64,000 nt of DNA. Source: a phage. Below are positions 1-64,000 of the stretch, one piece after another. The notes beneath the pieces were generated by a model that was not told where the DNA came from, searched no databases, and saw only the letters and a list, made by a program, of their open reading frames with translations. Each line of letters opens with the position of its first letter. Positions within the stretch are counted from its first letter, which is position 1. Made by a program: the position numbers and the translations under genes. The DNA lies in sequence record PQ374922.1; one strand, written 5' to 3'.

Positions 1-666
1 AAACATTATCACCTGGAAAAGACTGAAATATGTGAAACTCAGGGTATCCAGTTGATCCACATCTGGGAAGATGAATGGGTTGAGAAACAGGAAGTGGTAA
101 AATCTCTTCTGAAAGCTAAACTTGGAATTAAAACGCCTGCGTCATATGCTCGCCAACACAAAGTCGTTTGGGGAAATATAAGCGGCTTGAGGGAGTTTTT
201 AGACAACCACCACATACAAGGTTCCGTTTCTTCCACCCACCATTTGTCGTTAATTGACAAGAGTGGGGCCATACAAGCCGTGATGCTATTCACTAAAAGG
301 AAAGATGGCCTGGAATTAGTCAGATTTGCCTCTAATGATTGCCACGGGGCATTCAGTAAACTTCTTTCACACTTCAGAAGAAAATTTACCGGCACCAAAA
401 TCTATTCCTTTGGGGATAGGTGTGTTGTAAGCAGGTTGTCCAACATTTACCTATCCCACGGATTCGTAGAAGAGGAAGTACAGAAGCCAGACTACAAATA
501 TCACAAGCCTGGCACATTTATGCGTGAGCACAAATTCGGTTTCAGAAAAGGTTCATTTGCTCGCATGGGGTATGACGTAGAAGGCAAAACAGAAAGCCAA
601 TTAGCAACCGAAGCCGGGTTGGTCAGGATTTGGAATTGTGGACTGATCAAATATGTCTTGAACTAA
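1..666 (+). CDS. hypothetical protein, 5'-truncated by window edge (C-terminal >=221 aa)
   Basis: Frame 1 is open from nt 1 to stop at 664-666; AT-richer codon usage than neighbouring genes; no catalytic motif recognised. Confidence 0.45.
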   Translation, partial: KHYHLEKTEICETQGIQLIHIWEDEWVEKQEVVKSLLKAKLGIKTPASYARQHKVVWGNISGLREFLDNHHIQGSVSSTHHLSLIDKSGAIQAVMLFTKRKDGLELVRFASNDCHGAFSKLLSHFRRKFTGTKIYSFGDRCVVSRLSNIYLSHGFVEEEVQKPDYKYHKPGTFMREHKFGFRKGSFARMGYDVEGKTESQLATEAGLVRIWNCGLIKYVLN

Positions 667-673
667 AAGAACA

Positions 674-721
674 TTTCAATAACGGGGCGAAAGGTATCAT
701 TACCCTCTCTATTAATCGAGG
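674..721 (+). repeat. promoter-like repeat element copy 1 (tttcaataacgggg...tattaatcgagg)
   Basis: ~48-bp element ~80% identical to copy at 935-982, each just upstream of a small ORF. Confidence 0.6.
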
Positions 722-729
722 AAATCGCA

Positions 730-930
730 ATGAGCCTGAAAGAAGATTCTGTAAACACCACAGTCGCCAACTCCACCTTCCGTGAGTGGCACGACGTATT
801 ATGTAAAGTCGCGAAAAGCCAGGGTGGTTCAGCCGCCGACGCCGACGCCTGGCGTGATGACTACGAAGCGGGCAAGACACCTCGCCAGTCTTGGGAAGAT
901 GAATGGGGTTGGGAAGAACAAGAAGGATAA
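730..930 (+). CDS. hypothetical small acidic protein (66 aa)
   Basis: ATG with upstream GAGG; preceded by ~48-bp promoter-like repeat element. Confidence 0.45.
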   Translation: MSLKEDSVNTTVANSTFREWHDVLCKVAKSQGGSAADADAWRDDYEAGKTPRQSWEDEWGWEEQEG

Positions 931-934
931 CAGT

Positions 935-982
935 TTTCAATAACGGGGTGAGAGGTATTATTGCCCCGTCTACTATCCGAGG
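935..982 (+). repeat. promoter-like repeat element copy 2
   Basis: See copy 1. Confidence 0.6.
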
Positions 983-990
983 GTTGTACC

Positions 991-1215
991 ATGTACTTGA
1001 AAAAGATCGTGAAGAAGCCGAAAGCCGGTGTTGCCGAGGTGCGCCTCATCGAGGTTTACGTTGATTCTTGTAACAATGAGCAGTGTTACTTCATGGTCGA
1101 CACGATGGTGTATGTGCCAGCCTCTCACCTGAACCGTGATTTCGTCACAACCGAAAATGTCGTCCGCTGGGAGATTGCAACGCAGTCCGATATCGACGAA
1201 CACAACATTCTTTGA
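991..1215 (+). CDS. hypothetical protein (74 aa)
   Basis: Internal ATG of ORF 961..1215 chosen; preceded by second copy of the promoter-like repeat. Confidence 0.4.
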   Translation: MYLKKIVKKPKAGVAEVRLIEVYVDSCNNEQCYFMVDTMVYVPASHLNRDFVTTENVVRWEIATQSDIDEHNIL

Positions 1216-1232
1216 AAGGAAGGATCTATATC

Positions 1233-1676
1233 ATGTGTAACAAGAATTTCATTTTCATTAGTCCCGCCAAGAAACAGTTCTTCCGTAGCTCCGTTGGGGA
1301 CAAGGTGGAAGGTTTCCGTAAATTCAAAGATTATCGCCTGGCATGTGGTGATGTTGATTTTCAGAGTTTCGACAATGATCGCCAGGATTTGAACGATGAG
1401 GGTTGGACAGAAGTTCCATCCCCTCAGTATATCCATATCAAGCTGTACTACATGAAGGACAGCGGGAAGTATTATTCTGAAGGTGAACTCGTCCTCAATC
1501 GTGGAGAGGCTGAAGCTGAACCTGCTAAGTCCTGGATGGACACTATGGATAAAATCCGATATCTACTCGACTCAGGCAATTTGCCCGGTTTGGTTAAAGG
1601 TGCCCGGTACGAGGTCTTCGTGACCGGAGAAGGGCATCCAGGTGGTTATCCACAACTGTTCCGCATTAACAACTGA
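1233..1676 (+). CDS. hypothetical protein (147 aa)
   Basis: ATG in conserved context ctatatcATG; ORF 1212..1676. Confidence 0.5.
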   Translation: MCNKNFIFISPAKKQFFRSSVGDKVEGFRKFKDYRLACGDVDFQSFDNDRQDLNDEGWTEVPSPQYIHIKLYYMKDSGKYYSEGELVLNRGEAEAEPAKSWMDTMDKIRYLLDSGNLPGLVKGARYEVFVTGEGHPGGYPQLFRINN

Positions 1677-1684
1677 GGTTAAAC

Positions 1685-1921
1685 ATGATTATCAAAAAGA
1701 TCGGCGCAAGTCCTCTCACTGGTACTATATTCCAGGGCAGGTTGAACACCAAAACCAGCATGTGGGTTGGTGAGAAGACCGACGTGACAGATGACTGCGT
1801 GGCAGCTGTAGCTGAACACTTGCGTCACATCAAGAAAGACTATTGCTTCCCAACGACGGATGGTAAGTTTCTGGTGCTGAGCGCCGAGGTTCACGACACC
1901 CTTCCTGATCGCTTCAAATAA
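1685..1921 (+). CDS. hypothetical protein (78 aa)
   Basis: ATG 5 nt after previous stop, upstream GAGG. Confidence 0.5.
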   Translation: MIIKKIGASPLTGTIFQGRLNTKTSMWVGEKTDVTDDCVAAVAEHLRHIKKDYCFPTTDGKFLVLSAEVHDTLPDRFK

Positions 1922-1969
1922 ATTTTAAATTTATTCAATAAACGGGGTTTAATTCTTCAATAAACCCCG

Positions 1970-1990
1970 TATACTTCATTCCATAAGCAG
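1970..1990 (+). repeat. exact 21-mer tatacttcattccataagcag (copy 1), contains -10-like TATACT
   Basis: Identical 21-mer at 37625-37645; both follow a hairpin. Confidence 0.8.
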
Positions 1991-2123
1991 CACAACACTG
2001 ACTCTGAAATGAAGGGACTATCACCAATCTCGTTACAAAGTAACATTGCAGCAATTTGTTCTAAACCTTTGAACAGGGTATGTTAACCGCATACCCTATC
2101 CCCTACAAATAGAGGACTTTACC

Positions 2124-2468
2124 ATGGCAGCAGACACCAAACTGAACAAATCCGTGGAGATCCCCCACATCGTCAAATTCGAAAAGCCGAGTGAGCGCAA
2201 GCCACGCAAAACGCGCCGCCTGGTCACCAAGCTGGATCTTCTGAAACAGAAGTTCGGCGACCACAGCGTGTTCACTCGCATTCGAAATGCAATAAAGGAA
2301 GGGCGAACTGAGCTGGAGCTATATCGACCGAACGGTTCGACACGCGCGTATCAGACCACTGACGGCTTACTGGAACTGATCCGCCTGAGCGGGATGACGA
2401 TCGAACCGCGTTCGTCAGGCACTCCTCTGTGCTCCCTGTACGTAATCGGCAATCTTGGGGCGCTGTGA
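2124..2468 (+). CDS. hypothetical basic protein (114 aa)
   Basis: ORF with AGGA upstream; Lys/Arg-rich N-terminal half. Confidence 0.5.
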   Translation: MAADTKLNKSVEIPHIVKFEKPSERKPRKTRRLVTKLDLLKQKFGDHSVFTRIRNAIKEGRTELELYRPNGSTRAYQTTDGLLELIRLSGMTIEPRSSGTPLCSLYVIGNLGAL

Positions 2469-2473
2469 GTTCT

Positions 2474-2896
2474 ATGAAGAAGTATATCGTTCTCATTACG
2501 GGTTCCCGCTCAATCACCGAGCGGGATAAGGTATTCGCCAAGCTGGACGAACTCCTCGATCCTCATGAGGTCTATACACTGATTGAGGGTGAAGCCTCTG
2601 GTGTGGACAAGATTTGCCGTGACTGGGCTGAAATCAATTATGTTCATATCACTCCTATGCCAATACCTCCGAGCTATTATGAAAAGTATGGGAAAGGGAT
2701 GGGCAACAAACGCAATCAGGACATGTTAGACAAGGCATTGGATCTCGTCAGGCAGACCAAGCTGGAAGTGTATCCGATTGCGATGTGGGATGGTTCGTCC
2801 ACTGGCACCCTGGACATGATCAACCGTTGCAAGAAAGCTGGCCTCCCTGTGGATATCACTCTAATGGGTAAGCCGAAGACCAAGCGCCTTTTGTAA
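2474..2896 (+). CDS. DUF2493-like SLOG-superfamily protein (predicted nucleotide-binding Rossmann fold)
   Basis: Motifs ITGSR, GEASGVDKICRDWAE, NKRNQDML, WDGSSTGTLDMINRCKKAGLPV match the pattern I recall for DUF2493/SLOG proteins. Confidence 0.5.
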   Translation: MKKYIVLITGSRSITERDKVFAKLDELLDPHEVYTLIEGEASGVDKICRDWAEINYVHITPMPIPPSYYEKYGKGMGNKRNQDMLDKALDLVRQTKLEVYPIAMWDGSSTGTLDMINRCKKAGLPVDITLMGKPKTKRLL

Positions 2897-2937
2897 CATA
2901 TCATAAATAATTTGAGTATACACAGCGGAGATACATC

Positions 2938-3108
2938 ATGTTTGTCGTCATCAATCTGTTCTGTTACATCTTCACGGCGTACTTCTTGGGCGCGGTAGGG
3001 ATTGAGACCTACAATGACCTGAAGGATGGGGAATACGCCAACCGAATGGTTTATGTCAAGAAGTTTGTTCGTAAGTTCTGGTCCAACTTCGTTTACAAAC
3101 TACCATGA
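2938..3108 (+). CDS. hypothetical small membrane protein (56 aa)
   Basis: Not in ORF track (<60 aa); ATG after GGAGA; hydrophobic N-terminus; stop overlaps next start (ATGA). Confidence 0.35.
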   Translation: MFVVINLFCYIFTAYFLGAVGIETYNDLKDGEYANRMVYVKKFVRKFWSNFVYKLP

Positions 3109-3875
3109 TCCCTAAATACCCCCATCATCCATGGGGGTATTTTCTTATGAACACACAGATCTATGACGCCCTATCACAGGGCAACGCCTTTACCAATCCT
3201 CTCCCGTCCCTCAGCAGCGCCTCACAGGGGTTAATCACCAGTGGTAAGGCGACTACAGCGTCACTGGCTAACACCGGAAATGCGCAGATTCAGGAAGCGC
3301 TGACGGCAGGTGGGTTGACTACAGCCAAACTCAACGAATCTACAGCAATGTTCAACTCAGCCAACAACAGCATCACTACTTTGAACAACTATGGCGACCA
3401 GTCAGTGAACGAGGCATATTCCCGCATCGGTACATCTGTGTCGTATAAGTCCGCCCTGAAGTCTATAGGTCGAGAACCGAACAACTGTGATCTGATCAAT
3501 AATGCATTTGGGGTTATTCAGAACCTCGGCAAACAGTGGATCAACACCATGCAAAGTGTTCTCACAACTATCACAAACAAGATGAATGAGCTGGCTGAGT
3601 TGGTAGCTCAGGGTGTCAGTGCTGGTCTTGATGCTATTCGGGCACTGGCTGCTGAAGTTACTCAAGCCATCGACACTGCTGTCGCATCAGTAGCCTCTAT
3701 TGCTCAGGACATCACGAACGGTATTGCAGCAGAGTTAGCCCATATCCAAGACATGGTTGGTAAGTGTCTTAACTTCTCTTTTGCCAACGTGATCTCAGAG
3801 TGGGCGAAAGATATCTGCGCCGGAGGTGTCATCAACAGCATTGGTTCCGATAATCTGAAGAACGCGCTGAAGTAA
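3105..3875 (+). CDS. hypothetical protein, Ala/Ser/Thr-rich (256 aa)
   Basis: Long ORF, alternative start at 3147; no motif recognised. Confidence 0.5.
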   Translation: MIPKYPHHPWGYFLMNTQIYDALSQGNAFTNPLPSLSSASQGLITSGKATTASLANTGNAQIQEALTAGGLTTAKLNESTAMFNSANNSITTLNNYGDQSVNEAYSRIGTSVSYKSALKSIGREPNNCDLINNAFGVIQNLGKQWINTMQSVLTTITNKMNELAELVAQGVSAGLDAIRALAAEVTQAIDTAVASVASIAQDITNGIAAELAHIQDMVGKCLNFSFANVISEWAKDICAGGVINSIGSDNLKNALK

Positions 3876-4283
3876 TCAGTGCTCCCGCGCCGGAAGAACT
3901 CCCACTGGTTCGATGCCATCCAACAGCAGGGAGTTCACACCCACATTACTCAGTCTGATCAAGATCGTTCCCCCTGGGTTAACTTCAAAGATACTCATCC
4001 CATTTCCAACCGCGTCGTTGTTAACGAACACACCCTGAGTTGCGATTCGTACTGGTTTATCTGAGTCATTCATGATCTTGAACGTCACGATTATATCTGA
4101 TGTTGTATCCAGTCGCCCAACCATGTGTTGCTTCAGCTTGGCATGGAATGATGGATTAAAAGTGATAATGATGCTGTTATTCTGAGAGTAATAAATACTT
4201 GCTGATAGGTATGGAATCTTCCCTTCATCGCCATGCCGCAGGAGAGGAATTGTGGTCTTCCAGTATGGCTTGAGGGTGCTCAT
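3876..4283 (-). CDS. hypothetical protein (start uncertain)
   Basis: Only long ORF over 3876-4250; C-terminal part looks protein-like, N-terminal extension to 4691 is Arg/Leu/Ser-rich and likely antisense artefact; no convincing RBS. Confidence 0.3.
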   Translation of the reverse strand: MSTLKPYWKTTIPLLRHGDEGKIPYLSASIYYSQNNSIIITFNPSFHAKLKQHMVGRLDTTSDIIVTFKIMNDSDKPVRIATQGVFVNNDAVGNGMSIFEVNPGGTILIRLSNVGVNSLLLDGIEPVGVLPAREH

Positions 4284-5067
4284 GTTCTCATCAAAGCAAC
4301 CTAAAGGTACGAGCTTCTGGAAGGGCTGGAACTCTTGCACGATGATGTCCAGCATACCCTTGTTACAAGTGGGAACGCTGGCCGACAACGTCACAGGTAC
4401 AGTGCGCACTTCTGGGTTCCAGAGTTCGGAAACAGAAATTATTGGCGTGACAAAGATGCGACAGCTCGTAAACAAGAGCATCGAGCATGCCAACAACAAT
4501 CTACTGATCCCGCGCATCAGGGTCACAAAATATCTCCACAGCAAAGGTGCTATTATGTCCAACGTACAATTTAAGAACGAAAACCCTAATTTCGCGGCGT
4601 CCGATAAGTGGCGTCTGACTATCGGAGACCTTGTACTCCTAACCCGTAACATCCACGACTTCAGTATACCAGGGGTGTACTCCGAAGGCATCGATGGTCC
4701 GTCTCCTGGTGACGTGTTGGTTTCTATACCTTCAGAGCGTTTAACCTATGATCCCGTCGTATTTACTTTCGTTATAGACGAGGACTGGAAATCATGGTTA
4801 CAGATCCACCAATGGATTACCAGCAACGTCGGCAAGGATTTGCCTGTCAGCAAGGACATTACCATTGAATTGCTGGATAACCTCAACCGACCGATTGGCC
4901 TCACTCTCGTGCTGGAGGAAGCCCGCCCGACTGCTTTGGACAACGTACTGGTGGACGTAGACGCAGCTGTACCTCAGCTGGTGACGACAGTGACCTTCAA
5001 GTTCCAACAGCTGGTTCCACTATCTGGTGGGAAGGCGATTGATTCTAATCCGCGAAATGCGGTATAA
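4252..5067 (+). CDS. hypothetical protein (271 aa from GTG; alternative ATG at 4555)
   Basis: GTG start preceded by AGGAGAGG at proper spacing; TAATAAATAC late-promoter-like element ~55 nt upstream. Confidence 0.45.
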   Translation: MVFQYGLRVLMFSSKQPKGTSFWKGWNSCTMMSSIPLLQVGTLADNVTGTVRTSGFQSSETEIIGVTKMRQLVNKSIEHANNNLLIPRIRVTKYLHSKGAIMSNVQFKNENPNFAASDKWRLTIGDLVLLTRNIHDFSIPGVYSEGIDGPSPGDVLVSIPSERLTYDPVVFTFVIDEDWKSWLQIHQWITSNVGKDLPVSKDITIELLDNLNRPIGLTLVLEEARPTALDNVLVDVDAAVPQLVTTVTFKFQQLVPLSGGKAIDSNPRNAV

Positions 5068-5097
5068 TTCTATGACATTGACAAGCTGGGATATTTT

Positions 5098-5550
5098 ATG
5101 AAAGAACAACTACAGACAATGGCTACCGAGGACATCATGAACGAACTGGAGCCGCTGATCACAGTGGACCCAGAAGACATGAACCTTGACCAGATCTCAC
5201 TGAAAATCGGGCGCTCTTGGATGGCTGTACAGCGGCATTATCTGCGCGAGGGGCGTTATCTTGAATTTCTCAACGGGCGCTTCCGCCAGATCGATCTCTA
5301 TCTGCGCCGCTACTATGCAGGGGAGTTACCCCCTAACATCTACGCAGAGCGCCCCCTGAAGGTTCGCCCCCTGAAGTCTGACCTAGATACATGGGTCAAA
5401 GCAGACGATGACTATGTGGAGTTGTCTGTTCTGTTACAAGAACAAAAAGCAAAAGTCAAGTTCATAGAGACTTGTTTGGATCGCCTGAACAAACTGGGAT
5501 ACGAAGTGAAAAATGCTATTGAGTGGAGAAAATATATTGATGGTGTATAA
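5098..5550 (+). CDS. possible UvsY-like recombination mediator (150 aa)
   Basis: Size, position next to UvsW-like helicase, and weak pattern similarity (RYYAG, acidic C-terminal helix) to T4 UvsY as recalled. Confidence 0.4.
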   Translation: MKEQLQTMATEDIMNELEPLITVDPEDMNLDQISLKIGRSWMAVQRHYLREGRYLEFLNGRFRQIDLYLRRYYAGELPPNIYAERPLKVRPLKSDLDTWVKADDDYVELSVLLQEQKAKVKFIETCLDRLNKLGYEVKNAIEWRKYIDGV

Positions 5551-5565
5551 CGAGGATCACACATA

Positions 5566-6312
5566 ATGGCATCCCTCCAAGATCTACGCAAGCTGAACGA
5601 CTTCGAAAACCGTCATTACACATTCCAGCAATACGAACTTCCTTACAAGGAACTGGAGTGTGTTACGACGGAGAATGGTCGTCATTACGTTTCACCGTCT
5701 GGTGTAAAACTGACATCCGTCACGACTATGCTGGGACGCACTGGAGATCATGAATGGCTTGAGTCTTGGAGGAAGAAGCTGGGCGCAGAGGCCGCTGACC
5801 TTGAGACCATGCGCTGTGCTGACCGAGGGGAGAAGCTGCACCTTGCGTGTGAACTGTATCTAAAGAACCGCCCAATGAAAGAAGTGTTGGAAGCGGCTGG
5901 CGAATACATGTTCATGTTCAAGCAGCTGTTCCCTTACCTGAACAAGATGACAAAGATCTATGCTCAGGAGATCCCATTATATAGCGAGGTGCTTGGTCTT
6001 GCAGGTCGTGTAGACCTTATCGGGGTTTATGAGGGTAAACCTGCTGTCATCGACTTCAAGACATCGAACACCATGAAGACGCGGGGCATGATCGAGGATT
6101 ACAGTATCCAGCTATGCTTATATTCGGTCATGTTCCAGCAGATGTTCGGCGTCAAGATCACCCGCCTCATCAACGTGATCGCCAACGAGTCTTCCCCTCT
6201 ACCAACCGTCATTGAGTTCAACCGTGATGACATTCTGACAAAGATGTTTGAGCGTGTTCGTCTGTATCATCGCATGGATAAAGAACAAAACGGAGTCTGG
6301 CCGGATCACTAA
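5566..6312 (+). CDS. PD-(D/E)xK family exonuclease (RecB/Cas4/lambda-exo-like)
   Basis: Motif GRVDLIGV...VIDFKTS (D...D/E.K core); AGGA RBS. Confidence 0.55.
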   Translation: MASLQDLRKLNDFENRHYTFQQYELPYKELECVTTENGRHYVSPSGVKLTSVTTMLGRTGDHEWLESWRKKLGAEAADLETMRCADRGEKLHLACELYLKNRPMKEVLEAAGEYMFMFKQLFPYLNKMTKIYAQEIPLYSEVLGLAGRVDLIGVYEGKPAVIDFKTSNTMKTRGMIEDYSIQLCLYSVMFQQMFGVKITRLINVIANESSPLPTVIEFNRDDILTKMFERVRLYHRMDKEQNGVWPDH

Positions 6313-6340
6313 ATACCCCATAATCCTTGGGAGATTTTGT

Positions 6341-7849
6341 ATGGTAGACATTCAGATTGTTAAGGTTAACGAAGTCCGCATGCGTTGCATCGCAGATCTT
6401 TCTATCAGGGAAGAACTTAATGACTACTTCAAATTCGAAGACCCGAACTTCGTTCCCAACCCCTTTTCTAAATGGGACGGGGTTGTCCGCCTATTTACCA
6501 AGTCATCTGGTCTAATCGATATCGGTCTGCTGTTTGAGGTATTTAAGTTCTGTAAGAACAACGGATACACCATTGAACTGGATCCGGCACTGAAGTACAT
6601 TCAGGACATCCCAGATGAAGAAATCCGTGACTTCATCGACAGTCTGCATCCAAAGATCCGCACCGAAAATCACGAATATATCGATGCCGAGACTCGTGAC
6701 TACCAGTACGACACCATCGCCAAGGCTATGCGTCAAACCAGATGCGTCTGTGAACTGGCTACGAGTGCCGGTAAGTCCTTTATTCTGTATGTCATGGCGC
6801 GGTACTACAGGCGGCGCAGAGAAGCTCTCGAAAGTCCTCTGAAGACGCTTATCGTGGTGCCGTCAATCCACCTAGTCACTCAGCTGTACGACAACTTCGA
6901 AGAGTATGCACATGGCAGTGATTGGAAGCCCGTTGTTAACACCCAGCTGATTTTTGAGGGCGCGACAAAGGATATCAGCAAACCAATCGTCATCAGTACA
7001 TGGCAAGGCATTCAAGACCAGCCGAAGGAATGGTTCCACCAGTTCGGTGATATCGTGGTGGATGAAGTGCACACCTCCAAGTCTGAGAAACTGTCTTACA
7101 TCCTAAACAACTGCATCTATGCCGACCAGCGCCTGGGGGTTACAGGTACGCTGGCGAATACCAAAGTTGCCGGGCTTCAGGTGGTGGCTCACTTCGGGGC
7201 GTACCATAAGATCATCACGGCTCGCGATCTTATCAATCTCGGGTACGCCACTGACATCAAAGTGAAGATGATCCAGCTGAAGCACACTCCGGCGGATGCT
7301 GTTGGTCTGGACGGGGATTATTCCAAGGAAATAGAATACCTTATCACACACCAGTCCCGCAACGAACTGATCGCCAAGATGGCACTGAATCTGAAAGGAA
7401 ACGTGGCCATCATGTTCGAACGTATTGATGGTCACATGATGGTCGTGTATGATATGCTGAGCGCGGTCAAGCCCAACGTGTTTGTCATCAACGGGGAAGT
7501 AAAGATCGAAGACCGCCGCCGCATACAGAAAGCGATGGAGGATGGAGAGGACATCACCCTGTTGGCATCATACGGGACAATGCAGCAGGGAGTGTCGATC
7601 AAGAAGCTACACCACCTTGTACTGGCACACCCGAGCAAGTCATATATCCGCGTCATACAGACATTGGGTCGTCTGATGCGTCAGCACTCCTCTAAGGACG
7701 TCGCGTGGATATGGGACTTAGTGGATGATGCATCGTACAACGCCAGCACGAACCACGCTCTTAGGCACTCTCACGAGCGTTACAAGTTTTACCTGGCAGA
7801 GCGCCACCCTGTGGAGTTCATGAAGGTGGCGCTGGGTAATCACGATTAA
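6341..7849 (+). CDS. uvsW: SF2 DNA helicase, UvsW-like
   Basis: Walker A ATSAGKS, DEVH box, helicase C-terminal motifs; start at internal ATG with GGGAGA RBS (ORF track starts at 6248). Confidence 0.7.
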   Translation: MVDIQIVKVNEVRMRCIADLSIREELNDYFKFEDPNFVPNPFSKWDGVVRLFTKSSGLIDIGLLFEVFKFCKNNGYTIELDPALKYIQDIPDEEIRDFIDSLHPKIRTENHEYIDAETRDYQYDTIAKAMRQTRCVCELATSAGKSFILYVMARYYRRRREALESPLKTLIVVPSIHLVTQLYDNFEEYAHGSDWKPVVNTQLIFEGATKDISKPIVISTWQGIQDQPKEWFHQFGDIVVDEVHTSKSEKLSYILNNCIYADQRLGVTGTLANTKVAGLQVVAHFGAYHKIITARDLINLGYATDIKVKMIQLKHTPADAVGLDGDYSKEIEYLITHQSRNELIAKMALNLKGNVAIMFERIDGHMMVVYDMLSAVKPNVFVINGEVKIEDRRRIQKAMEDGEDITLLASYGTMQQGVSIKKLHHLVLAHPSKSYIRVIQTLGRLMRQHSSKDVAWIWDLVDDASYNASTNHALRHSHERYKFYLAERHPVEFMKVALGNHD

Positions 7850-8217
7850 TCTTGATTCACATAGGCGGGGGTGGCCTCGCCTTCATCAGTTACTACACCG
7901 AACAATTTGTCCAGAGAAGCCAGACATTGTGCGTTCAGGTGTTCACTGATCGTATCCTTCAGCATTTGTTCGCTGTTCAATTGGAATGGCAGAACCTTCG
8001 CTTCGATGCCGTTATCAAACGTCACAACGCCAACATACAGACCAACTTTCAGGCCTGTCATCAAGCCAAGGGGGACAAATCGCGGCTCCGATGGTAAGTT
8101 CTTGTCTGACGCCAGCTGTGTCAGATAAACTGGGGTGCCTGTGATAAATTGACCTGTGGTGAGGTTGGCGTCTGGCTTACTACACCCGACTGCGTATAAT
8201 CCTACGAACTGTTTCAT
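7846..8217 (-). CDS. hypothetical small protein, possible lipoprotein
   Basis: Minus-strand ORF with GAGAG RBS; N-terminus MKQFVGLYAVGC resembles a short lipobox; convergent with uvsW. Confidence 0.45.
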   Translation of the reverse strand: MKQFVGLYAVGCSKPDANLTTGQFITGTPVYLTQLASDKNLPSEPRFVPLGLMTGLKVGLYVGVVTFDNGIEAKVLPFQLNSEQMLKDTISEHLNAQCLASLDKLFGVVTDEGEATPAYVNQD

Positions 8218-8380
8218 ATATTACTCTCGTGTGTTGGTTAACATGACATACATATTATTTCGCGTGCATGTTTAGACCAAATAAATTATTTTTGTTGTTG
8301 AATAAAAACTGCTTTCTTGTTGAACAATGGCGTGGTATTATACGAGTTGTGAGCGTTAGCGAACAACGAGTATTTGTTTT

Positions 8381-8400
8381 ATGAGCGAAGCGAATAGGAT
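8381..8400. repeat. 20-mer atgagcgaagcgaataggat (copy 1), preceded by 12-mer tatttgttttat
   Basis: Exact reverse complement present at 53886-53905; 12-mer tatttgttttat also shared (8371-8382 and 53871-53882). Confidence 0.85.
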
Positions 8401-8408
8401 TAATAAAA

Positions 8409-8443
8409 GTTATTATCTTTAATAAGGTTATTATCTTTAATAA
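8409..8443. repeat. tandem direct repeat, 17-bp unit gttattatctttaataa x2
   Basis: Two identical 17-mers separated by 1 nt in the 360-bp intergenic region upstream of the clamp gene. Confidence 0.85.
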
Positions 8444-8449
8444 AGTCCA

Positions 8450-8470
8450 TAAATGCCGAAGGCATTTATT
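8450..8470. repeat. inverted repeat ataaatgcc-gaa-ggcatttat
   Basis: 9-bp perfect stem next to the tandem repeats. Confidence 0.7.
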
Positions 8471-8577
8471 AATAACGCGTAGCGCAATTTGCCACTTGTT
8501 CTATAAGCAAAACACAGCGATACTAGATTTCGTCAAACATGACTTGAACCACCACTATATTTTGAGGATACATACAA

Positions 8578-9246
8578 ATGCAAGAGATCACTCTCTCCGA
8601 ACGTACACTTCAGTTGCTGGCCAACTTTGAGACCATCAACCCATCTATCGTTCTGACACCGGGCAAGATGCTGCGCAGTATTAATGATTCTTCTACTGTG
8701 ATCGCCGTGGCGCAGATCGAAGAAGACTTCCCGTTTGAGTTCCCGATTCTGGACCTGACCAAACTTCTGGCCATCCAGCGCCTACCTTCCTTCAAAGGTG
8801 CCAAAGCCGAATTCCATCAGGACTACATCCTGTTGAAAGGTGAAAGTTCTCAGCTGCAATTCTGGCGTTCTGCTAAAGAACTCACGGTTGTCCCGGCTGA
8901 TACTATCGAACTGCCGTCTGTTGACTTTGAAGCGATCATCACTCCAGAGAAGATGAAAGAACTGACCCGCGCCTGTTCTACCCTCGGACATAAGACTGTG
9001 CGCCTGGTTGCTCAGGGTGGCAAAACTCGCCTGGTTGCAACCACCACTACCCTGGACAACTCCAACAACTACACTGTTGAGCTGGGTGAAACCGCGCTGC
9101 CGGACTTCGTAATGCCGCTGGATGTTGCCAACCTGAAAATGATCGAAGGCAACTACACTCTGCGTGCCTGTGCTGATCTACAGATGGTGAACTTCCAATC
9201 ATCCGACGCGACGATCAATTACTTCGTCGGCGCACAGATTGAGTAA
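8578..9246 (+). CDS. sliding clamp, T4 gp45-like
   Basis: 222 aa, E. coli-optimal codon usage, immediately upstream of clamp-loader ATPase; order 45-44-62-regA as in T4. Confidence 0.8.
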   Translation: MQEITLSERTLQLLANFETINPSIVLTPGKMLRSINDSSTVIAVAQIEEDFPFEFPILDLTKLLAIQRLPSFKGAKAEFHQDYILLKGESSQLQFWRSAKELTVVPADTIELPSVDFEAIITPEKMKELTRACSTLGHKTVRLVAQGGKTRLVATTTTLDNSNNYTVELGETALPDFVMPLDVANLKMIEGNYTLRACADLQMVNFQSSDATINYFVGAQIE

Positions 9247-9274
9247 TCAATCTCCAGCCTGATGCTATAATGTG

Positions 9275-9300
9275 TGGGCGGGGCGTTCCCCGCCTATTTG
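9275..9300 (+). terminator. hairpin plus T-rich tract after clamp gene, preceded by TATAAT
   Basis: gggcgggg-cgtt-ccccgcc then tatttg; TATAAT at 9265-9270. Confidence 0.45.
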
Positions 9301-9327
9301 AAATGATTCTTCTACACGAGGCTGAAA

Positions 9328-10317
9328 ATGTCTAATATCACAATTGTAAAAGACCAGTATGCATGGGAAAACCGCTTCCGCCCTGACAACCTGGACGAGA
9401 TTATCATCCCTCAAGACGTCCGCGCTAAAATCCATGGCTACATCACCAGCGGCAACGGCAACATCCCGTCTATGCTGTTCTACTCCCCTCAGCCTGGTAC
9501 TGGCAAGACTACCTCCGCCCTGGCCGTGTGTAACGAGATCGGTTGTAAGCAACCACTGATGATCAACGCATCCCTGGACAACAGCATCGACGTTATCCGT
9601 GACCGCGTGATTCAGTACTCTACTGGTGTGAGCGTATTCGGTGGTCGCAAAGTCGTTATCCTCGACGAAGTAGAGCGTCTGTCTATGGCGGCACAGGAGT
9701 CGCTGAAGGGTATTGTGGAGAAGGTCTCCAAGAACTGTTCATTCATCCTGACCACCAACGCCAAGCAACGTGTGAACGAACCTCTGCGCTCTCGTTGCCG
9801 TGAAATCGACTTTATCTGGAATGAGACCGAGGCTGATGAGGTCAAACTTCAGTTCATGCGCCGCTGTGCTGAAATCCTTCGCTGCGAAGGTGTTGAGTAT
9901 GACCCTCCTGTGTTGGCTGCTATTGTCAAGCGCCATTTCCCTGATAACCGCCGCATCATGGGTGTTCTACAGGATAACGTCACCACTTACGGCAAGATCG
10001 ACGAACGTGCACTGGCTGTGTTAAAATCGGCCGATATGGGCATGTTGGTGAATATGTTGAAGGATAATGACTGGGCTGGGATGAAGCAGTGGGTGACCGA
10101 CAACCAGAACTATATCACTGAAGACTTCTATTCCCGCTTCTTCCAGTTCTGTGTACCACAGGATAAAGAGAAGCAAATGTTGGTTCAGAATGAGTCTATC
10201 CCTGATCTGGTATGTGTATGTGGTCAGTCTCAGATTGAACACCGTCAAGTCGGCGATGTCTGGCTGCATGCTGTGTTTTTCCTGACCAATGTCATGCTCA
10301 ACATCAAGTGGAAGTGA
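9328..10317 (+). CDS. clamp loader large subunit, T4 gp44-like AAA+ ATPase
   Basis: Walker A PQPGTGKTT, Walker B VVILDEVE, sensor motifs; 329 aa. Confidence 0.85.
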   Translation: MSNITIVKDQYAWENRFRPDNLDEIIIPQDVRAKIHGYITSGNGNIPSMLFYSPQPGTGKTTSALAVCNEIGCKQPLMINASLDNSIDVIRDRVIQYSTGVSVFGGRKVVILDEVERLSMAAQESLKGIVEKVSKNCSFILTTNAKQRVNEPLRSRCREIDFIWNETEADEVKLQFMRRCAEILRCEGVEYDPPVLAAIVKRHFPDNRRIMGVLQDNVTTYGKIDERALAVLKSADMGMLVNMLKDNDWAGMKQWVTDNQNYITEDFYSRFFQFCVPQDKEKQMLVQNESIPDLVCVCGQSQIEHRQVGDVWLHAVFFLTNVMLNIKWK

Positions 10318-10321
10318 TATT

Positions 10322-10744
10322 ATGGCCGCCCTTGGATTGTTCGATTACCTGGCTGCTCTGAACAGCAGCAAAGAAAACCTTTTGCGGTCTGATGACCCAG
10401 AAGTGTTGAAAGGATTCGACCCGTTTATGACGCGGCGTGGTTTAGCTCAGAGCAAAGACACTCTAGTGGCTGCGCAACAGATGAATAAGCTACATGCTAT
10501 CACTCCATGGATGCAATGGTCATATGCCTTTTACACCATTCCGGCTCGGAAACGCTACGACAAATGGTCTAAGAAAGGTCCGATTGATCCTGACGTGAAG
10601 TTACTCTCAGAGTACTTCTACATCAGCATGGAGAAGGCATCGGAGTACGTCCGTTTCTTGCCGAAGGAAGTCCTGGCCGAGATACGCGAGAAGATGAGAC
10701 GCACTGAGCTGAACGCCAAAGCGAAACCGCGCAAGGCTAAGTAG
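10322..10744 (+). CDS. clamp loader small subunit, gp62-like (by synteny)
   Basis: ATG overlapping gp44 stop region; position between gp44 and regA. Confidence 0.55.
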   Translation: MAALGLFDYLAALNSSKENLLRSDDPEVLKGFDPFMTRRGLAQSKDTLVAAQQMNKLHAITPWMQWSYAFYTIPARKRYDKWSKKGPIDPDVKLLSEYFYISMEKASEYVRFLPKEVLAEIREKMRRTELNAKAKPRKAK

Positions 10745-10773
10745 TTCAAACTATTGTAAAAGGGGAATGAGTC

Positions 10774-11238
10774 ATGGCGCGTAATACGCTAGACATATTG
10801 AATATTTCAGCAGTCAACGATGAGGCCAGCATCGTTGATTGTATGGTTGAAGTTCAATTGAACCAAGATCGGCCAGGTATATTCCTGGGGATCAAGGAAA
10901 CACTGAGTCGAATTGGGGTAAACACGCGCCAAGAGCCGAATACTCTGTATCAGACTTGCCATATTCTTCATAAGTGTGGTAAGTATTATATCGTCCACTT
11001 CAAGCATCTATTTATGCTGGACGGGCATTATAACGGATTTAACCGCGAAGATGTCCTGAGGATGAACCGAATCATCAAGCTGCTGGAGCAGTGGAACATG
11101 GTGAAGGTCATTCATCCTGAGCAGGTCACTGAAGCAGCCGATATGTCTCGCATTAAAGTGGTTAAACACGATCAGGTTCCTGAATGGAAACTGGTTCCAA
11201 AATACATCATCCGGCCTACGAAGGCAAAAAGCGAATAA
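10774..11238 (+). CDS. regA: translational repressor RegA
   Basis: Similarity to T4 RegA as recalled: LYQTCHILHKCGKYYIVHFKHLFMLDG vs T4 LYQSCHILQKKGLYYIVHFKEMLRMDG, C-terminal EWKLVPKY. Confidence 0.85.
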   Translation: MARNTLDILNISAVNDEASIVDCMVEVQLNQDRPGIFLGIKETLSRIGVNTRQEPNTLYQTCHILHKCGKYYIVHFKHLFMLDGHYNGFNREDVLRMNRIIKLLEQWNMVKVIHPEQVTEAADMSRIKVVKHDQVPEWKLVPKYIIRPTKAKSE

Positions 11239-11254
11239 CTGGAGTCGCTAAATC

Positions 11255-12127
11255 ATGACAACTACATTTTCCAAGAACGTGAATCTGAATCTGGCTTTCG
11301 GTAATGCAAAGGGCGACGTCACATCGCCCGACTTTGGTAAGATCCGCAATCAGGCGAAACTGGTGCTGGAAGAAACCCGTGAACTGCTGGAAGCGGCGTA
11401 TTTCGACCACGAGGTGAAAATTGAGTTCACTGCATCTCCGCGAGTCCTGAAAGAACCCGTTGTTGTCGACATCAAAGACATTATGCGCCAGATCATGGAT
11501 GCTCAGGGCGACATCACAACAGTCAACGACGGCGTGGCTCATATTGCTGGTTTCGACGGTGACGAATGCCTACAGCGCGTGTATGCCTCTAACATGAGCA
11601 AGTTCATCCGTAATGAAGGTGAAGTTGTGCCAGCACTGGATTACTACTACAACAAAGGATTCCCACGCGAAAGTCTACGCATCGAAGGGGAATTCCCTCA
11701 GGCGTGCATCAAAGTGGTAGACACCATCACCGTCGACGGCAAAGAATACCCGGCTGGCAAGTTCCTGAAGAACATGGCAACCTTCAAAGAGCCTGACTTC
11801 TCTGATATGTTGACCGCCGAGCCTAAGCGCCAGATCACCGAAATCATTCTGACAGGTACGGCTACCCCAGGTCGACTCGGATGCAACGAACACGCTGGTG
11901 TTGCCTACGCACCGTTCGATTTTATTGACGAGATCGTGGGATACACCAAGATGGGCTTCCAGGCGTTCTCTGGCGAAACAGTCGAGAGCTACATTCCCGT
12001 GTTTGTTTTCAATGAAGACAACTTCCCAACTCTACCGTTGATCTGGGGTGAATGGAAAGCCAACGTCCGTATCTATGTGGCCAGCCCAGTGCAATCATCT
12101 ATCACCCAACTGACCCGTATCGATTAA
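11255..12127 (+). CDS. hypothetical protein (290 aa)
   Basis: Occupies the slot where T4 has DNA polymerase; optimal codon usage; no polymerase motifs. Confidence 0.6.
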   Translation: MTTTFSKNVNLNLAFGNAKGDVTSPDFGKIRNQAKLVLEETRELLEAAYFDHEVKIEFTASPRVLKEPVVVDIKDIMRQIMDAQGDITTVNDGVAHIAGFDGDECLQRVYASNMSKFIRNEGEVVPALDYYYNKGFPRESLRIEGEFPQACIKVVDTITVDGKEYPAGKFLKNMATFKEPDFSDMLTAEPKRQITEIILTGTATPGRLGCNEHAGVAYAPFDFIDEIVGYTKMGFQAFSGETVESYIPVFVFNEDNFPTLPLIWGEWKANVRIYVASPVQSSITQLTRID

Positions 12128-12149
12128 GATATACAGTTGTTCACTAAAC

Positions 12150-12177
12150 AACAGAGGCTATAATGGCCTCTGTTTTC
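12150..12177 (+). terminator. terminator hairpin with TATAAT in loop
   Basis: cagaggc-TATAATg-gcctctg followed by ttttcg. Confidence 0.55.
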
Positions 12178-12195
12178 GTATTCTAAGAGGATACC

Positions 12196-13416
12196 ATGAA
12201 AGATAAAGCCCTGGACGTCCCGTACTGCGGTGTCCGTGAAGAAAAGATAAAGTCGGCCAAACCGGTTCTCAGTCCGACCCATACCTGCCTGTCTTACGAA
12301 TGGATGCGCGATCGTTATCAGATCCACGTCAAGAAGGACGTCCAGCGCCTTCCTGCTCCTTGGACTGATAATCCCATATTACGGCAGGTCAAGTTCTGTA
12401 ACGTCCGGAGAGAGCACGACAGGCAGTCTCTCAACCTGATCAACAACATCGTCAACAACGATGCTCTGGGTATGGCCGACAAGATGTTCAACTGCGTGTT
12501 GTTCCGCATGTTCAACCTCTGGGATCCAATCCAGGCTATCGGCGGCGCGATGACGATCAAAGAATTCGCCGAGATCAACCTCGATGCAACCCGCGAACGA
12601 CTTAAGAAGTTCGAGGCCGACGGCGGTAAGGTATTCACCAATGCCTTCAACACGGGCGGCCTGAAACAATGCCTGGCTTTCCCTGAGATGGTTGTCAACC
12701 ACAAGGAGCAGCGCTTCGGTGGGATGATGGTGAATCTGATCTGTAAAGATGGTTCAACCCAGAACATGGATTATAAAGAAGCCAAGGCGATAGCCGAAGC
12801 AGAACCGGACTTCTACACCATCGAAGGTTGGGAACCGTACATGCCAATGCGTGTCATCCGCTCCCTGAAGGCATTCGTCAACAAGTATCCAAATTACTTC
12901 CATGACCTGCTGCGCCTTGGTACTCCTTTGGAAGTATACCAGCGCATGTACGACGACATCGAAGGGCTTGGTCCATTCCTGGCCTATCAGATCTGGGTAG
13001 ACTTCACTTACATTCCTGAATATCCTTTCAGTGAGAACCACTTCACGGTTGCTGGACCAGGCTGTCGCGCAGGGATCGACCTGATGTTCCAGGACAAAGA
13101 TGGCATGACGCATGAAGAATGCATCTTCTGGTTGCGGGACAATCAGGACGCGGTTTATGGCCCTCTTGGGTATAACAGGGAAGAATTTTGGTCTGCGGAA
13201 GAGCCTTGGGATCAGTGTATGAATGTGATGAGCATCGAGAATATGGCATGTGAATTGTCGAAATATACTCGTTGTGTAGAGGCCATACAGCAAGGTAAAA
13301 AACCGCGCGGGAAGGTTGGATATGACGGCGGTGGGGAATACAAAAAGCGCTGTGATGAAGTCGTGCTCAAACGTGGTTCCGTCAATTTGCTGGACCGTTT
13401 GAAGAAACCTGAATAA
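12196..13416 (+). CDS. hypothetical protein (406 aa), candidate nucleic-acid modification enzyme
   Basis: Long ORF after terminator-promoter hairpin; no motif confidently recognised. Confidence 0.6.
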   Translation: MKDKALDVPYCGVREEKIKSAKPVLSPTHTCLSYEWMRDRYQIHVKKDVQRLPAPWTDNPILRQVKFCNVRREHDRQSLNLINNIVNNDALGMADKMFNCVLFRMFNLWDPIQAIGGAMTIKEFAEINLDATRERLKKFEADGGKVFTNAFNTGGLKQCLAFPEMVVNHKEQRFGGMMVNLICKDGSTQNMDYKEAKAIAEAEPDFYTIEGWEPYMPMRVIRSLKAFVNKYPNYFHDLLRLGTPLEVYQRMYDDIEGLGPFLAYQIWVDFTYIPEYPFSENHFTVAGPGCRAGIDLMFQDKDGMTHEECIFWLRDNQDAVYGPLGYNREEFWSAEEPWDQCMNVMSIENMACELSKYTRCVEAIQQGKKPRGKVGYDGGGEYKKRCDEVVLKRGSVNLLDRLKKPE

Positions 13417-13530
13417 AGATTCCCTTTACTTCGTTCTTCAATAACTCAATCCAGCGTATATTGACCTCACTTAAACGAAGCGCCCTGGCAAACGGGGCGC
13501 ACATTTGAACTGAAACAGGAAGATTACACC

Positions 13531-15549
13531 ATGTCAGATTTTAAGCCCTTCGCAGTAGCTGTCAACAATAACGTGCTGGCCATGTCAGCAACTGGTCTGT
13601 TCATGACCAACATCGATAAAGATGCTCTGTGGGATCTGTATCTGTCTTCTTTCCCTGCTGGCACTAACCCGCTTTATCGTGAGCGTACCGAGCACGACTG
13701 TACCTGCTGCAAACAATTCATCCGTAACATCGGCGGTGTAGTCACCATCGACTCCGATCTGAACGTGATCTCTATCTGGGATAACATTCAGCTGGGTAAC
13801 GAATACGACGTTGTCGCTGCGGCGCTGTCAGCATATGTTAAGCAGCACGCAATCGTCGACGTGTACTTCAACGACACCAAGAAAGTTGGTGTTGAATCGA
13901 ATCACGAAATGAAAGACGGTATTGTCCGCACCTACAACCACTTCCACACCGACCTGCTGGGCAGCTATGTTCTGCGGGCAGATACCATCGCTTCTAAGAA
14001 GGGTGAAATCCGCCAGGCGATTGAAGTGTTTGAGCGCGGCCTGCGTGAACTGTCTCTGGAATCGGCTGAAATCGTTCTGGAATTGATCGACCAGAATTCT
14101 CTGTATCGCGGTGAAGAGCACAAAGCGGCAGTGCAGGCGTTCGTGGTGAACAAGACCCTGTACGAACAAACTGCAGAAGAGAAACGCGCTCTGTGGGCTT
14201 GGCGCACTGGCTACCGTGCAAACGGTCATACCCCTCACGGCATTCGTAATACCGTGATTGGCTCTCTGCTGGTAGACCTCAATGAAGGCCGGGATCTGGA
14301 AACCGCCGTGAAGTCCTTTGAAGCCAAAGTCGCTCCGACGAACTACAAGCGCCCAACCGCGCTGGTCACGAAATCCATGATTGAAAACGCGCAGAAAGAA
14401 GTCGAAGCGCTGGGTCTGACTGATTCACTGGGTCGCCGTTATGCCGTGTATGACGATCTGACCATCAACAACGTTCTGTTCGCCGACCTAGCAGCTCAGA
14501 AGAAGATGGACCCGTTTGCTCAGCTGGCGTCTGAAGTGAAGACTCCGACCAAGTCCCTGGACAAGGTTGAAGAGATCACGATCGACGACTTCCTGACCAA
14601 CGTGTTGCCAAAGGCGCATTCCCTGGAAGTGCTGGTCGAAAACTCTCACATTGGCAACCTGATGTCCCTGATCGCTCCGGCCACCGCAGGCGCTCCTAAC
14701 CTGTTCAAGTGGAACAACGGCTTCAGCTGGTCGTACAATGGCGAAGTGGCCGACTCCATCAAAGAGCGCGTGAAGACCGCAGGCGGCAATGTCGACAGCT
14801 TCCTCCGTGTGTCACTGGCTTGGCATAACAACGACGACCTGGATCTGAGCCTGAACGATCCTCTTCACAACCACGTGTATTATCACAACCGTCGTTCGAC
14901 AACTGGCGCAACTCTAGACATCGACATGAACGGTATGGACGGCATTGATCCAAACCGCCGTCCGGTGGAGAACATCTTCTTCAGCGATGAACGCAAGCTG
15001 CGTGATGGTCTGTACGAGTTCTATGTCACTAACTTCAGCCAGCGTGAAACCTGTGATATGGGCTTCGAAATCGAAGTTGAATACAAAGGCCAGACCAAGC
15101 GTTTTTCGCATCCTGGCCTGAAGCACAAAGATCGCACTCTGGCTGTTGTGATTGATGTCCGCGCTGGACAAGTGGTAGACATCCGTTCTACCCTGAAAGA
15201 CGACGCTCGCTCTCAGGAAATCTGGGGCATCAAGACCTCCGTCTTCCAGAAGGTACAGCTGGTTCTGAACTCACCAAACCATTGGGACGGCGAGCAGACT
15301 GGCAACAAGCACGTGTTCTTCATCCTGGAAGGTTGTGCTAACCCTGTCGGCACCCGTGGTTTCTATAACGAATATCTGAAGCCGGAACTTGATAAACACC
15401 GCAAGGTTTTTGAAATGTTAGGTGGTAAGATTAAAGTACAGCCAAGCACTGAGCAGCTGTCCGGTCTGGGCTTCTCTACCACCCAACGCAACCACGTGTT
15501 CGTGAAGGTGAGCGGTTCGTTCAACCGCACTGTGAAAGTTGTGTTCTAA
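13531..15549 (+). CDS. hypothetical protein (672 aa), highly codon-optimised
   Basis: Long ORF with strongly E. coli-optimal codons; no Walker or polymerase motifs seen. Confidence 0.65.
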   Translation: MSDFKPFAVAVNNNVLAMSATGLFMTNIDKDALWDLYLSSFPAGTNPLYRERTEHDCTCCKQFIRNIGGVVTIDSDLNVISIWDNIQLGNEYDVVAAALSAYVKQHAIVDVYFNDTKKVGVESNHEMKDGIVRTYNHFHTDLLGSYVLRADTIASKKGEIRQAIEVFERGLRELSLESAEIVLELIDQNSLYRGEEHKAAVQAFVVNKTLYEQTAEEKRALWAWRTGYRANGHTPHGIRNTVIGSLLVDLNEGRDLETAVKSFEAKVAPTNYKRPTALVTKSMIENAQKEVEALGLTDSLGRRYAVYDDLTINNVLFADLAAQKKMDPFAQLASEVKTPTKSLDKVEEITIDDFLTNVLPKAHSLEVLVENSHIGNLMSLIAPATAGAPNLFKWNNGFSWSYNGEVADSIKERVKTAGGNVDSFLRVSLAWHNNDDLDLSLNDPLHNHVYYHNRRSTTGATLDIDMNGMDGIDPNRRPVENIFFSDERKLRDGLYEFYVTNFSQRETCDMGFEIEVEYKGQTKRFSHPGLKHKDRTLAVVIDVRAGQVVDIRSTLKDDARSQEIWGIKTSVFQKVQLVLNSPNHWDGEQTGNKHVFFILEGCANPVGTRGFYNEYLKPELDKHRKVFEMLGGKIKVQPSTEQLSGLGFSTTQRNHVFVKVSGSFNRTVKVVF

Positions 15550-15593
15550 ACCTGATTTGAAATTGTAACCCATTCATCATTGAGGATAGTAAA

Positions 15594-15965
15594 ATGTTTG
15601 ATAAAGCAACCCGTATGAAACTGCGCTTCGAGTCTAACAAAGGTCTGCTGTCTGTTGAGCAGGTCTGGGACCTGAGCCTGACTGCCCTGAACGAAATGGC
15701 GAAAGGTCTGAGCCGTCAGGTGAAAGCAGCAGAAACCGATGAAGAAGATTTCATTGGTACCAAAAGCAACGTTGACTCCGAACTGCAGCTGCGCTTCGAC
15801 GTTGTCAAGCACATCATCGGCGTTAAGCTGAAAGAACGTGACGACAGCAGAGAAGCGGCAGAGCGTAAGGCGAACAACCAGGTTATCCTGGAGCTGATCC
15901 AGCGTAAGAAACAGCAAGAGCTGGAAAGCAAATCTGTTGAAGAACTGGAAGCGCTGCTGAAATAA
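15594..15965 (+). CDS. hypothetical charged alpha-helical protein (123 aa)
   Basis: AGGA RBS; followed by strong rho-independent terminator. Confidence 0.55.
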   Translation: MFDKATRMKLRFESNKGLLSVEQVWDLSLTALNEMAKGLSRQVKAAETDEEDFIGTKSNVDSELQLRFDVVKHIIGVKLKERDDSREAAERKANNQVILELIQRKKQQELESKSVEELEALLK

Positions 15966-15987
15966 CCCTGTTGGCCTCGGCCTGAGC

Positions 15988-16016
15988 AACCCCGCCATGT
16001 GCGGGGTTTCTTTTGG
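15988..16016 (+). terminator. rho-independent terminator
   Basis: aaccccgc-catgt-gcggggtt followed by tcttttgg. Confidence 0.7.
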
Positions 16017-16025
16017 ACAAAGAAT

Positions 16026-16436
16026 ATGAAACTTGTCATCTGTGATTACTGCGGCCTCCTAGCCGAATTCGTCGGTGGTGATGTTCTCTACCCTCATCGC
16101 CCTGACCTCCGCAATCTGAAGTTCTGGGTTTGTACCCCATGTGATGCCCGTGTCGGTTGCCATGCCCATGGCGACGGCAGACAACCTCTGGGAAGGATGG
16201 CGAATGCCGCTCTCCGTGCCGAGAAGCAAAAAGCCCATAGATCGTTTGACCCATTATGGAAAGGCGGAGAGAGGAGCAGGAGCGACGCTTACAGTTGGCT
16301 GGCGCATAAGCTGGGGATAAAGAAGCGTGAGTGTCATATTGGCTTGTTCGATATCGACATGTGCCGTAAAGTAGTTGTTGTCTGTCAACAATACGAGGCA
16401 CATATCAATGTCAAAGGAAATACAAGAAGCGTTTGA
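16026..16436 (+). CDS. Cys-rich zinc-binding protein (136 aa)
   Basis: CDYCG...CTPCDARVGCHAH cysteine pairs; internal ATG of ORF 15999..16436. Confidence 0.5.
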   Translation: MKLVICDYCGLLAEFVGGDVLYPHRPDLRNLKFWVCTPCDARVGCHAHGDGRQPLGRMANAALRAEKQKAHRSFDPLWKGGERSRSDAYSWLAHKLGIKKRECHIGLFDIDMCRKVVVVCQQYEAHINVKGNTRSV

Positions 16437-16713
16437 GAATCTAACTCAGGCGCTCACCAACTGCAACCGTCTCAACTATTGCAACGACCCATTGCAAAAG
16501 CTGAAGTCCCTGGTAGAATCAGAACTGGCTAAACTGGCCGAATACAACGCCATCCAAGAAGACGTGGCGTTCATGTCGGACACGGTCGTAGACACCCTTC
16601 CGCGCGAAGTGTACAATGTCTTGGACCGCATCGCAAAGGTGGGTTTCCGTGAACCACAAGACGCCAAACCCACCCCCGAAATTCTTACATCCATCGTTGA
16701 CTCGTTTAAGTGA
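16408..16713 (+). CDS. hypothetical protein (101 aa)
   Basis: Starts MSKEIQ; overlaps upstream gene by 29 nt. Confidence 0.45.
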   Translation: MSKEIQEAFENLTQALTNCNRLNYCNDPLQKLKSLVESELAKLAEYNAIQEDVAFMSDTVVDTLPREVYNVLDRIAKVGFREPQDAKPTPEILTSIVDSFK

Positions 16714-16720
16714 GACCACC

Positions 16721-16954
16721 ATGTCTAAAGAGATTATCTTTACCGGGGCGGCGCTTGACACCATGTATGCCCTGTACAATCGTGGTCCACTGAGCATTGG
16801 CGATATCCCGTCTAAGTCAGGTCTGGACTTCCTGTTGCGACATAAGCTGGTTGTGGCTGTGGTAGTCAGGGGTGAAACGCAATACGCCGGGTCGATGGCC
16901 ATGGCTTCCCACTACAAACGTCAGACATGGAAGGGCGCTTCCTCCAAATCCTGA
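16721..16954 (+). CDS. hypothetical protein (77 aa)
   Basis: Starts MSKEII, similar N-terminus to preceding gene. Confidence 0.45.
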   Translation: MSKEIIFTGAALDTMYALYNRGPLSIGDIPSKSGLDFLLRHKLVVAVVVRGETQYAGSMAMASHYKRQTWKGASSKS

Positions 16955-17062
16955 GTTTGTCAAAACCTTTTCAATATCAATAACGTCCAGCGTAAATGCT
17001 GGGCGTTTCAATTTGTGCATCACAGTATAATACGGCTGTACAATACACCATGAGGCTACATT

Positions 17063-17917
17063 ATGTTTCGTTTGAAATTGAACGACCAAGATGTGTTCTA
17101 CAAACACTTCACCTTCCCAGGTGGTGAGGAACATATCAAGATTCAAAAGTCTGGTATCCCTATCGGCCACGTTCAGAACGTGGCGATTGATGCTCACATC
17201 AAATCATCGGCTGACTTCATTGAGCTGGCGCTTCTGGTAAACGCCGTTCGTGGTCTGGGTAACGTGGACCGTCTGACGACATTCCATGCGTATATCCCTT
17301 ACTTCCCGTATGCTCGCCAGGACCGCCATTGTGACTTCGGTGAGCCTCTGTCTGTGAAGTGGGCGGCTGAGTTCATCAATAGCATGAACTTTGACCGCGT
17401 GGCGATCAAAGATCCTCACAGCCATGTTGTGTCTTCTCTGATCAACAACGTCCATGTTGTCCCGCAAGATTACATCGTGCGTCAGTATCTGGGCTGGTTC
17501 ATCCGTGGGAACAACGCTGTGTTGGTAGCCCCTGACGGCGGCGCGGCTAAGAAGACCGAAGCCCTCAGTCTGTCGTTGGACGGTGTTCCTGTTGTCTACG
17601 GTCACAAGAACCGTGACACCAAGACTGGTGAGATCATTGGGGTGAGTATTACGAACCCTGAACTGATCAAAGACCGCTATCTGGTGGTGGTCGATGATAT
17701 CTGCGACGGTGGGCGCACGTTCGTTGAGTTAGGCAAAGAGCTTCAGAAGCACAAGCCTAAGCACATGACGCTCTTCGTTACCCATGGCATCTTCAGCAAA
17801 GGTCTCTCTGTTTTCGACGGGATCTATGATGCTGTGTATGCCGACACTGTCTGGTGGGAGAACATCACCGCCGACGGGCTTCCTTTCAAAACTGAAAATA
17901 CAGGACGTGTAAAATGA
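17063..17917 (+). CDS. ribose-phosphate pyrophosphokinase (PRPP synthetase) family; Prs or ADP-ribose pyrophosphokinase (Adps)-like
   Basis: IPYFPYARQDR and PRPP-binding VVVDDICDGGRTF motifs; 284 aa, shorter than cellular Prs. Confidence 0.85.
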   Translation: MFRLKLNDQDVFYKHFTFPGGEEHIKIQKSGIPIGHVQNVAIDAHIKSSADFIELALLVNAVRGLGNVDRLTTFHAYIPYFPYARQDRHCDFGEPLSVKWAAEFINSMNFDRVAIKDPHSHVVSSLINNVHVVPQDYIVRQYLGWFIRGNNAVLVAPDGGAAKKTEALSLSLDGVPVVYGHKNRDTKTGEIIGVSITNPELIKDRYLVVVDDICDGGRTFVELGKELQKHKPKHMTLFVTHGIFSKGLSVFDGIYDAVYADTVWWENITADGLPFKTENTGRVK

Positions 17918-19578
17918 GCATGCGCCACTTAGACCCAATCCATGCGATCGACTTCTACAAATCGGGGCACATCTATCAGTTCCCTGAAGGCAGTGAGCTG
18001 GTGTTCTCCAACGGAACTCCGCGCTCTAACAAACTGTTCAACTCTCACCTGCCGAAGAACGGCGTGGTGGTCTGGGGCATCCAGGGCTTCATGACCTGGT
18101 TCCACGAACTGTTTGACGAAGCATTCTTCCAGCGCCCGAAGGCCAAGGTGCTGAAGAAGTATGCCCGTCGCATGAACAAAGTCCTGGGTCCAGGCCGCGT
18201 CGGCACAGAGCATATTGAAGCCCTGCATGACCTCGGCTACCTGCCTATCGAAGTCCGTGCGCTGCCTGAAGGCACCATGTGTCCGTATGGCGTTCCGGTG
18301 TATGTGATGTTCAATACCCTGCCGGAGTTCTACTGGCTGACCAACTATCTGGAGACTGTGTTCAGCTCTGAGATCTGGAAGCCGATGACGAACGCCACCA
18401 TAGCTCTGCATTACAAGGCACTGATGGTGAAAGCTGCCCTCGCTACGGGAGTATCACCAGACCATTGGTTCATCGACTACCAAGGTCACGACTTCTCCTT
18501 CCGTGGTATGAGCGGGTGGCATGACGCCGCGTCTTCCGGTTCCGGTCATCTGGTGTTCTTCAAAGGCACCGACACCAACCCTGCCCTGGACTTCGTAGAA
18601 GAGTATTATGGCGCAGACATCGACGAAGACTATGTCGTTGCTGGGTCGGTTGCCGCAACGGAACATGCGGTGATGTGTATGGGCACGAAGGATGGTGAAT
18701 TCGAAACCTTCCGCCGCCTGGTGCAGGACGTGTATCCTGATGGCATCGTCAGCATCGTGTCTGATGCGTGGGATTACTGGCAGGTCATCGACGACTATCT
18801 GCCTCGCCTGAAAGACATTATCATGGCGCGCAATGGTAAAGTCGTGATCCGCCCCGACTCGGGCGACCCTGTACACATCGTCGGCGGCTACCGCATCGAG
18901 GGGTTCAAAGACCGCGCTACGCTGAACATCAGCGGCGTGTCTAGCAGCACCGAAGTTATCCACATCGAAGAGACGAACACCTATCACCTGATCACAGGCG
19001 AAGGCACGATCAACTCTCTGATGGCAGATGACCGTAATATCATCAGCCGTTCAGAAGCGGTCGGCTCTATCCAGCGCCTGTGGGAGATCTTTGGTGGCAC
19101 CCAGACTGAAACTGGGCACTTCCTGTTGGATGAGCACATCGGCCTGATCTACGGTGATTCTATCACCCTGGCGCGTGAAGACCAGATCTTTAGCCGTCTG
19201 GCTGACCGGAACTTCGCTTCCATCAACGTGGTGTTCGGTATCGGTTCCTACACCTACCAGATGAACACCCGTGACAGTACTGGCACAGCAGTGAAAGCCA
19301 CGGCTGGTAAAGTGAACGGTGAATTCCGTGAGATCTTCAAAGAGCCGAAGACCGATAAAGGCGGGACTAAAAAGTCTGCGCGTGGTTTCCTTAAAGTCAT
19401 TAAAGACCCTCAGGGTAAACTAGTGTTGGTTGACGGTATCACTTTTGATCAGGTGCAAGACGCCGACAACCAGCACCAGCTGGTGTATCGTGATGGCGAG
19501 TTCTTCAATACTCAAACACTGGAAGATGCGCGTGTTCGTGCTGCTCCTCTGGTGACGGAACTGGCATCACAAATCTGA
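17914..19578 (+). CDS. nicotinamide phosphoribosyltransferase family (NadV/NAMPT or Namat-like)
   Basis: 554-aa ORF translationally coupled to Prs-like gene (ATGA overlap); recognised as NAMPT-type phosphoribosyltransferase by overall sequence pattern. Confidence 0.8.
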   Translation: MSMRHLDPIHAIDFYKSGHIYQFPEGSELVFSNGTPRSNKLFNSHLPKNGVVVWGIQGFMTWFHELFDEAFFQRPKAKVLKKYARRMNKVLGPGRVGTEHIEALHDLGYLPIEVRALPEGTMCPYGVPVYVMFNTLPEFYWLTNYLETVFSSEIWKPMTNATIALHYKALMVKAALATGVSPDHWFIDYQGHDFSFRGMSGWHDAASSGSGHLVFFKGTDTNPALDFVEEYYGADIDEDYVVAGSVAATEHAVMCMGTKDGEFETFRRLVQDVYPDGIVSIVSDAWDYWQVIDDYLPRLKDIIMARNGKVVIRPDSGDPVHIVGGYRIEGFKDRATLNISGVSSSTEVIHIEETNTYHLITGEGTINSLMADDRNIISRSEAVGSIQRLWEIFGGTQTETGHFLLDEHIGLIYGDSITLAREDQIFSRLADRNFASINVVFGIGSYTYQMNTRDSTGTAVKATAGKVNGEFREIFKEPKTDKGGTKKSARGFLKVIKDPQGKLVLVDGITFDQVQDADNQHQLVYRDGEFFNTQTLEDARVRAAPLVTELASQI

Positions 19579-19585
19579 TAACCGA

Positions 19586-19609
19586 AGGGGAGGCAACTCC
19601 CCTGTTTTG
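19586..19609 (+). terminator. rho-independent terminator after NAMPT-like gene
   Basis: aggggag-gcaa-ctcccct followed by gtttt. Confidence 0.7.
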
Positions 19610-19680
19610 AGGGAAACCTGATGTCTGTGAAGACCGTTATTAAATCCCAACAGGGCTTCGTCTCTGTTAAGTGAGATCAA

Positions 19681-19896
19681 ATGATACTGAAAGAATGTTT
19701 TACCGACCTGAAGGCGACGTCTGAAAGTATTCCGGCTTGCATTCAGAACTATGCTCCAAAGGATGTGCTCTTGGCTCAGCTGGAGCAGTCTCGTGAATTT
19801 ATCAACAATATGCTGGACTCTGTAAAGACGCGCATCGAAGCCGCTGATGAGTCTGAACTTAACCCTTACGCACAAGGCGAAGAAAACAATGATTGA
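19681..19896 (+). CDS. hypothetical small protein (71 aa)
   Basis: ORF after terminator; weak RBS. Confidence 0.3.
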   Translation: MILKECFTDLKATSESIPACIQNYAPKDVLLAQLEQSREFINNMLDSVKTRIEAADESELNPYAQGEENND

Positions 19897-22090
19897 ATCA
19901 TTAGAATTTAAGAATGCGGTTGCGACTGCTGCCCCGTCCAACCATGTAATCGTTGTAGACATTTCCGGCTCTATGTACCGTGCGCTCCCTGAAGTCCGCA
20001 AGCACCTGAAGGAGAACCTGCCATCCCTGGTGAAACCGGAAGACACTGTGAGTGTTCTATACTTCTCATCCAAAGGCGACTTTGGTACTGTGTTCGCTGG
20101 CCGTCAGATCAATGCAGCATCCGACCTGAGCGAAATCAACAATCTGATTGACCGCTTCCTGAAACCGTCTGGTTGCACTGGCTTTGTTGAGCCGTTGAAA
20201 CTGGCGATGGACACTGCTCGTGGCCTGAAGAAGCCTGGCTATGTCAACAACCTGGCGTTCATGACTGACGGGTATGACAACTGCTGGCGTACCAACGAAA
20301 TTCTACTGGTTGCTGAGACCCTGCCATTTGCTTTCGATAACATTACATTTATTGAATATGGCTGGTACTGTAACCGCGAACTGCTGGCGCAGATGGCCGA
20401 ACGCTCTGGTGCTACTCACGTGTTTGCCGAAGGTCAGACCGAATACCAGACCGAACTGGAAAACGTGCTGAAGTCATCAGTGCCGAAGGTGAAAGTTGAT
20501 GTCCCAGTCATCTACACCCATGCCATCTACGTCGAAAACGGTGTGGCAACAGTACTGGCGGTGCAGGACGATGACTCTCACCCGGTCGGCTATGTGAGCA
20601 TCCCTGAGAGCATCACCAAGCTGTGGGTTGTAAACCCTAACATGATCGACCAGCTTGATGCGCTGGCGGATATCCAGGCGGCATACGTGCTGGCGTTCTA
20701 CGGCGTACACATCATGGACGCGGACCTGGTGTGGGCTGCACTGAAGAAAACGGGTGACGTTCGCTTCATCAAACAGTACAGCAACTGCTTCACCAAGCAG
20801 GACTACTCCAACATCAAGAACGATCTGGTTCAGGCGATTGTTGACGACCAGCTGCGCGGCGTTGACGGTATTGACTATGACCTGGTTCCGGCTGAAGATG
20901 CGACCACCGTCGTTGATGTGCTGACGTACCTGGCTGAAGCTGGTGTGCCTGTTGCTACCAAGCATCCGATGTTCTCCTATAAGAGCATCGGGCGCGGTAC
21001 TGTGCAGAAAACCGACGACACCGAAGACAAGCTGGCAGAACAGATCGCGAATGCTCAGTCCAAAGAAGAGCGTAAAGCCCTGGCTCTCAAGCTGGCAGAA
21101 CACGAAGAGTGGAACCCGACGTTCGAACCTACCAACGACCTGGGTGTTGTGCCAATCAGCGATTTGGTCTATAACTCCGAGCGCCCGAACATCAGTGTGC
21201 GTACAATTCAACACGGTACTGTGGCTGTGCCTGAATTCGCACAGAAGAAGTTTGGCCTGCCTGAAGAACTGGACACTTTCCAGTGGCGCAACTACACCAT
21301 CGTCAAAGACGGCATCATCAACGTGAAGACTCTGCCGTTCAAGGCTGATATCGAAGTTGTACAGAAGCTGATCGAAATGGGCGTCCACGTGTTTGGTGGT
21401 CCGGAAGTGTTCATCCTGAACCTGGAAAGCGTACCACTGGTCAACCGCGCCATGGTCAAGAACATCAGTGCTGCTCAGTTCTTTGCGGATAATGTCCGTT
21501 TGGAAGCCCTGAAAGGCAAGCAGAAGGTGCTGAAGTTCTATCGAGACGCCCTGGTTGGTAAGGGTAACGCCAAAGGCCTGGCAGTACAGTACGGTGCTGA
21601 GGCGGCCGAGTTCCTGTCCTCCTACGGTATCCGCGATTACGGCTTCTCACCGAAGACTGAGACCAAAGAGTCTACCGACTTCTACATGAGCCGTGAGCTG
21701 AACGTTAAGATCGCCGGGGCGTCTTCACTACCGAGCATCGCGGCAGTACAGAAGAAGATCGCAGAGAATAAGAAACTCAATGCTGGTGACTTGTTTATCG
21801 CCAATGCTCTGAAAGAGTACGAAGCATTCGTGAAGTCTCCTATGATCACTGCCGTGCCTGAAGCCTTACAGAAACAGCTGATCGAAAACTGGATCGACGC
21901 TGCTGCCAAGGCGGCCATCACCGAAGTCCGTGCCCTGAACAAGACACTGTCTAAAGTGGTGTATGGTATCGTTGCTGGCCACGGCTGGTTCACCGACCTC
22001 GACCTGGAAGAGTCCACCATGGAAGTTGAAGTGGATGGCGTGAAGTACAAGGTCACTGCCGAACTGACAGAGAAAGAAATCAAAATCTAA
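19889..22090 (+). CDS. von Willebrand factor A (vWA) domain protein (733 aa)
   Basis: MIDAS motif VIVVDISGSM...FMTDGYDN near N-terminus; internal ATG 19889 chosen. Confidence 0.7.
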   Translation: MIESLEFKNAVATAAPSNHVIVVDISGSMYRALPEVRKHLKENLPSLVKPEDTVSVLYFSSKGDFGTVFAGRQINAASDLSEINNLIDRFLKPSGCTGFVEPLKLAMDTARGLKKPGYVNNLAFMTDGYDNCWRTNEILLVAETLPFAFDNITFIEYGWYCNRELLAQMAERSGATHVFAEGQTEYQTELENVLKSSVPKVKVDVPVIYTHAIYVENGVATVLAVQDDDSHPVGYVSIPESITKLWVVNPNMIDQLDALADIQAAYVLAFYGVHIMDADLVWAALKKTGDVRFIKQYSNCFTKQDYSNIKNDLVQAIVDDQLRGVDGIDYDLVPAEDATTVVDVLTYLAEAGVPVATKHPMFSYKSIGRGTVQKTDDTEDKLAEQIANAQSKEERKALALKLAEHEEWNPTFEPTNDLGVVPISDLVYNSERPNISVRTIQHGTVAVPEFAQKKFGLPEELDTFQWRNYTIVKDGIINVKTLPFKADIEVVQKLIEMGVHVFGGPEVFILNLESVPLVNRAMVKNISAAQFFADNVRLEALKGKQKVLKFYRDALVGKGNAKGLAVQYGAEAAEFLSSYGIRDYGFSPKTETKESTDFYMSRELNVKIAGASSLPSIAAVQKKIAENKKLNAGDLFIANALKEYEAFVKSPMITAVPEALQKQLIENWIDAAAKAAITEVRALNKTLSKVVYGIVAGHGWFTDLDLEESTMEVEVDGVKYKVTAELTEKEIKI

Positions 22091-22095
22091 TCCAA

Positions 22096-22120
22096 CGGGC
22101 GGGGCAACCCGCCTTTCTTT
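22096..22120 (+). terminator. rho-independent terminator after vWA gene
   Basis: gggcggg-gcaa-cccgcc followed by tttcttt. Confidence 0.7.
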
Positions 22121-22132
22121 GGGAGAAGTAGC

Positions 22133-22456
22133 ATGAGCAGTAAACCAACATATGTTGAAGTCATGCGTCATCTGGCTCAGTACGCCACTGACAATCTGAA
22201 TATGGATCTGTGGCGTGACGATGACAAGCGCAAATTGCTGGACGACGTGGCATCTCAGAACGAGGACGCCCTGGACAAGCTGGCTGGCCTCCGTACCAAG
22301 AAAGACCTCGGCGGTGATGAACTGGATGCCATCGAAATTGTAATGGAACTAGAAGAAGAGTTCAACGTCGAAATCGACGACGGTTGGCTGGGTAGTAAAG
22401 GTGATGACCCGACCATGGGTGAACTCGCTGAACTCGTGGTTGCCCTGCGCAAATAA
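22133..22456 (+). CDS. acyl carrier protein homolog lacking phosphopantetheine-attachment serine
   Basis: KDLGGDELDAIEIVMELEEEFNVEI aligns with ACP [24 protein letters not shown], with Ser replaced by Glu. Confidence 0.7.
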   Translation: MSSKPTYVEVMRHLAQYATDNLNMDLWRDDDKRKLLDDVASQNEDALDKLAGLRTKKDLGGDELDAIEIVMELEEEFNVEIDDGWLGSKGDDPTMGELAELVVALRK

Positions 22457-22579
22457 CAGAAGCCCCCAACAAACGTTGGGGATTTTTACTTTTAGGGGTT
22501 TACTTCCTCTAAGGAATGTCCTATTATTCAATAACTGGCGAACGATGGCGTTCACCAGATTGAGATGAAGGATTACATT

Positions 22580-22819
22580 ATGAAACTGCCTGGTTACGTT
22601 GACATCTATGCCCGCCTCGATAAAGACGGCAATCTGAAAGCCAAAGAATTGACGCACATGATTATCAAGTACGGCGTCGACACTGTGGTCGAAGTTGAAA
22701 ACGAACAAGTTAAAGGTGAGTATGTCAAAATTAAAGGGTGTGGCCTCAGAACAAACCCGACTTACTTTGTGGGAGTTCACCTTGACACAGGTAAAGAAGT
22801 CGTGGAGATGGTGGCATAA
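22580..22819 (+). CDS. hypothetical protein (79 aa)
   Basis: ATG with GAAGGA RBS. Confidence 0.5.
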   Translation: MKLPGYVDIYARLDKDGNLKAKELTHMIIKYGVDTVVEVENEQVKGEYVKIKGCGLRTNPTYFVGVHLDTGKEVVEMVA

Positions 22820-23064
22820 TGTCAAATAAGAACAAGATGGTAGAAACCTCAGTAGAGATTGATCGCAATTGGGGATTGCTCCGCGCTAAAGGGTTCCGCC
22901 GTGTGTATGCGACCAAAGAAGTCTACGCACAGCGTCGTGACGTTATCATCAGCAAGAAAGGCAAAGAGTGGGTTGCTGAAGAAGTTGATGTCGAGACAGG
23001 CATCGTGGGAAAGGTAAAGGCCAAGGCCGCGATCCTCTTCGCTCTTCTGAAGCACATCAGTTAA
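22819..23064 (+). CDS. hypothetical protein (81 aa)
   Basis: ATGA overlap with upstream gene. Confidence 0.5.
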   Translation: MSNKNKMVETSVEIDRNWGLLRAKGFRRVYATKEVYAQRRDVIISKKGKEWVAEEVDVETGIVGKVKAKAAILFALLKHIS

Positions 23065-23079
23065 TTCTATAACTTTGGG

Positions 23080-23107
23080 CGGGGTATGATTACCCCGTCT
23101 ATTTGAA
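23080..23107 (+). terminator. hairpin plus T-rich tract
   Basis: cggggta-tgat-taccccg then tctatttg. Confidence 0.45.
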
Positions 23108-23123
23108 ACCAAGAGACTATATC

Positions 23124-23498
23124 ATGAAAAAGTTAATCCTCGCTGTTGCCCTGCTGGGCGCTTCCTTTGCTGCTGTTTCCGCCCCTCCTGTCATCACCGG
23201 AGTGTCTACCAACGGTGTTTATGCTTTCAAGGCGTATGGCCAAGACCTCGTTCTGTATAAGAACGGGAAGATGATTGAGCGCTGCGTATCAGACGACGTG
23301 AATCGTGGGATCGACAATCAGGGCAGCCCATACGTCCTGGACATCTATTCCTGCTCTAACGGGACGAAGTCCTTTGGCGTCAAGACCTTTGGCAACGTCG
23401 CCGACGGTGGCTGGGGCTTCATGTTCGAAACCCGCAACCACCACCCGGTCAAGACCATGCAAGAAGAGTTCTTGATCTCTGTCGGGGGTACGTTATGA
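23124..23498 (+). CDS. secreted protein with signal peptide (124 aa)
   Basis: N-terminus MKKLILAVALLGASFAAVSA; conserved ctatatcATG start context. Confidence 0.55.
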   Translation: MKKLILAVALLGASFAAVSAPPVITGVSTNGVYAFKAYGQDLVLYKNGKMIERCVSDDVNRGIDNQGSPYVLDIYSCSNGTKSFGVKTFGNVADGGWGFMFETRNHHPVKTMQEEFLISVGGTL

Positions 23499-23782
23499 CA
23501 CCATCAGAGAGAAGTTCTATCAAGGAGATGATCAGAGACAAGGCGTGTGTTGACCATACTCAGTCAGAGAACATCTTGCGCCTGATGGTAATAAAGAACG
23601 ATATCGATAACAGCCGATTCCAATCAGCGCTCTACGGGCTTCTCGAGTTCGTTCTCCGCCAGGCTGATCTTGGTCCTGTCGGTACTCTTGATGATCTAAC
23701 CAAGCTGTTGAACACGGGCGGGGAAACTTTCGACGCCGCTCGTATCCTGATTGACGGTAGACCTGAAGAAGACGAGGTATAA
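23495..23782 (+). CDS. hypothetical protein (95 aa)
   Basis: ATGA overlap with upstream gene. Confidence 0.5.
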   Translation: MTPSERSSIKEMIRDKACVDHTQSENILRLMVIKNDIDNSRFQSALYGLLEFVLRQADLGPVGTLDDLTKLLNTGGETFDAARILIDGRPEEDEV

Positions 23783-23783
23783 T

Positions 23784-23942
23784 TTGGATAAAGAATTGGT
23801 TTGGGAAATTGTGAAGGGTGTCCTAGTAATAATCGCGGTGGTTTTCATCTTGGGTGGGAACTTCTTCTATTGGTTATTCCGATCCGACCAGAAACGTCGC
23901 GAACGCAAGGAGAAAGAGAGAAAGGATCGATGGATGCGCTAA
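23784..23942 (+). CDS. possible small membrane protein (non-ATG start)
   Basis: No ATG in ORF; TTG at 23784 or GTG at 23811 possible; hydrophobic segment then Lys/Arg-rich tail. Confidence 0.25.
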   Translation: MDKELVWEIVKGVLVIIAVVFILGGNFFYWLFRSDQKRRERKEKERKDRWMR

Positions 23943-23974
23943 CTAAGGGATAACCCTATATCCCGAGGTGTGTC

Positions 23975-24424
23975 ATGTTCCTTACATCTTTTATTGACTG
24001 GTTGAACATCATTAACGGCCTGAGGATTCCTGTTGGGAACCTCGGGCTTTCGCGTTCTTCTATGCCACAAATCGATGCCGACAAACAAGAAGATTTTCAC
24101 AAATATCTTGAAGACAACGGCGTGTCCATAGATGCTGTACAAGTGCCCATCAAAATGCTTCGTCTCACCCAGAACGAAATCAACAAGATGAAGGTCTGGA
24201 AGATCATGAAGAACATCAGAAATAAGAAACCTATGGGTCGAGTTTGGGTGTCTTCTGACAATTACGTTGTTGACGGTTCTCACCGATTTGTCGCTGCGTT
24301 GAACATGGACGGCAAACAGCGCATGAAGGTCTACAAAGTTGATTTGCCAGCGATGGAATTTGTTAAACTCGCTAAACAGTTTCAGGGTGTGCGATACAGA
24401 ACGGTCAGCGATACTCGTTTCTGA
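23975..24424 (+). CDS. ParB/Srx-like nuclease domain protein
   Basis: Motif VPIKMLRLTQNEIN ... VVDGSHRFVAA resembles ParB N-terminal domain. Confidence 0.5.
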   Translation: MFLTSFIDWLNIINGLRIPVGNLGLSRSSMPQIDADKQEDFHKYLEDNGVSIDAVQVPIKMLRLTQNEINKMKVWKIMKNIRNKKPMGRVWVSSDNYVVDGSHRFVAALNMDGKQRMKVYKVDLPAMEFVKLAKQFQGVRYRTVSDTRF

Positions 24425-24503
24425 ATACGATAGTTTATTGAATCCCTTTACTCATCATGGTGAGCCGCCTATCATTTCATCCAATGAAATAAGGAGAATC
24501 ACC

Positions 24504-25190
24504 ATGAAACGTTTAATCCTCGGGGTTGTGCTGGCTGGTCTGGCATTACCCGCCGCTGCCAAGCTGAACTCCACAGGTGATAAACTGTGGTCCGACCTTT
24601 CCTATTGTGCTGGGTTCTCCCAGGCGGTTGCCATCGACAAGTCTGGTTCCATAGAGAACTTCGCTGAACTCTGGAACACAGGCAACGTCTCCACTGCTGT
24701 CATCAATGCCGGAATTGAGTTCAACCGTTACAAACAGGGAGCCTATAACCTCAAAGGCTACCTCAATGACGACGAATTTAACCGTGGAGGCATGGAGGCT
24801 GGCGATTTGATCATGACTGGGCGTATGGGCACCCAAGGCCGAATGACCGTAAGACAGTGCCGTTCGCTCCCTTCTCCGGCATTACAGAAGGGTGTGCAGG
24901 TTGGTCGCCGCCACCTGAACCTTATCAACGATGGCAACCAGTGCATCAAAGTATTCGAATACAGCGCTACGCAGACCTCTGATCGCGTCCTGAAGAAGGA
25001 ATGGCGCACCCGCGCTCTTGGTCTCAGAGCCTGGCTGGTTGAGAACGATTATTACTTTGAAGACAGGGTTCAGAACGGTCTGAAAGACCTGGCCACGAAT
25101 CTGAGCGTGAACCTTGATGATCCCCGCATGTCGCGCGAACTCCAGCAGACTCGTGTTGACTGCGACAATATGATGAAGGAGAACGAGTGA
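24504..25190 (+). CDS. secreted protein with signal peptide (228 aa)
   Basis: N-terminus MKRLILGVVLAGLALPAAA; AAGGAG RBS. Confidence 0.55.
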   Translation: MKRLILGVVLAGLALPAAAKLNSTGDKLWSDLSYCAGFSQAVAIDKSGSIENFAELWNTGNVSTAVINAGIEFNRYKQGAYNLKGYLNDDEFNRGGMEAGDLIMTGRMGTQGRMTVRQCRSLPSPALQKGVQVGRRHLNLINDGNQCIKVFEYSATQTSDRVLKKEWRTRALGLRAWLVENDYYFEDRVQNGLKDLATNLSVNLDDPRMSRELQQTRVDCDNMMKENE

Positions 25191-25516
25191 TGAAATGTAA
25201 AATCCTGCTCTTGTTGGTACTGATAGCCGGGTGTGTAAATGCCGCGCCACCGTCTAAACTGAACACATGTGTGGCATGGATGGAGACGTATCAGCAGTTC
25301 CACCCAGATGACAAAGACACATCTATCCTCCTGTCCGACTTCGAGGGGGAGCTGAAGCGCCTTGATCTGTTCAGTGTTGATCAGATAGAGAATGCGCTGG
25401 ATCTTCCCATGATGCTGACTGCGGCTGACAACAGTACACAAACGAAGAAAGACCTGATGTATTGCCGGGGGATTGCCCAGGACTTTGTCGGATTTCAAAA
25501 TAAAGTTTCGGGTTAA
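25190..25516 (+). CDS. predicted lipoprotein (108 aa)
   Basis: Signal peptide with lipobox LIAGC; coupled to upstream gene. Confidence 0.55.
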   Translation: MKCKILLLLVLIAGCVNAAPPSKLNTCVAWMETYQQFHPDDKDTSILLSDFEGELKRLDLFSVDQIENALDLPMMLTAADNSTQTKKDLMYCRGIAQDFVGFQNKVSG

Positions 25517-25555
25517 AATTTAGCCCTACAATGTGAACTGAAGGAATACACTGTG

Positions 25556-26422
25556 ATGCTCCTGACCAAAACAATCGCTGCGGCGATTATCGAAAAGAAT
25601 AAGGCTTTTGCCCCCAACGCAGCCAAAGTTATGTTGGTACACGAAGACGCTCGCGTGATCTTCGCCGAGAAGTTCGAGATGGGCGCGAAGTTCTGGTATG
25701 CCGACAACTTGCGTGAGAGCAAACTTCAGGGTATCATCCACAAACTGACTCTGGTCGCCAAGCGTAATGACCAGGGTGACTGGGTCGGCGTTTCTGACTT
25801 CAGTACGAAGATCACCCCAAAGGCTCCGCTTTCTCGTCAAGAGCGCATTCTGGAAGCCCAGGAAAAGCTGCGTGCGGCTCGGAGTACCCCAAAGGCGAAA
25901 CCAGATGCAAGCCCTGTCATCAAGCCAGCGGTTGTTCCTAAGTCCAAATACCTCCCGCCCGTGAGTCAAAAGGCTGTGGAGCAATTGGTCGAGAAGCGCA
26001 AGGGTGACGTTGTGATGAAGTCTGACTCTTCAGTGGAGCCGTTCAAGCCGGATCCAGCAGAAGTACAGGCGCTGGCAGAAAAGGTAAAGAATTCACAATT
26101 CATTTCCTTGCGTGAACTTGAACCGCCTACTCGCCGTCGTGTCGCCAACGAGCTGTTTGTGTCGTTCAGGTCGGATGGCAAGATCGTCCTGTGCAAAGCC
26201 CTGCGCGATGCAATCCCTTGGACAACTCTGAACATGATGGTCACTCGCGACTTCAAGCGTTTTGGTATCATGCAAGGCAAGGACTACAACGTCAACCAGA
26301 GCGGGACTTATGTTAATCGCGCCATGTGTGACAAACTGACCTTCCCAGAAGATACCGGAACGATCCGTGTCGTTCTGAACTGGGACGACAAGCTGAACAT
26401 GTATGTTGGCGATTTCCAATAA
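25556..26422 (+). CDS. hypothetical protein (288 aa)
   Basis: AAGGA RBS; Lys/Pro-rich central linker. Confidence 0.55.
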   Translation: MLLTKTIAAAIIEKNKAFAPNAAKVMLVHEDARVIFAEKFEMGAKFWYADNLRESKLQGIIHKLTLVAKRNDQGDWVGVSDFSTKITPKAPLSRQERILEAQEKLRAARSTPKAKPDASPVIKPAVVPKSKYLPPVSQKAVEQLVEKRKGDVVMKSDSSVEPFKPDPAEVQALAEKVKNSQFISLRELEPPTRRRVANELFVSFRSDGKIVLCKALRDAIPWTTLNMMVTRDFKRFGIMQGKDYNVNQSGTYVNRAMCDKLTFPEDTGTIRVVLNWDDKLNMYVGDFQ

Positions 26423-26478
26423 TCAATAACCTCGGGCGGCTTATCATAAAGCTGCCCTTTCATTTGAGTGACTATATC

Positions 26479-26940
26479 ATGGAAAAACTTTATTCTATTA
26501 TCGTCGGTCCTGATCCTGACGGATTATTCTTCGCCCCGTTGTCTTATATTGCCCACGCCCGTATCGGTAGCCATTACGCATATTGCACACGTGGCCACGA
26601 CGGTTCCAATATCCTCCATTATAGCCGCCTGAACGATTTCCTGGCACTTCAACCAGAAGATGTTGTGTTGGCGCGTCGCGTGTTCATCGACTTCAACGCG
26701 ATGCACAACAACGAAATCGACGCTCGCTATCATGCCATGCGTTCTATGGAAGGGGGAGACTGCATTTATCGTATCGACCATTTTAGTGAGTTTACCCAAT
26801 CTATTGATTGGTTCGTTTCAGAAAAGACGTTGGGTGAAAGAATCGTCACAACTCCGTGGGCACATGCGGACAACTTCGTGTGTCTACCGATGCGTACAAA
26901 GAAGTCGACAATCTGTGCAACAAGTTCCGCATCTCGGTGA
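26479..26940 (+). CDS. hypothetical protein (153 aa)
   Basis: ATG in conserved gactatatcATG context. Confidence 0.5.
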   Translation: MEKLYSIIVGPDPDGLFFAPLSYIAHARIGSHYAYCTRGHDGSNILHYSRLNDFLALQPEDVVLARRVFIDFNAMHNNEIDARYHAMRSMEGGDCIYRIDHFSEFTQSIDWFVSEKTLGERIVTTPWAHADNFVCLPMRTKKSTICATSSASR

Positions 26941-27140
26941 CCTGTAATCAAGACCTGGGCGAAGAGATACAATGGACAGCTGAGTCTCCTCATTTCAGTG
27001 GCCTGGTGATGACGGCCGAAACCCGTTCCCGTGCTGTTGTCCAGTTAGTACTCTGGGCGTTCTACCAGCGCACCCCGTTCTCATACATGGGACAGAAAGA
27101 GATTGATGAACTCCTGAAGTCTCACGCGGTGGAGGTATGA
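26936..27140 (+). CDS. hypothetical protein; GTG start or frameshifted continuation of upstream gene
   Basis: ORF 26856..27140 overlaps 3' end of previous ORF in another frame. Confidence 0.3.
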
Positions 27141-27141
27141 C

Positions 27142-27420
27142 ATGGCTGGTGTATGGTGTGATGTCTTGCTGGTTCGTTACAGCGTAAATGGGAGCACGCA
27201 AGTGTGTTCTGCTTTCTATCCGGTCCCGTTCTCTTCCGGTGGCCTGACGGTTCAGCGAGTTCTCAATATTGAGGCAGAACTGAACAAAAAGTCTTTTGGT
27301 GTACAAGTCCTGGGGTACGATCTTCTGAATGAAATGATGGTTGAAGAAGACAAAGTTGAGACTGTCATTGGTCGTCAGGAGATGGAATCGTTAATCTCCA
27401 AATCGGAGGTCAAATCATGA
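27142..27420 (+). CDS. hypothetical protein (92 aa)
   Basis: GGAGG RBS. Confidence 0.5.
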   Translation: MAGVWCDVLLVRYSVNGSTQVCSAFYPVPFSSGGLTVQRVLNIEAELNKKSFGVQVLGYDLLNEMMVEEDKVETVIGRQEMESLISKSEVKS

Positions 27421-27668
27421 GTCCCAACATGGCAATAATCTGGGTTGGTGAATCGTCAATGCGTTGTCCTCACAAGACGATCACCTTCTTGGACGATGAG
27501 CGCCTGGCCGAACAACGGGTTGAAGTCCGCGAAATGCAGGTTTCTTCAAAGGCGGTGAACGTTCCTGTGACTAATATTCAGACTTTTAAGCCTTGCGTTA
27601 GAGTGATTTGTGAACGCTGTGGATGTTATGGCACGATGACGACTGAAGACGTGGCGAAAGGCTATTAA
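27417..27668 (+). CDS. Cys-rich small protein (83 aa), probable zinc binding
   Basis: CPHK...CERCGC cysteine pattern; ATGA overlap. Confidence 0.5.
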   Translation: MSPNMAIIWVGESSMRCPHKTITFLDDERLAEQRVEVREMQVSSKAVNVPVTNIQTFKPCVRVICERCGCYGTMTTEDVAKGY

Positions 27669-27758
27669 TTCCGCTTTATTCAATAAAATTTGTTAGTTAA
27701 ACTGTAGTCCTCTTGTAGTGAACATGAAAGTAAACATTAACCCAACGGAGAAATCCAG

Positions 27759-28037
27759 ATGAATCGTACTGAATTTGTTGCCCACATTGCTTCGACCCAG
27801 AATATCACCAAAGGCGAAGCGGAGAAAGTAGTGGCATCCTTTATCGACGGTGTTAAAACTGCAGTTGCTGCAGGCGCATCTGTACAGCTGGTCGGCTTCG
27901 GTGCGTTCGAAGTGAAACACCAAGAAGCGCGTGAAGGCCGCAACCCTCTGAACGGCCAGACTATTCAGATCGCGGCGAAAAACGTTGTGAAATTCAAAGT
28001 GGGCGAAGGTCTGAAGAACGCTGCCAACGGCAAGTAA
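27759..28037 (+). CDS. HU/IHF family DNA-binding protein
   Basis: MNRTEFVAHIA...GFGAFEV...RNPLNGQTIQIAAKNVVKFKVG matches HU family; followed by strong terminator. Confidence 0.85.
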   Translation: MNRTEFVAHIASTQNITKGEAEKVVASFIDGVKTAVAAGASVQLVGFGAFEVKHQEAREGRNPLNGQTIQIAAKNVVKFKVGEGLKNAANGK

Positions 28038-28088
28038 TTCTATCTGACGCGCGGCCAGGCTCTGCAATCAGGGCATGGCAAAAGAGAA

Positions 28089-28118
28089 AGCCGGAGTACA
28101 ATGCTCCGGCTTTTTCGT
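28089..28118 (+). terminator. rho-independent terminator after HU gene
   Basis: agccggag-tacaatg-ctccggct followed by ttttt. Confidence 0.75.
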
Positions 28119-28165
28119 TCTTGGGGATCGGGTAAACTATAGGCGAATCCCATAGGAGGAAGAAA

Positions 28166-29884
28166 GTGACAGCATTCAACCAATATACCAAGGCGCTTGA
28201 CGGCGTCGGACCAGTCAGCATAGACCGCATCAAGTCTCTTGCCACTGAGTTCTTCCCGTATGACACCGCCAACCCCGGCCAGATGGAATGCATCGTTGAA
28301 GCCATTGATGCCCTTGTGAATAAGAAATTCAAACACGTGATCATCGAGGCTCCGACTGGTGTGGGTAAATCCCTCATCGGCACTACCATCCATAACGTGC
28401 TTCGCCATTTGGTTCTTGAGCACAACCCGTATGGTCAGTTCCGCACGTCTATCACGACGCCGACCAAAGGTTTACAGGATCAGTATGCAGCAGAGAAAGC
28501 CGTGACGATAGACATCCTGAAGGGCAAGAAGAACTACCGTTGCCACATCAGTCCCGACCTATACTACAACGCCATTCAGTGCCGTATGGCATGCCGTGAT
28601 GGCCACTGTAGTAAGAATCGTTGCCCATATGTTCAGGCGCGTAGACAGTGGACCGACGTCTCCTCCCTGCGCTGCACCAACGCCGCCATGATGGTGGAGA
28701 TGTGTACGACGATTTGTATGAAGCCGGAAAACCGTGCCGATATGCTGATCCTTGACGAGTGTCATAAGATGCCCTCTACGCTCCTAGAGCATACTATCAT
28801 GGAATACAACATAAAGGCTGTGGAAGGGTTGCTTACGATCCCCGAGGGAGTGCCTATCGTGGAGACCATCAAGGATATCATCATCCGCACAGATAACTAT
28901 GAATTGGGCAAGCTGTATTCCCTGTCTGGTGAGATGCATGCGATATTTGATGAACTGCACGGCAAGGTTGAAGCCCTGTTGGAAACTCTTGAGGAACTGG
29001 TAGAGGACGAGCGCCTGACTGAAGCCCAGGTGATGAAGCTGTCTGATATTATTGATACTCTTCACAACCTCAGCGACTACTGTGGTATCATGGGGCAGAC
29101 CAACGCCAGCACTTTCATCGTACAGGAGAAGGACAAGGGTATGATTCAGTTCAAGCCTGTCATCGCCTCTGATGTATCCCAGTTCGGCCTGTTCCGCAAG
29201 GGTGACTACCACGTTCACATGTCGGCTACCATTTGCGGGATTGACTCGTACGCCCGGTCACTGGGTATCCGCGAGGGTGAGTACCACAAGATACAGATCG
29301 GCAACCCTATCCCGATTGAGAACCGGAAAGTCAACTACATGCCCATCATGAAGATGACAGCGAACATGGGTGACTACGAGATGAAGAAGCTGGCTGAATA
29401 CGTGGATGAAATTATCGCGTTCCACCCTGGGCAGTCTGGCATCATTCACACAGTCAGTTATGACCGCGCCCTGGCTCTACAAAAGTTCAGTAAGTACCGG
29501 AATATGATTCACGTTCCTCGTACTCGTAAGGCTCTGATGGACATCATGGAACACGCGTTCAGGACGAAGACACCTTGTGTCATCGCCAGTCCGTCCATGG
29601 AAGAGGGGTATGACTTCAAAGGCGATTATAGTCGATTTCAGATCTTGATCAAGGTGCCATATGATTACCTTGGTGATCCTCTGGTGGCCCACGTCAACAG
29701 TGTGGACCCATCGGCGTACTTCAGGATGGCGGTACTGCGTATCGTTCAGATGTGTGGGCGTTCGGTCAGGGGCGTGAATGACTGGGCTGCGACGTACATC
29801 CTTGATTCTTCTTTTGAATCACTGATGATGCGCAACCCAGAGTTCTTCCCCGCTTGGTTCACTGATGCCGTGTTTGAGGTTTAG
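28166..29884 (+). CDS. DinG/XPD-like Fe-S cluster SF2 DNA helicase
   Basis: GTG start after AGGAGGA; Walker A EAPTGVGKS, DECH box ILDECHKM, four-Cys cluster between them. Confidence 0.7.
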   Translation: MTAFNQYTKALDGVGPVSIDRIKSLATEFFPYDTANPGQMECIVEAIDALVNKKFKHVIIEAPTGVGKSLIGTTIHNVLRHLVLEHNPYGQFRTSITTPTKGLQDQYAAEKAVTIDILKGKKNYRCHISPDLYYNAIQCRMACRDGHCSKNRCPYVQARRQWTDVSSLRCTNAAMMVEMCTTICMKPENRADMLILDECHKMPSTLLEHTIMEYNIKAVEGLLTIPEGVPIVETIKDIIIRTDNYELGKLYSLSGEMHAIFDELHGKVEALLETLEELVEDERLTEAQVMKLSDIIDTLHNLSDYCGIMGQTNASTFIVQEKDKGMIQFKPVIASDVSQFGLFRKGDYHVHMSATICGIDSYARSLGIREGEYHKIQIGNPIPIENRKVNYMPIMKMTANMGDYEMKKLAEYVDEIIAFHPGQSGIIHTVSYDRALALQKFSKYRNMIHVPRTRKALMDIMEHAFRTKTPCVIASPSMEEGYDFKGDYSRFQILIKVPYDYLGDPLVAHVNSVDPSAYFRMAVLRIVQMCGRSVRGVNDWAATYILDSSFESLMMRNPEFFPAWFTDAVFEV

Positions 29885-30648
29885 TAACCCGCAACGAAGG
29901 ACAGATGGCACTTGACATTCGGTTCCAACGACGTCACAGAAACCGTCATATTGTCCGTATCTTGGCTGAAGTCAATGGTGGCGAGAGGTTTGGTCTGAAT
30001 ATGGTTGTATACACTGTAGATCAGATCCTCGCCACGATACCCTACCTTCCCGTCTGTGTCTTGCCAATGACCCAGTGTCTCATCGTAGACATGCACTCTG
30101 AACTCGATCATATGGAAGAGTGCCTTGGGGATGTCCTTGAGTACGCTGGTGCCAACCACGGGAATCTCTATGCTGGAATCATTAGAGTTCCCTTCATAGA
30201 CCGAAGCCCATGCAAAGGTAGGATCACCCCCAGCAACAGGGGTTCGCTTCCAGTATTGGAATTCTGGGTTGCCTGAAGCGTTCTTCTGAAGTAGAATGAC
30301 CTCACCACCTTTGAAGTTCGAGGTATCGATGTCGCCTCGCTGAAGTTCATCTGCTGGAGATCCAATAAATTTCCAGCCTTCGCGATCCAGTAAAGACTTA
30401 TAATAGTCGGTGAACACGTTGCTGTCTTCTGCATCGTTGATGGCATCTTTGAGACCTTGGCCTGTCACCATCTCGTTGAGCTTCAACCACATGTTCTTGA
30501 CAGCAGAAGCTGCTGCGACTTGTCCAGCAGTCCCACCTGCAGCATAATCATAGATGATATCTTCTGACTTGATAGCATCATAGATAGAGAGGAGCAATTG
30601 CTCAATCTGCGGGGCGGTGAGACTGAAACGATATGCGCGGGGTGCCAT
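29881..30648 (-). CDS. hypothetical protein (255 aa), minus strand
   Basis: Internal ATG with GAGGAATG RBS; convergent with helicase gene; ORF track extension to 30807 would overlap RNase H start. Confidence 0.5.
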   Translation of the reverse strand: MAPRAYRFSLTAPQIEQLLLSIYDAIKSEDIIYDYAAGGTAGQVAAASAVKNMWLKLNEMVTGQGLKDAINDAEDSNVFTDYYKSLLDREGWKFIGSPADELQRGDIDTSNFKGGEVILLQKNASGNPEFQYWKRTPVAGGDPTFAWASVYEGNSNDSSIEIPVVGTSVLKDIPKALFHMIEFRVHVYDETLGHWQDTDGKVGYRGEDLIYSVYNHIQTKPLATIDFSQDTDNMTVSVTSLEPNVKCHLSFVAGY

Positions 30649-30693
30649 AGTTTCATTCCTCTTTCTATAAAACCAGTTTGGGATATTTATATC

Positions 30694-31221
30694 ATGATAG
30701 AAATTTATTCTGACGGGGGTTCTAACCCGAAGACCAACCAGGCCGCAGGCTGGGCATTTGTCATCAGGCCAATAACGGGTATGCAATGGAAGGTGTTCTT
30801 CGGTCATCTACCTCCCCCGTCCACTAACAATATCGCCGAGTTGTTGGGTGTGACCAACGCATTGAAGCTACTGTGGGCATTCTCAGGAAAGGGTGAGCGC
30901 AGAATACCAAAGGCAACAATTTGGTCTGACAGCCAATATGCCATCAAGAGTGTCACCGAATGGCGAACGAAGTGGGAGTATCAGGGTTTCCCAGAAAAGA
31001 ACGTTGAACTCATCAAAGATCTGTTCAGAATCTATGATCTCGTTTGTTCAATTTGTGATGTTGAACTAAAATGGGTTAAGGGTCATGCGGGACACGAAGG
31101 CAACGAACTTGCCGATGACTGGGCTACAGCAGCCAAAAACGACAGCAACTTCCTGATTGAGAATGACAAGATCTCGGTGAAGAAGGTTGTTGGATCTTTT
31201 GATGAATTTATCGGTATCTGA
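30694..31221 (+). CDS. ribonuclease HI
   Basis: IYSDGGS, TNNIAEL, SDSQY, KWVKGHAGHEGNELADDWA motifs as in E. coli RNase HI. Confidence 0.85.
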   Translation: MIEIYSDGGSNPKTNQAAGWAFVIRPITGMQWKVFFGHLPPPSTNNIAELLGVTNALKLLWAFSGKGERRIPKATIWSDSQYAIKSVTEWRTKWEYQGFPEKNVELIKDLFRIYDLVCSICDVELKWVKGHAGHEGNELADDWATAAKNDSNFLIENDKISVKKVVGSFDEFIGI

Positions 31222-31232
31222 GGACTATCATA

Positions 31233-32024
31233 ATGGGAATGAACTTCGTGGACAGAGGGGAGAATGTCGTCAAATATTTCACGGACGAAGACAACGAGCG
31301 TGTCATTAGTATCCTTCGTGATTGGATCCCTGCTCGCAAGAAAGCACTTGCTGAGGGCACCAGGCTTCCAAAGATCCCCAACTATGTTGCTCTGCAGGTC
31401 CAGCGCATCATCACCAAGATGAGTACCCGCTACAACTATCGCGATTATCCCTTCCGTGAAGACATGGTCTCTGAAGCAATAGTCAACATCTTGCGCTACC
31501 TCCACACATTTGACGTCGAACACATTGGAAAGAAAGGGAAGATCAACTTCTTCTCTTGGGTGACCATGTGTGCTGATCGATCATTCGCTCGTAAACTGAA
31601 TATCGAAGAAGAGCACACGTACATTAAATTGCGCTCATTTGAAGAGGCGGGTGGGTTCGCAGGCCTGGCAGACGATCCCGACTTCCAACAAGAGGTCTTT
31701 GTTGATGCTACAGGAATTGGCATGGACTTCCGTGAACGTATCGGCAACTTTGAGAACAAAAAGGACGCTCAAAGGCAGAAGGAGCGAGAGAAGGTGGAGG
31801 CAGCTCGTCTCGCAGAATCGAATAAAAAGATTGCGAAAGGCATACTTCAATACATGGCGCAGGCTAAGAATACGGTAACAGCGCAGGCCGAAGACAATTC
31901 AGATCAAGACTTCGGCAAAACCCAATTCAATCTGGAAGATGATATCTGTGCGATGGAACCAGATTGGGAAGCCCTCAAACAAAGATTAGAAGAACGGGAG
32001 AAAAAGAACAATGGCGATTGCTAA
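31233..32024 (+). CDS. late-transcription sigma factor, T4 gp55-like
   Basis: Pattern similarity to T4 gp55 as recalled (ISILRDWIP, central helical region); precedes gp47/gp46 as in T4. Confidence 0.65.
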   Translation: MGMNFVDRGENVVKYFTDEDNERVISILRDWIPARKKALAEGTRLPKIPNYVALQVQRIITKMSTRYNYRDYPFREDMVSEAIVNILRYLHTFDVEHIGKKGKINFFSWVTMCADRSFARKLNIEEEHTYIKLRSFEEAGGFAGLADDPDFQQEVFVDATGIGMDFRERIGNFENKKDAQRQKEREKVEAARLAESNKKIAKGILQYMAQAKNTVTAQAEDNSDQDFGKTQFNLEDDICAMEPDWEALKQRLEEREKKNNGDC

Positions 32025-33126
32025 AATTGGCGATCTGCATATCGGGAGCCGTAATGGTTCTCGATACGTTCGCGACTTCATCAAGAACTATCTCATCAAT
32101 TATTTCATTCCTGAACTTGCCGACTCTGATATCAAAGAGGTCTGGCAGTTCGGTGATACGTTTGATGTCCGCAAATTCATGTACGGTCGTGACAAAGACT
32201 GGCTGAAGGATGAACTCACCCCTGCGTTGAAAGCGGCTGGTATCAAGTGGAATGGCATCGTGGGCAACCATGATATCACCCTGGAAGAGTCCAACCGCAT
32301 CAACTGGCCATCCTACCTGAACGAACTCGACCCGGATGTGTACTGCTATTACAGCGAACCGACCGAAGTGATGATCGAGGGTGTCAAGACTCTGCTGCTG
32401 CCTTGGATCAACAAGGAGAACTATGATGCGTCTATTAAAGCGATACAAGATACAGACGCCGAGTACTGTTTTGCGCATCTGGAGCTGGCGGGGTTCAAAA
32501 TGTATCAGTCTTCTACTTGTGATCACGGTCAGATCGACGTTGCTCTGCTTTCCAAGTTTACCAGAGTCGACACGGGTCATTTCCATACCCGTTCGATGGA
32601 AGGTAACATTCAATATATTGGGACTCCATATCACCTGAACTGGGAAGACTACAAAGACGGTACCAACCGTGGCTTCTATGTGGACGACATGCGTGGTGGT
32701 GAGATCTTTATCCCGAACGCCGAGCACCAGACGCTGTTCCGCTATGTGGAATATGATTACACCAAGTTGTCCTCTGATGAAGAAGGTAATTGGATCGACC
32801 CGGAATGGTTGAACACAGGCTTGGGTATTGAAGGGCAAATTGTTAAGGTTATTGTACAGAACCGTGACAATGCTAAGCATTATGAAAAGTTCTATGATGC
32901 CATGAAGCGCTGTAAGTGCATTGACTACAACTTCATCGACCGGACGATTACTGTTGCTGCCGAGAAGGTTGAGGTCACCGAAGAGATGGTGGCGACCGAT
33001 GCGGTGGAAGTCCTGAAGAAGGATATCCGCGCCGGGAACAACATTCAGCGCCCCGACAATGTCTGTAAACTGGCAGAGCACTTCTATAATGCTGCCCAAC
33101 AACGCCTGAACAAACTGGATGCATAA
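32011..33126 (+). CDS. recombination nuclease subunit, Mre11/SbcD-like (T4 gp47-like)
   Basis: Calcineurin-like phosphoesterase motifs GDLHIG, GNHD, GHFH. Confidence 0.85.
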   Translation: MAIAKIGDLHIGSRNGSRYVRDFIKNYLINYFIPELADSDIKEVWQFGDTFDVRKFMYGRDKDWLKDELTPALKAAGIKWNGIVGNHDITLEESNRINWPSYLNELDPDVYCYYSEPTEVMIEGVKTLLLPWINKENYDASIKAIQDTDAEYCFAHLELAGFKMYQSSTCDHGQIDVALLSKFTRVDTGHFHTRSMEGNIQYIGTPYHLNWEDYKDGTNRGFYVDDMRGGEIFIPNAEHQTLFRYVEYDYTKLSSDEEGNWIDPEWLNTGLGIEGQIVKVIVQNRDNAKHYEKFYDAMKRCKCIDYNFIDRTITVAAEKVEVTEEMVATDAVEVLKKDIRAGNNIQRPDNVCKLAEHFYNAAQQRLNKLDA

Positions 33127-35464
33127 CATGACTCAGAGCACAGATATCTTGACCAAATTTGGTAATCTTTTGAAGGAAGCCGACGCCCCGGTCGAGGTTG
33201 AAGTCCCATTTGAAGTGCGTAACGTTGTTACACACAAACTGACCTTCCGCAAAGGCCGCGCCAAGAACTTCCGCTCCATCGGCAATCAGTTCATGGAGAT
33301 TGATTATCAGCGCAACCCGGCCACCCTTGTTACGTCTGATGACAACGGCGCGGGTAAATCCACGATGCTGGTATGGCTGCTGTTTTTCGTACTGTACAAC
33401 GACACATACAGCAAGAAGGAGAAGAAGGCAGGTCTGGTTAACTCACAGAGCCGCAAGGAATGTGTGGGTGAGGTGGAGTTTGCCTGCCGTGGTAGCGAAT
33501 GGAAGGTTCGCCGTGGCATTAAACCTGACTTTGTTGAAGTCTACCAGATGGTGGACGGCAAGTGGTTGCAGATCGATAACGAAGCAGCCAAAGCCGACAT
33601 GAACAAGTACATCGTGAACCTCATCGGCGTGGACCAGAAGATGTTTGAGAACTCTCTGGTGCTGGGCAAAGAGAAGTTCATTCCGTTCACGGAGATGTAC
33701 ACAGCCGACCGCCGCGCCATGGTGGAGACTATCTGGGACTTGGGCTTCTTCAGCCTGATGAACGAAGATGTCAAGGCTGCCATCAAGAAAGCGAACGAAA
33801 AGCTGGACACGATAGCGAATGAATGTGCGTTGAAGGTTGTTGACCGCACCAACAAGAAGACGCAGCTACAGCAGATAGAGCGGTCCAATGCCCTTATCCA
33901 ACAGCAGTCGGCCGATATCCTTGTACAGCAACAGGAAGCCCTGACTTCCCTAGACGCTGACATCGCCGCCCAGAATGAAGAGCGCACCCGCCTCACGGCT
34001 GTGGAGTTTGAAGCCACCCAGGAAATGAAGACGGTAGAAAGCCGCCTGCATGATGAATCCATGGTGGAGATCGAGGCTGTCAAGAAAGACTTTGATGCCA
34101 AGATCCAGGCGGTGAAGGACGCCGCGCAGGACAAGGCTGACGATTATGAGCGCATCGAAGTGTCTACTGCGGAGCATGATCTTCAGGTCTTGCGTGACCG
34201 CGCCTTTACAGTGGCCGAACGCAAGAACACCCTGCTCACCGAGCGCAACACAAACCTGGACACCCTGAACGCTGCTATTCAGCGCCGCCAGCAGGGTGAG
34301 AACTTCCGTATCAAGTTCCAGACTGAAATGGAGGGGCATCAGTCGGCCATCAAGCGCTTCCACGATATGGGGACTTGCCCAACATGTACCCAACTGGTGT
34401 CTGATGACACCAAGGCGCGGATTGAGAGTGAGTACAATCCTCGGATCCAGGAACTACAGTCGAAGTTAGATCAACTGGACAAAGTTACCGCCGATATCAA
34501 TGTCCTGATCGATGATCACAAGGCTCAGGACGACAAGCTGGTTGCTGACATTGCTGTGTTGGATGCTGAACTGGATGCCATGCGCAAGCAGGCCGACGAA
34601 ATCGTTGACAACATCAAGCAGCTGCGCCGTGATATTCAAGGTTTTCATGATGCCGCCACGATTGAGTGTAATTCGCTGAACCGTGAATGCCAACAGAAGA
34701 TCCTTGACATCCGTAAGGCACTGAACGTTCGTTTTGAAGATATCACTGCTTCGCTGCAACAGACGCGAGAGAATGCCGTCAGCGGGATTAAAGCCGTCGA
34801 TGATAAGATCGCCGAGCTGAAAGTCCGTCGTGCTCCTCTCGTGGCGTCTATTGCCGATCTGGAGCGTAAACTGGCTGTACAGCCAACACCTACCACCGAC
34901 CTGGAGAACTCTATCGCTGCGTTGGAAGGTGAACTGGAGGCTCTGTATGAACTCCGTGAAGATGCAGATGAGGAACTCCAGGACTTACAGCACCTGCTGT
35001 TCTTCTTGAAGGATGACCAGACCAAGGCGCGTATCATCTCCCTGTACTTGCCATTCCTCAATAGCAAGATCAACGAGTATCTTGAAGCCCTCAACATGTT
35101 CTTGGACATCGTTGTTGACGATACCTTTGAGATCACCATGAGCGCAGCAGGTCGCAAAGGACAGAGTATCTTCTCCCTGTCTACTGGCCAGCGCAGTCGT
35201 CTGAACCTGGCTGTAACATTAGCTCTGCGCGATGTGGCTAACCTCAAGGCATCGGTGCAATGTAACCTGTTTGTCCTGGACGAAATCCTTGAGAACATGA
35301 GCGAGCGCGGGGTGCAGGAATCGGTTGAGATGTTGAAGCATAAGTTCGGCGGGAACAACCTGTTTGTTATTAGCCAGCGCGAACAGGAGTTCCAGGAATA
35401 CTTCCAACACAACATTCGCTACGGCCTGCGAAACGGCCTGACTGAAGTCATCAAGAAGGATTGA
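33119..35464 (+). CDS. recombination ATPase subunit, Rad50/SbcC-like (T4 gp46-like)
   Basis: Walker A DDNGAGKST, long coiled coil with CPTC zinc hook, signature LSTGQRSRL, Walker B LFVLDE. Confidence 0.85.
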   Translation: MHNMTQSTDILTKFGNLLKEADAPVEVEVPFEVRNVVTHKLTFRKGRAKNFRSIGNQFMEIDYQRNPATLVTSDDNGAGKSTMLVWLLFFVLYNDTYSKKEKKAGLVNSQSRKECVGEVEFACRGSEWKVRRGIKPDFVEVYQMVDGKWLQIDNEAAKADMNKYIVNLIGVDQKMFENSLVLGKEKFIPFTEMYTADRRAMVETIWDLGFFSLMNEDVKAAIKKANEKLDTIANECALKVVDRTNKKTQLQQIERSNALIQQQSADILVQQQEALTSLDADIAAQNEERTRLTAVEFEATQEMKTVESRLHDESMVEIEAVKKDFDAKIQAVKDAAQDKADDYERIEVSTAEHDLQVLRDRAFTVAERKNTLLTERNTNLDTLNAAIQRRQQGENFRIKFQTEMEGHQSAIKRFHDMGTCPTCTQLVSDDTKARIESEYNPRIQELQSKLDQLDKVTADINVLIDDHKAQDDKLVADIAVLDAELDAMRKQADEIVDNIKQLRRDIQGFHDAATIECNSLNRECQQKILDIRKALNVRFEDITASLQQTRENAVSGIKAVDDKIAELKVRRAPLVASIADLERKLAVQPTPTTDLENSIAALEGELEALYELREDADEELQDLQHLLFFLKDDQTKARIISLYLPFLNSKINEYLEALNMFLDIVVDDTFEITMSAAGRKGQSIFSLSTGQRSRLNLAVTLALRDVANLKASVQCNLFVLDEILENMSERGVQESVEMLKHKFGGNNLFVISQREQEFQEYFQHNIRYGLRNGLTEVIKKD

Positions 35465-35466
35465 TC

Positions 35467-35631
35467 ATGAACTACGAACAAATTAAACTCGCAATCCTGG
35501 TCTTTGCATGCATCATTGACATCGTTGCGTTTTCTCGTGAAGTCGAAAGGAAAAACTACCTGAAATCACTGGGGTATCTCGGGTTCTCTGTCTGTTTCTG
35601 TTATCTACTTGCAGGTCAAATCCTGAAATGA
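35467..35631 (+). CDS. hypothetical small membrane protein (54 aa)
   Basis: Not in ORF track; hydrophobic. Confidence 0.3.
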   Translation: MNYEQIKLAILVFACIIDIVAFSREVERKNYLKSLGYLGFSVCFCYLLAGQILK

Positions 35632-35957
35632 AAGTCGTCCACTTCAAGAAGGAGCCATACGACGTCTACATCGGTCGTCCCGGTAAATGGGGGAACCCAT
35701 TTGAGGTCAAAGACCATGGACGAGGCGTCTGTATCGAACTGTTTGAGGACGACCTGTATGTGCGCCTGATTGAAGGGGATATCACTGAGGATGAACTCCT
35801 TGATCTTGACGGGAAGGTATTGGGGTGCTGGTGTAAGCCGCGCCCCTGCCACGGAGATGTTTACGTCAAAGTCGTCGGGCGTATTAAACTATTCCGCAAG
35901 CTGGGTAAATCCTTTACTGAACATCTGAGACAAACGTATGTCAGAAAACAAAGATGA
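35628..35957 (+). CDS. DUF4326-like protein
   Basis: Motifs YIGRPGKWGNPF and CWCKPRPCHGD as I recall for DUF4326. Confidence 0.5.
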   Translation: MKVVHFKKEPYDVYIGRPGKWGNPFEVKDHGRGVCIELFEDDLYVRLIEGDITEDELLDLDGKVLGCWCKPRPCHGDVYVKVVGRIKLFRKLGKSFTEHLRQTYVRKQR

Positions 35958-36222
35958 AATTCAGGAATCCTGTGACATTGCTGTGGAGATATGGAATCGC
36001 AGGAATCCTCATTACCAAGTGACCGTCACTCCGAATCGTTATCTTGAGCAGGGTGGTCTGATTGTGGTTGATGCTGTACTCGCTTTCAACAAGTACCAAG
36101 ATATGCAGATCCTGGACGGCAACTTTACCGTCGCGACCAAGACGGCATGGGATGACCCTCTACAGTTCGTCTACGGCTGGCTGGAGTGCATCGAGGAATC
36201 CTACCACCTCATCTACGAATGA
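35938..36222 (+). CDS. hypothetical protein (94 aa)
   Basis: Followed by terminator hairpin. Confidence 0.5.
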   Translation: MSENKDEIQESCDIAVEIWNRRNPHYQVTVTPNRYLEQGGLIVVDAVLAFNKYQDMQILDGNFTVATKTAWDDPLQFVYGWLECIEESYHLIYE

Positions 36223-36227
36223 GGCTG

Positions 36228-36261
36228 AAGGGCACTAAATACCACGTGCCCTTTATCTTTT
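36228..36261 (+). terminator. terminator hairpin with late-promoter-like TAAATAC in loop
   Basis: aagggcac-TAAATACCAC-gtgccctt followed by tatctttt. Confidence 0.6.
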
Positions 36262-36318
36262 AACCCCTGTCAGGAGGCTCAATCGAGCTGCAAGTCGACA
36301 AACATAAGGAACGCCATC

Positions 36319-36933
36319 ATGACGATGACAACGTTGAAGGTCATGGCCTTGTCCGTGACCTTTACCATTGCCAGCGGGAATGTGCACGCTTCCCAAAGTA
36401 CCACCCAATGTGTTTATAATTTCTCCGAGCAACAACTTAATACGATGGCAACCGCCTATCACGTGGGCAAGACACAAGATCTTGGCTACACTCTGGCCGC
36501 CATATCTTGGCGTGAGAGCCGCGCTGGCGAAGATGTAGTGTCAATGCGATACGGCCTCAAGGCGGCCAACATGGGAGCCTTTCAGAACAAGGTGAAGACA
36601 GTTGGTGATCGCGAAGGTTGTAAGAATCGCAAGTGCTATGCCAATGTCGCTATAAAGTTGCTGACCGACCAAGAATATGCCGCGCAAGCCGCCCTCGATG
36701 AGATGCAGTTCTGGCTGACCTATCACAATCAGAATATCCGCAAATCCCTCTCCTCTTACAATGCTGGCTTCGCCCGTAATCCTGCATCGAACGCTTATGC
36801 TGCCGACGTCGTGAAGAAAGCTAAATATCTTCAGAAATGTGTGTCCTTCGAAGGCCGGACCATCTCCGAGGTAGATCCTCAGGTGATCGCCATGAACAAG
36901 CACACAATAGAGAAACTGAAGAGGACAAGATAA
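36319..36933 (+). CDS. secreted lytic transglycosylase (SLT domain) with signal peptide
   Basis: Signal peptide MTMTTLKVMALSVTFTIASGNVHA; SLT-like motif AISWRESRAG...MGAFQ. Confidence 0.5.
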   Translation: MTMTTLKVMALSVTFTIASGNVHASQSTTQCVYNFSEQQLNTMATAYHVGKTQDLGYTLAAISWRESRAGEDVVSMRYGLKAANMGAFQNKVKTVGDREGCKNRKCYANVAIKLLTDQEYAAQAALDEMQFWLTYHNQNIRKSLSSYNAGFARNPASNAYAADVVKKAKYLQKCVSFEGRTISEVDPQVIAMNKHTIEKLKRTR

Positions 36934-37571
36934 TGAACATCACTCCATCTCAGGCCGGATATGAACATATCTTGGTCTTCATTGCTCTACAGGGTGCGAA
37001 GGAAGGCATCATCGTATCCGAGTACTCAGGTACGGTTCGCCTTGCTGATTATGTCGCACCGGAGGCATTTATCAAGAAGTGTATTGACGCATGGTGCCTC
37101 TATGCCCTCAGCACATACCCTGCTCCTCCTGAGGGTGAGCTGTTGTTTACTGTGCCGACTCCGGCTGTTGGCGATACAGACGCGATCTTTGCCGATATGC
37201 TGGCCAAGGGGTATTTGGTGTATGACCTCACCCACGATGTCTACTCCTTTACTTCGCTGAACACCGTGTTTGGATTCACCATCACATCTGAAGCCAACAT
37301 CCCTGACTGGGGTATTTTGGCGTGGGGCGTTGACGGTCTGGGTGCAACCTACGCATCGTCTGACGTCGGTGCGGTTCTGATTGATGAGGGTGTCACCATG
37401 GAGCAGTACCTTGCCCAGTTCCCTCAGCACAATATCACAGGCAGCGACATCATTTTGGTCCAGCCTGGCGCTATCGCTCTCCCCCGTTTGGTGGATGGAT
37501 TGAAGCCTCAGCTGAAGGACATCATCGCAGGTATTCGATCCCACATTCCGGTTGTGAATCTGACGCCGTAA
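36933..37571 (+). CDS. hypothetical protein (212 aa)
   Basis: Start overlaps previous stop. Confidence 0.5.
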   Translation: MNITPSQAGYEHILVFIALQGAKEGIIVSEYSGTVRLADYVAPEAFIKKCIDAWCLYALSTYPAPPEGELLFTVPTPAVGDTDAIFADMLAKGYLVYDLTHDVYSFTSLNTVFGFTITSEANIPDWGILAWGVDGLGATYASSDVGAVLIDEGVTMEQYLAQFPQHNITGSDIILVQPGAIALPRLVDGLKPQLKDIIAGIRSHIPVVNLTP

Positions 37572-37624
37572 AAATAATTCAATAAAAGGGGCTTTCGCCC
37601 CTTTACTTCTTCAATATCCTTCCC

Positions 37625-37645
37625 TATACTTCATTCCATAAGCAG
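37625..37645 (+). repeat. exact 21-mer tatacttcattccataagcag (copy 2)
   Basis: Identical to 1970-1990. Confidence 0.8.
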
Positions 37646-37678
37646 TACGACACCAACTTGAATAGCAGGAACTATATC

Positions 37679-38014
37679 ATGACACAACTCAAGAACTTCA
37701 CCGCCGATGACATGTTTGCCTTCCAGGGTGCTGAGCACTTTGCTGACGGCTCTGTACCTCGCATCTACTACTTCTCCGACGAAGAGATGGAAGCGTTCTT
37801 CGACCTGATGGAAAAGGACTACGAATCGAGCGACTTCGTTTATATCATCCATCACGCTGAAGGACTGACCTTGGGTTGGACGGCCAACAACGAACCAGAA
37901 GAAGTAAACTTCCCTGAAGGTATCATGTCAGAGCGCGTCGAATATCTACTGGAAGCCCTGGACCCCCACACCCTCCCGCTCTGGGCGATGTCTGTAGCCC
38001 AAGTTCAAAAATAA
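37679..38014 (+). CDS. hypothetical acidic protein (111 aa)
   Basis: Conserved ctatatcATG start context. Confidence 0.5.
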   Translation: MTQLKNFTADDMFAFQGAEHFADGSVPRIYYFSDEEMEAFFDLMEKDYESSDFVYIIHHAEGLTLGWTANNEPEEVNFPEGIMSERVEYLLEALDPHTLPLWAMSVAQVQK

Positions 38015-38089
38015 GATAAGGGGGCTGACGCTCCCTTTTGGTTTCGCTAATTAGAAGAAACCGCCGTTAATTCAGTCAGGAGATATAAA

Positions 38090-41008
38090 ATGTCAAAGCT
38101 AAGTTTCCTCCAGTTCATGCAGGAAAGAGATCAGTTGGACGAAGCGTTCAACTCCGCTCCGTATGAGCTGACCATGGGCAAGAAGAACGCAGGCGATGTG
38201 TTCTTCACCTTCATCGACGAAGATGAAAAGGAATACCGTATTCAGTTCTATACCCCTCAGGGGCTGGGTAAGAGTGTTCGTCAGGTTTTCATCGGCCAGA
38301 AGCGCGGCTCCGTCTATCCTGACGCCATCGCTCGCTTCAAGAACCCAATGCGCGTTATCGCTTCCATGATCGAAGCGACCAAACAATTCATGGCGACTCC
38401 TCTGGGCAAGACCATCGATGGCTTTGCTGTCAACTTCTCTAAGAAAGCCCTGGATCGCGGTATGACCCTGATTCCTAAGATCATCCGCCAGTCCGGCCTG
38501 AAGCAGAAACTGAACGTCATGGACCTGACCTACGCGCCTGTTCCTGACCGTGGTTATGTGTGGCTAGTTCGTAAGGGTAAAGATCCGGCTCAGGTATTCG
38601 ACGGTCCGAAGATGCAGGGTATCACCTGGGATGATCCAGACAAAGTCGGTGACGTTCCGGTTCAGAACAATACTCCGGATGTGGGAGTTGGGGCTGGTTC
38701 TTCTGAAATCGAAGTCAACCGCGAGTGGTACAACAGCTCGGACACTGGTCTGGAGTTGAAGAGCGGGCGAGACCCGATTCGTGGAAATTACGTCCGTCTG
38801 ATAAGCGGTTCGAAAGAAGTAGCCACATTCTATGGTTATGATTTTGACAAATATCCAGACGGGACTGAGGTATCTTGGAATATGAAGCGCGGCTTCACCA
38901 ACCAAGACTTGGTCGGTGCGTCCATGACCAAACAGAAGAAAGGTATGTACGATCAGTACACTTTCAAGAAAGGTACTCAGATAATTCTGGTGGTGGACGT
39001 TGACACCAGCAATGACACCAGCAATGACACCAGCAATGGCAACGGATGGAAATTAACTTCAAACGGGGATCAGCCCATGTTGTTATGGGCTGGTAAGGAG
39101 AGAGGCCGCACGAACACGGCAAATATCGCTCCCCACTACAATGAGCCGGGCGTGTATGTTGGCGCATACATGAATGAGAAACCTGTGCGTGGGCAAAGTG
39201 CTGATTTCATTGCTCGTCAGTTGAAATTACCGCAAGTCCCTATCAATATCCTGAATGATTTCACCATGGCGTCTACAAAATTTTGGAAAGGTTCTCAAAA
39301 CAGTTCAGACAGAAATAACCCAGCCAACATTATCGGTTCTGGAACTGCTGTTATTGATGCCAAACGACTTGGTGCTCGAGAAGTAAACGTTGAACGATTC
39401 AAAAACGGTGTTCGCATGCGTTCTCAAAACGGTGACGTCGACATCAGTATTTCTGACCCAGACTTTTCAAATGCAGCAAGTGCGACTGATGCTGCTACTG
39501 CCTCTGTTGTGGTCAAGAACGGGCGTTACGAAGGTGCCATCAATTCAAAGCGCAAGATTGCCCGCACCTCGTACGAGCAGGGTACTGAATGGGATATCAT
39601 CGGTGTCAACGGGGAAACCCTTGTCTCTATCAAGTTGAACAAAGTGTCTAAATCCGCATCGGATTCGACCGAGGGTGCAACCAGTGTTGATCAATTACGT
39701 GACAGTGGTTTCATCGCTCGTGTTCTGGGTATCATTGATACCAACGTTGGGCTGGACACTTCTATTCTTCCTGGTGAAAACATCCGTCGCGTGGGCGCTG
39801 GTCGTTACACGACGGCAGGCGGGTTGGTTATCGTTGTCAACTTCACAAACGTCCTCGCTGGTTTCGTTCAATACTCAGTTTTCAGCGAAATTGCTGAAGA
39901 GGAGAACGTGGCCAAAGGTAGCGCCCGTGACGTCGCCAATGCGGTAATTGCGTCCATCTTTGAGGTTGCCAAGACCCAGTACACTGGGAAATGGGAAATT
40001 AGCGCAGTGCCAACAAGCGCTCCATATCCTATCAAAGCCATTCGCCGTTCTCGGGGCTGGGGTTATGTGGAAACCGCAAACTGGACTCTGACAGTGTCCG
40101 ACGCTGTCCTGAATCGTGTGAAGCCAGGGAAAACTGCCCTACTGGAACTCATCAAAGAACCTCCGCGTGGCAAGCACCCGCTGGAAATCATCCCAGAGAA
40201 GGGCGACAAGACCCTGATGCTGAAAGATCGTATTACCGGGGCCATCTATGGTTCTATCGACCTGAATGCCCAAGGCGCTGATCTGGTCAACTCTGGAACC
40301 CTGAAGATGCCACGCAACGCCATGGTGTTTGGTGAGACTGTCAACGGTATGTCCATTCGGTGGGATGTCAATTTCCCCGAAACGGGAAAATACGCCGGTG
40401 CTTCTATGATAACCAACGTGACCTATTACTACGACAAAGGTAAAGTTGCATTCACCCCAATTGTCTCTCAGAAAGGGCGTACCCTGAACAATCCGAAGAC
40501 ATATGAACTTCCTTTAAACAAAGATATGGTCCAGAGTGTGATTGATGAGATTTCATCAAAAATGGAATATCTTTCCAGAAACCTCCAACAGTTGAAAAGT
40601 CAGTCATACAACCCAAACCAGGTGTTCTTGAACGATATAACCATCACGGATAAAGGTGAAGTGATTTGGAATGATTACAACTTGTCTGACGGCAAAGTTA
40701 CACAAATTATGCTGTCCATGATAAGCGCAGAAAATAAACGTCTAGAGAAAGTGGCAAACAAGCCGGATATCAATATCACATTGCCAAAGAAACAAGCTGA
40801 AGTGATAGAATTTATAAACCGGATGATCGACATTGATCTCACCCCTTATGTGAGAACCCCCAAAAAACGTGATGTGGTATTATTTGACTCTTCTGAATTG
40901 TCGATGAACCAACTCAACAACATAGAACGCCTGGGAAGAGAAACAGGAAAATGGTCTCTTCAGTCAAACGGCGGTATGGGTCATGCACTATTTCTGAATG
41001 TTTGGTGA
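38090..41008 (+). CDS. large hypothetical protein (972 aa) with internal SNDT tandem repeat
   Basis: Uninterrupted 2.9-kb ORF; 12-bp x3 tandem repeat at 39002-39037; 3' ~500 nt markedly AT-richer. Confidence 0.7.
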   Translation: MSKLSFLQFMQERDQLDEAFNSAPYELTMGKKNAGDVFFTFIDEDEKEYRIQFYTPQGLGKSVRQVFIGQKRGSVYPDAIARFKNPMRVIASMIEATKQFMATPLGKTIDGFAVNFSKKALDRGMTLIPKIIRQSGLKQKLNVMDLTYAPVPDRGYVWLVRKGKDPAQVFDGPKMQGITWDDPDKVGDVPVQNNTPDVGVGAGSSEIEVNREWYNSSDTGLELKSGRDPIRGNYVRLISGSKEVATFYGYDFDKYPDGTEVSWNMKRGFTNQDLVGASMTKQKKGMYDQYTFKKGTQIILVVDVDTSNDTSNDTSNGNGWKLTSNGDQPMLLWAGKERGRTNTANIAPHYNEPGVYVGAYMNEKPVRGQSADFIARQLKLPQVPINILNDFTMASTKFWKGSQNSSDRNNPANIIGSGTAVIDAKRLGAREVNVERFKNGVRMRSQNGDVDISISDPDFSNAASATDAATASVVVKNGRYEGAINSKRKIARTSYEQGTEWDIIGVNGETLVSIKLNKVSKSASDSTEGATSVDQLRDSGFIARVLGIIDTNVGLDTSILPGENIRRVGAGRYTTAGGLVIVVNFTNVLAGFVQYSVFSEIAEEENVAKGSARDVANAVIASIFEVAKTQYTGKWEISAVPTSAPYPIKAIRRSRGWGYVETANWTLTVSDAVLNRVKPGKTALLELIKEPPRGKHPLEIIPEKGDKTLMLKDRITGAIYGSIDLNAQGADLVNSGTLKMPRNAMVFGETVNGMSIRWDVNFPETGKYAGASMITNVTYYYDKGKVAFTPIVSQKGRTLNNPKTYELPLNKDMVQSVIDEISSKMEYLSRNLQQLKSQSYNPNQVFLNDITITDKGEVIWNDYNLSDGKVTQIMLSMISAENKRLEKVANKPDINITLPKKQAEVIEFINRMIDIDLTPYVRTPKKRDVVLFDSSELSMNQLNNIERLGRETGKWSLQSNGGMGHALFLNVW
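39002..39037 (+). repeat. in-frame tandem repeat, 12-bp unit gacaccagcaat x3 (encodes DTSN x3)
   Basis: Three perfect copies inside the 972-aa ORF. Confidence 0.9.
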
Positions 41009-41082
41009 AACCAGCTGGACTTGAGAACAGAATAAAGCCCCTCCGGGGGCTAATTACATCTAAATCCCCGAGGAGAGATCCA

Positions 41083-41388
41083 ATGAAACCGTTTATCGAA
41101 TATTTTAAAGAACAAGCCGCTAAACCTCAGACCCATGCTGGTGTCCAGGGTAAGACCGTATCCATCACCAAGCAAGCTGACGGCACTCAGTGGTGTTCCG
41201 GCGCTACCGTGACCCAGATCACTCCTGACAATCAGGCGGATATCTACAACCTGGAGTTAACCAACGGCAACACCATCAAGGTGAAGCTGACCCCAGACCA
41301 GACTCACGGTATCTCCCAAGGTCAGGAAGTCGTTGCTGTCCATGACGGTTTCGAATTCTTCTTTGGCAAGTCTGTCGACAAAGACTAA
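41083..41388 (+). CDS. hypothetical protein (101 aa)
   Basis: GAGGAGAG RBS. Confidence 0.5.
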   Translation: MKPFIEYFKEQAAKPQTHAGVQGKTVSITKQADGTQWCSGATVTQITPDNQADIYNLELTNGNTIKVKLTPDQTHGISQGQEVVAVHDGFEFFFGKSVDKD

Positions 41389-41428
41389 GTGAAACCATCA
41401 AGATGACCCTGGTCAAGCCGTGATTACA

Positions 41429-41460
41429 ATCCCCCTAAATACAGGGGGATTTCTTTTTCT
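41429..41460 (+). terminator. terminator hairpin with TAAATACA loop
   Basis: atccccc-TAAATACA-gggggat followed by ttctttttct. Confidence 0.65.
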
Positions 41461-41472
41461 GAGGACAACATC

Positions 41473-41826
41473 ATGGTCAATGCGAGTATTTTCATCAACC
41501 GTGGACTGCTTGCTATAGCCCACTCTCATGCCTTACACTTCGTTACAACGTCCTATGCCAAGCACAAGGCACTCGGGGAGTTCTACGGGGATCTAGAGGA
41601 CTTGCTGGACACGTTTACCGAAGCATACATCGGTGCGGGTGGTCAGTATGTTCCATCATTCGAGAATATCAAATTGTACAACCCAGACCCTATCTCCTAT
41701 ATTAACAGTGTGGTGATAGACGTCGATGGCATCTACAAGCAGTGTGACTCCCACCTTCAGAGCACTCTTGACGATATCAAGACACTGTGCTATCAGACGA
41801 TCTACAAACTGAAGCAGCTGTCGTAA
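41473..41826 (+). CDS. hypothetical protein (117 aa)
   Basis: Downstream of hairpin carrying TAAATACA loop. Confidence 0.5.
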   Translation: MVNASIFINRGLLAIAHSHALHFVTTSYAKHKALGEFYGDLEDLLDTFTEAYIGAGGQYVPSFENIKLYNPDPISYINSVVIDVDGIYKQCDSHLQSTLDDIKTLCYQTIYKLKQLS

Positions 41827-41883
41827 GTCAATACGAAATAAAGGCATATAATTTTGCTCATTATTCACCGAAAGGAAAGGACA

Positions 41884-42495
41884 ATGAGCAAAATCTTTAT
41901 CCCGTCACACCGCGAAGGATGTGAAATCGCGGCCAACTACCTGCGCGGTCGCATGAACTGCGGCGCTGTCTTCATCGAGCCAAATTCGTTTGACAACAAA
42001 GAATCACCTGATGCCATCGGGTTCCGTTCCGGCGGTTGCTCTATCCTGATGGAAGTGAAGGTGTCTCGCTCTGATTTCCTTACCGACAAGAAGAAGCCCC
42101 ATCGGATGGACCCCACAACAGGTATGGGCGCATACCGCTTTTATGTCTGCCCTCAGGAAGTAATCAGGGTTGAAGACCTACCACCAAAGTGGGGGTTGTT
42201 CTACTTCACACCCCGCAAGTCCCTGATGCCAGTTCATGTGCCAGACATGCAGTACTCTTCATTGTCATCACCGGAGCATTATCAGAAGTACCTTGATGAA
42301 CAGATCAAGAGAGGAAGAACCGTTACCCGGCATATGCGCAGCTACATGGAACTCCTCGACGGCTTCGCCCACTTTGAGCGCAACATGGCTGGGGAACAGA
42401 ATATCCTGTATGGGGCTTGGCGTCAACTGTGTATAGCTCAAAGTCGTGGTGTAGACTATACTGTGACCGAAGTGTTCCAGAGGCCGAAGATCTAA
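41884..42495 (+). CDS. PD-(D/E)xK nuclease-fold protein
   Basis: Core motif SPDAIGF...ILMEVKVSRSD; AAAGGAAAGGA RBS. Confidence 0.5.
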   Translation: MSKIFIPSHREGCEIAANYLRGRMNCGAVFIEPNSFDNKESPDAIGFRSGGCSILMEVKVSRSDFLTDKKKPHRMDPTTGMGAYRFYVCPQEVIRVEDLPPKWGLFYFTPRKSLMPVHVPDMQYSSLSSPEHYQKYLDEQIKRGRTVTRHMRSYMELLDGFAHFERNMAGEQNILYGAWRQLCIAQSRGVDYTVTEVFQRPKI

Positions 42496-43151
42496 TGAAC
42501 TATCAAAAAATTCATGACGCTATAATAACCAGAGCCAGAGATAGAATTTTAACTGGTTACAAGGAAAAACACCACGTCATCCCTCTATCTCTTGGTGGTG
42601 AAGACAGGAACTACAATAAAGTTTCTCTCACAGCATCTGAACATTATATTATTCATCTTCTGTTGGCCAAAATTCACGGCGGGGTAATGGTCAGCGCATT
42701 TAAAAAGATGCGCCACTTGACCTCTAATCCTCCAAACAATAAAGAGTTTGCCGTCAGGAGGGAATTGTTGTGTACAACAGCCGGGGAGAAAGCGAAAGAT
42801 CCACAAAAACGGAAAAGGCATTCTCTGAAAATGAAGGGTAGAAACCATACAGAATCTGCCAAATTATCAATATCCAATTCCATGACTGGGGAGAATAACC
42901 CAATGAAGGGGATACCTGCATGGAGGAACCCGACCAACATCAGCCGAGGAACTCATAAAAATTGGTTGGCGGCTGGAGAAATTTATGACTTGTACGTCAC
43001 AGGGAAATTTTTAAGAGTTATCGACCTCTTCAATGCTTGCAAATTGCCGACATCATACGGAACGGTTTCCACCATAAAAACAAAATTGGAATTGGGTTGG
43101 GAGCCAAGGAAAGACGCGGATTGGTTGCAATTCTATGAGGAACACAAATGA
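42495..43151 (+). CDS. HNH homing endonuclease
   Basis: HNH motif KEKHHVIPLSLGGEDRNYNKVSLTASEHYIIH; AT-rich codon usage unlike neighbours. Confidence 0.75.
   Translation: MNYQKIHDAIITRARDRILTGYKEKHHVIPLSLGGEDRNYNKVSLTASEHYIIHLLLAKIHGGVMVSAFKKMRHLTSNPPNNKEFAVRRELLCTTAGEKAKDPQKRKRHSLKMKGRNHTESAKLSISNSMTGENNPMKGIPAWRNPTNISRGTHKNWLAAGEIYDLYVTGKFLRVIDLFNACKLPTSYGTVSTIKTKLELGWEPRKDADWLQFYEEHK
42495..43151 (+). mobile_element. free-standing homing endonuclease gene insertion
   Basis: Compositionally distinct HNH gene wedged between nuclease gene and primase with overlapping start/stop codons. Confidence 0.5.
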
Positions 43152-44206
43152 AATTTCTCGACGAACAATTCATAAATTACGTTGCTCCCAGACTCGATAA
43201 ATTCAAGTGGGAACGCGTTGGGTCTGTCGCAAATTTTAGATGCCCGCTTTGTGGAGATTCTCTCAAAAGTGCTAATAAACGACGCGGTTATTTTTTCTTC
43301 GATCGAGATAATGACTGCTTTCGGTTTAAATGTCATAATTGCCATAACATGAATGGCTGGTCATTTGAGTTCTGGCTGAAGAAGTTCGACGAACGCCTCT
43401 CAACAGAGTACAACATGGAGAAGTTCCGTCTGCTGGGTGATACGTCGGGCAGACCACTTCCTTCCCTGAAGCCGCTGCCAAAGCTGACACAGACCGCCCG
43501 TATTGGCTCAGTGGCGGCGAAACGCGACGAGAGCCTCCTCGGCAATATGCTACGGCTTGATCTGCTACCGCCTGACCATAAGGCTCGACAGTACGTACAG
43601 TGGCGTGGACTGCCGGAGAGCACTTTGTCCCTCCTGTATTACACACAACACTTCCGCCAGGATCTACTCCAGTTCGAAACGAACCCTGAGAAGCAACTGA
43701 AAATTCCCGATGACGAGCGCCTGGTAATCCCATTCTGGACGCAAGATGGGCGGATGAAGATCGTTCAGGGGCGTGCATTCGACAAGAATGCGACACTGCG
43801 CTACGCAACAGTCAAGCCCAAGGATGAAGACACTAAGGTGTATGGTGAAGACCGGGTAAACATTCACAAGACCAAGCTGGTTGTGGAAGGTCCGATTGAC
43901 AGCCTGTTCCTACCCAACTGTCTTGCATCGGCCGACGCTGATCTACTGAGCGTGAAGGGTGACATTTATATCCCTGATAATCAGTACCGGAACCCGCAGG
44001 TGTGTGACGGTATTCAGAAGATGATAGATAAAGGTGTCAAGGTTGTACTGTTCCCACCAGACGTTCCTTGGAAGGATATCAACGACATGGTCATGCCATC
44101 AAAGGGCAACATGTCCATACAAGACCTCCTGAAGCTGATCGCCAAGAACGTTTACCAAGGTATGGCCGCATCATTACAATTCGCTGAACTGAGGAAAGTG
44201 CGATGA
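43148..44206 (+). CDS. DNA primase, T4 gp61-like
   Basis: Zinc-binding CPLCGDS...CHNCHN and Toprim motif VVEGPIDSLFL (T4 gp61 has LEGPIDSLFI). Confidence 0.85.
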   Translation: MKFLDEQFINYVAPRLDKFKWERVGSVANFRCPLCGDSLKSANKRRGYFFFDRDNDCFRFKCHNCHNMNGWSFEFWLKKFDERLSTEYNMEKFRLLGDTSGRPLPSLKPLPKLTQTARIGSVAAKRDESLLGNMLRLDLLPPDHKARQYVQWRGLPESTLSLLYYTQHFRQDLLQFETNPEKQLKIPDDERLVIPFWTQDGRMKIVQGRAFDKNATLRYATVKPKDEDTKVYGEDRVNIHKTKLVVEGPIDSLFLPNCLASADADLLSVKGDIYIPDNQYRNPQVCDGIQKMIDKGVKVVLFPPDVPWKDINDMVMPSKGNMSIQDLLKLIAKNVYQGMAASLQFAELRKVR

Positions 44207-44409
44207 CGTTAGAAGAACTGAACAAACTGGACGACGGAGAGATCGTGCGGGGGTACTTGAAATCTCGTGAGGGGTATGTCTTATCTGGGGAAGAATCTCT
44301 GAGTTTCATCCACGGCTGGAAGAATGGTCAGGCGGACTTCCATGGGGTTCCCATCAGTGATGAGCAGGCCGAATTGGCTCGCGAGTTTGTAAGATTTCGC
44401 CCGAACTAA
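44203..44409 (+). CDS. hypothetical protein (68 aa)
   Basis: ATGA overlap with primase. Confidence 0.5.
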   Translation: MTLEELNKLDDGEIVRGYLKSREGYVLSGEESLSFIHGWKNGQADFHGVPISDEQAELAREFVRFRPN

Positions 44410-44606
44410 AACTTTTTACTTCACATCACTTCCCTCTAGGCCTCATTCGACGAGGCCTTTTAAAATACTTCAAAAATAATTTTTTAAAAATTATTGAAAA
44501 AGACTTTACTCTTCAATAATGATGCACTATTATAGTTCACATAGGGCGGCAACACACCGCCGAATGAAAAGTGAAATGAACCAACTACATTATGAGGAAT
44601 TACATC

Positions 44607-45095
44607 ATGGCTACCACCAAAACTCTGATCACCAACGGCACCATCTCTTTCGAACTGAACACCGAAGTTGCTAAAGTTGAAATGTTCCGCATCGCTCAGG
44701 CAGCTGGCTTCACTGGTGGTAAAACTTCCTTCATGAACCTGCTGAACGGTAAAGTGAAATCGACAAACGGCTTCACCCTGGTAGAGCAGGTTGTGGTTGA
44801 CAAAGCTGTGGTTGATAAGACTGCCGACAAAGTTGGTATGCTGAAAAACCTGGGTCACGACATCCACATTGTCGAAGCAAACACCGAAACTTACGGCACC
44901 ATCGTAGTCGGTAAAGGTCGCATCCAGCTGAACCCGCTGAACAACGGTTCCTTCTCTGTGATGGTCTTCCCTAAGAAGGGATATGACAACACCGACATCG
45001 TGAAAGCTGTTGGCGGCGAAGCAAAAGCTCAGTACGTCAAAATGGGTAAACTGAGCGCCGACGCAGTTGAAGCTCTGGTGAGCAAACTGGCCTAA
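44607..45095 (+). CDS. hypothetical protein (162 aa), likely highly expressed
   Basis: Near-ideal E. coli-optimal codon usage; GAGGAA RBS. Confidence 0.6.
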   Translation: MATTKTLITNGTISFELNTEVAKVEMFRIAQAAGFTGGKTSFMNLLNGKVKSTNGFTLVEQVVVDKAVVDKTADKVGMLKNLGHDIHIVEANTETYGTIVVGKGRIQLNPLNNGSFSVMVFPKKGYDNTDIVKAVGGEAKAQYVKMGKLSADAVEALVSKLA

Positions 45096-45244
45096 TCCAG
45101 ACGTATAACATAGGGGAGGCAACTCCCCCTATCAGGTCTTGGGAGGAGATCACAGTCATTCAATCCTCTTTAGGCGCTCTCTGGGTTGCTGACACATTCA
45201 GAACAAAGTCTCCCCCAGCTCCTCGAGTAGTTCACTTTCACTTT

Positions 45245-45275
45245 AAATACCTCTGCATTCATTGTGGAGGTATTT
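45245..45275 (+). promoter_or_regulatory. hairpin pairing TAAATACCTC with the endolysin Shine-Dalgarno region
   Basis: aaatacctc (45245-45253) is reverse complement of gaggtattt (45267-45275), 5 nt before the endolysin ATG. Confidence 0.45.
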
Positions 45276-45279
45276 TCTT

Positions 45280-46074
45280 ATGGCCATTCTAAAACTTGGC
45301 AACCGTGGCACTGAAGTGAAGGCACTTCAGGATAGCCTCAACAAAATCGGCTTCACCCTCGTCGCTGATGGTATCTTTGGCAAGGCAACAGAGAACGCCG
45401 TCAAGACTGTTCAGGCGGGTGCGGGGCTTGTCATTGATGGTATCGTGGGTCCAAAGACCTCCTATGCTATTCGCAACGCCGGAGACGCCCATCAGGATCA
45501 TCTAACTGAGTCAGACCTGATTGATGCTGCTAACGATCTGGGTGTTGACCTTGCCTCTGTCAAGGCGGTGAATCAGGTTGAGTCGCGCGGCACGGGCTTC
45601 ACCAAGTCAGGTAAGATCAAGACATTATTTGAGCGCCACATCATGTATAAGAAGCTGATGGCGAAGTTCGGACAGGCTCGGGCGAATGCCATGGGGCATA
45701 TGTACCCGACGTTGGTCAGTCCTTCCGCAGGCGGGTACACGGGAGGCGACGCGGAGTTGGATCGACTTCATGCGGCCATCAACATCGATGAGGATTGTGC
45801 GTACGAGAGCGCCTCTTACGGTCTCTTCCAGATCATGGGATTCAACTGCCAGGTCTGTGGATATGCCAACGCCAAGGAGATGTTCAACGACTTCCTGACA
45901 GGAGAACGTGCTCATTTGATGGCATTCGTGAAGTTCATCAAGGCTGACGCCAAGCTCTGGCAGGCTCTGAAGGACAAGAACTGGGCTGAGTTTGCGCGGC
46001 GCTATAATGGTCCGGCGTATGCCAAGAACCAGTACGACACGAAGCTCGTAGCAGCATACAAGAGTTTCAGTTAA
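45280..46074 (+). CDS. endolysin with N-terminal peptidoglycan-binding domain
   Basis: PG_binding_1-like N-terminus (LKLGNRGTEVKALQ...GIFGKATENAVKTVQ) plus C-terminal glycosidase-like domain. Confidence 0.65.
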   Translation: MAILKLGNRGTEVKALQDSLNKIGFTLVADGIFGKATENAVKTVQAGAGLVIDGIVGPKTSYAIRNAGDAHQDHLTESDLIDAANDLGVDLASVKAVNQVESRGTGFTKSGKIKTLFERHIMYKKLMAKFGQARANAMGHMYPTLVSPSAGGYTGGDAELDRLHAAINIDEDCAYESASYGLFQIMGFNCQVCGYANAKEMFNDFLTGERAHLMAFVKFIKADAKLWQALKDKNWAEFARRYNGPAYAKNQYDTKLVAAYKSFS

Positions 46075-46080
46075 CTCAAA

Positions 46081-46102
46081 GGCCGGAAACGGCCTTTTCT
46101 TT
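46081..46102 (+). terminator. rho-independent terminator after endolysin
   Basis: ggccg-gaaa-cggcc followed by ttttcttt. Confidence 0.7.
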
Positions 46103-46176
46103 ATCCAATCCTCAGGTATGCTGGGGTTGTCACCTTAATTAGAGGTGATGACACCCTGAGATATAGGAAGGTTCCC

Positions 46177-47019
46177 ATGCAATCTGCCACCAAAGTTGTA
46201 AGTAAGAAGCCAGCGGGCAAGACCAAGTCAGCACGTAAGAAAGAGACAATTCAGAAAGAAGATGACTGGATGAAGTTCTCTAAAGGTGACTTCAGAATCG
46301 CTCCGTTCAATGGCCTCTCAGAAAATCAGAACCTCGCGTATCAATCTGCTCTTGAAGAAAACCTCACCATCGCAATCGGTCCGGCAGGCACAGGTAAATC
46401 GTACTGTGGTGCCTCAGCCGCCGCCAAGCTCCTGATCGATAAAGTGGTCAGCAAGATCGTCATCACGCGTTCTCCGTTGCCAACAGGCCAGACTGCAGGC
46501 TTCCGCCCTGGCGACACATACGAAAAGTTGATGCCATATCTGATGCCCCTGATTCAGACGCTGAAGAAGGTGCTGAAGACTGACACAGGCAGCGACGGTT
46601 TCTTCAACTATCTGTGGGAGAAGCGGATCATTGAGATCCAGGATCTGGAGACCATCAAGGGAATGACCTTCGACGACACCTTCCTGATCATTGAAGAAGC
46701 GCAGGAATGTGATATGGAGCAGCTGAAGAACCTACTGACCCGCGCATCCGACTCGACTTACATCTTCGTCAACGGTGACATCAAACAGTCCAACAAGCGC
46801 CTGCGCGACAGCGCCCTTGAAAAGTACGTCAGTTCCTTCCGCGACTTCAACGCCAAGCTGGAGGCCGGAACCCTGAAGATCGATGGTGTTGGCGTCAGTG
46901 ATGAGTACCCTGAATGGGTTCAGCCGTTCAGTATCATCGAGTTCGACAAGTCTGACCGCAACGGGCGCGGCGACTTCACCCGCCTGATGCTGGAAGTCAA
47001 CGATCTGTACGACATTTAA
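46177..47019 (+). CDS. phoH: PhoH-like ATPase
   Basis: Walker A GPAGTGKS and PhoH-family overall pattern. Confidence 0.8.
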   Translation: MQSATKVVSKKPAGKTKSARKKETIQKEDDWMKFSKGDFRIAPFNGLSENQNLAYQSALEENLTIAIGPAGTGKSYCGASAAAKLLIDKVVSKIVITRSPLPTGQTAGFRPGDTYEKLMPYLMPLIQTLKKVLKTDTGSDGFFNYLWEKRIIEIQDLETIKGMTFDDTFLIIEEAQECDMEQLKNLLTRASDSTYIFVNGDIKQSNKRLRDSALEKYVSSFRDFNAKLEAGTLKIDGVGVSDEYPEWVQPFSIIEFDKSDRNGRGDFTRLMLEVNDLYDI

Positions 47020-47102
47020 GTAACTCGCCAACCCTCCCCGCCGCCTTCAATCTACGAGGGCGGCGTATAATAAAACCTGCGTAAACAAACCCGAGGAACA
47101 CC

Positions 47103-49385
47103 ATGATTAACGTTATAAAACGTGACGGATCTTCTGTCCCATTTGATATTGAGAAACTACACGCAGTCGTAGACCGCGCATGTGATGGCCTGTCTGGTGT
47201 GTCAATGTCAGAGGTGATCGCTGCATCGAAGATTCAGTTCACCGACAACATGAGAACAGATCGCATTCAGGATATCCTCATCCAGGCTGCGGCTTCACTG
47301 ATCTCTGTAGACAAACCCAATTACCAGTATGTGGCTGCTCGTCTGAAGTCGTATGATCTGCGCAAGGCTGTCTACGGTCAGTATAAGCCGCCTCACCTGC
47401 TGGATATCTTCGTCAAGAACATCAAACAGCGCGTGTATGATCGTGAGTTCCTTGATCTCTACACGACAGAAGAGTTCAACGAGCTGAACGATGTCATTAA
47501 CCACAAACGCGATAAGAACTTCACGTGGGCGGCCATGGGCCAGCTGACAGAGAAGTATCTGCTGCGCGACCGTTCCAAGAAAGACAGCAAGATCTTCTAC
47601 GAAACCCCACAGGTCATGTACATGGGAATCGCCATGGCGTTGTTCTCTAACTGGGACAAAGACAGCCGCCTGGAGATGGTGAAGAAGTTCTATGAATATG
47701 CCAGCACAGGCAAGTTCAGTCTTCCCACCCCGATTATGGCAGGTGTTCGTACTCCTACCCGTCAGTTCAGTTCCTGTGTGTTAATCAAGACTGATGACAC
47801 CCTGAACTCTATCAACGCAACAGCCAAGACCATCGTTGACTATGTGTCCAAACGTGCGGGTATCGGCTTCGATGTCGGGGCAATCCGTGGGATTGGTAGT
47901 CCTATTCGCGGCGGAGAGATGGTTCACACAGGCCTGATCCCGTTCATCAAGTATCTCACTGGGGCACTCAAATCGTGCTCTCAGGGCGGCATTCGTGGTG
48001 GTGCAGCAACAGCGTACATCCCTCTGTGGCATTACCAGTTCGATGACGTTGTTGTTCTGAAGAACAACCGTGGTACTGAAGAAAACCGCGAACGCCGTAT
48101 CGACTATGGCATTCAGATCAACCGCGTGATGTTTGAGCGCCTTGTTGCCAAGCAGCCTCTGTATCTGTTCGACCCGAAAGACAACCGCGAAATGTATGAA
48201 GCATACTTCGCTGACGTTGACAAGTTCCGTACTCTGTATGAGAACATGATCAAGGCCGCTGATGCTGGTTTGGTTCGTGCTAAAAAGTTGCAGGCAGAAG
48301 AGGTGTTCCAGATGCTGTTAGACCAGCGTTCAGACACAGGCCGCATCTACATCGCGTTTGTCGATCACATGAATGAATACAGTCCATTCAACCTAGACAC
48401 GATTTATTCTTCAAATCTTTGTTTAGAAATCGCCCTGCCGACCCGTGAGTTTGAGCAGTACAACGATGAAAACGGGCGCGTGGCTCTGTGCACCCTAGCT
48501 TCCTTCAACCTGACGGCGTTCGAAGATCCTACGGAAATGGAAGACGTGGCGTTCGTGTTGGTATCTGCGCTGGACATGCTGTTGGAATATCAGGACTATC
48601 CAGCGATTCAGGCTCGTAAAGCTGTTGAAGACTATCGTCCTCTGGGTGTTGGTATCGTGAACGTGGCTCACTTCTTGGCCAAGAACTTCACGGGCTATGG
48701 CTCACCAGCTGGTCTTGAAATGCTGGATGCGTGGATGGCACACCTGCACTTCTATCTGGTCAAGGCGTCCAACCGTCTGGCTATGAAGTTCGGGGCGTGT
48801 AAACGCAGAACCATCCACAATAATGGGCAGGTCACCGCCGACCTTCAGCCGCTTCCACTTGATATCCTACCAAATGGCAAGAAGCCAGAAGGGATGGCAT
48901 ATGGGCTGGATTGGGATGAGTTGAAGGATAATCTGAAGACCTATGGTATCCGCAACGCCACTCTGCTGGCAGTAGCCCCTACCGAAAGCTCCTCACAGGT
49001 CCTCAACGCAACGAACGGCATTGAGCCACCGAAGGGCTTGGTGAGCATTAAGGGTAGCAAGGACGGCACTTATAAGCAGGTCGTCCCGGACGTTGAGACC
49101 CTTGGACCGATGTATGACCTCAAGTGGGACCTGGACTGTATTGAGTACCTGAAGACCGCTGCTGTCATCCAGCGCTGGGTTGACCAGTCCATCAGTACCA
49201 ACACGTGGTATGATCCAGAGAAGTACCCTGACAGCAAGATCCCTCGTGCCAAGATGATGCAGGATATCCTGTCGTTCTATATGTGGGGTGGCAAGACTCT
49301 GTATTACAACACAAACAAGGACGCCAAGGAAGACGAAGAGCTGAAGCAGGCTGAGGAAACTCAGTGTGATAGTTGTGTTGTATAA
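47103..49385 (+). CDS. nrdA: ribonucleoside-diphosphate reductase large subunit (class Ia)
   Basis: N-terminal ATP-cone (VIKRDGSSVPFDIEKL), 760 aa, C-terminal Cys pair. Confidence 0.9.
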   Translation: MINVIKRDGSSVPFDIEKLHAVVDRACDGLSGVSMSEVIAASKIQFTDNMRTDRIQDILIQAAASLISVDKPNYQYVAARLKSYDLRKAVYGQYKPPHLLDIFVKNIKQRVYDREFLDLYTTEEFNELNDVINHKRDKNFTWAAMGQLTEKYLLRDRSKKDSKIFYETPQVMYMGIAMALFSNWDKDSRLEMVKKFYEYASTGKFSLPTPIMAGVRTPTRQFSSCVLIKTDDTLNSINATAKTIVDYVSKRAGIGFDVGAIRGIGSPIRGGEMVHTGLIPFIKYLTGALKSCSQGGIRGGAATAYIPLWHYQFDDVVVLKNNRGTEENRERRIDYGIQINRVMFERLVAKQPLYLFDPKDNREMYEAYFADVDKFRTLYENMIKAADAGLVRAKKLQAEEVFQMLLDQRSDTGRIYIAFVDHMNEYSPFNLDTIYSSNLCLEIALPTREFEQYNDENGRVALCTLASFNLTAFEDPTEMEDVAFVLVSALDMLLEYQDYPAIQARKAVEDYRPLGVGIVNVAHFLAKNFTGYGSPAGLEMLDAWMAHLHFYLVKASNRLAMKFGACKRRTIHNNGQVTADLQPLPLDILPNGKKPEGMAYGLDWDELKDNLKTYGIRNATLLAVAPTESSSQVLNATNGIEPPKGLVSIKGSKDGTYKQVVPDVETLGPMYDLKWDLDCIEYLKTAAVIQRWVDQSISTNTWYDPEKYPDSKIPRAKMMQDILSFYMWGGKTLYYNTNKDAKEDEELKQAEETQCDSCVV

Positions 49386-49455
49386 ATTGGTCTAAACATA
49401 CTACCGTTATATCATCAGGGGTGAGAGATCACCCCTTATTAATCAGGAAAGAAAC

Positions 49456-50559
49456 ATGAGCGAACAGAAACAATTCTCCGTATTCGACCCAAGCTCGGAC
49501 AACACTGGTCTACCGTTCTTCGGTGACCCAGTGAGCATCCAGCGTTACGATGTCGTGGCCTGGCCATTCGTACAGAAGTGGTATGAGAAAGGTCTCAGCC
49601 AGTTCTGGCGTCCTGAAGAGGTGGACATCACCAAGGACAAGGCAGACTTCGCTACTCTGAACGAAGCAGAGAAACATGTCTACTTCAGCAACCTGAAGCG
49701 CCAGACCATGCTGGACTCTATCCAGGGTGCGGCTCCGTTCGAGGCGTTTGGTCCGTGGGCGTCTACCCCTGAAATGCAGTTTGCTGTCCTTGAATGGACG
49801 CGCCAGGAAGCCATTCACTCTTTATCGTACACCCACATTTTGCGCAATACTGTGAACGATCCAGGTATCGTGTTTGACCACGTACTGGATGTTGTGGAGA
49901 TCGTGGACTGTGCTCACCAGATCAGTGTGTACTACGATGACATGGTACAGTACAGTGGCATGCGTATGGCCGGACGCATCTTCACCCGAGAAGATCTGAT
50001 GAATGCCAAACGCGCATTCTGGCGTGCTCTGTTTGCTGCCAACACACTGGAAGGCATCCGCTTCTACGTGTCCTTTGCATGCTCTTGGGCATTCACACAG
50101 TTCCAGAAGAAGATGGAAGGCAATGCCAAAATCATTCGACAGATCGCCCGTGATGAGCAGGATCACCTGATCCTGACCCAGACGCTGCTAAACCGCCTGC
50201 CTGGTATGGACCCCGACTTTGCAATCATCCGTGAGGAACTGCGTGGTGAGATGACCCAGATGTTTCTGGACGTAGTTCATCAAGAGAAGGAGTGGGCGAA
50301 CTACCTATTCAAAGACGGTTCCATCCTGGGGCTGAACGCCAAGATCCTTCATCAGATGGTAGACTGGCTGGCAACCCACCGAATGGGCGCTATCGGGCAT
50401 CCATATCCCGGTGAACCTCGCAAGGAGAACCCAGTCCCATGGATTAATGACTGGCTAGATAATAAGGCAATGCAGTACGCGTTGCAGGAAGCGGAAGCTC
50501 CTGATTATCTGATGGGTGTACTGACTGGTTCGGTATCCGATGGCCTCAAATTCGCTTAA
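49456..50559 (+). CDS. nrdB: ribonucleoside-diphosphate reductase small subunit
   Basis: 367 aa immediately after nrdA; di-iron ligand pattern with conserved Glu/His. Confidence 0.85.
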   Translation: MSEQKQFSVFDPSSDNTGLPFFGDPVSIQRYDVVAWPFVQKWYEKGLSQFWRPEEVDITKDKADFATLNEAEKHVYFSNLKRQTMLDSIQGAAPFEAFGPWASTPEMQFAVLEWTRQEAIHSLSYTHILRNTVNDPGIVFDHVLDVVEIVDCAHQISVYYDDMVQYSGMRMAGRIFTREDLMNAKRAFWRALFAANTLEGIRFYVSFACSWAFTQFQKKMEGNAKIIRQIARDEQDHLILTQTLLNRLPGMDPDFAIIREELRGEMTQMFLDVVHQEKEWANYLFKDGSILGLNAKILHQMVDWLATHRMGAIGHPYPGEPRKENPVPWINDWLDNKAMQYALQEAEAPDYLMGVLTGSVSDGLKFA

Positions 50560-50568
50560 AGGTGAGAA

Positions 50569-50793
50569 ATGATTACGATCTATTCCAAACAAGGTTGCGC
50601 TCAGTGTGTAACAGCCGAAAATCTGTGCAAAATGAAAGGGCTGGAACACAAGATCCTCAAGCTGGACAAAGATTACCGGCTGGAAGAACTTCAGCAGTTG
50701 ACGGGTAAGCCGCGCGTGTCGATGCCTGTAATCGTCCTCGCTGACCAGACCGTGACCGACGTTAATGGACTCGCCGCCAGCCTTAAACGCTGA
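50569..50793 (+). CDS. glutaredoxin-like protein (NrdH/NrdC-type)
   Basis: 74 aa with CAQC redox motif right after nrdB. Confidence 0.65.
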   Translation: MITIYSKQGCAQCVTAENLCKMKGLEHKILKLDKDYRLEELQQLTGKPRVSMPVIVLADQTVTDVNGLAASLKR

Positions 50794-50800
50794 CAAGCCA

Positions 50801-50833
50801 AAGCCCCTCATTGAGGGGCTTTACTTCTATAAT
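50801..50833 (+). terminator. hairpin followed by TATAAT (terminator-promoter unit)
   Basis: aagcccctc-att-gaggggctt then tacttcTATAAT. Confidence 0.45.
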
Positions 50834-50898
50834 CCCTGCGCTTATACTTCCCAGTAATTCATTGGCATTCGCCACAAATTGAAAGCGGGAACTATATC

Positions 50899-51360
50899 AT
50901 GACAAACAAAGTACTCACCAACCCACTGCACAACTTCGGTTACATTCAACTCCCTCTGGTGATCGACACCCTGTACGCCGACGACAAAGAAGAGATCTGC
51001 TGGTCACCCACCGCACTGATTGAACGCGAAATCTTCAAGTCTGTTGTTGATGTCATGTTCCGTATCGGTCGCAATGGACCTCTGGTCTACCTCGGCAAGG
51101 TGACTGAGTTGAAGACAAGCCACAACGAACGCTTCCTTCGTATCGATACAACGGGGTGCTCTCATCAGGACTTCAACACATTGCGCAATTATGTTCTGGT
51201 CAACCGCCCGGTCAGTCAACACCGCCCGTATCTGACTTCAATGCACATCGACAATTTCATCACCGACGTACACCTCCGCGCCGAAACCCTCCATGAAGAG
51301 GAAACAGGCCGAGCTATCGACACAGTCTTAAATATGGTTGTGATCACCCTGGCGGAGTAG
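50899..51360 (+). CDS. hypothetical protein (153 aa)
   Basis: Conserved gaactatatcATG start context. Confidence 0.5.
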   Translation: MTNKVLTNPLHNFGYIQLPLVIDTLYADDKEEICWSPTALIEREIFKSVVDVMFRIGRNGPLVYLGKVTELKTSHNERFLRIDTTGCSHQDFNTLRNYVLVNRPVSQHRPYLTSMHIDNFITDVHLRAETLHEEETGRAIDTVLNMVVITLAE

Positions 51361-51365
51361 TCCTC

Positions 51366-51716
51366 ATGCAAGATTACAAAGAGTTGAGAATGCAGCTGGC
51401 AGTCCCCATACCAGACAAAGGTTTATACCAAAACCTGCATCATCTGATGTCTGAAGGGCATATGCTGCCCTTGCGGTCTGAGGATGGATCTCAGATCGGT
51501 TATGCCACCAGTTGCGTGGTCTATGACAAACCAGGAGACGAAGAGCGCGGAAAGGTCAGTGTCGGTTCCAGATTTATGTTGAACAAGAAGCTGGAGGGAT
51601 CAGTGGTTGACGTCAGGCCGATGATTATCCTCTACCACTTCAACGGCAAAGAAATGTTCAGGCTATTGAGCCACTTCATGTTAGTCGTGGCTCCGGCATT
51701 CAGGACGAAATTCTAA
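51366..51716 (+). CDS. hypothetical protein (116 aa)
   Basis: 5 nt after previous stop. Confidence 0.5.
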   Translation: MQDYKELRMQLAVPIPDKGLYQNLHHLMSEGHMLPLRSEDGSQIGYATSCVVYDKPGDEERGKVSVGSRFMLNKKLEGSVVDVRPMIILYHFNGKEMFRLLSHFMLVVAPAFRTKF

Positions 51717-52093
51717 TTCGTCCTTTTCAACCACACGGTGTCTGTTATTGGATCTGGATTGTTGACCACATAGAATGTGATGGTAACGCCCAGAGAATGG
51801 TAATCCTCTGACAGACTCACCGTGACTTCTTCTACCTCTGCTCTGGGTTCATACAGGGCGATGGCGTCCTCTACTTTGTTCTTCACATCTACCTGGATAG
51901 TCGGTGTCGTGTTTTCACCCAGCAGCCCATAAAGCCCCGCGCCGATCCCAGGATAAGTGGGCCAGTCCCCGACTGAAGACATGACGATATTCCGCACGGA
52001 TTGTAAGACAGCATACACACCTGATTTCATGGTGACATCTTTGGTCACTGGATGCATGCCGAACTTCAGATCGACATCTTTATACTCTTTCAT
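51713..52093 (-). CDS. baseplate wedge protein, gp25/GPW-like
   Basis: Motif VLQSVRNIVMSSVGDWPTYPGIGAGL typical of gp25 family; GAGAGGA RBS. Confidence 0.7.
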   Translation of the reverse strand: MKEYKDVDLKFGMHPVTKDVTMKSGVYAVLQSVRNIVMSSVGDWPTYPGIGAGLYGLLGENTTPTIQVDVKNKVEDAIALYEPRAEVEEVTVSLSEDYHSLGVTITFYVVNNPDPITDTVWLKRTN

Positions 52094-52166
52094 TTCGCGA
52101 TCCTCTCAGGATGCCTATAAGGAGCAGAGAGACGTGCTGTCCCTCTGCCACTAAACTTATACCAAC

Positions 52167-53777
52167 TTACTCTTTGGTGCCGAAATTACCACCATTGTCT
52201 TTTAATTCTGCCTTGATGTCAATCTCACCCGGACCCGTAGGGGATGCAGGGGTTGCACCTGACAGAGAAGAAGCACGACCAGCACCTTCGGCATATATGA
52301 TGTTACCATTGATCGTCTGAGCGACAGTCAGTTTGTCAGCGATGATCTCAGTCGTTAGAATCTTAGGAACCTTCAATGTCCCACCGACCTCCAGAGTCTC
52401 GCAGATAATGCGCAGAATATTCTGCGCTTGCATTTCCGCTAGGTCACTGAATTTCATCAGCGCTGTGCCCGCAACCACATTTGAGTAGTTGTTGGAATGC
52501 AAATGATAGACCTCACCTGTCTTGCGCTGGACTTCAGTTCCTTTGACCGTCAGGTTGTGGTCCCCGCCGACATAATAACGCTTGTTGAACATCGTCAGGT
52601 CATAGTGGTCTTTGACGGACTTGTTGACCACATCACCATCCGGCAACATTTGCTTGTAAGACCCAGACTTATGCATCCAATGAAGACGTTCACCACCAGG
52701 GGTGTCATCCACTTCCATAATATGCCCAGCTCGGGACACCATGACGTTATTGTACGGGTATTTAGATCCACCCGCAGCCGGAACCATGGTTTCTCCAGTG
52801 TTGTCAATATCCTGTACTCGCCCAGTAGGAGCCGGAGTCGGTTGTTCCTTTGGAGTACGATCTGGGATAGGTTCTGACCATTTACCATTCTGCTGCGCAG
52901 GCGCGGCTGTGGCTGTGTTAGCAGGACCAGGCCAACGATATCCCAAGACCGAAGAACGTCTGAAACGACTGACCTTCACTGAATCGGATTGGTTGCCACC
53001 AATACACCAGACATAGTTTGCATCGAACTTCTGCACAAACGCTACGTGTCCAAATGTAGGGTTGTTACCACGCCGGAAGACTACGATAGCGCCATATTGT
53101 GGTGCTGACAGTGGAGTGCCCCATGTAAGGTAAGATCGGGCAAGAGCGGAGCGTGTAGACGTGTATCCAGCCTGTATCATAACCCAACCCACGAACGCCG
53201 CACACCACGACACTTCATCTTCAGAAGCACCAAGGGAGGTTGTCTTGTGATATTCTATAATGCGCGGGTTGTTGTTGAACTTTCCGGCATACTCCTTGAT
53301 ACCTAATTCGCCACGAGCGATTGTCATCCACTTCTCTGGATCATACCCACCAACAGGTGGTTGTGGATCTGGTTGTGGTTCGTCTTCTTGTTTCACAGGA
53401 ACGTCAGTGACGGCGTTGTACGCCTGACGTTCCACAGATTGAACGACCTGCCCGAGAGCCAGTGGGTTTGTGTCGGCACCATCAGTAGGACTTGAACCAG
53501 TCCAAGTCCAGGTGATGCGTAAATTCTGGTATGCTTCGTCAAGGGCGAACCCCATAACCTCAGTGCCAGGAATGATACCCGTTGGAGACCAACCTAAACC
53601 AGCAGAGGAGGCGTTAGAAGCAGGCATCAGTACCTTCGCCCATGGGAGTTTGTCCGTAGGCAGGAGGACGGGATCGTCGGTGTGTACGCCATATATGCGA
53701 ACAGCAACTCGCCCATTTTGGTCTGGATCGTTGACATCTTCAACGGTGCCGTAAAACCATCTCATATTGTCTAACAT
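52167..53777 (-). CDS. baseplate central hub/spike protein, gp5-like, with CHAP peptidase domain
   Basis: N-terminus MRWFYGTVEDVNDP like T4 gp5 OB domain; Cys/His CHAP signature SWCAAFVGW...FGHVAFV; CATAAATA late-promoter-like element upstream. Confidence 0.6.
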   Translation of the reverse strand: MLDNMRWFYGTVEDVNDPDQNGRVAVRIYGVHTDDPVLLPTDKLPWAKVLMPASNASSAGLGWSPTGIIPGTEVMGFALDEAYQNLRITWTWTGSSPTDGADTNPLALGQVVQSVERQAYNAVTDVPVKQEDEPQPDPQPPVGGYDPEKWMTIARGELGIKEYAGKFNNNPRIIEYHKTTSLGASEDEVSWCAAFVGWVMIQAGYTSTRSALARSYLTWGTPLSAPQYGAIVVFRRGNNPTFGHVAFVQKFDANYVWCIGGNQSDSVKVSRFRRSSVLGYRWPGPANTATAAPAQQNGKWSEPIPDRTPKEQPTPAPTGRVQDIDNTGETMVPAAGGSKYPYNNVMVSRAGHIMEVDDTPGGERLHWMHKSGSYKQMLPDGDVVNKSVKDHYDLTMFNKRYYVGGDHNLTVKGTEVQRKTGEVYHLHSNNYSNVVAGTALMKFSDLAEMQAQNILRIICETLEVGGTLKVPKILTTEIIADKLTVAQTINGNIIYAEGAGRASSLSGATPASPTGPGEIDIKAELKDNGGNFGTKE

Positions 53778-53811
53778 ATTGAATTCCGGTTGTCAAACAA
53801 GGATTTGAAGG

Positions 53812-53819
53812 TATTTATG
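53812..53819 (-). promoter_or_regulatory. late-promoter-like CATAAATA upstream of gp5-like gene
   Basis: 7/8 match to TATAAATA on minus strand, 35-42 nt upstream of ATG at 53777. Confidence 0.4.
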
Positions 53820-53885
53820 CGCAGCTGTTTTTGCCTTATATACTATAGGAAGCTCTGCTTCCGTTCATTTTATTTGTTTTATTCG

Positions 53886-53905
53886 ATCCTATTCGCTTCG
53901 CTCAT
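53886..53905. repeat. 20-mer copy 2 (inverted orientation)
   Basis: atcctattcgcttcgctcat is the reverse complement of 8381-8400. Confidence 0.85.
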
Positions 53906-54112
53906 CAAACCGCCCTATGCGGGCAGCACCATTCCAATGCCATGGAGGCATAAGGGCGAGGCAATAACTGTACACCCCAGAACACTCCTTGAAAAATGGT
54001 ATTTTACTGACAATCTGATTCAAAACAGACAAACACCAACAAATGACTCGGGAACAAGCCCATTATAGCAATTTCAGGTAAAGAGAGTGCGTGTTAACCG
54101 ATTTTACAGTTA

Positions 54113-54141
54113 AGCCAATAAAAATCCCGCCGAAGCGGGAT
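54113..54141 (-). terminator. rho-independent terminator for minus-strand gene 54290-55096
   Basis: atcccgc-cgaa-gcgggat with A-run on + strand (T-run on - strand). Confidence 0.6.
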
Positions 54142-54289
54142 TACTGTTTCTTAGACAACCTGACCTTGAGGGCTTCGGTTAACAAGTCAAGATGCCATGG
54201 CATCGACTCGTTGATTTCAAATATGCTATAGCCGTGTAACTTCAATTCATCACACATCACGAAGTAGGATAATAAATCAGTTTCAAACA

Positions 54290-55096
54290 TTAAATGAAAA
54301 TTTCATTAATACTATTGAATTCGATTTTGTGCTCCTTACCACATTTCGGACACTTGATCGAACTCTTGTAGTGGATGCGCGGTATTTTGTGGAAGAAGTT
54401 CTTCGTAATGCTGTCAATAACATCTGATTCGATGTTATCCTTCACCCACTCAACAAACGCTTCTTTCACACGGCGGCGCTCAGTAGCCTCTTCCGGAGTG
54501 ATTCCGATTTCTTCAGGATTCTCAACCTTCCACACCTGACCGTCATCATCGTACAGACAGTCGATAAAGGTGGCCAGCATCATCTCAACGCTTGCAGCAT
54601 CAGACAGTGCCGTAGCGTCCGAGAAGGAAGGTTGGCGCATCTTGAGGTGATATCCACCTGGCAGGTCAAACGTCTCCCGGAAGCCGTCCTGAGCAATGCA
54701 TTTGACGTTGTTCAACGGGATAGGTAGAGTCAGTTCCTGCTCACAGGGAGCTATCTGGTGCTTTTCTTGACCATCTCCCAGATCGATCGTTTCTTCAATC
54801 TGATTATTGCACTTATAGCGAATCTTCATCAATTCACCGATGGAGATCATGCGCATGCGGATGAACACTTCCTCAACAACGCCGATTGGCAGTTTACTGA
54901 AAGGTGCACCTGCATTTACACATTCGCTAAAGAGACTCTCCATCATGGCTGCGCGTTCTTCAATCGGCGTTTGCGGATCTGACACCTGAAGTAACAAAGT
55001 TTGTTGCCCCGCAGTAAAGGCGCGATATTTGATCACAGTAGGCCAAAAGTCGCTTTTATATGTCTTTTCTGTTCTGGGCAATGATGGTAAATTCAT
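54290..55096 (-). CDS. hypothetical protein with C-terminal zinc ribbon, possibly baseplate-associated
   Basis: GGAGATACATT-ATG RBS; CPKCGKEHK; AT-rich codon usage; followed by minus-strand terminator. Confidence 0.5.
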   Translation of the reverse strand: MNLPSLPRTEKTYKSDFWPTVIKYRAFTAGQQTLLLQVSDPQTPIEERAAMMESLFSECVNAGAPFSKLPIGVVEEVFIRMRMISIGELMKIRYKCNNQIEETIDLGDGQEKHQIAPCEQELTLPIPLNNVKCIAQDGFRETFDLPGGYHLKMRQPSFSDATALSDAASVEMMLATFIDCLYDDDGQVWKVENPEEIGITPEEATERRRVKEAFVEWVKDNIESDVIDSITKNFFHKIPRIHYKSSIKCPKCGKEHKIEFNSINEIFI

Positions 55097-55145
55097 AATG
55101 TATCTCCACGGTATATTGTAAGAGTAATTATAACGAGGAATGAAA

Positions 55146-55670
55146 ATGCGCGGATTTTGTTTTAGTGAAATAGGCAAAGAACTGTCTATACAATATCCCG
55201 ATCCCAACACAGACTTCTTTATCTTCCTGACCGATTATGCCAAGAAAGAGAATATCCTCCATGTGGCAATGAAACACGAAGATTATAAGTTCTGTCGGCT
55301 GGGTGTCAAAGACCTGCTGCGTTATGGTCTACAAGTGGTCATCGTAGACCCATACTACAGCCCTATCGACGATGAAGAAGTTCTACCCGTGTATGTTCAC
55401 CGCAACATCAATACATTGGACAAGCATTATCCAGATTGTATTGTCATCGGCGAACTCATCTCGTATTATCATCGTGTGCGAAAGCTGGAACAGATTAAAA
55501 GTTATTTTCAAGAGGGTGTTGGTCAATATAAGATGAATGCCCTTAGTAGTGGATGGATGGTGCTGTCTTCAGCAGGCAGTGCTGACTATATTAAGATGCG
55601 TGTCTACCAATACGTTGTGGAGCGCGATTATGAACTGGAGAAAAGTAATGCAAAACGAAAAACCCGTTGA
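55146..55670 (+). CDS. hypothetical protein (174 aa)
   Basis: Second ATG chosen for RBS spacing; AT-rich. Confidence 0.45.
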   Translation: MRGFCFSEIGKELSIQYPDPNTDFFIFLTDYAKKENILHVAMKHEDYKFCRLGVKDLLRYGLQVVIVDPYYSPIDDEEVLPVYVHRNINTLDKHYPDCIVIGELISYYHRVRKLEQIKSYFQEGVGQYKMNALSSGWMVLSSAGSADYIKMRVYQYVVERDYELEKSNAKRKTR

Positions 55671-56139
55671 ACGTGCTCCGATTGAGGAAGTACAACAACA
55701 CGTCCTGGACCTTATGAAACACACAGTTTCTGATGCCGAAGGTAAAGTGCCGGATGAGTTCATCGGTGCGTTCGATCAGGTGGCTTTCGATACCGAGGGA
55801 GTTCCTTTGATCCAGACGATCGCTGGTATGGTTTTGTTTGAACCGAAAGCAGTAGAAAATGGCGTAATCGTCTACTCAGCCAACATTGGTGTGGACGGTG
55901 AGTCCCTGTCTCTCGAAGTTAGCAACATTGCTAAGTACCTGATCAAGTGTGGTTATGATCTGCAGGTTGTGACAGCCCACTACATCGATCCTCAGGGGCA
56001 GATCTCCTACGGTGATGAAGCGCGCAAAGTGAAACGCCACATTGACACTACCGTGATCCTGCAGAGTATCCAACAGATGCAGAAGAACCTGGACCACCCT
56101 GGTCTGATCCTGCCTGATAGCAAAATCATCACCCGTTAA
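55648..56139 (+). CDS. hypothetical protein (163 aa)
   Basis: GGAGAAAAG RBS. Confidence 0.5.
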   Translation: MQNEKPVERAPIEEVQQHVLDLMKHTVSDAEGKVPDEFIGAFDQVAFDTEGVPLIQTIAGMVLFEPKAVENGVIVYSANIGVDGESLSLEVSNIAKYLIKCGYDLQVVTAHYIDPQGQISYGDEARKVKRHIDTTVILQSIQQMQKNLDHPGLILPDSKIITR

Positions 56140-56190
56140 CCCGGCATAAATAGCCCATACACCAATGAAACTTCGTTATGGGCTATTTAC

Positions 56191-56781
56191 ATGAAATATT
56201 GCGGAATCGACTACTCCTATGGCTGTCCATCCCTGTGCTTCTGGGATGATAAAGACCCTCTTGATTTTGATCATCTGCGCTTCTACGCATATTATACTGT
56301 GGAGAAGTGCTGCACTCAGATTCGTCAGAACATCCTTATCATGAAGCAACCGAAGTGGGAGACCCCAGAAGAACGCTTCTATAACATCTGTAAATGGGCT
56401 GAGGCTGTCCTGTTGACTGAGAAGCCGGATGTGATCACTCTTGAAGGGTATGCTATGGGCAACTCTAAGAACTCCAACAACATATGCCAGACCGCAGAGA
56501 ATACCTCACTGTTAAAGCAAGCCCTGCGCCGTAACAATTTCGACTTCCAGATCGTAACGCCATCACACGTGAAGAAGATGTTCACCGACAAGGGCAACGC
56601 GGATAAACACGCCATGATCGCTCACTTCGAGTCGCTGTTCAATGTTAGCATGCGCGGTATAATGGATATGTTGGAAGTTAAGGATCCTAAGCCAATCGAT
56701 GACCTCGTGGATTCGTTTGCGATAATGGCTTGTGGCTCTTACTTCATTGAGAATAATCCAGACTTCAACAGAGGTATATGA
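56191..56781 (+). CDS. RuvC-like Holliday junction resolvase
   Basis: MKYCGIDYS (catalytic Asp), ITLEGYAMG (Glu), IDDLVDSFAIMA (Asp pair) in RuvC order. Confidence 0.55.
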   Translation: MKYCGIDYSYGCPSLCFWDDKDPLDFDHLRFYAYYTVEKCCTQIRQNILIMKQPKWETPEERFYNICKWAEAVLLTEKPDVITLEGYAMGNSKNSNNICQTAENTSLLKQALRRNNFDFQIVTPSHVKKMFTDKGNADKHAMIAHFESLFNVSMRGIMDMLEVKDPKPIDDLVDSFAIMACGSYFIENNPDFNRGI

Positions 56782-57092
56782 TGGTCGATTATTGGTTGTT
56801 GGCGAACTTCCTGACGTTCGCTTTGTTGTTAGTGGTTGTCTTGGTCTGGGTGAAGTCGTTCTTCACTCTGGTTCATGCGTATGTGTACCAGATCAACTTC
56901 TACACACTGTCCCCACATCGTGACACGAACGTTCGTGCCGATCAACAGGCCGAGGCTATCCTCTCATATCAGTTCATCCACATGCGCGATAAAATGATCA
57001 AGCGTGTAATGTTTTCTACAGTGATGTTGCTGGTTATCATTATGGTACGTTTCGTGCTGACAACCGTGGGGGTGTTCCATGCCGCTGTATGA
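56778..57092 (+). CDS. membrane protein with two predicted TM helices
   Basis: Hydrophobic N- and C-terminal segments. Confidence 0.5.
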   Translation: MMVDYWLLANFLTFALLLVVVLVWVKSFFTLVHAYVYQINFYTLSPHRDTNVRADQQAEAILSYQFIHMRDKMIKRVMFSTVMLLVIIMVRFVLTTVGVFHAAV

Positions 57093-57324
57093 TTATCAAT
57101 GCAAGGGCTGTGGTAACGCGATGACACTGCGTAAATCTATTGCAGATCGCCATGAGCCTGAATCCAACCCCTGCACTGAGTGCGGAGGGGAGATTAAAAT
57201 GGTCGTGGGTGCTCCCAAGATTGTCTCTGGGGTGAAGGGACCACAATCAGCTCCAGACGGCTTCAAGGACGTCTTGCGTACGATAAAGAAGGGTTCGGGT
57301 AAGGGGAACACAATCGATGTCTGA
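57079..57324 (+). CDS. FmdB-like zinc-ribbon protein
   Basis: MPLYDYQCKGCG ... CTECGG. Confidence 0.55.
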   Translation: MPLYDYQCKGCGNAMTLRKSIADRHEPESNPCTECGGEIKMVVGAPKIVSGVKGPQSAPDGFKDVLRTIKKGSGKGNTIDV

Positions 57325-57562
57325 CGAAAAACAGCCAGCGCTTGTGATGACACCAGAATTATTTTCTGAAATCGTCCTACTACGCGCCGCCCAAACCAAG
57401 GATAGTATCCTTGAGACTCTGGCAGCTGTCTGTGAAGAGAACGACATAGACGAGACCAAAGTCAAAAAGATGATTACAGCACCATTGTTGTCACGACTGA
57501 CAGCTGAGTGCTCCGATGCGCGCCTGATAAAAGACGCGCTAAAGTCCAAGAAATTAGTGTAG
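57317..57562 (+). CDS. hypothetical protein (81 aa)
   Basis: ORF overlapping neighbours by a few nt. Confidence 0.5.
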   Translation: MSDEKQPALVMTPELFSEIVLLRAAQTKDSILETLAAVCEENDIDETKVKKMITAPLLSRLTAECSDARLIKDALKSKKLV

Positions 57563-57569
57563 GTCTATT

Positions 57570-57809
57570 ATGAGCAAAGAATCAATTTACAGCGCAATGA
57601 AAGCCTCCGAGTTCCTTCCTGGCTCTATGCGCTGGCGTGTGGGTAGCCTCAACGAGCATGCCGACCAGACGGATCGTATTCGTTACGTTACCCCTGATGG
57701 TCGCTCATACGTCGTTGAGTATCACACGCACGACGAAGGCAAGAAGACGTTTTCGGACGTGTTCGACATTATTGAAATTGACCCAGCAAATCAAGTGCTT
57801 AAAGGTTAA
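57570..57809 (+). CDS. hypothetical protein (79 aa)
   Basis: ORF followed by hairpin. Confidence 0.5.
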   Translation: MSKESIYSAMKASEFLPGSMRWRVGSLNEHADQTDRIRYVTPDGRSYVVEYHTHDEGKKTFSDVFDIIEIDPANQVLKG

Positions 57810-57821
57810 TTCAATGTAAGA

Positions 57822-57848
57822 TCGGGGTATAATTACCCCGCTTTGTAG
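57822..57848 (+). terminator. hairpin with TATAAT spanning the loop, upstream of SSB gene
   Basis: cggggta-taat-taccccg then ctttgtag. Confidence 0.5.
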
Positions 57849-57908
57849 TAAACTGAAAATACATGTAACAGAATAGCCCTGAGGGGCGGAAACATAGGAA
57901 ATTAAGAA

Positions 57909-58931
57909 ATGGGTAATTTATTCGATCGTCTGAAAGCATCCCGTGGCCAGCAAACTGAAGCTATGCAGGCGCGTCTTGCACAGCAAGGCCAGAAGTCCGG
58001 TTTCCAGAAGGATCCTCGCATCTGGAAATGGACTTGGAACAAAGATGGTATCTCTGAGAACATCATCCGCTTCCTGCCAGTCCCGCTGGTAGACCTCAAG
58101 GCACAGGAAGAAGGAACGATCGATAAAGATCAGATCCTTACCCCTTGTGCCATGATCATGAAGCATCAGTTCCAGGGACCTGGTGGCTGGTACATTGAGA
58201 ACTCACCTCAGACGTTCGGCAACGACGATCCGGTGCGCGACCATGACCGTCCGCTGTGGGCGCAGCAGAAAGAAACGAACGACGAAAAGCTGAAGGACAT
58301 CCTGAAGAAACGTCTACCCGACACCAAATACTACGCTAACATTCTGGTGATCAAAGATGTCAACGTACCGGAAAACAACGGCAAGGTCTTCCTGCTGGAA
58401 TTTGGTAACGCCATCAAGAAAATCCTGGATCAGGCGCAGAATCCTAAGTTCCCAACCGACCCTAAATTCGATCCGTTCGATCTGTGGGAAGGTGCCAACC
58501 TGAACCTGAAGCTCTTTGGCGAGCAGAAGAAGTTTGGGAACTGGGAAGGTCTGGTGGCAAACTTCAGTAAGGTGGTGTGGGAGAACCCTGCCCCGCTGAG
58601 TGATGACGAAGCGTATATGGAAGACGTCTGGTCTCGCGAGCACAGCCTGTTTGAATTCTTCAATCCGGCTAACTTCAAAGACTACGACTCCCTGGAAAAG
58701 CGCCTGCGCAAAGTTCTGGCAATCCCTGATGACCAGCCTCTGGTTGAAGGTGGTGCAGCCACGATGGCTCATGCTCCTAGCACCCAGACCACACATCAGC
58801 CAACTGCTCAAGACAGCCTGAAACAGCAACAGGCCGCGCCGTCGCAGGCTCAGACTCAGACTCAGTCTCAACCGAATGCCAGAAACACGGCTTCCATTGA
58901 CGAATTCGAGCAGTATCTCAAGTCTAACTGA
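57909..58931 (+). CDS. single-stranded DNA-binding protein, T4 gp32-like
   Basis: IRFLPVP and KYYANILVIKD match T4 gp32 (IRFLP, KYYVNILVVKD); acidic Gln/Ser-rich C-terminal tail. Confidence 0.85.
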   Translation: MGNLFDRLKASRGQQTEAMQARLAQQGQKSGFQKDPRIWKWTWNKDGISENIIRFLPVPLVDLKAQEEGTIDKDQILTPCAMIMKHQFQGPGGWYIENSPQTFGNDDPVRDHDRPLWAQQKETNDEKLKDILKKRLPDTKYYANILVIKDVNVPENNGKVFLLEFGNAIKKILDQAQNPKFPTDPKFDPFDLWEGANLNLKLFGEQKKFGNWEGLVANFSKVVWENPAPLSDDEAYMEDVWSREHSLFEFFNPANFKDYDSLEKRLRKVLAIPDDQPLVEGGAATMAHAPSTQTTHQPTAQDSLKQQQAAPSQAQTQTQSQPNARNTASIDEFEQYLKSN

Positions 58932-58936
58932 TCAAC

Positions 58937-58965
58937 AAGCCATCTTCGGATGGCTTTTTATTTTC
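58937..58965 (+). terminator. rho-independent terminator between convergent genes (possibly bidirectional)
   Basis: aagccatc-ttcg-gatggctt followed by tttattttcc; A-run on the other side. Confidence 0.7.
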
Positions 58966-59902
58966 CCATCACGTCTTGCAATATTCCCAACAGGCTTGTC
59001 TTCTCCGCCGCCGTCAGGTTATCGTTACCCATGATGTCACGAGAGATACCTACCGAGATGCGCTCGAAGTCCTGTATGCTTATCCCAGCCAGGTTGTTTA
59101 CAAGTTGGTCAAGCTGTTTGTAAGCCAGGAGAGCCTCTCCTGTGAAGTTCCCTTCTTTCAACTTGCGATAAAGCTGTCCAGCTTTTGAGGCCGCAGTTTC
59201 CCAGTCACCACTGGTAAGAGCGTCAGCAATGCCGAGAGGAAGAAAATCGCTGGAAAGGCTGCGTGTTTCATATTCTGTCTCCGAAAGCACTTTGTTGTAA
59301 GAGAAAGAAATGTTGTACTGGTTGAACTGGTCTGTGGCACCTTTATCTAGCTCAATAGAACTGAAATTTATTGGGTGAGCCTCGACGATGTAGACGCGGT
59401 GGACCACTTGATCTTCGGTGTCAAGCTGTTCAATGCATATGTCAGTCACGAAGTCTTCGTAATATCCCATTTTGGTGGTGTGTGGATCAAAGATCAGACT
59501 CTTCCACTTGTCCATCACAGACTTCTCATAATAGTCATTGGCTAATAAGAATGACAAGTCGAGGTCGACGTTGGACTTGTTGTTCGGCATCTTGATGTGA
59601 TTACCGTTGTTTGTCATTGGAGTGGTGTCGATACCAACCCCTGGCAATGAGGCAACCATACACATCATCTGAAGGGAACGGGACGTCTGGTTTGTCCCTC
59701 CAAAGAAAGCGTTTACAATACGGGCTGACTGCTTAAACAAGTCACCAAAAGATGAATTGGTTCTGTACGCCTTTCCGTCATTAGCCAGAGTGGCATTGGA
59801 GTCAAAGATCCCTGGTGGTAGAGGGATGGTCACTCTGAAGCGGTTCTTGCGCGACAAGCCCCGCTGTAATATCTGTGTGATAAAATTGCGATAGTCTTCC
59901 AC
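58958..59902 (-). CDS. putative virion structural protein (late gene)
   Basis: GTG start with GGAG RBS; exact TATAAATA 35-42 nt upstream on minus strand. Confidence 0.55.
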   Translation of the reverse strand: MEDYRNFITQILQRGLSRKNRFRVTIPLPPGIFDSNATLANDGKAYRTNSSFGDLFKQSARIVNAFFGGTNQTSRSLQMMCMVASLPGVGIDTTPMTNNGNHIKMPNNKSNVDLDLSFLLANDYYEKSVMDKWKSLIFDPHTTKMGYYEDFVTDICIEQLDTEDQVVHRVYIVEAHPINFSSIELDKGATDQFNQYNISFSYNKVLSETEYETRSLSSDFLPLGIADALTSGDWETAASKAGQLYRKLKEGNFTGEALLAYKQLDQLVNNLAGISIQDFERISVGISRDIMGNDNLTAAEKTSLLGILQDVMGK

Positions 59903-59936
59903 GGTGAGGACTCCACTTAAATAAAATAACTGTTAT

Positions 59937-59944
59937 TATTTATA
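59937..59944 (-). promoter_or_regulatory. T4-type late promoter core TATAAATA
   Basis: Exact TATAAATA on minus strand 35-42 nt upstream of structural-gene GTG start at 59902; phage encodes gp55-like sigma. Confidence 0.5.
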
Positions 59945-59955
59945 GGAGTTGACAA

Positions 59956-60660
59956 ATGGCAAAGAATGCAGCTGGCGAAGAAGATCCGTTGCTGTTTCCG
60001 GCCGAGATGGACGCCCCCGAGCTGGTCAAGCGTTACATCCGCAAGTACCGTCAACACTTCGGTCCAGAGGCGAAGCGTAACATCCGCCGTTCGCATGTGT
60101 GGTTCATGGAGCGTGTGTCTAAGGACGCCAACCTGAGTCCCAACCATATGAAACAGGCGTTTGCTGATCACAAACGTCCGGTACAAGGTGTGCGGTATAT
60201 AGTCGGGCGTATGTTCTATTTCAAATATGATGCTCTGACGAAGAATGAACTACCCTACTGGGATATGTACCCTCTGGTGTTCTTCTTCAACTTTGTCAAG
60301 GGTGATGGCATCACCTTTGGAGAGAAGGGTGTGACATACCTCTGGGGGCTCAACATGCACTACCTGCCACCGAAGCTCAGGCTGTTGGTGTTTGAGGATC
60401 TGATCAAGTTGCGTAACGAACGGGCATACCGCTCAAAGACGCGTCTGAAGCTCACCTGGGAAGCCCTGAAGCGCTTCGCCAACCATCCGCTGTACAATCA
60501 CTGTGTGAAGCTGTACCGTGCCGATCAGTTCCGTTCACAGCTTTACGAGATTGAGCCACAGTACTGGGAGATCGTTCTCTTCATGCGCACTGCCCGCTTC
60601 CAGAAACAGAGCCAGATGTCTGTGTGGAAAGATGCACGTCGTATGCATAAGAAGAAATAG
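59956..60660 (+). CDS. hypothetical protein (234 aa), probable late gene
   Basis: TAGGAG RBS; TTAAATAA element ~35 nt upstream. Confidence 0.55.
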   Translation: MAKNAAGEEDPLLFPAEMDAPELVKRYIRKYRQHFGPEAKRNIRRSHVWFMERVSKDANLSPNHMKQAFADHKRPVQGVRYIVGRMFYFKYDALTKNELPYWDMYPLVFFFNFVKGDGITFGEKGVTYLWGLNMHYLPPKLRLLVFEDLIKLRNERAYRSKTRLKLTWEALKRFANHPLYNHCVKLYRADQFRSQLYEIEPQYWEIVLFMRTARFQKQSQMSVWKDARRMHKKK

Positions 60661-60722
60661 TTCTATAACCCGTTCCGAGGGATAATTCGTGAACAGGTAA
60701 TCCTAAATGATGAGGCTATAAC

Positions 60723-61472
60723 ATGTCACAAATTTATCGTATGTTCGGGTTAGAGTTTACCCCAGCTCGCCTTGATATGAAACTCCCAAATTTTGAAAAG
60801 AGTGGATTCGAAGTCGGTTGTGTTCTGGGTTTCGATCGAAACGGCAGATTCGTTCGCGAACAAAATATTTTCGATGTTCTGGGTGTGAAACCGGACAGTG
60901 AAACAGCAATCCGCTTCGAAGAGGACATCCGTTTTGGTCATTCCGACCTGTACGATTATGTCCGTGATGTGATCGCTGGTTATGAACAAGCTAAAGCACA
61001 CATGAAGATGGCCACCGATGCATGCCTGAAACTGGCGCATTGTCTATACTTCTTTGGTCGCAAGCGTCAGAATCTCGATATGGTATTCCCATCGGAACTG
61101 CTTGAACGCTTCTCTGAAACCGAATTCCTGCTGAAGCAAGCCGACGGAGTTGCTGTCAAATCTAGTGAAGTATTCAAATACCCGATAAATCTGGTGTCTG
61201 GGCATCTGCTGGTAGGGCGTGATCAGGTCGACCTGGCGATTCATCCGGATATGGAGTATGATCAGAACTCCTGTCGTGCCATCCACAACTACGTAGGTGT
61301 CATTCTAGAAAACTTGTACTCAGCCATGGAAGAAGTGATGGCAGCAGAACAACAGGAAGAAGTGATTCGTCGTATCCGCGAAGATATCGAAGGGAAGGTG
61401 AAACAGGATGTTCTAGGGGAATATCCACCAGAGTATTTCCCTGAAGTTCCAAACTTCTACTTGTCCAAATAA
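60723..61472 (+). CDS. hypothetical protein (249 aa)
   Basis: Long ORF, no motif recognised. Confidence 0.55.
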   Translation: MSQIYRMFGLEFTPARLDMKLPNFEKSGFEVGCVLGFDRNGRFVREQNIFDVLGVKPDSETAIRFEEDIRFGHSDLYDYVRDVIAGYEQAKAHMKMATDACLKLAHCLYFFGRKRQNLDMVFPSELLERFSETEFLLKQADGVAVKSSEVFKYPINLVSGHLLVGRDQVDLAIHPDMEYDQNSCRAIHNYVGVILENLYSAMEEVMAAEQQEEVIRRIREDIEGKVKQDVLGEYPPEYFPEVPNFYLSK

Positions 61473-61492
61473 CTCCACTGTGAGAGGTGTGT

Positions 61493-61768
61493 ATGAAACG
61501 TTATCTGAAGCTGACGACTGTCCTTGAGTCGATCATAGAGTATTTCATCATGCAACACCTCCGCGCTGACAACATGCATTTAGACGGTTGCCTGACGTAT
61601 GACCACAAGATCATTGTCCATTCTGTTGAAGTGGTGGATGATGATCTGATGATTGCAAATGTAGAACACTGTCTGTTTGATGAGTCGGTTGATGCGTACT
61701 GCCAACCACGGTTCGCAAAAGTCGAGCTAACAAATTGTTGGCCGCCGGAAATGGTTTTTCTATATTGA
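61493..61768 (+). CDS. hypothetical protein (91 aa)
   Basis: GAGAGG RBS. Confidence 0.45.
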   Translation: MKRYLKLTTVLESIIEYFIMQHLRADNMHLDGCLTYDHKIIVHSVEVVDDDLMIANVEHCLFDESVDAYCQPRFAKVELTNCWPPEMVFLY

Positions 61769-61860
61769 CGTAGAAAGTTAATATTCACGCAAGTTCGCGC
61801 TCCGCTTGGTCGCGCACCTTATAACACTAAGGTGTTAACTTTCTTTTCAATAAAAAGTAG

Positions 61861-61889
61861 TTTACATCTATGAAAATGCAGTATATTAT
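61861..61889 (+). promoter_or_regulatory. sigma70-like early promoter TTTACA-N17-TATTAT
   Basis: Near-consensus hexamers with 17-nt spacer, AT-rich upstream including TTCAATAA, ~70 nt before gene 61958. Confidence 0.5.
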
Positions 61890-61957
61890 GTTCTCACTAC
61901 ACAGTCAGAACAACAATATGCCGCGGATACGGTCTTAATAACGAAAGGGTTTTTATT

Positions 61958-62794
61958 ATGTCATATATTCTTCATGTGGATTCTGGAACCAAAATTGAAA
62001 TTGAAGGCAAAGACGTTGCGGCTATCCAGGCTGAAATCAAAGAAGCAGGTCTGATCATCGGAAACGTTACCCTGCGCCGTATGGTTGAAGGTGTTCTTCA
62101 GGCTGCCAACGGCTTCGAACTGATTGAAGGTCTGAGCGCTGAAGAGAAGGAAGAAACTCAGCAGGCTCTGGCGCAAGCCCAAGAGCAAGCCCAAGCTGAA
62201 GTATCGCTGAAAGTCGCTGAAACTATTGATGCTGAAGCACCGATCTCTGCCGATGCATGTGAAGCCCCAGTGTCCGACGCCCCGGTAGACGCGGTTGAAG
62301 ATGCAGTCAACGCGGCGCTGGAAGAAGGTAATCAGCCGTCCGACGCGAAAATCGGTTCCTTGGCGTCTTCTATGCTGAAAGAAGCATCGAAGGGTAAGAC
62401 CCTGACCCCGCAGGCAGCGCTGGTAGAGCGTAAACGCCGTCACACCAAACGTGAGGAAATGGTTGACTTGGCTCGCGCTTCTAATCACGGTCCGGTCTTG
62501 GCGGCGATTGAAGCTGGTGTTGTCCCCGGCGTGTTCCTGAGCTACGTGAACCCAGACATGCGTTGGTTCCAGTTCCCGGTCACCGAACTGGCTAACCCTG
62601 AAAACCTTCACGCTCGCACCAATACGTATGTCGACGTTGCGCCTATCGTTTCCGGTGGCTGGGGCTTCAGTCTGTACGTGAACGGCAAGTCCTTCACCAA
62701 ACGTCAGAAGATCAAAGAGTCTGATGCTGAGTCTCTGGTTAAGGCGATCAATGAATGGCTTCCACAGGCTCTGGCTGAAGCGAAAGCTGTGTAA
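61958..62794 (+). CDS. hypothetical acidic protein (278 aa), probable early gene
   Basis: Sigma70-like promoter TTTACA-N17-TATTAT ~70 nt upstream; optimal codons; Glu/Ala/Gln-rich central region. Confidence 0.6.
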   Translation: MSYILHVDSGTKIEIEGKDVAAIQAEIKEAGLIIGNVTLRRMVEGVLQAANGFELIEGLSAEEKEETQQALAQAQEQAQAEVSLKVAETIDAEAPISADACEAPVSDAPVDAVEDAVNAALEEGNQPSDAKIGSLASSMLKEASKGKTLTPQAALVERKRRHTKREEMVDLARASNHGPVLAAIEAGVVPGVFLSYVNPDMRWFQFPVTELANPENLHARTNTYVDVAPIVSGGWGFSLYVNGKSFTKRQKIKESDAESLVKAINEWLPQALAEAKAV

Positions 62795-62824
62795 ATTTAA
62801 GTTCAGAAACTGTTCAAAAGATGA

Positions 62825-62858
62825 AGGGGCTGCTATAATAGCAGCTCCTTTTGTTTAT
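62825..62858 (+). terminator. terminator hairpin with TATAAT in loop
   Basis: ggggctgcta-taat-agcagctcc followed by ttttgtttatt. Confidence 0.55.
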
Positions 62859-62869
62859 TGGAGCAGTTT

Positions 62870-63529
62870 ATGTCCTACTCCCTGAAGGGGTTGATGAAGC
62901 GCCCCGTCCACACATTCTTTAAACCACCAGTCGTAAAGGGGATCTATCCAGCACGAGGGCAAATCTACTACGTCAAAGGCTCCAATGGTAGCGGTAAATC
63001 CACTGTACCGTCTCAGCTGGCGGAGAGGGATCCTCAGGCGTATGTCGTGACCCATAACGGCAAGGTAATGCTGACTGTCTGTCCTTCGTTCAACGTGGTC
63101 TGTATCGGTAAATATGACAAGTCGAAGTCCAAGGGGGTTGATTCCCTGAAGGACACTGAGCAGATGTTGTTCGCGTTGTCTATTGCTGACCAACCAGAAT
63201 ACTTGAAATATGATGTGATTTTCGAAGGTATCATTCCATCCACATTATTGAGTTCTTGGATCCCCCGCCTGACGCGCCCACCACGTGAATTGGTTGTGCT
63301 CTTTATGGACACTCCCCTTGAAACGTGTATCTCCCGCGTTAAATCACGTAACGGTGGTGTGGAATTCAATGAAAGTCTGGTGGTCGAGAAGTGGGAGAGA
63401 GTTCATGACCATCGTCAACGACATAAAGACTTGTTCCCTACGGTAGCTGCGGGTATGATGAAGTCTCACGGCCTAACGGTAGACCAGGCTGTGATGGCAT
63501 TCCTCTGTCGTGATTTTGGGAGTATCTGA
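62870..63529 (+). CDS. P-loop kinase (candidate nucleotide or 5-hydroxymethyl-pyrimidine DNA kinase)
   Basis: Walker A GSNGSGKST; GGAG RBS; coupled to downstream ThyA-family gene. Confidence 0.55.
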   Translation: MSYSLKGLMKRPVHTFFKPPVVKGIYPARGQIYYVKGSNGSGKSTVPSQLAERDPQAYVVTHNGKVMLTVCPSFNVVCIGKYDKSKSKGVDSLKDTEQMLFALSIADQPEYLKYDVIFEGIIPSTLLSSWIPRLTRPPRELVVLFMDTPLETCISRVKSRNGGVEFNESLVVEKWERVHDHRQRHKDLFPTVAAGMMKSHGLTVDQAVMAFLCRDFGSI

Positions 63530-64000
63530 TGGAAATCAAAGCAATTAACAACAATGACATGTTGAAGCAGGCTGTCTTGGCTATCCGTGAATTCGGGATC
63601 GAATCTGATCCTGGTAATGCTGAAATCAATACTGATAGCACCCGCTTCCTTGATGGTGTGACTATCACTGTTTCCGATATTCGTGACCGCTGGCTCTCCG
63701 TTGAAGGTCGCAACTCATCGGCTATCGCTGCCATCGGCGAGACCTTCTGGGTGTTGTCAGGTCGCAACGACATAAAGTTCCTGTCACGCGTATTGCCTCG
63801 CGCTGCTAACTTTTCGGATGATGGGGTAACATGGCGAGCTGCTTATGGTCCGCGTCTGTACGCCCATGGCCAGCTGGATAGCGTTATCAACCGCCTGCGC
63901 AAGAACCCAAACACTCGCCAGGCGTACCTCACTATTTATGATCCGGCTTTGGATTCGGATGCTGGTCTGGCGAAGTTCAGCGAGAGCGGCGAAGCGAAGA
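63529..64000 (+). CDS. thymidylate synthase family enzyme, divergent (candidate pyrimidine hydroxymethylase), 3'-truncated by window edge
   Basis: ETFWVLSGRND, AAYGPRL, GQLDSVINRLRKNPNTRQAYLTIYDP align with ThyA motifs but N-terminal region lacks canonical substrate-binding motif; ORF runs off window. Confidence 0.65.
   Translation, partial: MEIKAINNNDMLKQAVLAIREFGIESDPGNAEINTDSTRFLDGVTITVSDIRDRWLSVEGRNSSAIAAIGETFWVLSGRNDIKFLSRVLPRAANFSDDGVTWRAAYGPRLYAHGQLDSVINRLRKNPNTRQAYLTIYDPALDSDAGLAKFSESGEAK

Follow-up and report, generated by a model that had tools for sequence, protein, structure and literature searches.

The genes after regA

In phage T4, the replication genes are in the order 45-44-62-regA-43. 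What follows regA in a phage genome that shares the first part of this order? We analyzed a 64,000-nucleotide stretch of such a genome, which we will call the window. A preliminary description of the window proposed that the place of T4's DNA polymerase was taken by three genes of no recognizable function, which might encode DNA modification enzymes or replisome accessories. We think it quite probable that the interval from 11255 to 15965 instead holds the genes that ordinarily follow regA in ViI-like phages (Ackermannviridae), that it is not a slot in which the polymerase was replaced, and that it contains two unrelated functional units.

The features of the block are:

10774–11238, + strand: regA translational repressor, the upstream boundary of the block (Pfam Translat_reg, E = 2.1e-34; phrog_242, E = 3.3e-53)
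11255–12127, + strand: ORF1, 290 amino acids (phrog_2144 "MazG-like pyrophosphatase", E = 6.6e-133; phrog_671, E = 2.8e-20)
12150–12174, + strand: terminator-like hairpin 3' of ORF1 (11-bp stem and 3-nt loop, then the U-rich UUUUCGUAUU)
12196–13416, + strand: ORF2, 406 amino acids (Pfam HMUDK_hel, PF18723, E = 3.7e-81)
13480–13500 (approximately), + strand: GC-rich hairpin in the ORF2-ORF3 spacer (8-bp stem, without a U run)
13531–15549, + strand: ORF3, 672 amino acids, a multidomain DUF8224 protein (PF26675, phrog_1735)
15594–15965, + strand: ORF4, 123 amino acids, K/E-rich (phrog_2018, E = 1.4e-47)
15988–16008, + strand: terminator-like hairpin 3' of ORF4, then UUUCUUUU

The window is from an Agtrevirus (Ackermannviridae). 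From 11000 to 16500, it is 98.5% identical at the nucleotide level to Escherichia phage A221, and it is ~92% identical to SKML-39 and Ag3, which are also in the genus Agtrevirus. We confirmed that the block lies downstream of genes for the sliding clamp, the clamp loader gp44, gp62 (Pfam Phage_clamp_A, E = 1.7e-10), and regA, which is the last gene of this T4-like run (gp62 and regA were confirmed by Pfam). ORF1, ORF2, and ORF3 are real open reading frames on the + strand, and each has ATG as its start codon. But there are four genes in the interval, not three: ORF4 had been missed.

Among the family members that we examined, the order regA-ORF1-ORF2-ORF3-ORF4 is also found in ViI and SKML-39. 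In Salmonella phage ViI (Vi01), the clamp, gp44, gp62, and regA genes are followed by Vi01_131c, 130c, 129c+128c, and 127c, which matches the window gene for gene. The regA proteins are 89% identical (to Vi01_132c), and the identities to ViI are 59% for ORF1 (Vi01_131c), 82% for ORF2, 83% and 76% for ORF3 (in two pieces), and 81% for ORF4. The Agtrevirus phages A221, SKML-39, Ag3, and SW16-7 share these genes after regA as well, in the same order and on the same strand. ViI differs in two ways: in its record, the DUF8224 gene is split over two reading frames (Vi01_129c+128c), unlike ORF3; and it lacks the RPPK/NAMPT pair that is 1.5 kb downstream of the block in the window. More broadly, the block was matched in 282 records of Ackermannviridae-type phages, with 167 of these matches covering at least 80% of the block. 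Since the genes after regA are the usual set of ViI-like genes, which are already catalogued, the layout is ordinary and the finding is already known. Genome organization in the Ackermannviridae is scattered rather than modular (PMC11721090).

As the preliminary description had stated, family-B polymerase motifs are absent; we found none in any of the six frames of the 64 kb window. A tblastn search of the window with the ViI polymerase (Vi01_190) was negative as well (best E = 0.32). With neither the motifs nor homology to Vi01_190, we rejected a T4 gp43-type DNA polymerase for every ORF in the interval. In ViI, the polymerase gene is a neighbor of gp243 and gp247 at 145 kb, ~56 kb away from regA (at ~90 kb). 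The polymerase is encoded elsewhere and was not displaced from the slot after regA.

The original proposal was that three novel, phage-specific genes had displaced the polymerase from a T4-type module, and that they were new modification enzymes or replisome accessories. This would fit with the absence of a polymerase after regA, unlike in T4, and with the place of ORF2 in a DNA modification pathway (see below). It is hardly credible given that databases and papers already have names for two of the three genes, and that ORF3 belongs to a pan-phage family which is tied to neither replication nor modification. As stated, displacement is refuted by the 282 matching records, by the order shared with ViI, and by the location of the polymerase in ViI. 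Describing the locus as a break in synteny with T4 was therefore misleading, and we found nothing to support a role as replisome accessories.

Hairpins and codon usage

The preliminary description also had the genes bounded by terminator-promoter hairpins. Hairpins are indeed present after ORF1 (the ORF1-ORF2 intergenic region folds with -21.1 kcal/mol, z = -3.86), between ORF2 and ORF3, and after ORF4. However, there is no hairpin in the 16-nt gap between regA and ORF1 or in the 44-nt spacer between ORF3 and ORF4, and neither promoter-like sites (10 versus 9.0 in shuffled sequences) nor terminator-like sites (10 versus 8.6) were enriched. Near the block, there is no match to the T4-type late promoter motif TATAAATA. 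The block is apparently arranged in three transcription units, and ORF3 and ORF4 appear to be co-transcribed.

Highly optimal codon usage had been claimed for all three of the longer genes, which was overstated. We computed the frequency of optimal codons (Fop) with the E. coli optimal codon set and ranked the 68 ORFs of the window (mean 0.562, standard deviation 0.083). ORF3 stands out (0.695, rank 5), unlike ORF1 (0.641, rank 11) and ORF2 (0.595, rank 19).

ORF2 is an orthologue of ViI gp160

ORF2 matches PF18723 with 273 bits, as compared to a gathering cut-off of 25, and the match covers positions 6–280 of the 281 in the profile. Across its full length, it is identical at 82% of positions to ViI gp160 (Vi01_130c), and the neighboring genes are the same. 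(We identified gp160 as orf00160 and Vi01_130c from the notes in the record; the numbering, with gpN as orf000N, was verified with the accessions of gp226, gp243, and gp247.) ORF2 is an orthologue of gp160 and so belongs to the published gene set for the hypermodification of thymidine to 5-NeOmdU. The gp160 protein was one of five ViI proteins in the reconstitution of 5-NeOmdU in lysates, and Phyre2 indicated a helix-hairpin-helix glycosylase-like fold for its family (PMC5889632). In the literature, the family is known as aGPT-Pplase1, a name given for the orthologue from Agtrevirus SW16-7 (PMC10458263). Synthesis of 5-NeOmdU in vitro does not need gp160 (PMC8989533). Purified gp247 and gp226 suffice for the transfer of serine and its decarboxylation to 5-NeOmdU, with gp160 absent.

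The genome also encodes both the 5-hmdU DNA kinase and the dUMP hydroxymethylase, at the end of the window:

62858–63529, + strand: 5-hmdU DNA kinase (5-HMUDK, ViI gp67 family; Pfam HMUDK_HMUD1, E = 6.3e-109)
63529–64000, + strand: start of a thymidylate-synthase-like dUMP hydroxymethylase (Thymidylat_synt, E = 4.8e-4 for a 157-amino-acid fragment; the window ends within the gene)

The kinase has a Walker A motif (GSNGSGKST) and is a distant pathway partner of ORF2. The ATG of the hydroxymethylase overlaps the stop codon of the kinase (TGATG), and its start is collinear with SKML-39 gp115.

ORF2 is also a paralogue of the amino-acid:DNA transferases, based on the literature, short tblastn matches, and an alignment of motifs. 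These ADDT transferases (formerly aGPT-Pplase2; they include ViI gp247, M6 gp51, and PaMx11 gp46) share with ORF2 an N-terminal DP[IV]x motif, a G-x-aromatic helix motif, and a C-terminal E-x3-C, and both groups are found in genomes with the 5-hmdU DNA kinase and the dUMP hydroxymethylase. In an alignment of 30 members of the ORF2 family, E348-x3-C352 is invariant. An unsupervised MAFFT alignment with the PaMx11 gp46-type transferase places E348 and C352 opposite its E243 and C247, and the DP[IV]x motif aligns too. In the structure of PaMx11 gp46, Glu243 binds metal and Cys247 is nucleophilic (PMC11472151); by analogy, E348 of ORF2 would bind metal and C352 would be the nucleophile.

In contrast to the ADDT transferases, ORF2 is in a separate Pfam family (PF18723), has an insertion of ~100 residues, and is dispensable for 5-NeOmdU in vitro. 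Comparing the ORF2 profile to the ViI gp247 sequence with hhalign found nothing, and a search of PDB with this profile did not find the transferase. ADDT (PF18724) does not match ORF2; it does match ViI gp247 (E = 3.2e-58) and Ab18 ORF09 (E = 1.7e-26). So we rejected ORF2 as a member of the ADDT family, although it has the Glu-x3-Cys dyad. Because ORF2 retains the aligned dyad without matching ADDT, it may work like a transferase from outside that family.

We infer that, in freshly replicated DNA, the base 5-(phospho)hydroxymethyl-uracil is flipped out by ORF2, which would then attack it at C6 and give an exocyclic methylene intermediate next to the 5-hmdU DNA kinase. Together, ORF1 and ORF2 would form the first functional unit, which would serve DNA with modified thymidines.

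We also considered that ORF2 might not be catalytic, and might instead serve the 5-hmdU DNA kinase as a helical subunit that binds DNA or presents the base. The Pfam name of its family, "5-hmdU DNA kinase, helical domain", implies as much. In Pseudomonas phage Ab18, HMUDK_hel adjoins the kinase and the hydroxymethylase, and its start abuts the stop of the kinase; in Acinetobacter phage 15599, it is directly upstream of the hydroxymethylase; and in SP10 gp186, it is fused to the kinase (PMC5889632 Table 3). The dispensability of gp160 in vitro fits as well, and the M6 kinase alone phosphorylated just ~23% of 5-hmdU, which leaves room for a helper. However, the dyad is invariant in the ORF2 family, and its two residues line up with the Glu and Cys that are catalytic in the transferases. 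Furthermore, the kinase domain of SP10 is active alone, without the HMUDK_hel part, and in the Ackermannviridae, ORF2 is ~50 kb from either kinase. We consider the subunit explanation unlikely and favor a catalytic role for ORF2.

ORF1, a putative MazG-type pyrophosphohydrolase

By sequence, residues ~1–190 of ORF1 are a predicted all-alpha NTP pyrophosphohydrolase domain of the MazG/PRA-PH/DR2231 type. The remaining ~100 amino acids are a C-terminal extension that is restricted to the Ackermannviridae. ORF1 has no direct match in Pfam or NCBIfam, and the link is transitive: a homologue from Pseudomonas phage Pa BHU-17 (38% identity) matches PRA-PH (E = 2.2e-7) and MazG (E = 2e-4). The best profile matches in PDB are weak (E = 0.08), and all of them are to DR2231, a MazG-like dUTPase from Deinococcus radiodurans, which lacks the extra C-terminal domain. 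The match to DR2231 spans the helix with the acidic motif and an "SN(L/M)SK" segment, and the ExxE pair is conserved. The acidic motif of ORF1, EExxE...D, is as in all-alpha NTP pyrophosphohydrolases, in which metal is bound by ExxE on one helix and D/E on a later helix. E40, E43, G85, and D86 are invariant across eight aligned sequences (38–86% identity), and D82 is conserved in seven of the eight. So the statement that the genes lack catalytic signatures was wrong for both ORF1 and ORF2, and neither of them is unknown, as both have been annotated or published; that label does hold for ORF3.

ORF1 would hydrolyze at least one type of (d)NTP, releasing PPi and the monophosphate and leaving a pool that suits the synthesis of 5-hmdU-DNA. 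A role in DNA modification, by shaping the dNTP pool, is plausible. In Acinetobacter phage SH-Ab 15599, a hypermodifying phage of the Ackermannviridae class, the pyrophosphatase that edits the pool is gp18, an experimentally proven bifunctional dTTPase/dUTPase (PMC13458397). ORF1 might be expected to fill the same role, but it is not similar in sequence (BLASTP E = 1.4) and does not match dUTPase_2, so we rejected a dTTPase/dUTPase of this type. In Agtrevirus, the homologue of 15599 gp18 is SKML-39 gp117 (dUTPase_2, E = 1e-9), which is a different gene and lies outside the window. Since the proven type is another gene in Agtrevirus and is dissimilar to ORF1, the link between ORF1 and hypermodification is contextual.

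Alternatively, ORF1 could be a general MazG-type pyrophosphatase of phages, with a role in housekeeping, stress, or anti-defence and no relation to thymidine hypermodification. Its substrates might be, for instance, non-canonical dNTPs, alarmones, or signalling nucleotides. Besides the separate dTTPase/dUTPase gene, this is suggested by standalone proteins from N4-like phages of Pectobacterium and Klebsiella, which are 50–54% identical to the catalytic domain of ORF1, and by the presence of this domain in Pseudomonas phages as well. We give this explanation somewhat less than an even chance. It does not explain why ORF1 directly adjoins the gp160 orthologue wherever we read the gene order (ViI and SKML-39), or why a short MazG-like gene is again 3' of regA in Vibrio phage 207E48.1, a distant member of the phage family. 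Also, phages of the hmU type are known to need several pool-editing enzymes (PMC8989533).

ORF3 and ORF4 form a widespread cassette

ORF3 matches phrog_1735 from end to end. (The assignment to PF26675 is precomputed, on homologues of 48–99% identity.) DUF8224 has over 5,000 relatives from many phage families. In a structural model (pTM 0.50), residues ~420–560 form a TerD-like beta-sandwich. Residues ~300–410 have a confident fold in the full-length model only, and for residues 1–300, a predicted alpha/beta and helical half, we did not find a structural match. The N-terminal module has an invariant ExxExDCxxC...H cluster. TerD tellurite-resistance proteins (PDB 2kxt and 2qz7) and a DUF2135 sandwich are 10–18% identical to ORF3, and Pfam's TerD does not match it. 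Unlike in TerD, the sandwich is just one domain of a 672-amino-acid protein whose other domains match nothing. Going by the model, the sandwich presumably binds Ca2+.

ORF4 is probably a helical protein. Its homologues are immediately 3' of DUF8224 in all seven of the other contexts (eight of eight with the window), with gaps of 9–241 nt and phmmer E values of 1e-17 to 1e-30. The pair is found in N4-like, Bacillus, Caulobacter, cyanobacterial, and other phages, and within ~6–8 kb of DUF8224 in those phages, we saw no hypermodification genes. The cassette is not specific to thymidine hypermodification. Thus the suggestion that the block encodes DNA modification enzymes was borne out for ORF2 and is plausible for ORF1, but it is not supported for ORF3.

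ORF3 and ORF4 would be the second functional unit, a two-gene cassette found in large virulent phages of many families. It lies among early and middle genes for replication and nucleotide metabolism, and from this position and the absence of the late-promoter motif, we infer early or middle expression. The two proteins may form a cytoplasmic enzyme or a ligand-sensing complex whose target is common to all of the hosts. We also considered that ORF3 and ORF4 might be structural (in the virion or injected), as the fifth-highest codon optimality in the window might suggest for ORF3, or that ORF3 might be a DNA-directed RNA polymerase, as it is labelled ("putative DNA-directed RNA polymerase") in the GenBank records of GEC_vB_GOT, Ro1, and ChubbyThor. 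Next to a cytoplasmic role, these are very unlikely.

Wider implications

We tentatively raise two wider readings, and it is rather doubtful that at least one of them is true: that DUF8224 and its partner of ~125 amino acids are an uncharacterized two-component system of large virulent phages, or that gp160/HMUDK_hel is the missing enzyme that converts 5-phosphomethyl-uracil back to plain thymine. If the former is true, then a TerD-like domain that binds Ca2+ or another ligand would be coupled to a novel fold at the N-terminus, which would be catalytic or bind metal, and phages whose hosts are Gram-negative as well as those whose hosts are Gram-positive would share a system with a biochemical function that has not yet been described for phages. 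If the latter is true, then the gp160 clade would use Glu/Cys exocyclic-methylene chemistry on the 5-phosphomethyl-uracil that is left over from hypermodification, and would thereby fix 5-NeOmdU and T at a ratio of ~40:60.

The gene order downstream of regA is shared with phage ViI

The interval downstream of regA encodes four ORFs:

11255-12127, + strand: ORF1, 290 aa, starting with ATG
12196-13416, + strand: ORF2, 406 aa, starting with ATG
13531-15549, + strand: ORF3, 672 aa, starting with ATG
15594-15965, + strand: ORF4, 123 aa

The preliminary description listed the ORFs of 290, 406, and 672 amino acids, all of which we confirmed, but the interval also holds ORF4. Upstream (5') of ORF1, the genes encode the sliding clamp, gp44 (the clamp loader), gp62 (Pfam Phage_clamp_A), and regA (matching Pfam Translat_reg at 2.1e-34), so the T4-like run of genes that had been noticed is real. 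The reported lack of family-B polymerase motifs was also borne out: there are none in any frame of the 64 kb window, and tblastn of the polymerase from the closest studied relative against the window gave no match.

It was misleading, however, to describe the lack of a polymerase gene after regA as a break in T4 synteny. A megablast search with positions 11000-16500 (the interval and its flanks) matched 282 phage records, with coverage of 80% or more of the query in 167 of them. The best match was Escherichia phage A221 (98.5% identity), followed by SKML-39, Ag3, SW16-7, and others at 92–97% identity; the top matches were all Ackermannviridae of the genus Agtrevirus, and SKML-39 is collinear with the whole window. 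In Salmonella phage ViI (NC_015296), the order is clamp, gp44, gp62, regA, Vi01_131c, Vi01_130c, Vi01_129c plus Vi01_128c, and Vi01_127c, which matches the window gene for gene, and the proteins of this block are 59–89% identical. The ViI DNA polymerase (Vi01_190) is at 145 kb, about 56 kb from regA, and adjoins the hypermodification genes gp243 and gp247. In Ackermannviridae, the genes are scattered, in contrast to the modular organization of T-even phages (PMC11721090). Because ViI has the identical order, with its polymerase elsewhere, and because the family's layout is scattered, the apparent break is the shared layout of a different family and not a local event. Given the near-identical published genomes and the named protein families, the block after regA is already catalogued.

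ORF2 is the ortholog of ViI gp160

ORF2 matches the whole of Pfam HMUDK_hel ("5-hmdU DNA kinase, helical domain"; PF18723) with E = 3.7e-81. The record for its ViI ortholog, Vi01_130c, carries the note orf00160. The accessions in Lee et al. for gp226, gp243, and gp247 carry the notes orf00226, orf00243, and orf00247, so the orf numbering is the gp numbering, and the gp160 of Lee et al. is Vi01_130c. Table 3 of PMC5889632 classifies gp160, PhiW-14 gp72, and the C-terminal half of SP10 gp186 as "aG/PT-PPlase1", and gp160 was among the five lysates that jointly made 5-NeOmdU (the hypermodified thymidine of ViI) from 5-hmdU DNA (PMC5889632). The ortholog in Agtrevirus SW16-7 was named aGPT-Pplase1 (PMC10458263). 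Later biochemistry assigned the steps of the pathway to two kinases (gp67 and gp243), a serine:DNA transferase (gp247), and a PLP decarboxylase (gp226), and gave gp160 no role (PMC8989533).

In other phages, members of the HMUDK_hel family are closely linked to the genes for the kinase and the hydroxymethylase. For instance, Pseudomonas phage Ab18 has an HMUDK_hel gene (9.8e-40) that starts at the stop codon of the kinase gene and is followed by the hydroxymethylase. The window's own kinase and hydroxymethylase genes are at its end:

62858-63529, + strand: 5-hmdU DNA kinase (HMUDK_HMUD1, 6e-109)
63529-64000, + strand: dUMP-hydroxymethylase-like gene, cut by the end of the window

These two genes overlap (TGATG), which suggests translational coupling.

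We also noticed that Acinetobacter phage SH-Ab 15599 (MH517022) has an HMUDK_hel gene (6.2e-40) immediately 5' of the hydroxymethylase, and that its gene for Pplase2 (ADDT, an amino-acid:DNA transferase) lies directly after regA, which is the slot of ORF1 in the window. (The loci for these HMUDK_hel and Pplase2 observations are 8961-9926 and 4376-5251.) The text of the 15599 paper (PMC13458397) does not contain the HMUDK_hel accession, "gp16", or "helical domain".

Among 30 aligned members of HMUDK_hel, the invariant residues include P55-W56-T57, R71-R72-E73, G287-P288-G289-C290, E348, N349, C352, E353, and K356. In an unsupervised MAFFT alignment of four HMUDK_hel proteins and three ADDT proteins, the motifs DP[IV]x, G-x-aromatic, and E-x3-C line up. 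In the crystal structure of PaMx11 gp46, Glu243 is a metal ligand, and Cys247 is proposed to attack, as the nucleophile, C6 of 5-PmdU, the phosphorylated 5-hmdU precursor (PMC11472151). These residues are the E and the C of VETILC in the Ab18 ortholog and align with E348 and C352 of ORF2, which argues that ORF2 is probably a catalytically competent paralog and not a passive helical domain. A comparison of the ORF2 family to the single sequence of ViI gp247 with hhalign found nothing and did not confirm the paralogy. Nor did we find anything relevant in a profile search of PDB with the ORF2 family, any BLASTP similarity between ORF2 and the Pplase2 of 15599, or any papers on PF18723 or HMUDK_hel.

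The preliminary description suggested that the ORFs in this interval might be DNA modification enzymes. This fits ORF2, as the ortholog of gp160, and is plausible for ORF1, but it is unsupported for ORF3.

A possible role for gp160 in forming thymine

A gp160-type paralog with the catalytic Glu and Cys is present in every well-studied phage that hypermodifies thymidine (PhiW-14, SP10, ViI, M6/PaMx11-like phages, and 15599). The reconstituted hypermodification pathways work without it, and the papers that we consulted on these pathways assign no reaction to it and no enzyme to the formation of thymine. These phages first make DNA with 5-hmdU fully replacing T (Lee et al., PMC8989533), while mature ViI DNA has only about 40% 5-NeOmdU (PMC11721090). 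Furthermore, with borohydride, M6 gp51 converts 5-PmdU to thymidine via an exocyclic methylene (PMC8989533). Taken together, the initial replacement by 5-hmdU, the partial hypermodification, the borohydride reaction, and the lack of an assigned enzyme make the clade-1 enzyme (ORF2/gp160) a reasonable candidate for thymine formation, although this is speculation. We imagine that the clade-1 enzyme would capture the exocyclic methylene intermediate with a reductant or another nucleophile.

ORF1 is a putative NTP pyrophosphohydrolase

As judged from its sequence, ORF1 is a putative all-alpha NTP pyrophosphohydrolase. It matches phrog_2144 ("MazG-like pyrophosphatase") from end to end (6.6e-133), and residues 2-193 match phrog_671 ("nucleotide pyrophosphohydrolase"; both from PHROGs). 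ORF1 has no direct match in Pfam or NCBIfam, but its homolog from Pseudomonas phage matches Pfam PRA-PH (2.2e-7) and MazG (2e-4). By tblastn, residues 1-186 are 50–54% identical to standalone proteins from N4-like Pectobacterium phages and a Klebsiella phage, and 33–43% identical to proteins from Vibrio and Pseudomonas phages; the last ~100 residues are found in Ackermannviridae only. The eight proteins that we aligned (ORF1 and its homologs) all share E40, E43, G85, D86, S112, N113, and K116. When the ORF1-family profile was compared to PDB, the only matches were weak ones (E = 0.08–0.8) to the MazG-like dUTPase DR2231, and direct sequence searches of PDB with ORF1 or ORF2 found nothing at E ≤ 1.

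In phage 15599, the thymine-hypermodification pathway is fed by gp18, a dTTPase/dUTPase (2026; PMC13458397). ORF1 is not homologous to gp18 (no similarity by BLASTP), and the Agtrevirus counterpart of gp18 is a different gene: SKML-39 gp117 is a homolog of gp18 (E = 1e-9) and has no BLASTP similarity to ORF1. So, Agtreviruses seem to carry two different all-alpha NTP pyrophosphatases. (SKML-39 gp117 matches dUTPase_2 at 1.3e-7 and is at 29990-30544 of SKML-39, beside the hydroxymethylase and outside the window.) The link between ORF1 and hypermodification is plausible from gene position only.

Transcription units and codon usage

We found three hairpins in the interval or just beyond it:

12150-12174: 3' of ORF1 (z = -3.9)
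~13480-13500: in the spacer between ORF2 and ORF3
15988-16008: 3' of ORF4

Neither the regA-ORF1 gap nor the ORF3-ORF4 gap has a hairpin. These positions suggest three transcription units: regA-ORF1, ORF2, and ORF3-ORF4. The ORFs had been described as bounded by terminator-promoter hairpins; the three hairpins are there, but two of the junctions lack them, and consensus promoter-like and terminator-like sites are no more common than in shuffled sequence. Neither an Rfam scan nor a tRNA scan matched anything in the window.

All three of the longer ORFs had also been described as codon-optimized. Using a list of optimal codons for E. coli, the frequency of optimal codons across 68 ORFs in the window averages 0.562 ± 0.083. 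ORF3 clearly is optimized (0.695, rank 5 of 68), but ORF1 (0.641, rank 11) and ORF2 (0.595, rank 19) are not clearly so. There are also antisense ORFs of 136–179 amino acids within ORF2, ORF3, and ORF4 (12318-12767, 12754-13293, 13828-14238, and 15546-15998, minus strand). No relative's record has a gene annotated at these positions, and the most likely source of these ORFs is codon bias on the coding strand.

The 64 kb contain two exact T4-type late-promoter motifs (TATAAATA), at 59937-59944 (-) and 30684-30691 (-), which is not a significant number relative to shuffles. One of them is just 5' of a minus-strand structural gene (58958-59902) whose SKML-39 counterpart is annotated as "tail tube protein".

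Genes further downstream

Directly after the terminator of ORF3-ORF4 is a gene for a DUF3268 zinc-finger-containing protein (15999-16436, +; 1.4e-35), which is conserved in ViI and does not accompany DUF8224 (the family of ORF3) in other phages. Further 3' is a ribose-phosphate-pyrophosphokinase-like gene (17063-17917, +; 284 aa), which overlaps a NAMPT-like gene (17914-19578, +; 554 aa; Pfam NAPRTase, 5e-32). Such pairs have been linked to the reconstitution of NAD+ by phages in response to NAD-depleting defenses (PMC11721090, citing Osterman et al.). ViI lacks the pair at the syntenic position. A 747-aa protein at 19847-22090 (+) carries a von Willebrand A domain at its N terminus (Pfam VWA, 3.7e-6), belongs to phrog_2426 (annotated as unknown function), and is 82% identical to ViI Vi01_123c.

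ORF3 and ORF4 form a widespread cassette

ORF3 matches phrog_1735 (annotated as unknown function) from end to end, and its homologs carry Pfam PF26675 (DUF8224). It has over 5,480 relatives at E ≤ 0.001, many of them 48–55% identical over their full length. DUF8224 is found in 558 records of sequenced phages, including Ackermannviridae, Mydovirus-type phages of Klebsiella and Proteus, N4-like phages of Xanthomonas, Stenotrophomonas, and Vibrio, Bacillus Herelleviridae, large Caulobacter phages, Pseudomonas phage pf16, and phages of Phaeobacter and Microcystis. Shorter and distant versions occur in jumbo phages and Bradleyvirinae. In the window and in other relatives, the gene is a single ORF of 672 amino acids, unlike in the ViI record (NC_015296, 25303-27319, minus strand), where a frameshift or a sequencing error splits it between Vi01_129c (491 aa) and Vi01_128c (183 aa), which are in different frames.

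ORF4 belongs to phrog_2018, is rich in K and E, and is probably helical. In all seven of the other contexts that we considered (an N4-like phage of Xanthomonas, one phage each of Bacillus and Caulobacter, and four metagenomic contigs), a homolog of ORF4 (phmmer E = 1e-17 to 1e-30) lies directly 3' of DUF8224, with gaps of 9–241 nt. The small ORFs 3' of the short, distant DUF8224-like proteins of DoCa6 and BUCT660 have no detectable kinship to ORF4. No other gene from the window accompanies DUF8224 in other phages; the genes around it vary between phages and have roles in replication, repair, or nucleotide metabolism or are other early genes. There is no T4-type late-promoter motif near the block of ORF1 to ORF4. 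Because of the constant partner, the varied early-gene neighbors, and the lack of a late-promoter motif, we describe ORF3-ORF4 as an autonomous, widely conserved two-gene cassette that is not tied to thymidine hypermodification and is probably non-structural.

As to what ORF3 does, E51, E54, D56, C57, C60, H137, and further Arg, Tyr, and Asp residues in its N-terminal half are invariant across 39 aligned sequences, which suggests a metal site or an active site. An AlphaFold2 model built from this alignment had a mean pLDDT of 83 and a pTM of 0.50; its N-terminal half had no structural match, and a structure search of BFVD matched only uncharacterized phage proteins. A direct sequence search of PDB with ORF3 found nothing at E ≤ 1 except for a chance match, Pfam searches with 39 members of DUF8224 gave noise below the threshold and four weak matches to DUF2135, and neither NCBIfam nor PADLOC matched any of ORF1 to ORF4. 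We found no papers on PF26675 or DUF8224.

We also considered whether ORF3, the nearby PRTase-type genes, and the vWA protein might make up a Ter-like system, but ORF4 is the sole gene to accompany DUF8224 in other phages, so we set this idea aside. The only match of the ORF3 profile in PDB, to a RING finger (E = 0.16), is a chance match to the CxCC motif. A few GenBank records label ORF3 as "DNA-directed RNA polymerase", which we reject because the model gives it no structural support.

DUF8224 and its partner are 40–50% identical between Bacillus and enterobacterial phages, which is a level of conservation that is typical of core enzymes. The main value of this analysis is a correction: where a genome comes from another family with a fixed layout of its own, a gap in synteny with T4 does not signal novelty.

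Follow-up and report, generated by a model that had tools for sequence, protein, structure and literature searches.

Several spacers between the genes of the phage studied here probably hold short hairpins at which one transcript would end and whose loop contains a start signal for the gene that follows. We interpret these elements as composite promoter/stem-loop cassettes that correspond in function to the PeSL and PmSL elements known from T4-like phages, a reading to which we assign, from the sequence comparisons described below, a probability of roughly 0.65. The cassettes are built on a bipartite motif consisting of a TTCAAT(AA) box, 14 (12-15) bp and a TAnnnT hexamer in the place of a -10 element, and in 6 of the 13 motif copies in the window (the whole analysed stretch of 64,000 nucleotides, sequence record PQ374922.1) the -10 lies in the loop of a strong GC-rich hairpin. 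The motif family is apparently undescribed as a promoter.

The genome stretch and its relatives

The phage is a ViI-like member of the Ackermannviridae, subfamily Aglimvirinae, and shares 98.9% identity with Escherichia phage A221 over bases 10000-16000 (283 matching phage records). The genes of the window are mostly located on the + strand and belong to replication, recombination and nucleotide metabolism (gp45, gp44/62, regA, uvsY, uvsW, gp46/47, gp55, gp33, gp32, nrdAB, td and primase), and a few late structural genes are found on the - strand. The phage also encodes a homologue of RegA and a protein with a RegB-like annotation. There are 52 intergenic spacers, together 5.6 kb.

The annotation was transferred from A221 and Mutine and completed with our own gene calls. 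Syntenic regions were compared in Mutine (Kuttervirus), Coodle (Limestonevirus), Klebsiella phage phi1_146021, Serratia IME250 (Taipeivirus), Erwinia Ea2809 (Nezavisimistyvirus) and Salmonella pSal-SNUABM-02 (Agtrevirus; SNUABM02 in the following), where the orthologous spacers were found via the flanking proteins.

Hairpins with -10-like hexamers

A first-pass annotation of this DNA had pointed to six intergenic hairpins with TATAAT within or next to the loop. All six are present, with coordinates that differ by 1-2 bases from those given originally, and they have folding energies of -12.7 to -19.8 kcal/mol and z-scores of -3.5 to -5.4 relative to dinucleotide shuffles. The z-scores of the hairpins that we take to be selected as RNA extend from -2.4 to -5.4. 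No Rfam family matched anywhere in the window.

A -10-like hexamer is centred in the loop of 7 of the 39 intergenic + strand hairpins (dG <= -7), and in 6 of these 7 a TTCAAT-like box is found 12-15 nt upstream. The remaining one (28084, TACAAT) lacks both a box and conservation of its loop, and it thus provides an internal control. The exact TATAAT occurs in loops in 3 of its 9 intergenic copies, for which a rough estimate of our own gives p ~0.01, and taken alone the enrichment of exact TATAAT adjoining hairpins is only weakly significant. The recurrent arrangement pointed out earlier is nevertheless not a product of chance; the case against chance is made by the spacing between box and hexamer and by conservation, not by the adjacency of TATAAT alone.

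The bipartite motif

In a k-mer enrichment analysis all 10 of the + strand copies of TTCAATAA were intergenic (p = 3e-11), and TTTACT and TATAAT were enriched too. The histogram of box-to-hexamer distances peaks at N14 with 12 matches on the gene strand, 9 of them intergenic, whereas each other spacing has 0-4 matches and the opposite strand has 1. The 9 strict intergenic matches at N14 compare with 0.28 +/- 0.53 in dinucleotide shuffles (0 of 1000 reached 9), an excess of about 30-fold, and for N12-15 the shuffles predict 1.12 intergenic matches where 15 were observed. With up to two mismatches, TTCAAT-N14-TATAAT gave 21 matches vs 4.24 +/- 2.14 (a number reached in 0 of 100 shuffles), and a control scan at N17 remained at background with 7 matches vs 4.44. 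TTCAATAA followed by 12 nt and TAnnnT is present in 9 intergenic copies.

If the hexamer occupies -12 to -7, the box falls at about -32 to -27. The units sit in spacers of 50-110 nt, in which the box frequently adjoins the stop codon; the elements are found 20-100 nt before a start codon, usually with the preceding stop codon directly upstream, and in every case they are oriented in the sense of the downstream gene. The genes behind the motif include the clamp loader, nrdA, gp32, the thymidylate cluster, the primase region and the 5-hmdU kinase. The distance from box to hexamer is constant whatever the position of the hairpin, which covers the -10 at 12150, 23076, 26434, 57823, 62823 and 943, covers the box at 47039, lies upstream (16982) or downstream (9274, 13480) of the motif, or is absent (41827).

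This constant distance, together with a degeneration of the hexamer like that of a -10 and the fit of orientation and position to the downstream gene, is the reason why the motif is read as a promoter, which would be an unusual one, since a 14-bp spacer is too short for region 4 of sigma-70 to reach a -35 element and a further factor would therefore be required. The spacing also means that these are not ordinary sigma-70 promoters, and a standard sigma-70 scan, which found no excess over shuffles, missed the TTCAAT class. The TATAAT copies named in the first-pass annotation as -10 elements are members of the motif at five of the six sites, the one at 50801 being the exception, but their description as -10 elements of hairpin units had overlooked the TTCAAT box upstream and its 14-bp spacing. 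The units are collected in Table 1.

Table 1. Boxes, hexamers and hairpins of the predicted units in the window, with their neighbouring genes.
Position	Strand	Elements	Neighbouring genes	In first-pass annotation
12140-12145	+	box TTCACT (TTCAAT in Klebsiella and Serratia phages), 13 nt before the -10, centred at about -30		
12159-12164	+	TATAAT in hairpin loop; primary site		yes
12150-12176	+	RNA hairpin AACAGAGGCTA/TGGCCTCTGTT + TTTT; -15.8 kcal/mol, z = -5.4	between MazG-like gene (11255-12127) and 5-hmdU DNA kinase gene (12196-13416)	yes
57810-57840	+	TTCAAT (57810-57815), 12 nt, TATAAT (57828-57833) in loop of hairpin 57823-57840	upstream of gp32-like ssDNA-binding protein gene	yes
62813-62858	+	TTCAAA (TTCAAT in relatives), 15 nt, TATAAT (62834-62839), hairpin 62823-62851 (-19.7 kcal/mol), then TTTTGTTTATT	upstream of 62870-63529 and thymidylate synthase cluster	yes
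47039-47071	+	hairpin 47039-47065 with TTCAAT (47046-47051) in loop, 14 nt, TATAAT (47066-47071) directly after 3' arm; no U tract	upstream of nrdA	yes
9246-9297	+	ATCAAT (9246-9251), 14 nt, TATAAT (9266-9271), hairpin 9274-9297 (3 nt downstream of -10), TTTGAAA	between gp45 clamp and gp44 clamp-loader genes	yes
50800-50848	+	hairpin 50800-50822, its T tract forming -35 TTTACT (50820-50825), 17 nt, TATACT (50843-50848)		yes
23065-23101	+	TTCTAT, 14 nt, TATGAT (23085-23090) in loop of hairpin 23076-23101		no
26422-26457	+	ATCAAT, 14 nt, TATCAT (26442-26447) in loop of hairpin 26434-26457, then TTTCATTTG		no
60661-60698	+	TTCTAT, 14 nt, GATAAT (60681-60686) in loop of imperfect hairpin (-11.5 kcal/mol), no U tract		no
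936-969	+	TTCAAT, 14 nt, TATTAT (956-961) in loop of hairpin 943-969		no
16982-17031	+	hairpin 16982-17007 adjoining TTCAAT (17007-17012), 13 nt, TATAAT (17026-17031)	upstream of NAD-salvage module 17063-19578	no
13437-13462	+	TTCAAT, 14 nt, TATATT; no overlapping hairpin, nearest at 13480-13500 in predicted leader		
41827-41852	+	GTCAAT, 14 nt, TATAAT; at most a weak hairpin	upstream of 41884-42495 and primase gene	

Conservation in the Ackermannviridae

In eight orthologous spacers, whose copies are not independent of each other in these counts, identity to the window was 0.94 for the -10, 0.87 for the box, 0.75 for the spacer between them, 0.70 for the next 20 nt and 0.67 elsewhere, so that -10 and box are the best conserved intergenic positions. 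The TTCAAT N14 peak is found in all six relatives (N14/15 in Ea2809), and each genome has 3-6 copies of the TTCAAT class with the -10 embedded in a loop. Orthologous -10 elements differ only at positions 3-5, for example as TATCAT, TATTAT or TATAAT, and keep T1, A2 and T6. Stems unrelated to those of the window occur at 19667 in the Klebsiella phage, at 18160 and 36669 in the Serratia phage and at 1613, 12356 and 49166 in Ea2809, and the stems of paralogous copies differ in register.

In the 12150 unit the stem arms cagaggc and gcctctg occupy 12152-12158 and 12166-12172, and the hairpin was terminator-like in our scan. Within 12128-12195 the box, the hairpin, the loop TATAAT and the T tract are invariant in relatives, and hence there is no covariation at this site; the TATAAT is the same in Mutine, Coodle, Klebsiella phi1_146021, Serratia IME250 and SNUABM02, and the box is kept in five relatives from four other genera, with a variable stretch between stop codon and box. 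Judged from the usual distance between -10 and +1, the transcript is predicted to start at about 12171-12173, in the 3' arm. At 57810, positions 2-6 of the box (TCAAT) and the -10 are invariant in three relatives, and the hairpin is degenerate in Mutine. The 9246 unit has its box kept in relatives, with TATAAT, TATTAT or TTTAAT as -10, and the 60661 unit keeps GATAAT and the outer stem in Mutine, Coodle and the Klebsiella phage. The -10 of the 26422 unit is TATCAT, TATTAT or TATAAT among relatives. The TATGAT at 23065 is kept in orthologues from phage genomes and IMG/VR contigs; a pattern scan of IMG/VR for this unit returned 31 loci, of which 9 were true relatives with little variation in the stem, and the other 22 were chance matches without hairpins and served as a negative control. 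The unit at 47046 matches the motif with 0 mismatches. The unit at 936 has a paralogous copy (81% identical) at 674-721 on the other side of the ORF 730-930, with its motif at 675.

Pairing of the stems and termination

The level at which the stems act was addressed by a symmetric test of pairing. When G.T pairs were allowed, 35 sites with 48 G.T pairs were found, compared to 23 sites with 6 A.C pairs when A.C was allowed and 22 sites with Watson-Crick pairs alone. Since the stems covary and G.T greatly outnumbers A.C, the comparison argues that they are selected as sense-strand RNA, that is, as terminator or 3'-end hairpins, and the selected RNA would come from upstream, because both arms must be included. 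The hairpin at 9274 covaries (GGCGGGG/CCCCGCC vs GCAGGGG/CCCCTGT), the stem at 26434 has a compensatory change in SNUABM02 (GGGCGAC/GTCGCCC), and the changes in the stems of orthologues are G.U to G-C or A-U at 62823 and G-C to G.U at 23076. In the nrdA hairpin (47039) 6 of 11 pairs have compensatory double changes in Mutine or Ea2809 and none is broken in the main stem, according to an RNAalifold set that includes the differently sequenced hairpin of Ea2809. The RNAalifold result for the 26434 orthologues was left out, since MAFFT shifted the register in two sequences and the "broken" pairs were artefacts.

At least 5 T in the nine bases after the stem are found in 4 of 6 loop-type hairpins, similarly to plain terminators. 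A hairpin followed by a U-rich tract is clear at 12150, 26434, 62823 and 50800; the tract is weak at 57823, 23076 and 9274 and absent at 47039, 943 and 60668, and the elements are therefore not all intrinsic terminators. The T tracts that had been ascribed to the six hairpins thus hold for 12150, 62823 and 50800, but there is none at 47039, and the one at 57823 is lost in relatives.

The TTTACT class and late promoters

The 50800 unit is predicted to be an early, sigma-70-like promoter adjoining a hairpin. Its TTTACT and TATACT are kept in Coodle and in the Klebsiella and Serratia phages. The TATAAT at 50828-50833, initially taken as the -10, falls in the spacer and has not been kept in the Klebsiella and Serratia phages, although the unit itself is real. 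Further members of this TTTACT-N17 class, which precedes small ORFs of unknown function, are found at 22499, 24447, 37602, 44505 and 1948; the TTTACT box has its spacing peak exactly at N17 in the relatives of the window, in all six genomes, and the -10 of this class is almost never in a hairpin loop. The TTTACT-N17-TATACT units (50800, 37585 and 1942 in the window) match TTTACW-N17-TAYWAT, the early-promoter consensus of the T4/PST PeSLs (PMC4122927).

Upstream of the late structural genes, (T/C)ATAAATA is found at 36-46 nt from the start codon, and TTCAATAA was on these grounds rejected as a late (gp55) promoter. The TTCAAT box is also observed inside the spacers of TTTACT promoters and directly before hairpins without a -10, and the role of the box may exceed that of a -30 promoter element.

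Alternative explanations

If the hairpins were ordinary intrinsic terminators, with AT-rich loops that resemble TATAAT by chance or composition and without any promoter, the weak enrichment of the exact hexamer beside hairpins would be expected, as would a clearly fortuitous loop like that at 28084, and it would fit that public records label the orthologues solely as terminators (in Mutine those of the 12150 and 62813 units). We consider this improbable, since the box precedes six of the seven loop hexamers at 12-15 nt, the excess at N14 is about 30-fold over shuffles, the loop hexamers are at the top of intergenic conservation, and their orientation always matches the downstream gene. Moreover, the Mutine orthologue of the 57810 unit has kept the hexamer though its hairpin decayed. 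The loops themselves are also of another kind: the GC-rich hairpins with T-rich tails at 12150, 26434, 62823 and 50800 have the stability and z-scores typical of intrinsic terminators, but loop-type units have -10-like sequences of 6-7 nt where the plain terminators of the window use stable tetraloops of GNRA or UUCG type (GCAA, GAAA, TTCG). A signal acting in RNA, such as nut-like antitermination of the boxA/boxB style or a site for a phage RNA-binding protein or ribonuclease, is unlikely in our view, yet it accounts for several features. Lambda nut sites have a similar layout of box plus hairpin, in which a linear box is followed after a few bases by a hairpin with conserved loop and variable stem, and here a conserved 8-mer and a short spacer precede hairpins of variable stem and conserved loop, the stems are selected in sense-strand RNA, and TTCAATAA stands directly before hairpins without a -10 at 1934, 37578, 22527 and 16977. 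A RegA homologue and the RegB-like protein could provide such a binding protein or ribonuclease, and the CBA120 paper raises antitermination for delayed-early genes (PMC3184105). However, what is constant is the distance from box to hexamer, also outside the hairpin, and not the position of the hexamer within a loop (9246, 13437, 17007, 41827 and 47046), the hexamer degenerates and behaves like a sigma-70 -10 (T1, A2 and T6 kept), and the elements are located 20-100 nt before start codons and usually after a stop codon, where a promoter is needed. We know of no N-like protein here.

A hairpin could alternatively form in the DNA, as a cruciform promoter with a single-stranded -10 like those of the phage N4 virion RNA polymerase or of conjugative plasmids. 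The placement of the -10 exactly in the loop in 3-6 copies per genome would suit this model, as would the hairpins without a U tract, for which termination is not the sole role, but it is very unlikely, since both strands of a cruciform must pair and 48 G.T pairs stand against 6 A.C, the promoter motif also occurs without an overlapping hairpin, and no phage RNA polymerase was found among the ten proteins scanned. It is likewise very unlikely that the elements are chiefly recombination linkers, kept for the exchange of modules as proposed for PeSLs, with regulation as a secondary matter. The 48-nt direct repeats (674-721/935-982), 81% identical, flank the ORF 730-930; the NAD-salvage module, which the closest relative lacks and whose proteins are 91-96% identical to those of a Klebsiella phage, lies between a hairpin/promoter unit and a terminator; and homing-endonuclease genes are inserted directly behind cassettes at two sites in relatives. 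Most cassettes, however, have in common only the short box and the hexamer with unrelated stems, which is too little homology, and many are located between core genes whose order is fixed across genera. A linker role is in any case compatible with the promoter/stem-loop reading and not opposed to it.

Relation to known elements

The concept of a promoter/terminator cassette, including the overlap with the -10, is already known from the PeSL and PmSL elements of T4-like phages; the present units depart from these in belonging to another phage family, in using the TTCAAT(AA) box with 14 bp to the -10, and in standing before core genes of replication. In the PeSLs of RB49 and phi1 a strong promoter is joined to a terminator of the stem-loop type (Arbiol et al. 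2010, PMC2839356), and both activities were shown by lacZ fusions (PMC2839356). Their stem-loop may lie between -35 and -10, over either box, upstream or downstream, most commonly between the boxes or over the -10 (PMC2839356). Comeau et al. (2014) extended the PeSLs to T4/PST and nt-1/KVP40 and added the PmSLs, which have a Mot box (PMC4122927). The units described here resemble PeSLs in being intergenic, between stop codon and Shine-Dalgarno sequence, in pairing a predicted promoter with a GC-rich stem-loop that would affect transcription arriving from upstream, in the variable register of the stem-loop, with all PeSL positions represented, and in having G-T pairs in the stems. An association with small variable ORFs and indels may be a further parallel, suggested by the repeats, the NAD-salvage module and the endonuclease genes described above, although most units stand between core genes of fixed order. 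They differ in that the loop-type units have TTCAAT at 14 bp instead of the sigma-70-like -35, 17 bp and -10, that they mostly precede conserved core genes and not hyperplastic ORFan regions, and that the stems are not of the G(n)/C(n) type; their promoter and terminator activities are predictions from the sequence, and any formation of mini-circles would be hypothetical.

The PmSLs of Vibrio phage nt-1 and the MotA-dependent middle promoters of T4 have a box at -30, about 12 bp (with a box of 8-9 nt) and a TAnnnT -10. The PmSLs likewise combine the promoter with stem-loops, and the T4 middle promoters are similarly found before delayed-early and middle genes. In T4 middle promoters TAnnnT follows 11-13 bp after the box, a geometry also found in TTCAATAA-12 nt-TAnnnT, but it is TTCAATAA that stands at -30 and not the Mot box (a/t)(a/t)(a/t)TGCTT(t/c)A. 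An N4-type DNA hairpin promoter does not describe the units, in view of the pairing in sense-strand RNA and of the ten proteins without an RNA polymerase.

The motif is not mentioned in the early papers on ViI-like phages. The CBA120 paper found neither early nor middle promoters identifiable by informatics and no MotA or AsiA homologues in ViI-like phages (PMC3184105). Others relied on consensus sequences from E. coli or T4: the AG3 paper listed eight sigma-70-like and some late promoters (PMC3121705), and the LIMEstone paper transferred T4 consensus sequences (PMC3296691). In the literature library that we searched there was no transcript map, transcriptome or promoter motif of an Ackermannviridae phage, and later work outside it is possible.

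Proposed mechanism

In the mechanism that we propose, a GC-rich inverted repeat overlies the promoter, so that its 5' arm would mostly be the spacer, its loop the -10 and its 3' arm the start region. RNA arriving from upstream would fold the repeat into a hairpin and, where a U tract is present, transcription would terminate; a hairpin without a U tract would at least provide a stable 3' end for the upstream RNA. Transcription from the embedded promoter would begin roughly 7 nt downstream of the hexamer, within the 3' arm or T tract, and the new RNA, which lacks the 5' arm, would escape its own terminator and read into the next gene, while the upstream RNA is stopped. A putative phage factor would read the TTCAAT box. 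Promoter activity, start site, termination, middle timing and the box-reading factor are all predictions from the DNA. The first-pass annotation had suggested that one element both stops and restarts transcription, and the comparative evidence agrees with this insofar as a terminator-like RNA hairpin is combined with a conserved promoter-like -10 in an element of about 45 bp at five of the six sites; its terminating half is less general, given the several hairpins without a U tract. The accompanying idea, that the 5' stem-loop stabilises the new mRNA, does not suit the loop-embedded -10 elements, where the start would fall in the 3' arm or T tract, and a 5' stem-loop is possible only where the hairpin follows the -10 (9274, 13480 and 44545).

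T4 middle promoters serve genes of the replication and nucleotide-metabolism type. By analogy, the TTCAAT class, which precedes a gene set of this kind, may be of middle timing. It is tempting to speculate, although we hold it to be tentative and rather doubtful as a whole, that TTCAAT(AA)-N14-TAnnnT is a middle-promoter class of the entire Ackermannviridae, used by the host RNA polymerase together with a putative phage protein that binds the -30 box, as an analogue of sigma appropriation independent of MotA and AsiA. One factor could then switch early promoters off and middle promoters on, which is conceivable because the TTCAAT box is also present inside the spacers of TTTACT early promoters, and the -10 in the loop would be a timing device. 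With regard to the factor, no sigma or RNA polymerase domain was detected in ten proteins of the window (Pfam, PHROGs), which covers 64 kb of the ~153 kb that the genome of the closest relative measures; a 406-aa protein was recognised as 5-hmdU DNA kinase, and the other scanned proteins gave nothing relevant. The labels "sigma factor" and "RNA polymerase" that some public records give to neighbouring genes found no counterpart in the Pfam/PHROGs scan.

Significance

The surprise of the finding is limited, as promoter/terminator cassettes are already a known idea. The overlap of a -10 with a terminator loop would nevertheless make a very compact insulator that could serve synthetic biology as well as phage engineering, in which an inserted gene has to be supplied with a stop and a start signal of its own. 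If the reading as a timing device is true, early read-through would be blocked exactly where middle transcription later starts. For the ViI-like phages, which find wide use against Salmonella, E. coli O157, Klebsiella and Dickeya, the conserved bipartite motif offers a concrete and testable map of transcription units, and it points to a putative transcription factor.

Further copies of the box and −10 pair

An exact TTCAAT-N14-TATAAT, the arrangement of the proposed middle-type class, lies at 56638-56663 within the gene for the RuvC-like resolvase, some 120 nt upstream of the next gene, and may be an internal promoter. A variant, TTCTAA-N14-TATAAT, is found at 5043-5068, where the spacer holds a small hairpin (CCGC gaaat GCGG); this unit overlaps the tail-completion gene at its stop codon, with uvsY just downstream, and was also scored in the sigma-70 scan as TTGATT-18-TATAAT. 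In the AT-rich non-coding region of 516 nt (8062-8577) between the divergent genes 7846-8061 (− strand) and gp45 (8578, + strand), a hairpin at 8449-8469 looks bidirectional, and there is a TTCTATAA box at 8499.

The same design is shared by Mutine (Kuttervirus) and Erwinia phage Ea2809, but in other registers. In the Mutine region retrieved (L004, 10845-10880), GTCAATAA is followed by a hairpin whose loop carries TATAAT at a spacing of only 7 nt, and the unit comes after a homing-endonuclease gene inserted upstream of nrdA. The gp45/gp44 spacer of Ea2809 has TATAAT in the hairpin loop; in the window, TATAAT lies 5' of the hairpin there.

Repeats, a possibly exchanged module and DNA modification

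Two direct repeats of 48 nt each (674-721 and 935-982; 81% identity) stand on either side of a small ORF (730-930), and both carry a −10-like hexamer along with a TTCAATAA box. This arrangement resembles an ORFan flanked by PeSLs, the promoter-early stem-loop cassettes of T4-like phages. A module of two genes (17063-19578), bordered by a hairpin/promoter unit (16982-17031) and a terminator (19586-19603), is missing from the closest relative, A221; the orthologues in Klebsiella phage phi1_146021, with protein identities of 96% and 91%, are annotated as ribose-phosphate pyrophosphokinase and nicotinamide phosphoribosyltransferase.

Directly 3' of the primary site, the hairpin with TATAAT in its loop, is a 5-hmdU DNA kinase gene (12196-13416; PF18723, E = 4e-81), which implies hypermodified thymidine in the phage DNA, and this could affect recognition of T-rich promoter elements.

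Late promoter cores and candidate operators

Structural or late genes, namely gp54, a virion protein gene and those for the baseplate hub and the RuvC-like resolvase, have a late promoter core of the T4 type (TATAAATA or CATAAATA) 36-46 nt upstream (Table).

Table. Positions of recurrent motifs in the window
Feature	Position	Strand
T4-type late promoter core	59937-59944	-
T4-type late promoter core	30684-30691	-
T4-type late promoter core	53812-53819	-
T4-type late promoter core	2902-2909	+
T4-type late promoter core	56145-56152	+
(A/T)CTATATC-ATG start context	1225-1235	
(A/T)CTATATC-ATG start context	23116-23126	
(A/T)CTATATC-ATG start context	26471-26481	
(A/T)CTATATC-ATG start context	37671-37681	
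(A/T)CTATATC-ATG start context	50891-50901	
TTTACT element with TTC(A/T)ATA box	13425-13444	
TTTACT element with TTC(A/T)ATA box	37602-37617	
TTTACT element with TTC(A/T)ATA box	44505-44519	
TTTACT element with TTC(A/T)ATA box	50820-50832	

Five genes have the near-identical start context (A/T)CTATATC-ATG in common, and all occurrences of this 11-mer in the window are true gene starts. The context could be a translational operator; a RegA homologue is encoded at 10774-11238. The gene for the gp32-like ssDNA-binding protein has in its predicted leader a hairpin with strong conservation, ACAGAATAGCCC-N4-GGGGCGG (57868-57890); by analogy with T4 gene 32, this hairpin may be an autoregulatory operator.

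A TTC(A/T)ATA box starts 0-6 nt past the −35 in four TTTACT elements of the window. Three of them are predicted TTTACT-N17 early-type promoters (e.g. TTTACTTCTTCAATAT), and the element at 13425 lacks a −10 at that spacing. Relatives conserve the box, which may be an operator, in which case one factor would repress early and activate middle promoters.

What the first reader, a model, noticed from the sequence alone, without database searches (positions are those of the whole stretch)
17063..19578. Coupled PRPP-synthetase-like and NAMPT-like genes: candidate NARP1-type NAD+ reconstitution module
Two translationally coupled genes (stop/start overlap ATGA at 17914-17917) encode a short Prs-family enzyme (284 aa; IPYFPYARQDR and VVVDDICDGGRTF motifs) and a 554-aa nicotinamide-phosphoribosyltransferase-family enzyme, followed by a strong terminator. 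Such pairs in phages were long annotated as NAD salvage (Prs + NadV). They are now known in some phages to be Adps (ADP-ribose pyrophosphokinase) and Namat (nicotinamide ADP-ribose transferase), which rebuild NAD+ from ADP-ribose and nicotinamide and so counter NAD+-depleting immune systems. Sequence alone cannot distinguish the two readings; the short Prs-like protein and tight coupling fit the anti-defence interpretation.
Basis: partly seen in the sequence, partly recalled or inferred. Interest (0 to 1): 0.75.

Follow-up and report, generated by a model that had tools for sequence, protein, structure and literature searches.

The report
Phage NAD+ rebuilding gene pair (NARP1)
These two overlapping phage genes are a typical copy of the already described NARP1 pathway, which rebuilds NAD+ from ADP-ribose and nicotinamide after bacterial immune enzymes destroy it; near-identical copies in sister phages are already catalogued, so the call is correct but not new.

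Summary
ORFs 17063-17917 (284 aa, Prs-like) and 17914-19578 (554 aa, Nampt-like) overlap by ATGA, carry the quoted motifs and are followed by a hairpin plus T-run. The window is an Agtrevirus-like Ackermannviridae phage (99% nt identity to Escherichia phage LHE287).

Published structure-derived signatures now separate the two readings, and both proteins fall on the NARP1 side.
- The Nampt-like protein has the Namat motif GSYTYQMNTRD and 19 of 20 NAD+-contact residues as in validated Namats. Its best fold match is SPbetaL1 Namat (TM 0.95).
- The Prs-like protein groups with validated Adps, apart from cellular Prs (bootstrap 100/100).
- It keeps the catalytic Lys (K182), shares its PP loop with Bas63 Adps, lacks the Prs C-terminal module, and fails every NCBIfam Prs cut-off.

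Both genes are under strong purifying selection, yet the module is deleted in close relatives, as expected for an accessory counter-defence module. No Macro, RyR, Nmnat or PnuC/NadR partner lies in the window, so this is plain two-gene NARP1.

It is already known. Orthologues from SKML-39, Ag3 and 0507-KN2-1 are in Osterman et al.'s NARP1 tables, and a 2024 review links the Agtrevirus genes to that pathway. No enzyme or phage experiment exists for this lineage.

The parts
17063..17917 (+). adps: ADP-ribose pyrophosphokinase (Prs-like), 284 aa
   Evidence: ORF. Pfam Pribosyltran and Pribosyltran_N. Below every NCBIfam Prs cut-off, but 304 bits to phrog_619. Groups with validated Adps and apart from cellular Prs, bootstrap 100/100. 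AF2 model pLDDT 92 with a Prs fold at TM about 0.7. dN/dS 0.03-0.20.
17052..17055 (+). GAGG ribosome-binding site, 7 nt upstream of the adps ATG
   Evidence: Read directly from the sequence.
17606..17608 (+). Codon for Adps Lys182, the catalytic lysine (equivalent to SPbetaL1 K162 and ICP1 K185)
   Evidence: Alignment mapping. K162A and K185A abolish activity in the reference enzymes (10.1101/2024.02.11.579819; PMC13586617). Invariant in 60 of 60 homologues.
17693..17722 (+). Adps distal-ribose and PP-loop segment DDICDGGRTF (residues 211-220)
   Evidence: Identical to the same segment of Bas63 Adps. Cellular Prs have DD-M-I-D-T-G-G-T-[LI] here.
17914..17917 (+). ATGA start/stop overlap (translational coupling), with AGGA at 17902-17905
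   Evidence: Conserved in AV101, SKML-39, EspM4VN, RCIP0012 and the 60%-identical contig L009.
17914..19578 (+). namat: nicotinamide ADP-ribose transferase (Nampt-like), 554 aa
   Evidence: ORF. PDB sequence search: SPbetaL1 Namat 9w5x at E = 3.7e-135, mammalian Nampt at about 5e-51. Fold search: 9w5x TM 0.95 and rmsd 2.0 A; H. ducreyi NadV TM 0.92; mammalian Nampt rmsd about 4.1 A. dN/dS 0.01-0.15.
18016..18063 (+). Namat selectivity-clamp loop (SCL), TPRSNKLFNSHLPKNG (residues 35-50)
   Evidence: Same length as the Bas63 loop and similar to it. The third and fourth loop residues are K-L, the second commonest combination in the clade (21 of 120).
18664..18666 (+). Codon for Namat His251, the catalytic histidine in the ATEH motif
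   Evidence: Motif mapping.
18889..19062 (+). Lineage-specific insert in Namat (residues about 326-383), at a hypervariable surface site
   Evidence: Absent from SPbetaL1 and longer in Bas63. The site varies from 12 to 92 aa across 120 homologues. Modelled at pLDDT 58-69 as a short helix plus three strands.
19243..19275 (+). Namat selectivity-clamp helix (SCH) motif GSYTYQMNTRD (residues 444-454)
   Evidence: Matches the published Namat consensus GS-X-phi-X-phi-X-phi-TRD (PMC12774641), except for Met at position 7. True Nampts have GG(A/G)LLQ(K/Q)(V/L)DRD.
19586..19608 (+). Hairpin (7-bp stem, GCAA loop) plus GTTTT tail: probable intrinsic terminator of the two-gene unit
   Evidence: Folding. 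Not called by the strict scan.

Best explanation
This is a plain two-gene NARP1 module. When a host NADase such as a SIR2, TIR or SEFIR effector cleaves NAD+ into ADP-ribose and nicotinamide, the first enzyme (Adps) transfers the beta-gamma pyrophosphate of ATP onto the distal ribose of ADP-ribose, making ADPR-PP. The second enzyme (Namat) then replaces that pyrophosphate with nicotinamide and regenerates NAD+ directly. This lets the phage keep replicating despite NAD+-depleting defences. What is shown here: gene structure, family and clade membership, conservation of the catalytic and substrate-contact residues, purifying selection, and presence/absence variation among relatives. What is inferred by homology to SPbetaL1, Bas63 and ICP1: the chemistry and the anti-defence phenotype.
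For: Namat side:
- The SCH motif GSYTYQMNTRD fits the published Namat signature, unlike Nampt (Xcc GGALLQKVDRD, nt-1 GGGLLQQLDRD).
- Of the 20 SPbetaL1 NAD+-contact residues, 16 are identical and 3 carry the same substitution as in-vivo-validated Bas63 Namat. Catalytic H251 and R313 (equivalent to R306) are present.
- Phage homologues split into two groups: 37-47% identity, including the Bas63-type and Staphylococcus K-type proteins, and 24-30% for the KVP40-like and T4-like phage Nampts.
- The best fold match is SPbetaL1 Namat, TM 0.95.

Adps side:
- Monophyletic with 17 Namat-associated proteins, including SPbetaL1 and Bas63 Adps, and apart from 6 cellular Prs, bootstrap 100/100.
- K182 aligns with the catalytic Lys. 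F18, R85, H119, D158, D211 and D212 are conserved. The PP-loop and lid segment DDICDGGRTFVE is identical to Bas63. The C-terminal tail is 42 aa against 64-76 in Prs, so alpha11-alpha12 is lost.
- Below all NCBIfam Prs cut-offs: best is TIGR01251 at 104 bits against 113; the specific Prs models score 47-91 bits against cut-offs of 296-536.

Context:
- dN/dS is 0.01-0.20 for both genes and the ATGA overlap is conserved.
- The module is deleted in RPN242 and fused by deletion in Ag3. It is present in 8 of 14 Agtrevirus genomes.
- No Nmnat, NadR, PnuC, Macro or RyR family is found in the window.
- The SKML-39 orthologues are in the published NARP1 tables.
Against: No biochemical or genetic test exists for any Ackermannviridae copy; I found no paper combining NARP1 with this family beyond a review remark.

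Two published substrate-contact positions are not aromatic here. Namat SCH position 7 is Met450 (Tyr in SPbetaL1, Bas63 and ICP1). The Adps position equivalent to ICP1 Phe92 is Cys90. Both are recurrent variants: Met occurs in 15 of 124 close homologues, Cys in 46 of 60 homologues, and Bas63 has Met at the Adps position.

Namat enzymes retain PRPP-dependent NMN synthesis in vitro (PMC12774641). H. ducreyi NadV, solved with bound NMN, is a fairly close structural relative. So some Nampt-type activity cannot be excluded. Only 64 kb of the genome is visible, so absence of an Nmnat elsewhere rests on Osterman's genome-wide label for SKML-39.
Confidence: 0.86

Rival explanations
1. Classical salvage, as in the GenBank annotations. 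The first enzyme is a true PRPP synthetase and the second a true Nampt, so the pair makes NMN from ribose-5-phosphate, ATP and nicotinamide, and host NadR or PncC completes NAD+ synthesis.
For: Pfam and NCBIfam name the families this way, and all close phage records are annotated so. Namat enzymes can make NMN from PRPP in vitro (PMC12774641). H. ducreyi NadV is the second-best fold match.
Against: The Prs-like protein fails every Prs cut-off and lies in the Adps clade with 100/100 support. SPbetaL1 Adps gave no product in the Prs-type assay. Bas63 NARP1 works without host NadR and PncC. The window Namat carries the adenine clamp (Tyr446, Thr452, Lys40-Leu41), which H. ducreyi NadV (GAQTYQRNTRD) and Nampts lack. 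No Nmnat partner is present.
Confidence: 0.05
2. The chemistry is NARP1, but the main role is metabolic upkeep and not counter-defence. The module would recycle ADP-ribose produced by ordinary cellular or phage processes to sustain NAD+ for a large phage with heavy nucleotide metabolism.
For: Bacterial chromosomal homologues (about 50% identity) sit in NrtR-headed operons with Adps-like partners and ADP-ribose-handling genes. That looks like housekeeping recycling. The module lies in a replication and nucleotide-metabolism region of the phage.
Against: The module is dispensable: it is lost or broken in close relatives with otherwise intact flanks. In Bas63, ADPR-PP appeared only when a defence system was present. 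Relatives place a RyR-domain gene next to it, and that family is known to attack Thoeris signals.
Confidence: 0.07
3. The module is an inactive or decaying remnant in this particular phage.
For: Relatives show deletions and fusions of the same genes. Two contact positions are non-canonical.
Against: Both ORFs are full length, with every catalytic residue intact and dN/dS of 0.01-0.20. The non-canonical residues are common, conserved variants.
Confidence: 0.02

Closest known systems
NARP1 of Escherichia phage Bas63 (JohannRWettstein), genes 79-80; validated in vivo against SIR2-HerA
   Same: Same gene order, with Adps first and Namat second. The Adps PP-loop and lid segment DDICDGGRTFVE is identical. 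The Namat clamp loop has the same length, and Namat carries the same R40K, A362S and F392Y substitutions relative to SPbetaL1. Both have a large insert at the same Namat surface site.
   Different: Only 34% (Adps) and 46% (Namat) identity. Bas63 has a 45-nt gap between the genes instead of the ATGA overlap. It has Trp instead of Leu at the fourth clamp-loop residue, Tyr instead of Met at SCH position 7, and an 89-aa insert against 59 aa.
NARP1 of Bacillus phage SPbetaL1 (Adps and Namat characterised in vitro; Namat structures 9W5W and 9W5X)
   Same: Of the 20 NAD+-contact residues, 16 are identical. The catalytic Lys, His and Arg are conserved. Fold TM is 0.95 and rmsd 2.0 A.
   Different: Adps identity is 30%, with a Gram-positive-type PP loop (DDLSSFGGTF). 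The clamp loop is 4 residues shorter and uses Arg40 for stacking. The Namat insert is 12 aa.
ICP1 NrsA/NrsB (Adps structures with ADPR/ATP and with ADPR-PP/AMP; PMC13586617)
   Same: Conserved: F18, R87, H121, D161, K185, D212, D213, I214, C215, D216 and F221, and the loss of alpha11-alpha12.
   Different: F92 is Cys90 here, A218-A219 is Gly-Arg, and F223 is Glu. ICP1 has a 180-nt gap between its two genes.
Extended NARP1 forms: NARP1-AP (with the Macro-domain phosphatase Adpp) and RyDEP-linked NARP1 (with a RyR-domain glycosidase)
   Same: The Adps and Namat core. A 60%-identical Ackermannviridae-like contig has a RyR-domain gene directly upstream of adps.
   Different: The window has no Macro or RyR domain. 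By analogy it should be blind to aRES-type depletion, which produces ADPR-1''-phosphate. It would not by itself convert cyclic ADPR signals.
NARP2 (KVP40-type Nampt plus Nmnat) and NARP3 (PnuC plus NadR-like)
   Same: The same strategic goal, restoring NAD+. NARP2 uses a homologous Nampt-fold enzyme.
   Different: The Nampt of nt-1, a KVP40-like phage, is 28.5% identical by tblastn and 31% in the MAFFT alignment. It has the motif GGGLLQQLDRD and no clamp. No Nmnat, PnuC or NadR family is found in the window.
Cellular Prs (for example E. coli Prs) and Haemophilus ducreyi NadV (9KE8)
   Same: Same folds and core catalytic residues.
   Different: Prs has the DTGGT loop, a C-terminal tail about 22 residues longer, and only 23% identity (58 bits). 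H. ducreyi NadV has GAQTYQRNTRD, with no aromatic residue at positions 3 or 7.

Membership tests
Namat (nicotinamide ADP-ribose transferase) | Nampt-like fold with the conserved catalytic core (catalytic His; Arg306, Asp215 and Phe189 equivalents) | tested here: met
   H251, R313, D220 and F194 are conserved. The AF2 model matches 9w5x at TM 0.95.
Namat (nicotinamide ADP-ribose transferase) | [quoted passage not shown] | tested here: inconclusive
   GSYTYQMNTRD. Ten of the 11 positions fit, including aromatic Tyr446 at position 3, which had the largest mutational effect in SPbetaL1. Position 7 is Met, not Tyr or Phe. Met occurs at this position in 15 of 124 close homologues, 7 of them outside the Ackermannviridae-type cluster. 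The paper describes these positions as 'most often aromatic'.
Namat (nicotinamide ADP-ribose transferase) | SCL loop supplying a stacking residue (third residue Arg, Lys or Tyr) | tested here: met
   The loop reads S-N-K-L-F, with Lys at the third residue as in Bas63, and has the same length as the Bas63 loop. Whether Leu41 or Phe42 contacts adenine was not modelled.
Namat (nicotinamide ADP-ribose transferase) | An Adps gene adjacent | tested here: met
   Overlapping genes. The SKML-39 orthologue is labelled 'Adps-associated' in Osterman's Table S2.
Namat (nicotinamide ADP-ribose transferase) | Preference for ADPR-PP over PRPP as donor | not testable with these tools
   Needs an enzyme assay.
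Adps (ADP-ribose pyrophosphokinase) | Membership of the Adps clade, separate from cellular Prs | tested here: met
   Neighbour-joining tree of 24 sequences, split supported 100/100. phmmer bits: Bas63 125, ICP1 125, SPbetaL1 81.5, E. coli Prs 58. Below all NCBIfam Prs cut-offs. Limits: a small tree, with cellular Prs sampled only from E. coli and Actinobacteria.
Adps (ADP-ribose pyrophosphokinase) | Catalytic Lys on the beta-hairpin, and a remodelled PP loop with a Phe lid | tested here: met
   K182; C214-D215-G-G-R-T219-F220, identical to Bas63.
Adps (ADP-ribose pyrophosphokinase) | Loss of the C-terminal alpha11-alpha12 filament and allosteric module of Prs | tested here: met
   42 residues after the THG motif, against 64-76 in Prs; total length 284 aa against 315-325 aa.
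Adps (ADP-ribose pyrophosphokinase) | ADPR-adenine contacts Phe18', Arg87 and Phe92 (ICP1 numbering) | tested here: inconclusive
   F18 and R85 are conserved, but both are also present in Prs. The Phe92 equivalent is Cys90; it is Met in Bas63 and absent in SPbetaL1, so this position does not define the family.
Adps (ADP-ribose pyrophosphokinase) | Converts ADPR plus ATP to ADPR-PP and does not use ribose-5-phosphate | not testable with these tools
   Needs an enzyme assay.
NARP1 as an anti-defence system | Rescues the phage from NAD+-depleting defences (SIR2-HerA, DSR1/2, type I Thoeris, SEFIR) | not testable with these tools
   Indirect support only: accessory distribution and repeated loss.
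NARP1-AP and RyDEP-extended NARP1 | A Macro-domain (Adpp) or RyR-domain gene within or next to the operon | tested here: not met
   No such Pfam family in any window ORF.
NARP2 | Nampt with an Nmnat partner in the genome | tested here: not met
   No CTP_transf_like or NUDIX family in the window. The SKML-39 orthologue is labelled Adps-associated, not Nmnat-associated. The rest of this genome is not visible.
Cellular ribose-phosphate diphosphokinase (Prs) | Reaches the curated NCBIfam Prs score cut-offs | tested here: not met
   TIGR01251 scores 104 bits against a cut-off of 113. The more specific Prs models score 47-91 bits against cut-offs of 296-536.

The most novel reading that the evidence does not exclude
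The Ackermannviridae version may be a functionally shifted NARP1. Its Namat clamp has Met450 in place of the usual aromatic residue and carries a lineage-specific 59-aa surface insert. The slot directly upstream of adps is variable: a gp49_66/RyR-like gene in relatives, and two small ORFs of unknown function here (16375-16713 and 16721-16954). These features could mean altered donor selectivity, for example genuine dual use of PRPP and ADPR-PP. They could also mean the small ORFs are new accessory factors that feed or protect the pathway.
Probability: 0.08. Interest if true: 0.45.

Novelty: already known. Interest (0 to 1): 0.2.

Why it matters
The practical value is in annotation and phage choice, not discovery. 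Public records for this phage group still label the genes 'ribose-phosphate pyrophosphokinase' and 'nicotinamide phosphoribosyltransferase', which hides a counter-defence function.

Ackermannviridae are candidates for therapy and biocontrol. Whether a given isolate carries an intact NARP1 should influence its host range on strains with SIR2, TIR or SEFIR NADase defences. About half of Agtrevirus genomes have it, and some carry deleted or fused versions. Isolates lacking Adpp should stay sensitive to aRES-type depletion.

The natural presence/absence pairs, such as this phage or AV101 against RPN242, offer a ready comparison for testing NARP1 in a new phage family. RPN242 matches the module's flanks at 96-98% identity but has the module deleted.

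Tried and rejected
1. NARP3: rejected. It is a PnuC transporter plus a NadR-like enzyme, with different domains.

2. NARP2: rejected. There is no Nmnat or NUDIX family in the window, and the protein is only about 28% identical to KVP40-type Nampt, which has a non-Namat motif.

3. NARP1-AP or RyDEP-extended form: rejected for this phage. No Macro or RyR domain is present, although relatives have a gp49_66/RyR-like gene upstream.

4. Met450 plus Leu41 as an unusual, co-varying clamp: rejected. K-L is the second commonest clamp-loop pair, Met at position 7 occurs in several unrelated lineages, and the two do not co-vary.

5. The 59-aa Namat insert as a distinctive domain: not supported. The site is hypervariable (12-92 aa), validated Bas63 Namat has a larger insert, and model confidence there is low.

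6. Fold comparison to separate Adps from Prs: uninformative. That PDB copy holds no Adps structure, and all hits are Prs at TM about 0.7.

7. Sigma-70 promoter for the unit: none was called in the 108-nt gap upstream of adps. A perfect TATAAT lies at 17026-17031 without a matching -35 hexamer. Not pursued.

8. YAcAr SLOG (2429-2893) and DUF4326 (35628-35954) as module partners: they are 14-16 kb away, so I treat them as unrelated side notes.

9. A literature search for experiments on Ackermannviridae NARP1 found none.
Full report
**Observation.** ORF 17063-17917 (+) encodes a 284-aa protein with IPYFPYARQDR and VVVDDICDGGRTF. ORF 17914-19578 (+) encodes a 554-aa protein. The two overlap in ATGA at 17914-17917, and Shine-Dalgarno-like GAGG and AGGA lie 7-8 nt before the start codons. 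Downstream there is a 7-bp GC-rich hairpin (19586-19603, GCAA loop) followed by GTTTT. It folds at -15.7 kcal/mol over 44 nt, with z = -2.07 against shuffles. The strict terminator scan did not call it, because extending the stem uses up part of the T-run. It is a plausible terminator, not an outstanding one. Family matches are far beyond chance.

**Where the window comes from.** The 2.5-kb stretch is 99.0% identical to Escherichia phage LHE287, 97.9% to AV101 and about 95% to Salmonella phage SKML-39 and Shigella phage MK-13. All are Ackermannviridae, subfamily Aglimvirinae. The surroundings are a T4-like replication and nucleotide-metabolism region: UvsW, clamp and clamp loader, RegA, hmdU DNA kinase, ribonucleotide reductase, gp32 and UvsY.

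**What is known.** Osterman et al. showed that phage 'Prs + Nampt' pairs are Adps and Namat. Adps pyrophosphorylates ADP-ribose to ADPR-PP, and Namat joins ADPR-PP to nicotinamide to give NAD+. Together they overcome SIR2-HerA, DSR1/2, type I Thoeris and SEFIR. The work covered Bas63 in vivo, SPbetaL1 in vitro and FADO in vivo. Two later structural papers give tests that can be applied to a sequence.
- Namat (PMC12774641): a 'selectivity clamp' made of a variable loop (SCL) and a helix motif, GS-X-phi-X-phi-X-phi-TRD (SCH), which stacks on the adenine of ADPR-PP.
- Adps (PMC13586617, ICP1 enzyme): a catalytic Lys185 on a beta-hairpin, a remodelled PP loop with a Phe lid that binds the ATP donor, adenine contacts Phe18', Arg87 and Phe92, and loss of the Prs C-terminal alpha11-alpha12 module as a family signature.

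**Namat test.** The window protein matches the sequence of SPbetaL1 Namat (PDB 9W5X) at E = 3.7e-135, against about 5e-51 for mammalian Nampt. The identity of 9W5X is confirmed by residue numbering and by the paper.
- SCH motif: GSYTYQMNTRD here, against Bas63 GSYTYQYMTRD, SPbetaL1 GSFTYQYNTRD and ICP1 GSYTYQYVTCD. True Nampts read GGALLQKVDRD (Xanthomonas) and GGGLLQQLDRD (nt-1, a KVP40-like phage).
- Contact residues: of the 20 SPbetaL1 residues that contact NAD+, 16 are identical, 3 carry the substitution seen in Bas63 (R40K, A362S, F392Y), and only Y396 differs, as Met450. Catalytic His251 and Arg313 are present.
- Variants: among 124 close homologues, position 3 is aromatic in all. Position 7 is Tyr in 93, Met in 15, His in 8, Phe in 7 and Cys in 1. 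Met occurs in seven proteins outside the Ackermannviridae cluster. The K-L pair in the clamp loop is the second commonest combination. The clamp is therefore an ordinary variant.
- Insert: the 59-aa insert after RPDSGDPVHIVGG sits at a hypervariable site (12-92 aa; Bas63 has 89) and is modelled with low confidence.
- Fold: the AF2 model (pLDDT 90.5) matches SPbetaL1 Namat best (TM 0.95, 2.0 A), then Haemophilus ducreyi NadV (TM 0.92), then mammalian Nampt at about 4.1 A.
- Distribution: phage homologues split into a 37-47% identity group (Felixounavirus, Staphylococcus K-like and others) and a 24-30% group (KVP40-like and T4-like phages).

**Adps test.** The Prs-like protein scores below every NCBIfam Prs cut-off: TIGR01251 gives 104 bits against 113, and the more specific Prs models give 47-91 bits against 296-536. 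It scores 304 bits against the phage family phrog_619.
- Tree: I took sequences from Osterman's Table S1 and from fetched loci and built a 24-sequence neighbour-joining tree. The window protein groups with all 17 other Namat-associated proteins, including SPbetaL1 and Bas63 Adps, and apart from six cellular Prs. The split has 100/100 bootstrap support.
- Residues, mapped onto the ICP1 structure: F18, R85, H119, D158, K182 (the catalytic Lys), I191, D211, D212, I213, C214, D215, T219 and F220 are conserved. The segment DDICDGGRTFVE is identical to Bas63. The tail after the THG motif is 42 residues, against 64-76 in Prs.
- Deviations: the Phe92 equivalent is Cys90. This position is Met in Bas63 and missing in SPbetaL1, so it does not define the family. 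A218-A219 and F223 of ICP1 are Gly-Arg and Glu here, as in Bas63.
- Fold: the AF2 model (pLDDT 92) has a Prs fold at TM about 0.7. The PDB copy held no Adps, so fold comparison adds nothing on substrate choice.

**Is it functional, and is it accessory?** dN/dS against five relatives is 0.03-0.20 for adps and 0.01-0.15 for namat. The ATGA overlap is conserved even at 60% protein identity. Yet the module is dispensable.
- Phage RPN242 keeps the flanks at 96-98% identity but has lost window 17209-19038 and 19184-19626.
- Shigella phage Ag3 carries an in-frame Adps(1-222)::Namat(226-554) fusion.
- The AV101 paper found the pair in 8 of 14 Agtrevirus genomes.

Strong constraint where the module is present, together with repeated loss, fits an accessory counter-defence module.

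**Which NARP variant?** Pfam scans of all 78 other ORFs in the window found no Macro (Adpp), RyR (RyDEP), NUDIX or CTP_transf_like (Nmnat), NadR or PnuC family. It is therefore plain NARP1. It is not NARP1-AP, RyDEP-extended NARP1, NARP2 or NARP3. By analogy it should fail against aRES, which yields ADPR-1''-phosphate.

**Novelty.** Osterman's Table S1 lists the SKML-39, Ag3 and 0507-KN2-1 proteins as Adps homologues with a Namat neighbour. Table S2 labels SKML-39 Namat 'Adps-associated'. A 2024 review of Ackermannviridae cites that work when discussing the Agtrevirus NAMPT and RPPK genes. No experiment on this lineage was found. The finding is a correct re-identification of a catalogued system, so interest is low.

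**Residual uncertainty.** The chemistry and the phenotype are inferred by homology. Namat enzymes keep some PRPP-dependent activity, so a minor Nampt-type contribution cannot be excluded. Only 64 kb of the genome was visible.

Noticed in passing
L007 (Fibrella aestuarina HE796683) 3361-8174; L008 (Chitinophaga caseinilytica CP186934) 4321-8627: Chromosomal Bacteroidota homologues of the window Namat (about 50% identity, Namat-type motif) sit in operons headed by an NrtR-type regulator (NUDIX + WHD_NrtR). Each has a short Prs-like partner carrying Adps-type signatures, alongside ADP-ribosylglycohydrolase, DUF4291 or KptA/Tpt1-like genes. From general knowledge, NrtR responds to ADP-ribose. This looks like a housekeeping ADP-ribose-to-NAD+ recycling operon induced by its own substrate.
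   Followed up: partly
window 16390-16935; L014 (SKML-39) 3513-4307; L009 4073-4963: The slot directly upstream of adps is variable. SKML-39 has a 264-aa Phage_gp49_66-domain gene there. It is a full-length homologue (40% identity, E = 7e-63) of a 296-aa gp49_66 + RyR-domain protein in the divergent contig L009. EspM4VN and RCIP0012 have genes of similar size in the same position. The window, AV101 and RPN242 instead have two small ORFs of unknown function (112 aa and 78 aa). The 112-aa ORF keeps the same C-terminal tail, SIVDSFK.
   Followed up: partly
window 17209-19038 and 19184-19626 (absent from L010, phage vB_EcoM-RPN242): A close Aglimvirinae relative has lost the module through two internal deletions, leaving about 145 nt of namat. 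Dickeya phage phiDP23.1 keeps only the last 20% of namat.
   Followed up: yes
Shigella phage Ag3 protein P0009 (compare window 17063-17728 and 18589-19578): Ag3 encodes an in-frame fusion of Adps residues 1-222 to Namat residues 226-554, joined at a shared FVE. It is probably a deletion that inactivates both enzymes. PHROG family phrog_12872 ('nicotinamide phosphoribosyl transferase') appears to be modelled on this chimera, so it hits both window proteins.
   Followed up: partly
window 2429-2893 (+): A 155-aa protein with a YAcAr (YspA/cpYpsA-related SLOG) domain (E = 4.7e-11), a fold family predicted to bind nucleotide-derived ligands. It lies 14 kb from NARP1.
   Followed up: no
window 35628-35954 (+): A 109-aa DUF4326 protein (E = 3e-23) of unknown function, lying in a cluster of small ORFs.
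   Followed up: no
window 13531-15549 (+) and 19847-22090 (+): Two large conserved proteins of unknown function flank the module region. The first is 672 aa (phrog_1735; its L009 homologue is labelled DUF8224). The second is 747 aa with an N-terminal von Willebrand A domain (phrog_2426). Both are retained in RPN242, which lacks NARP1.
   Followed up: no
PDB 9KE8 and 9KEO (Haemophilus ducreyi NadV): This NadV, solved with bound NMN and nicotinamide, is much closer to the Namat branch (E = 6e-105 to the window protein) than to Xanthomonas or mammalian Nampt. Its motif, GAQTYQRNTRD, is intermediate. Branch membership alone does not predict donor specificity.
   Followed up: partly
window 17026-17031: A perfect TATAAT hexamer lies 32 nt upstream of the adps start, in the 108-nt intergenic gap, with no recognisable -35 element. 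Just upstream is a small hairpin (CCAGC-GTAAAT-GCTGG) followed by a T-rich stretch, which could end the preceding gene's transcript.
   Followed up: no
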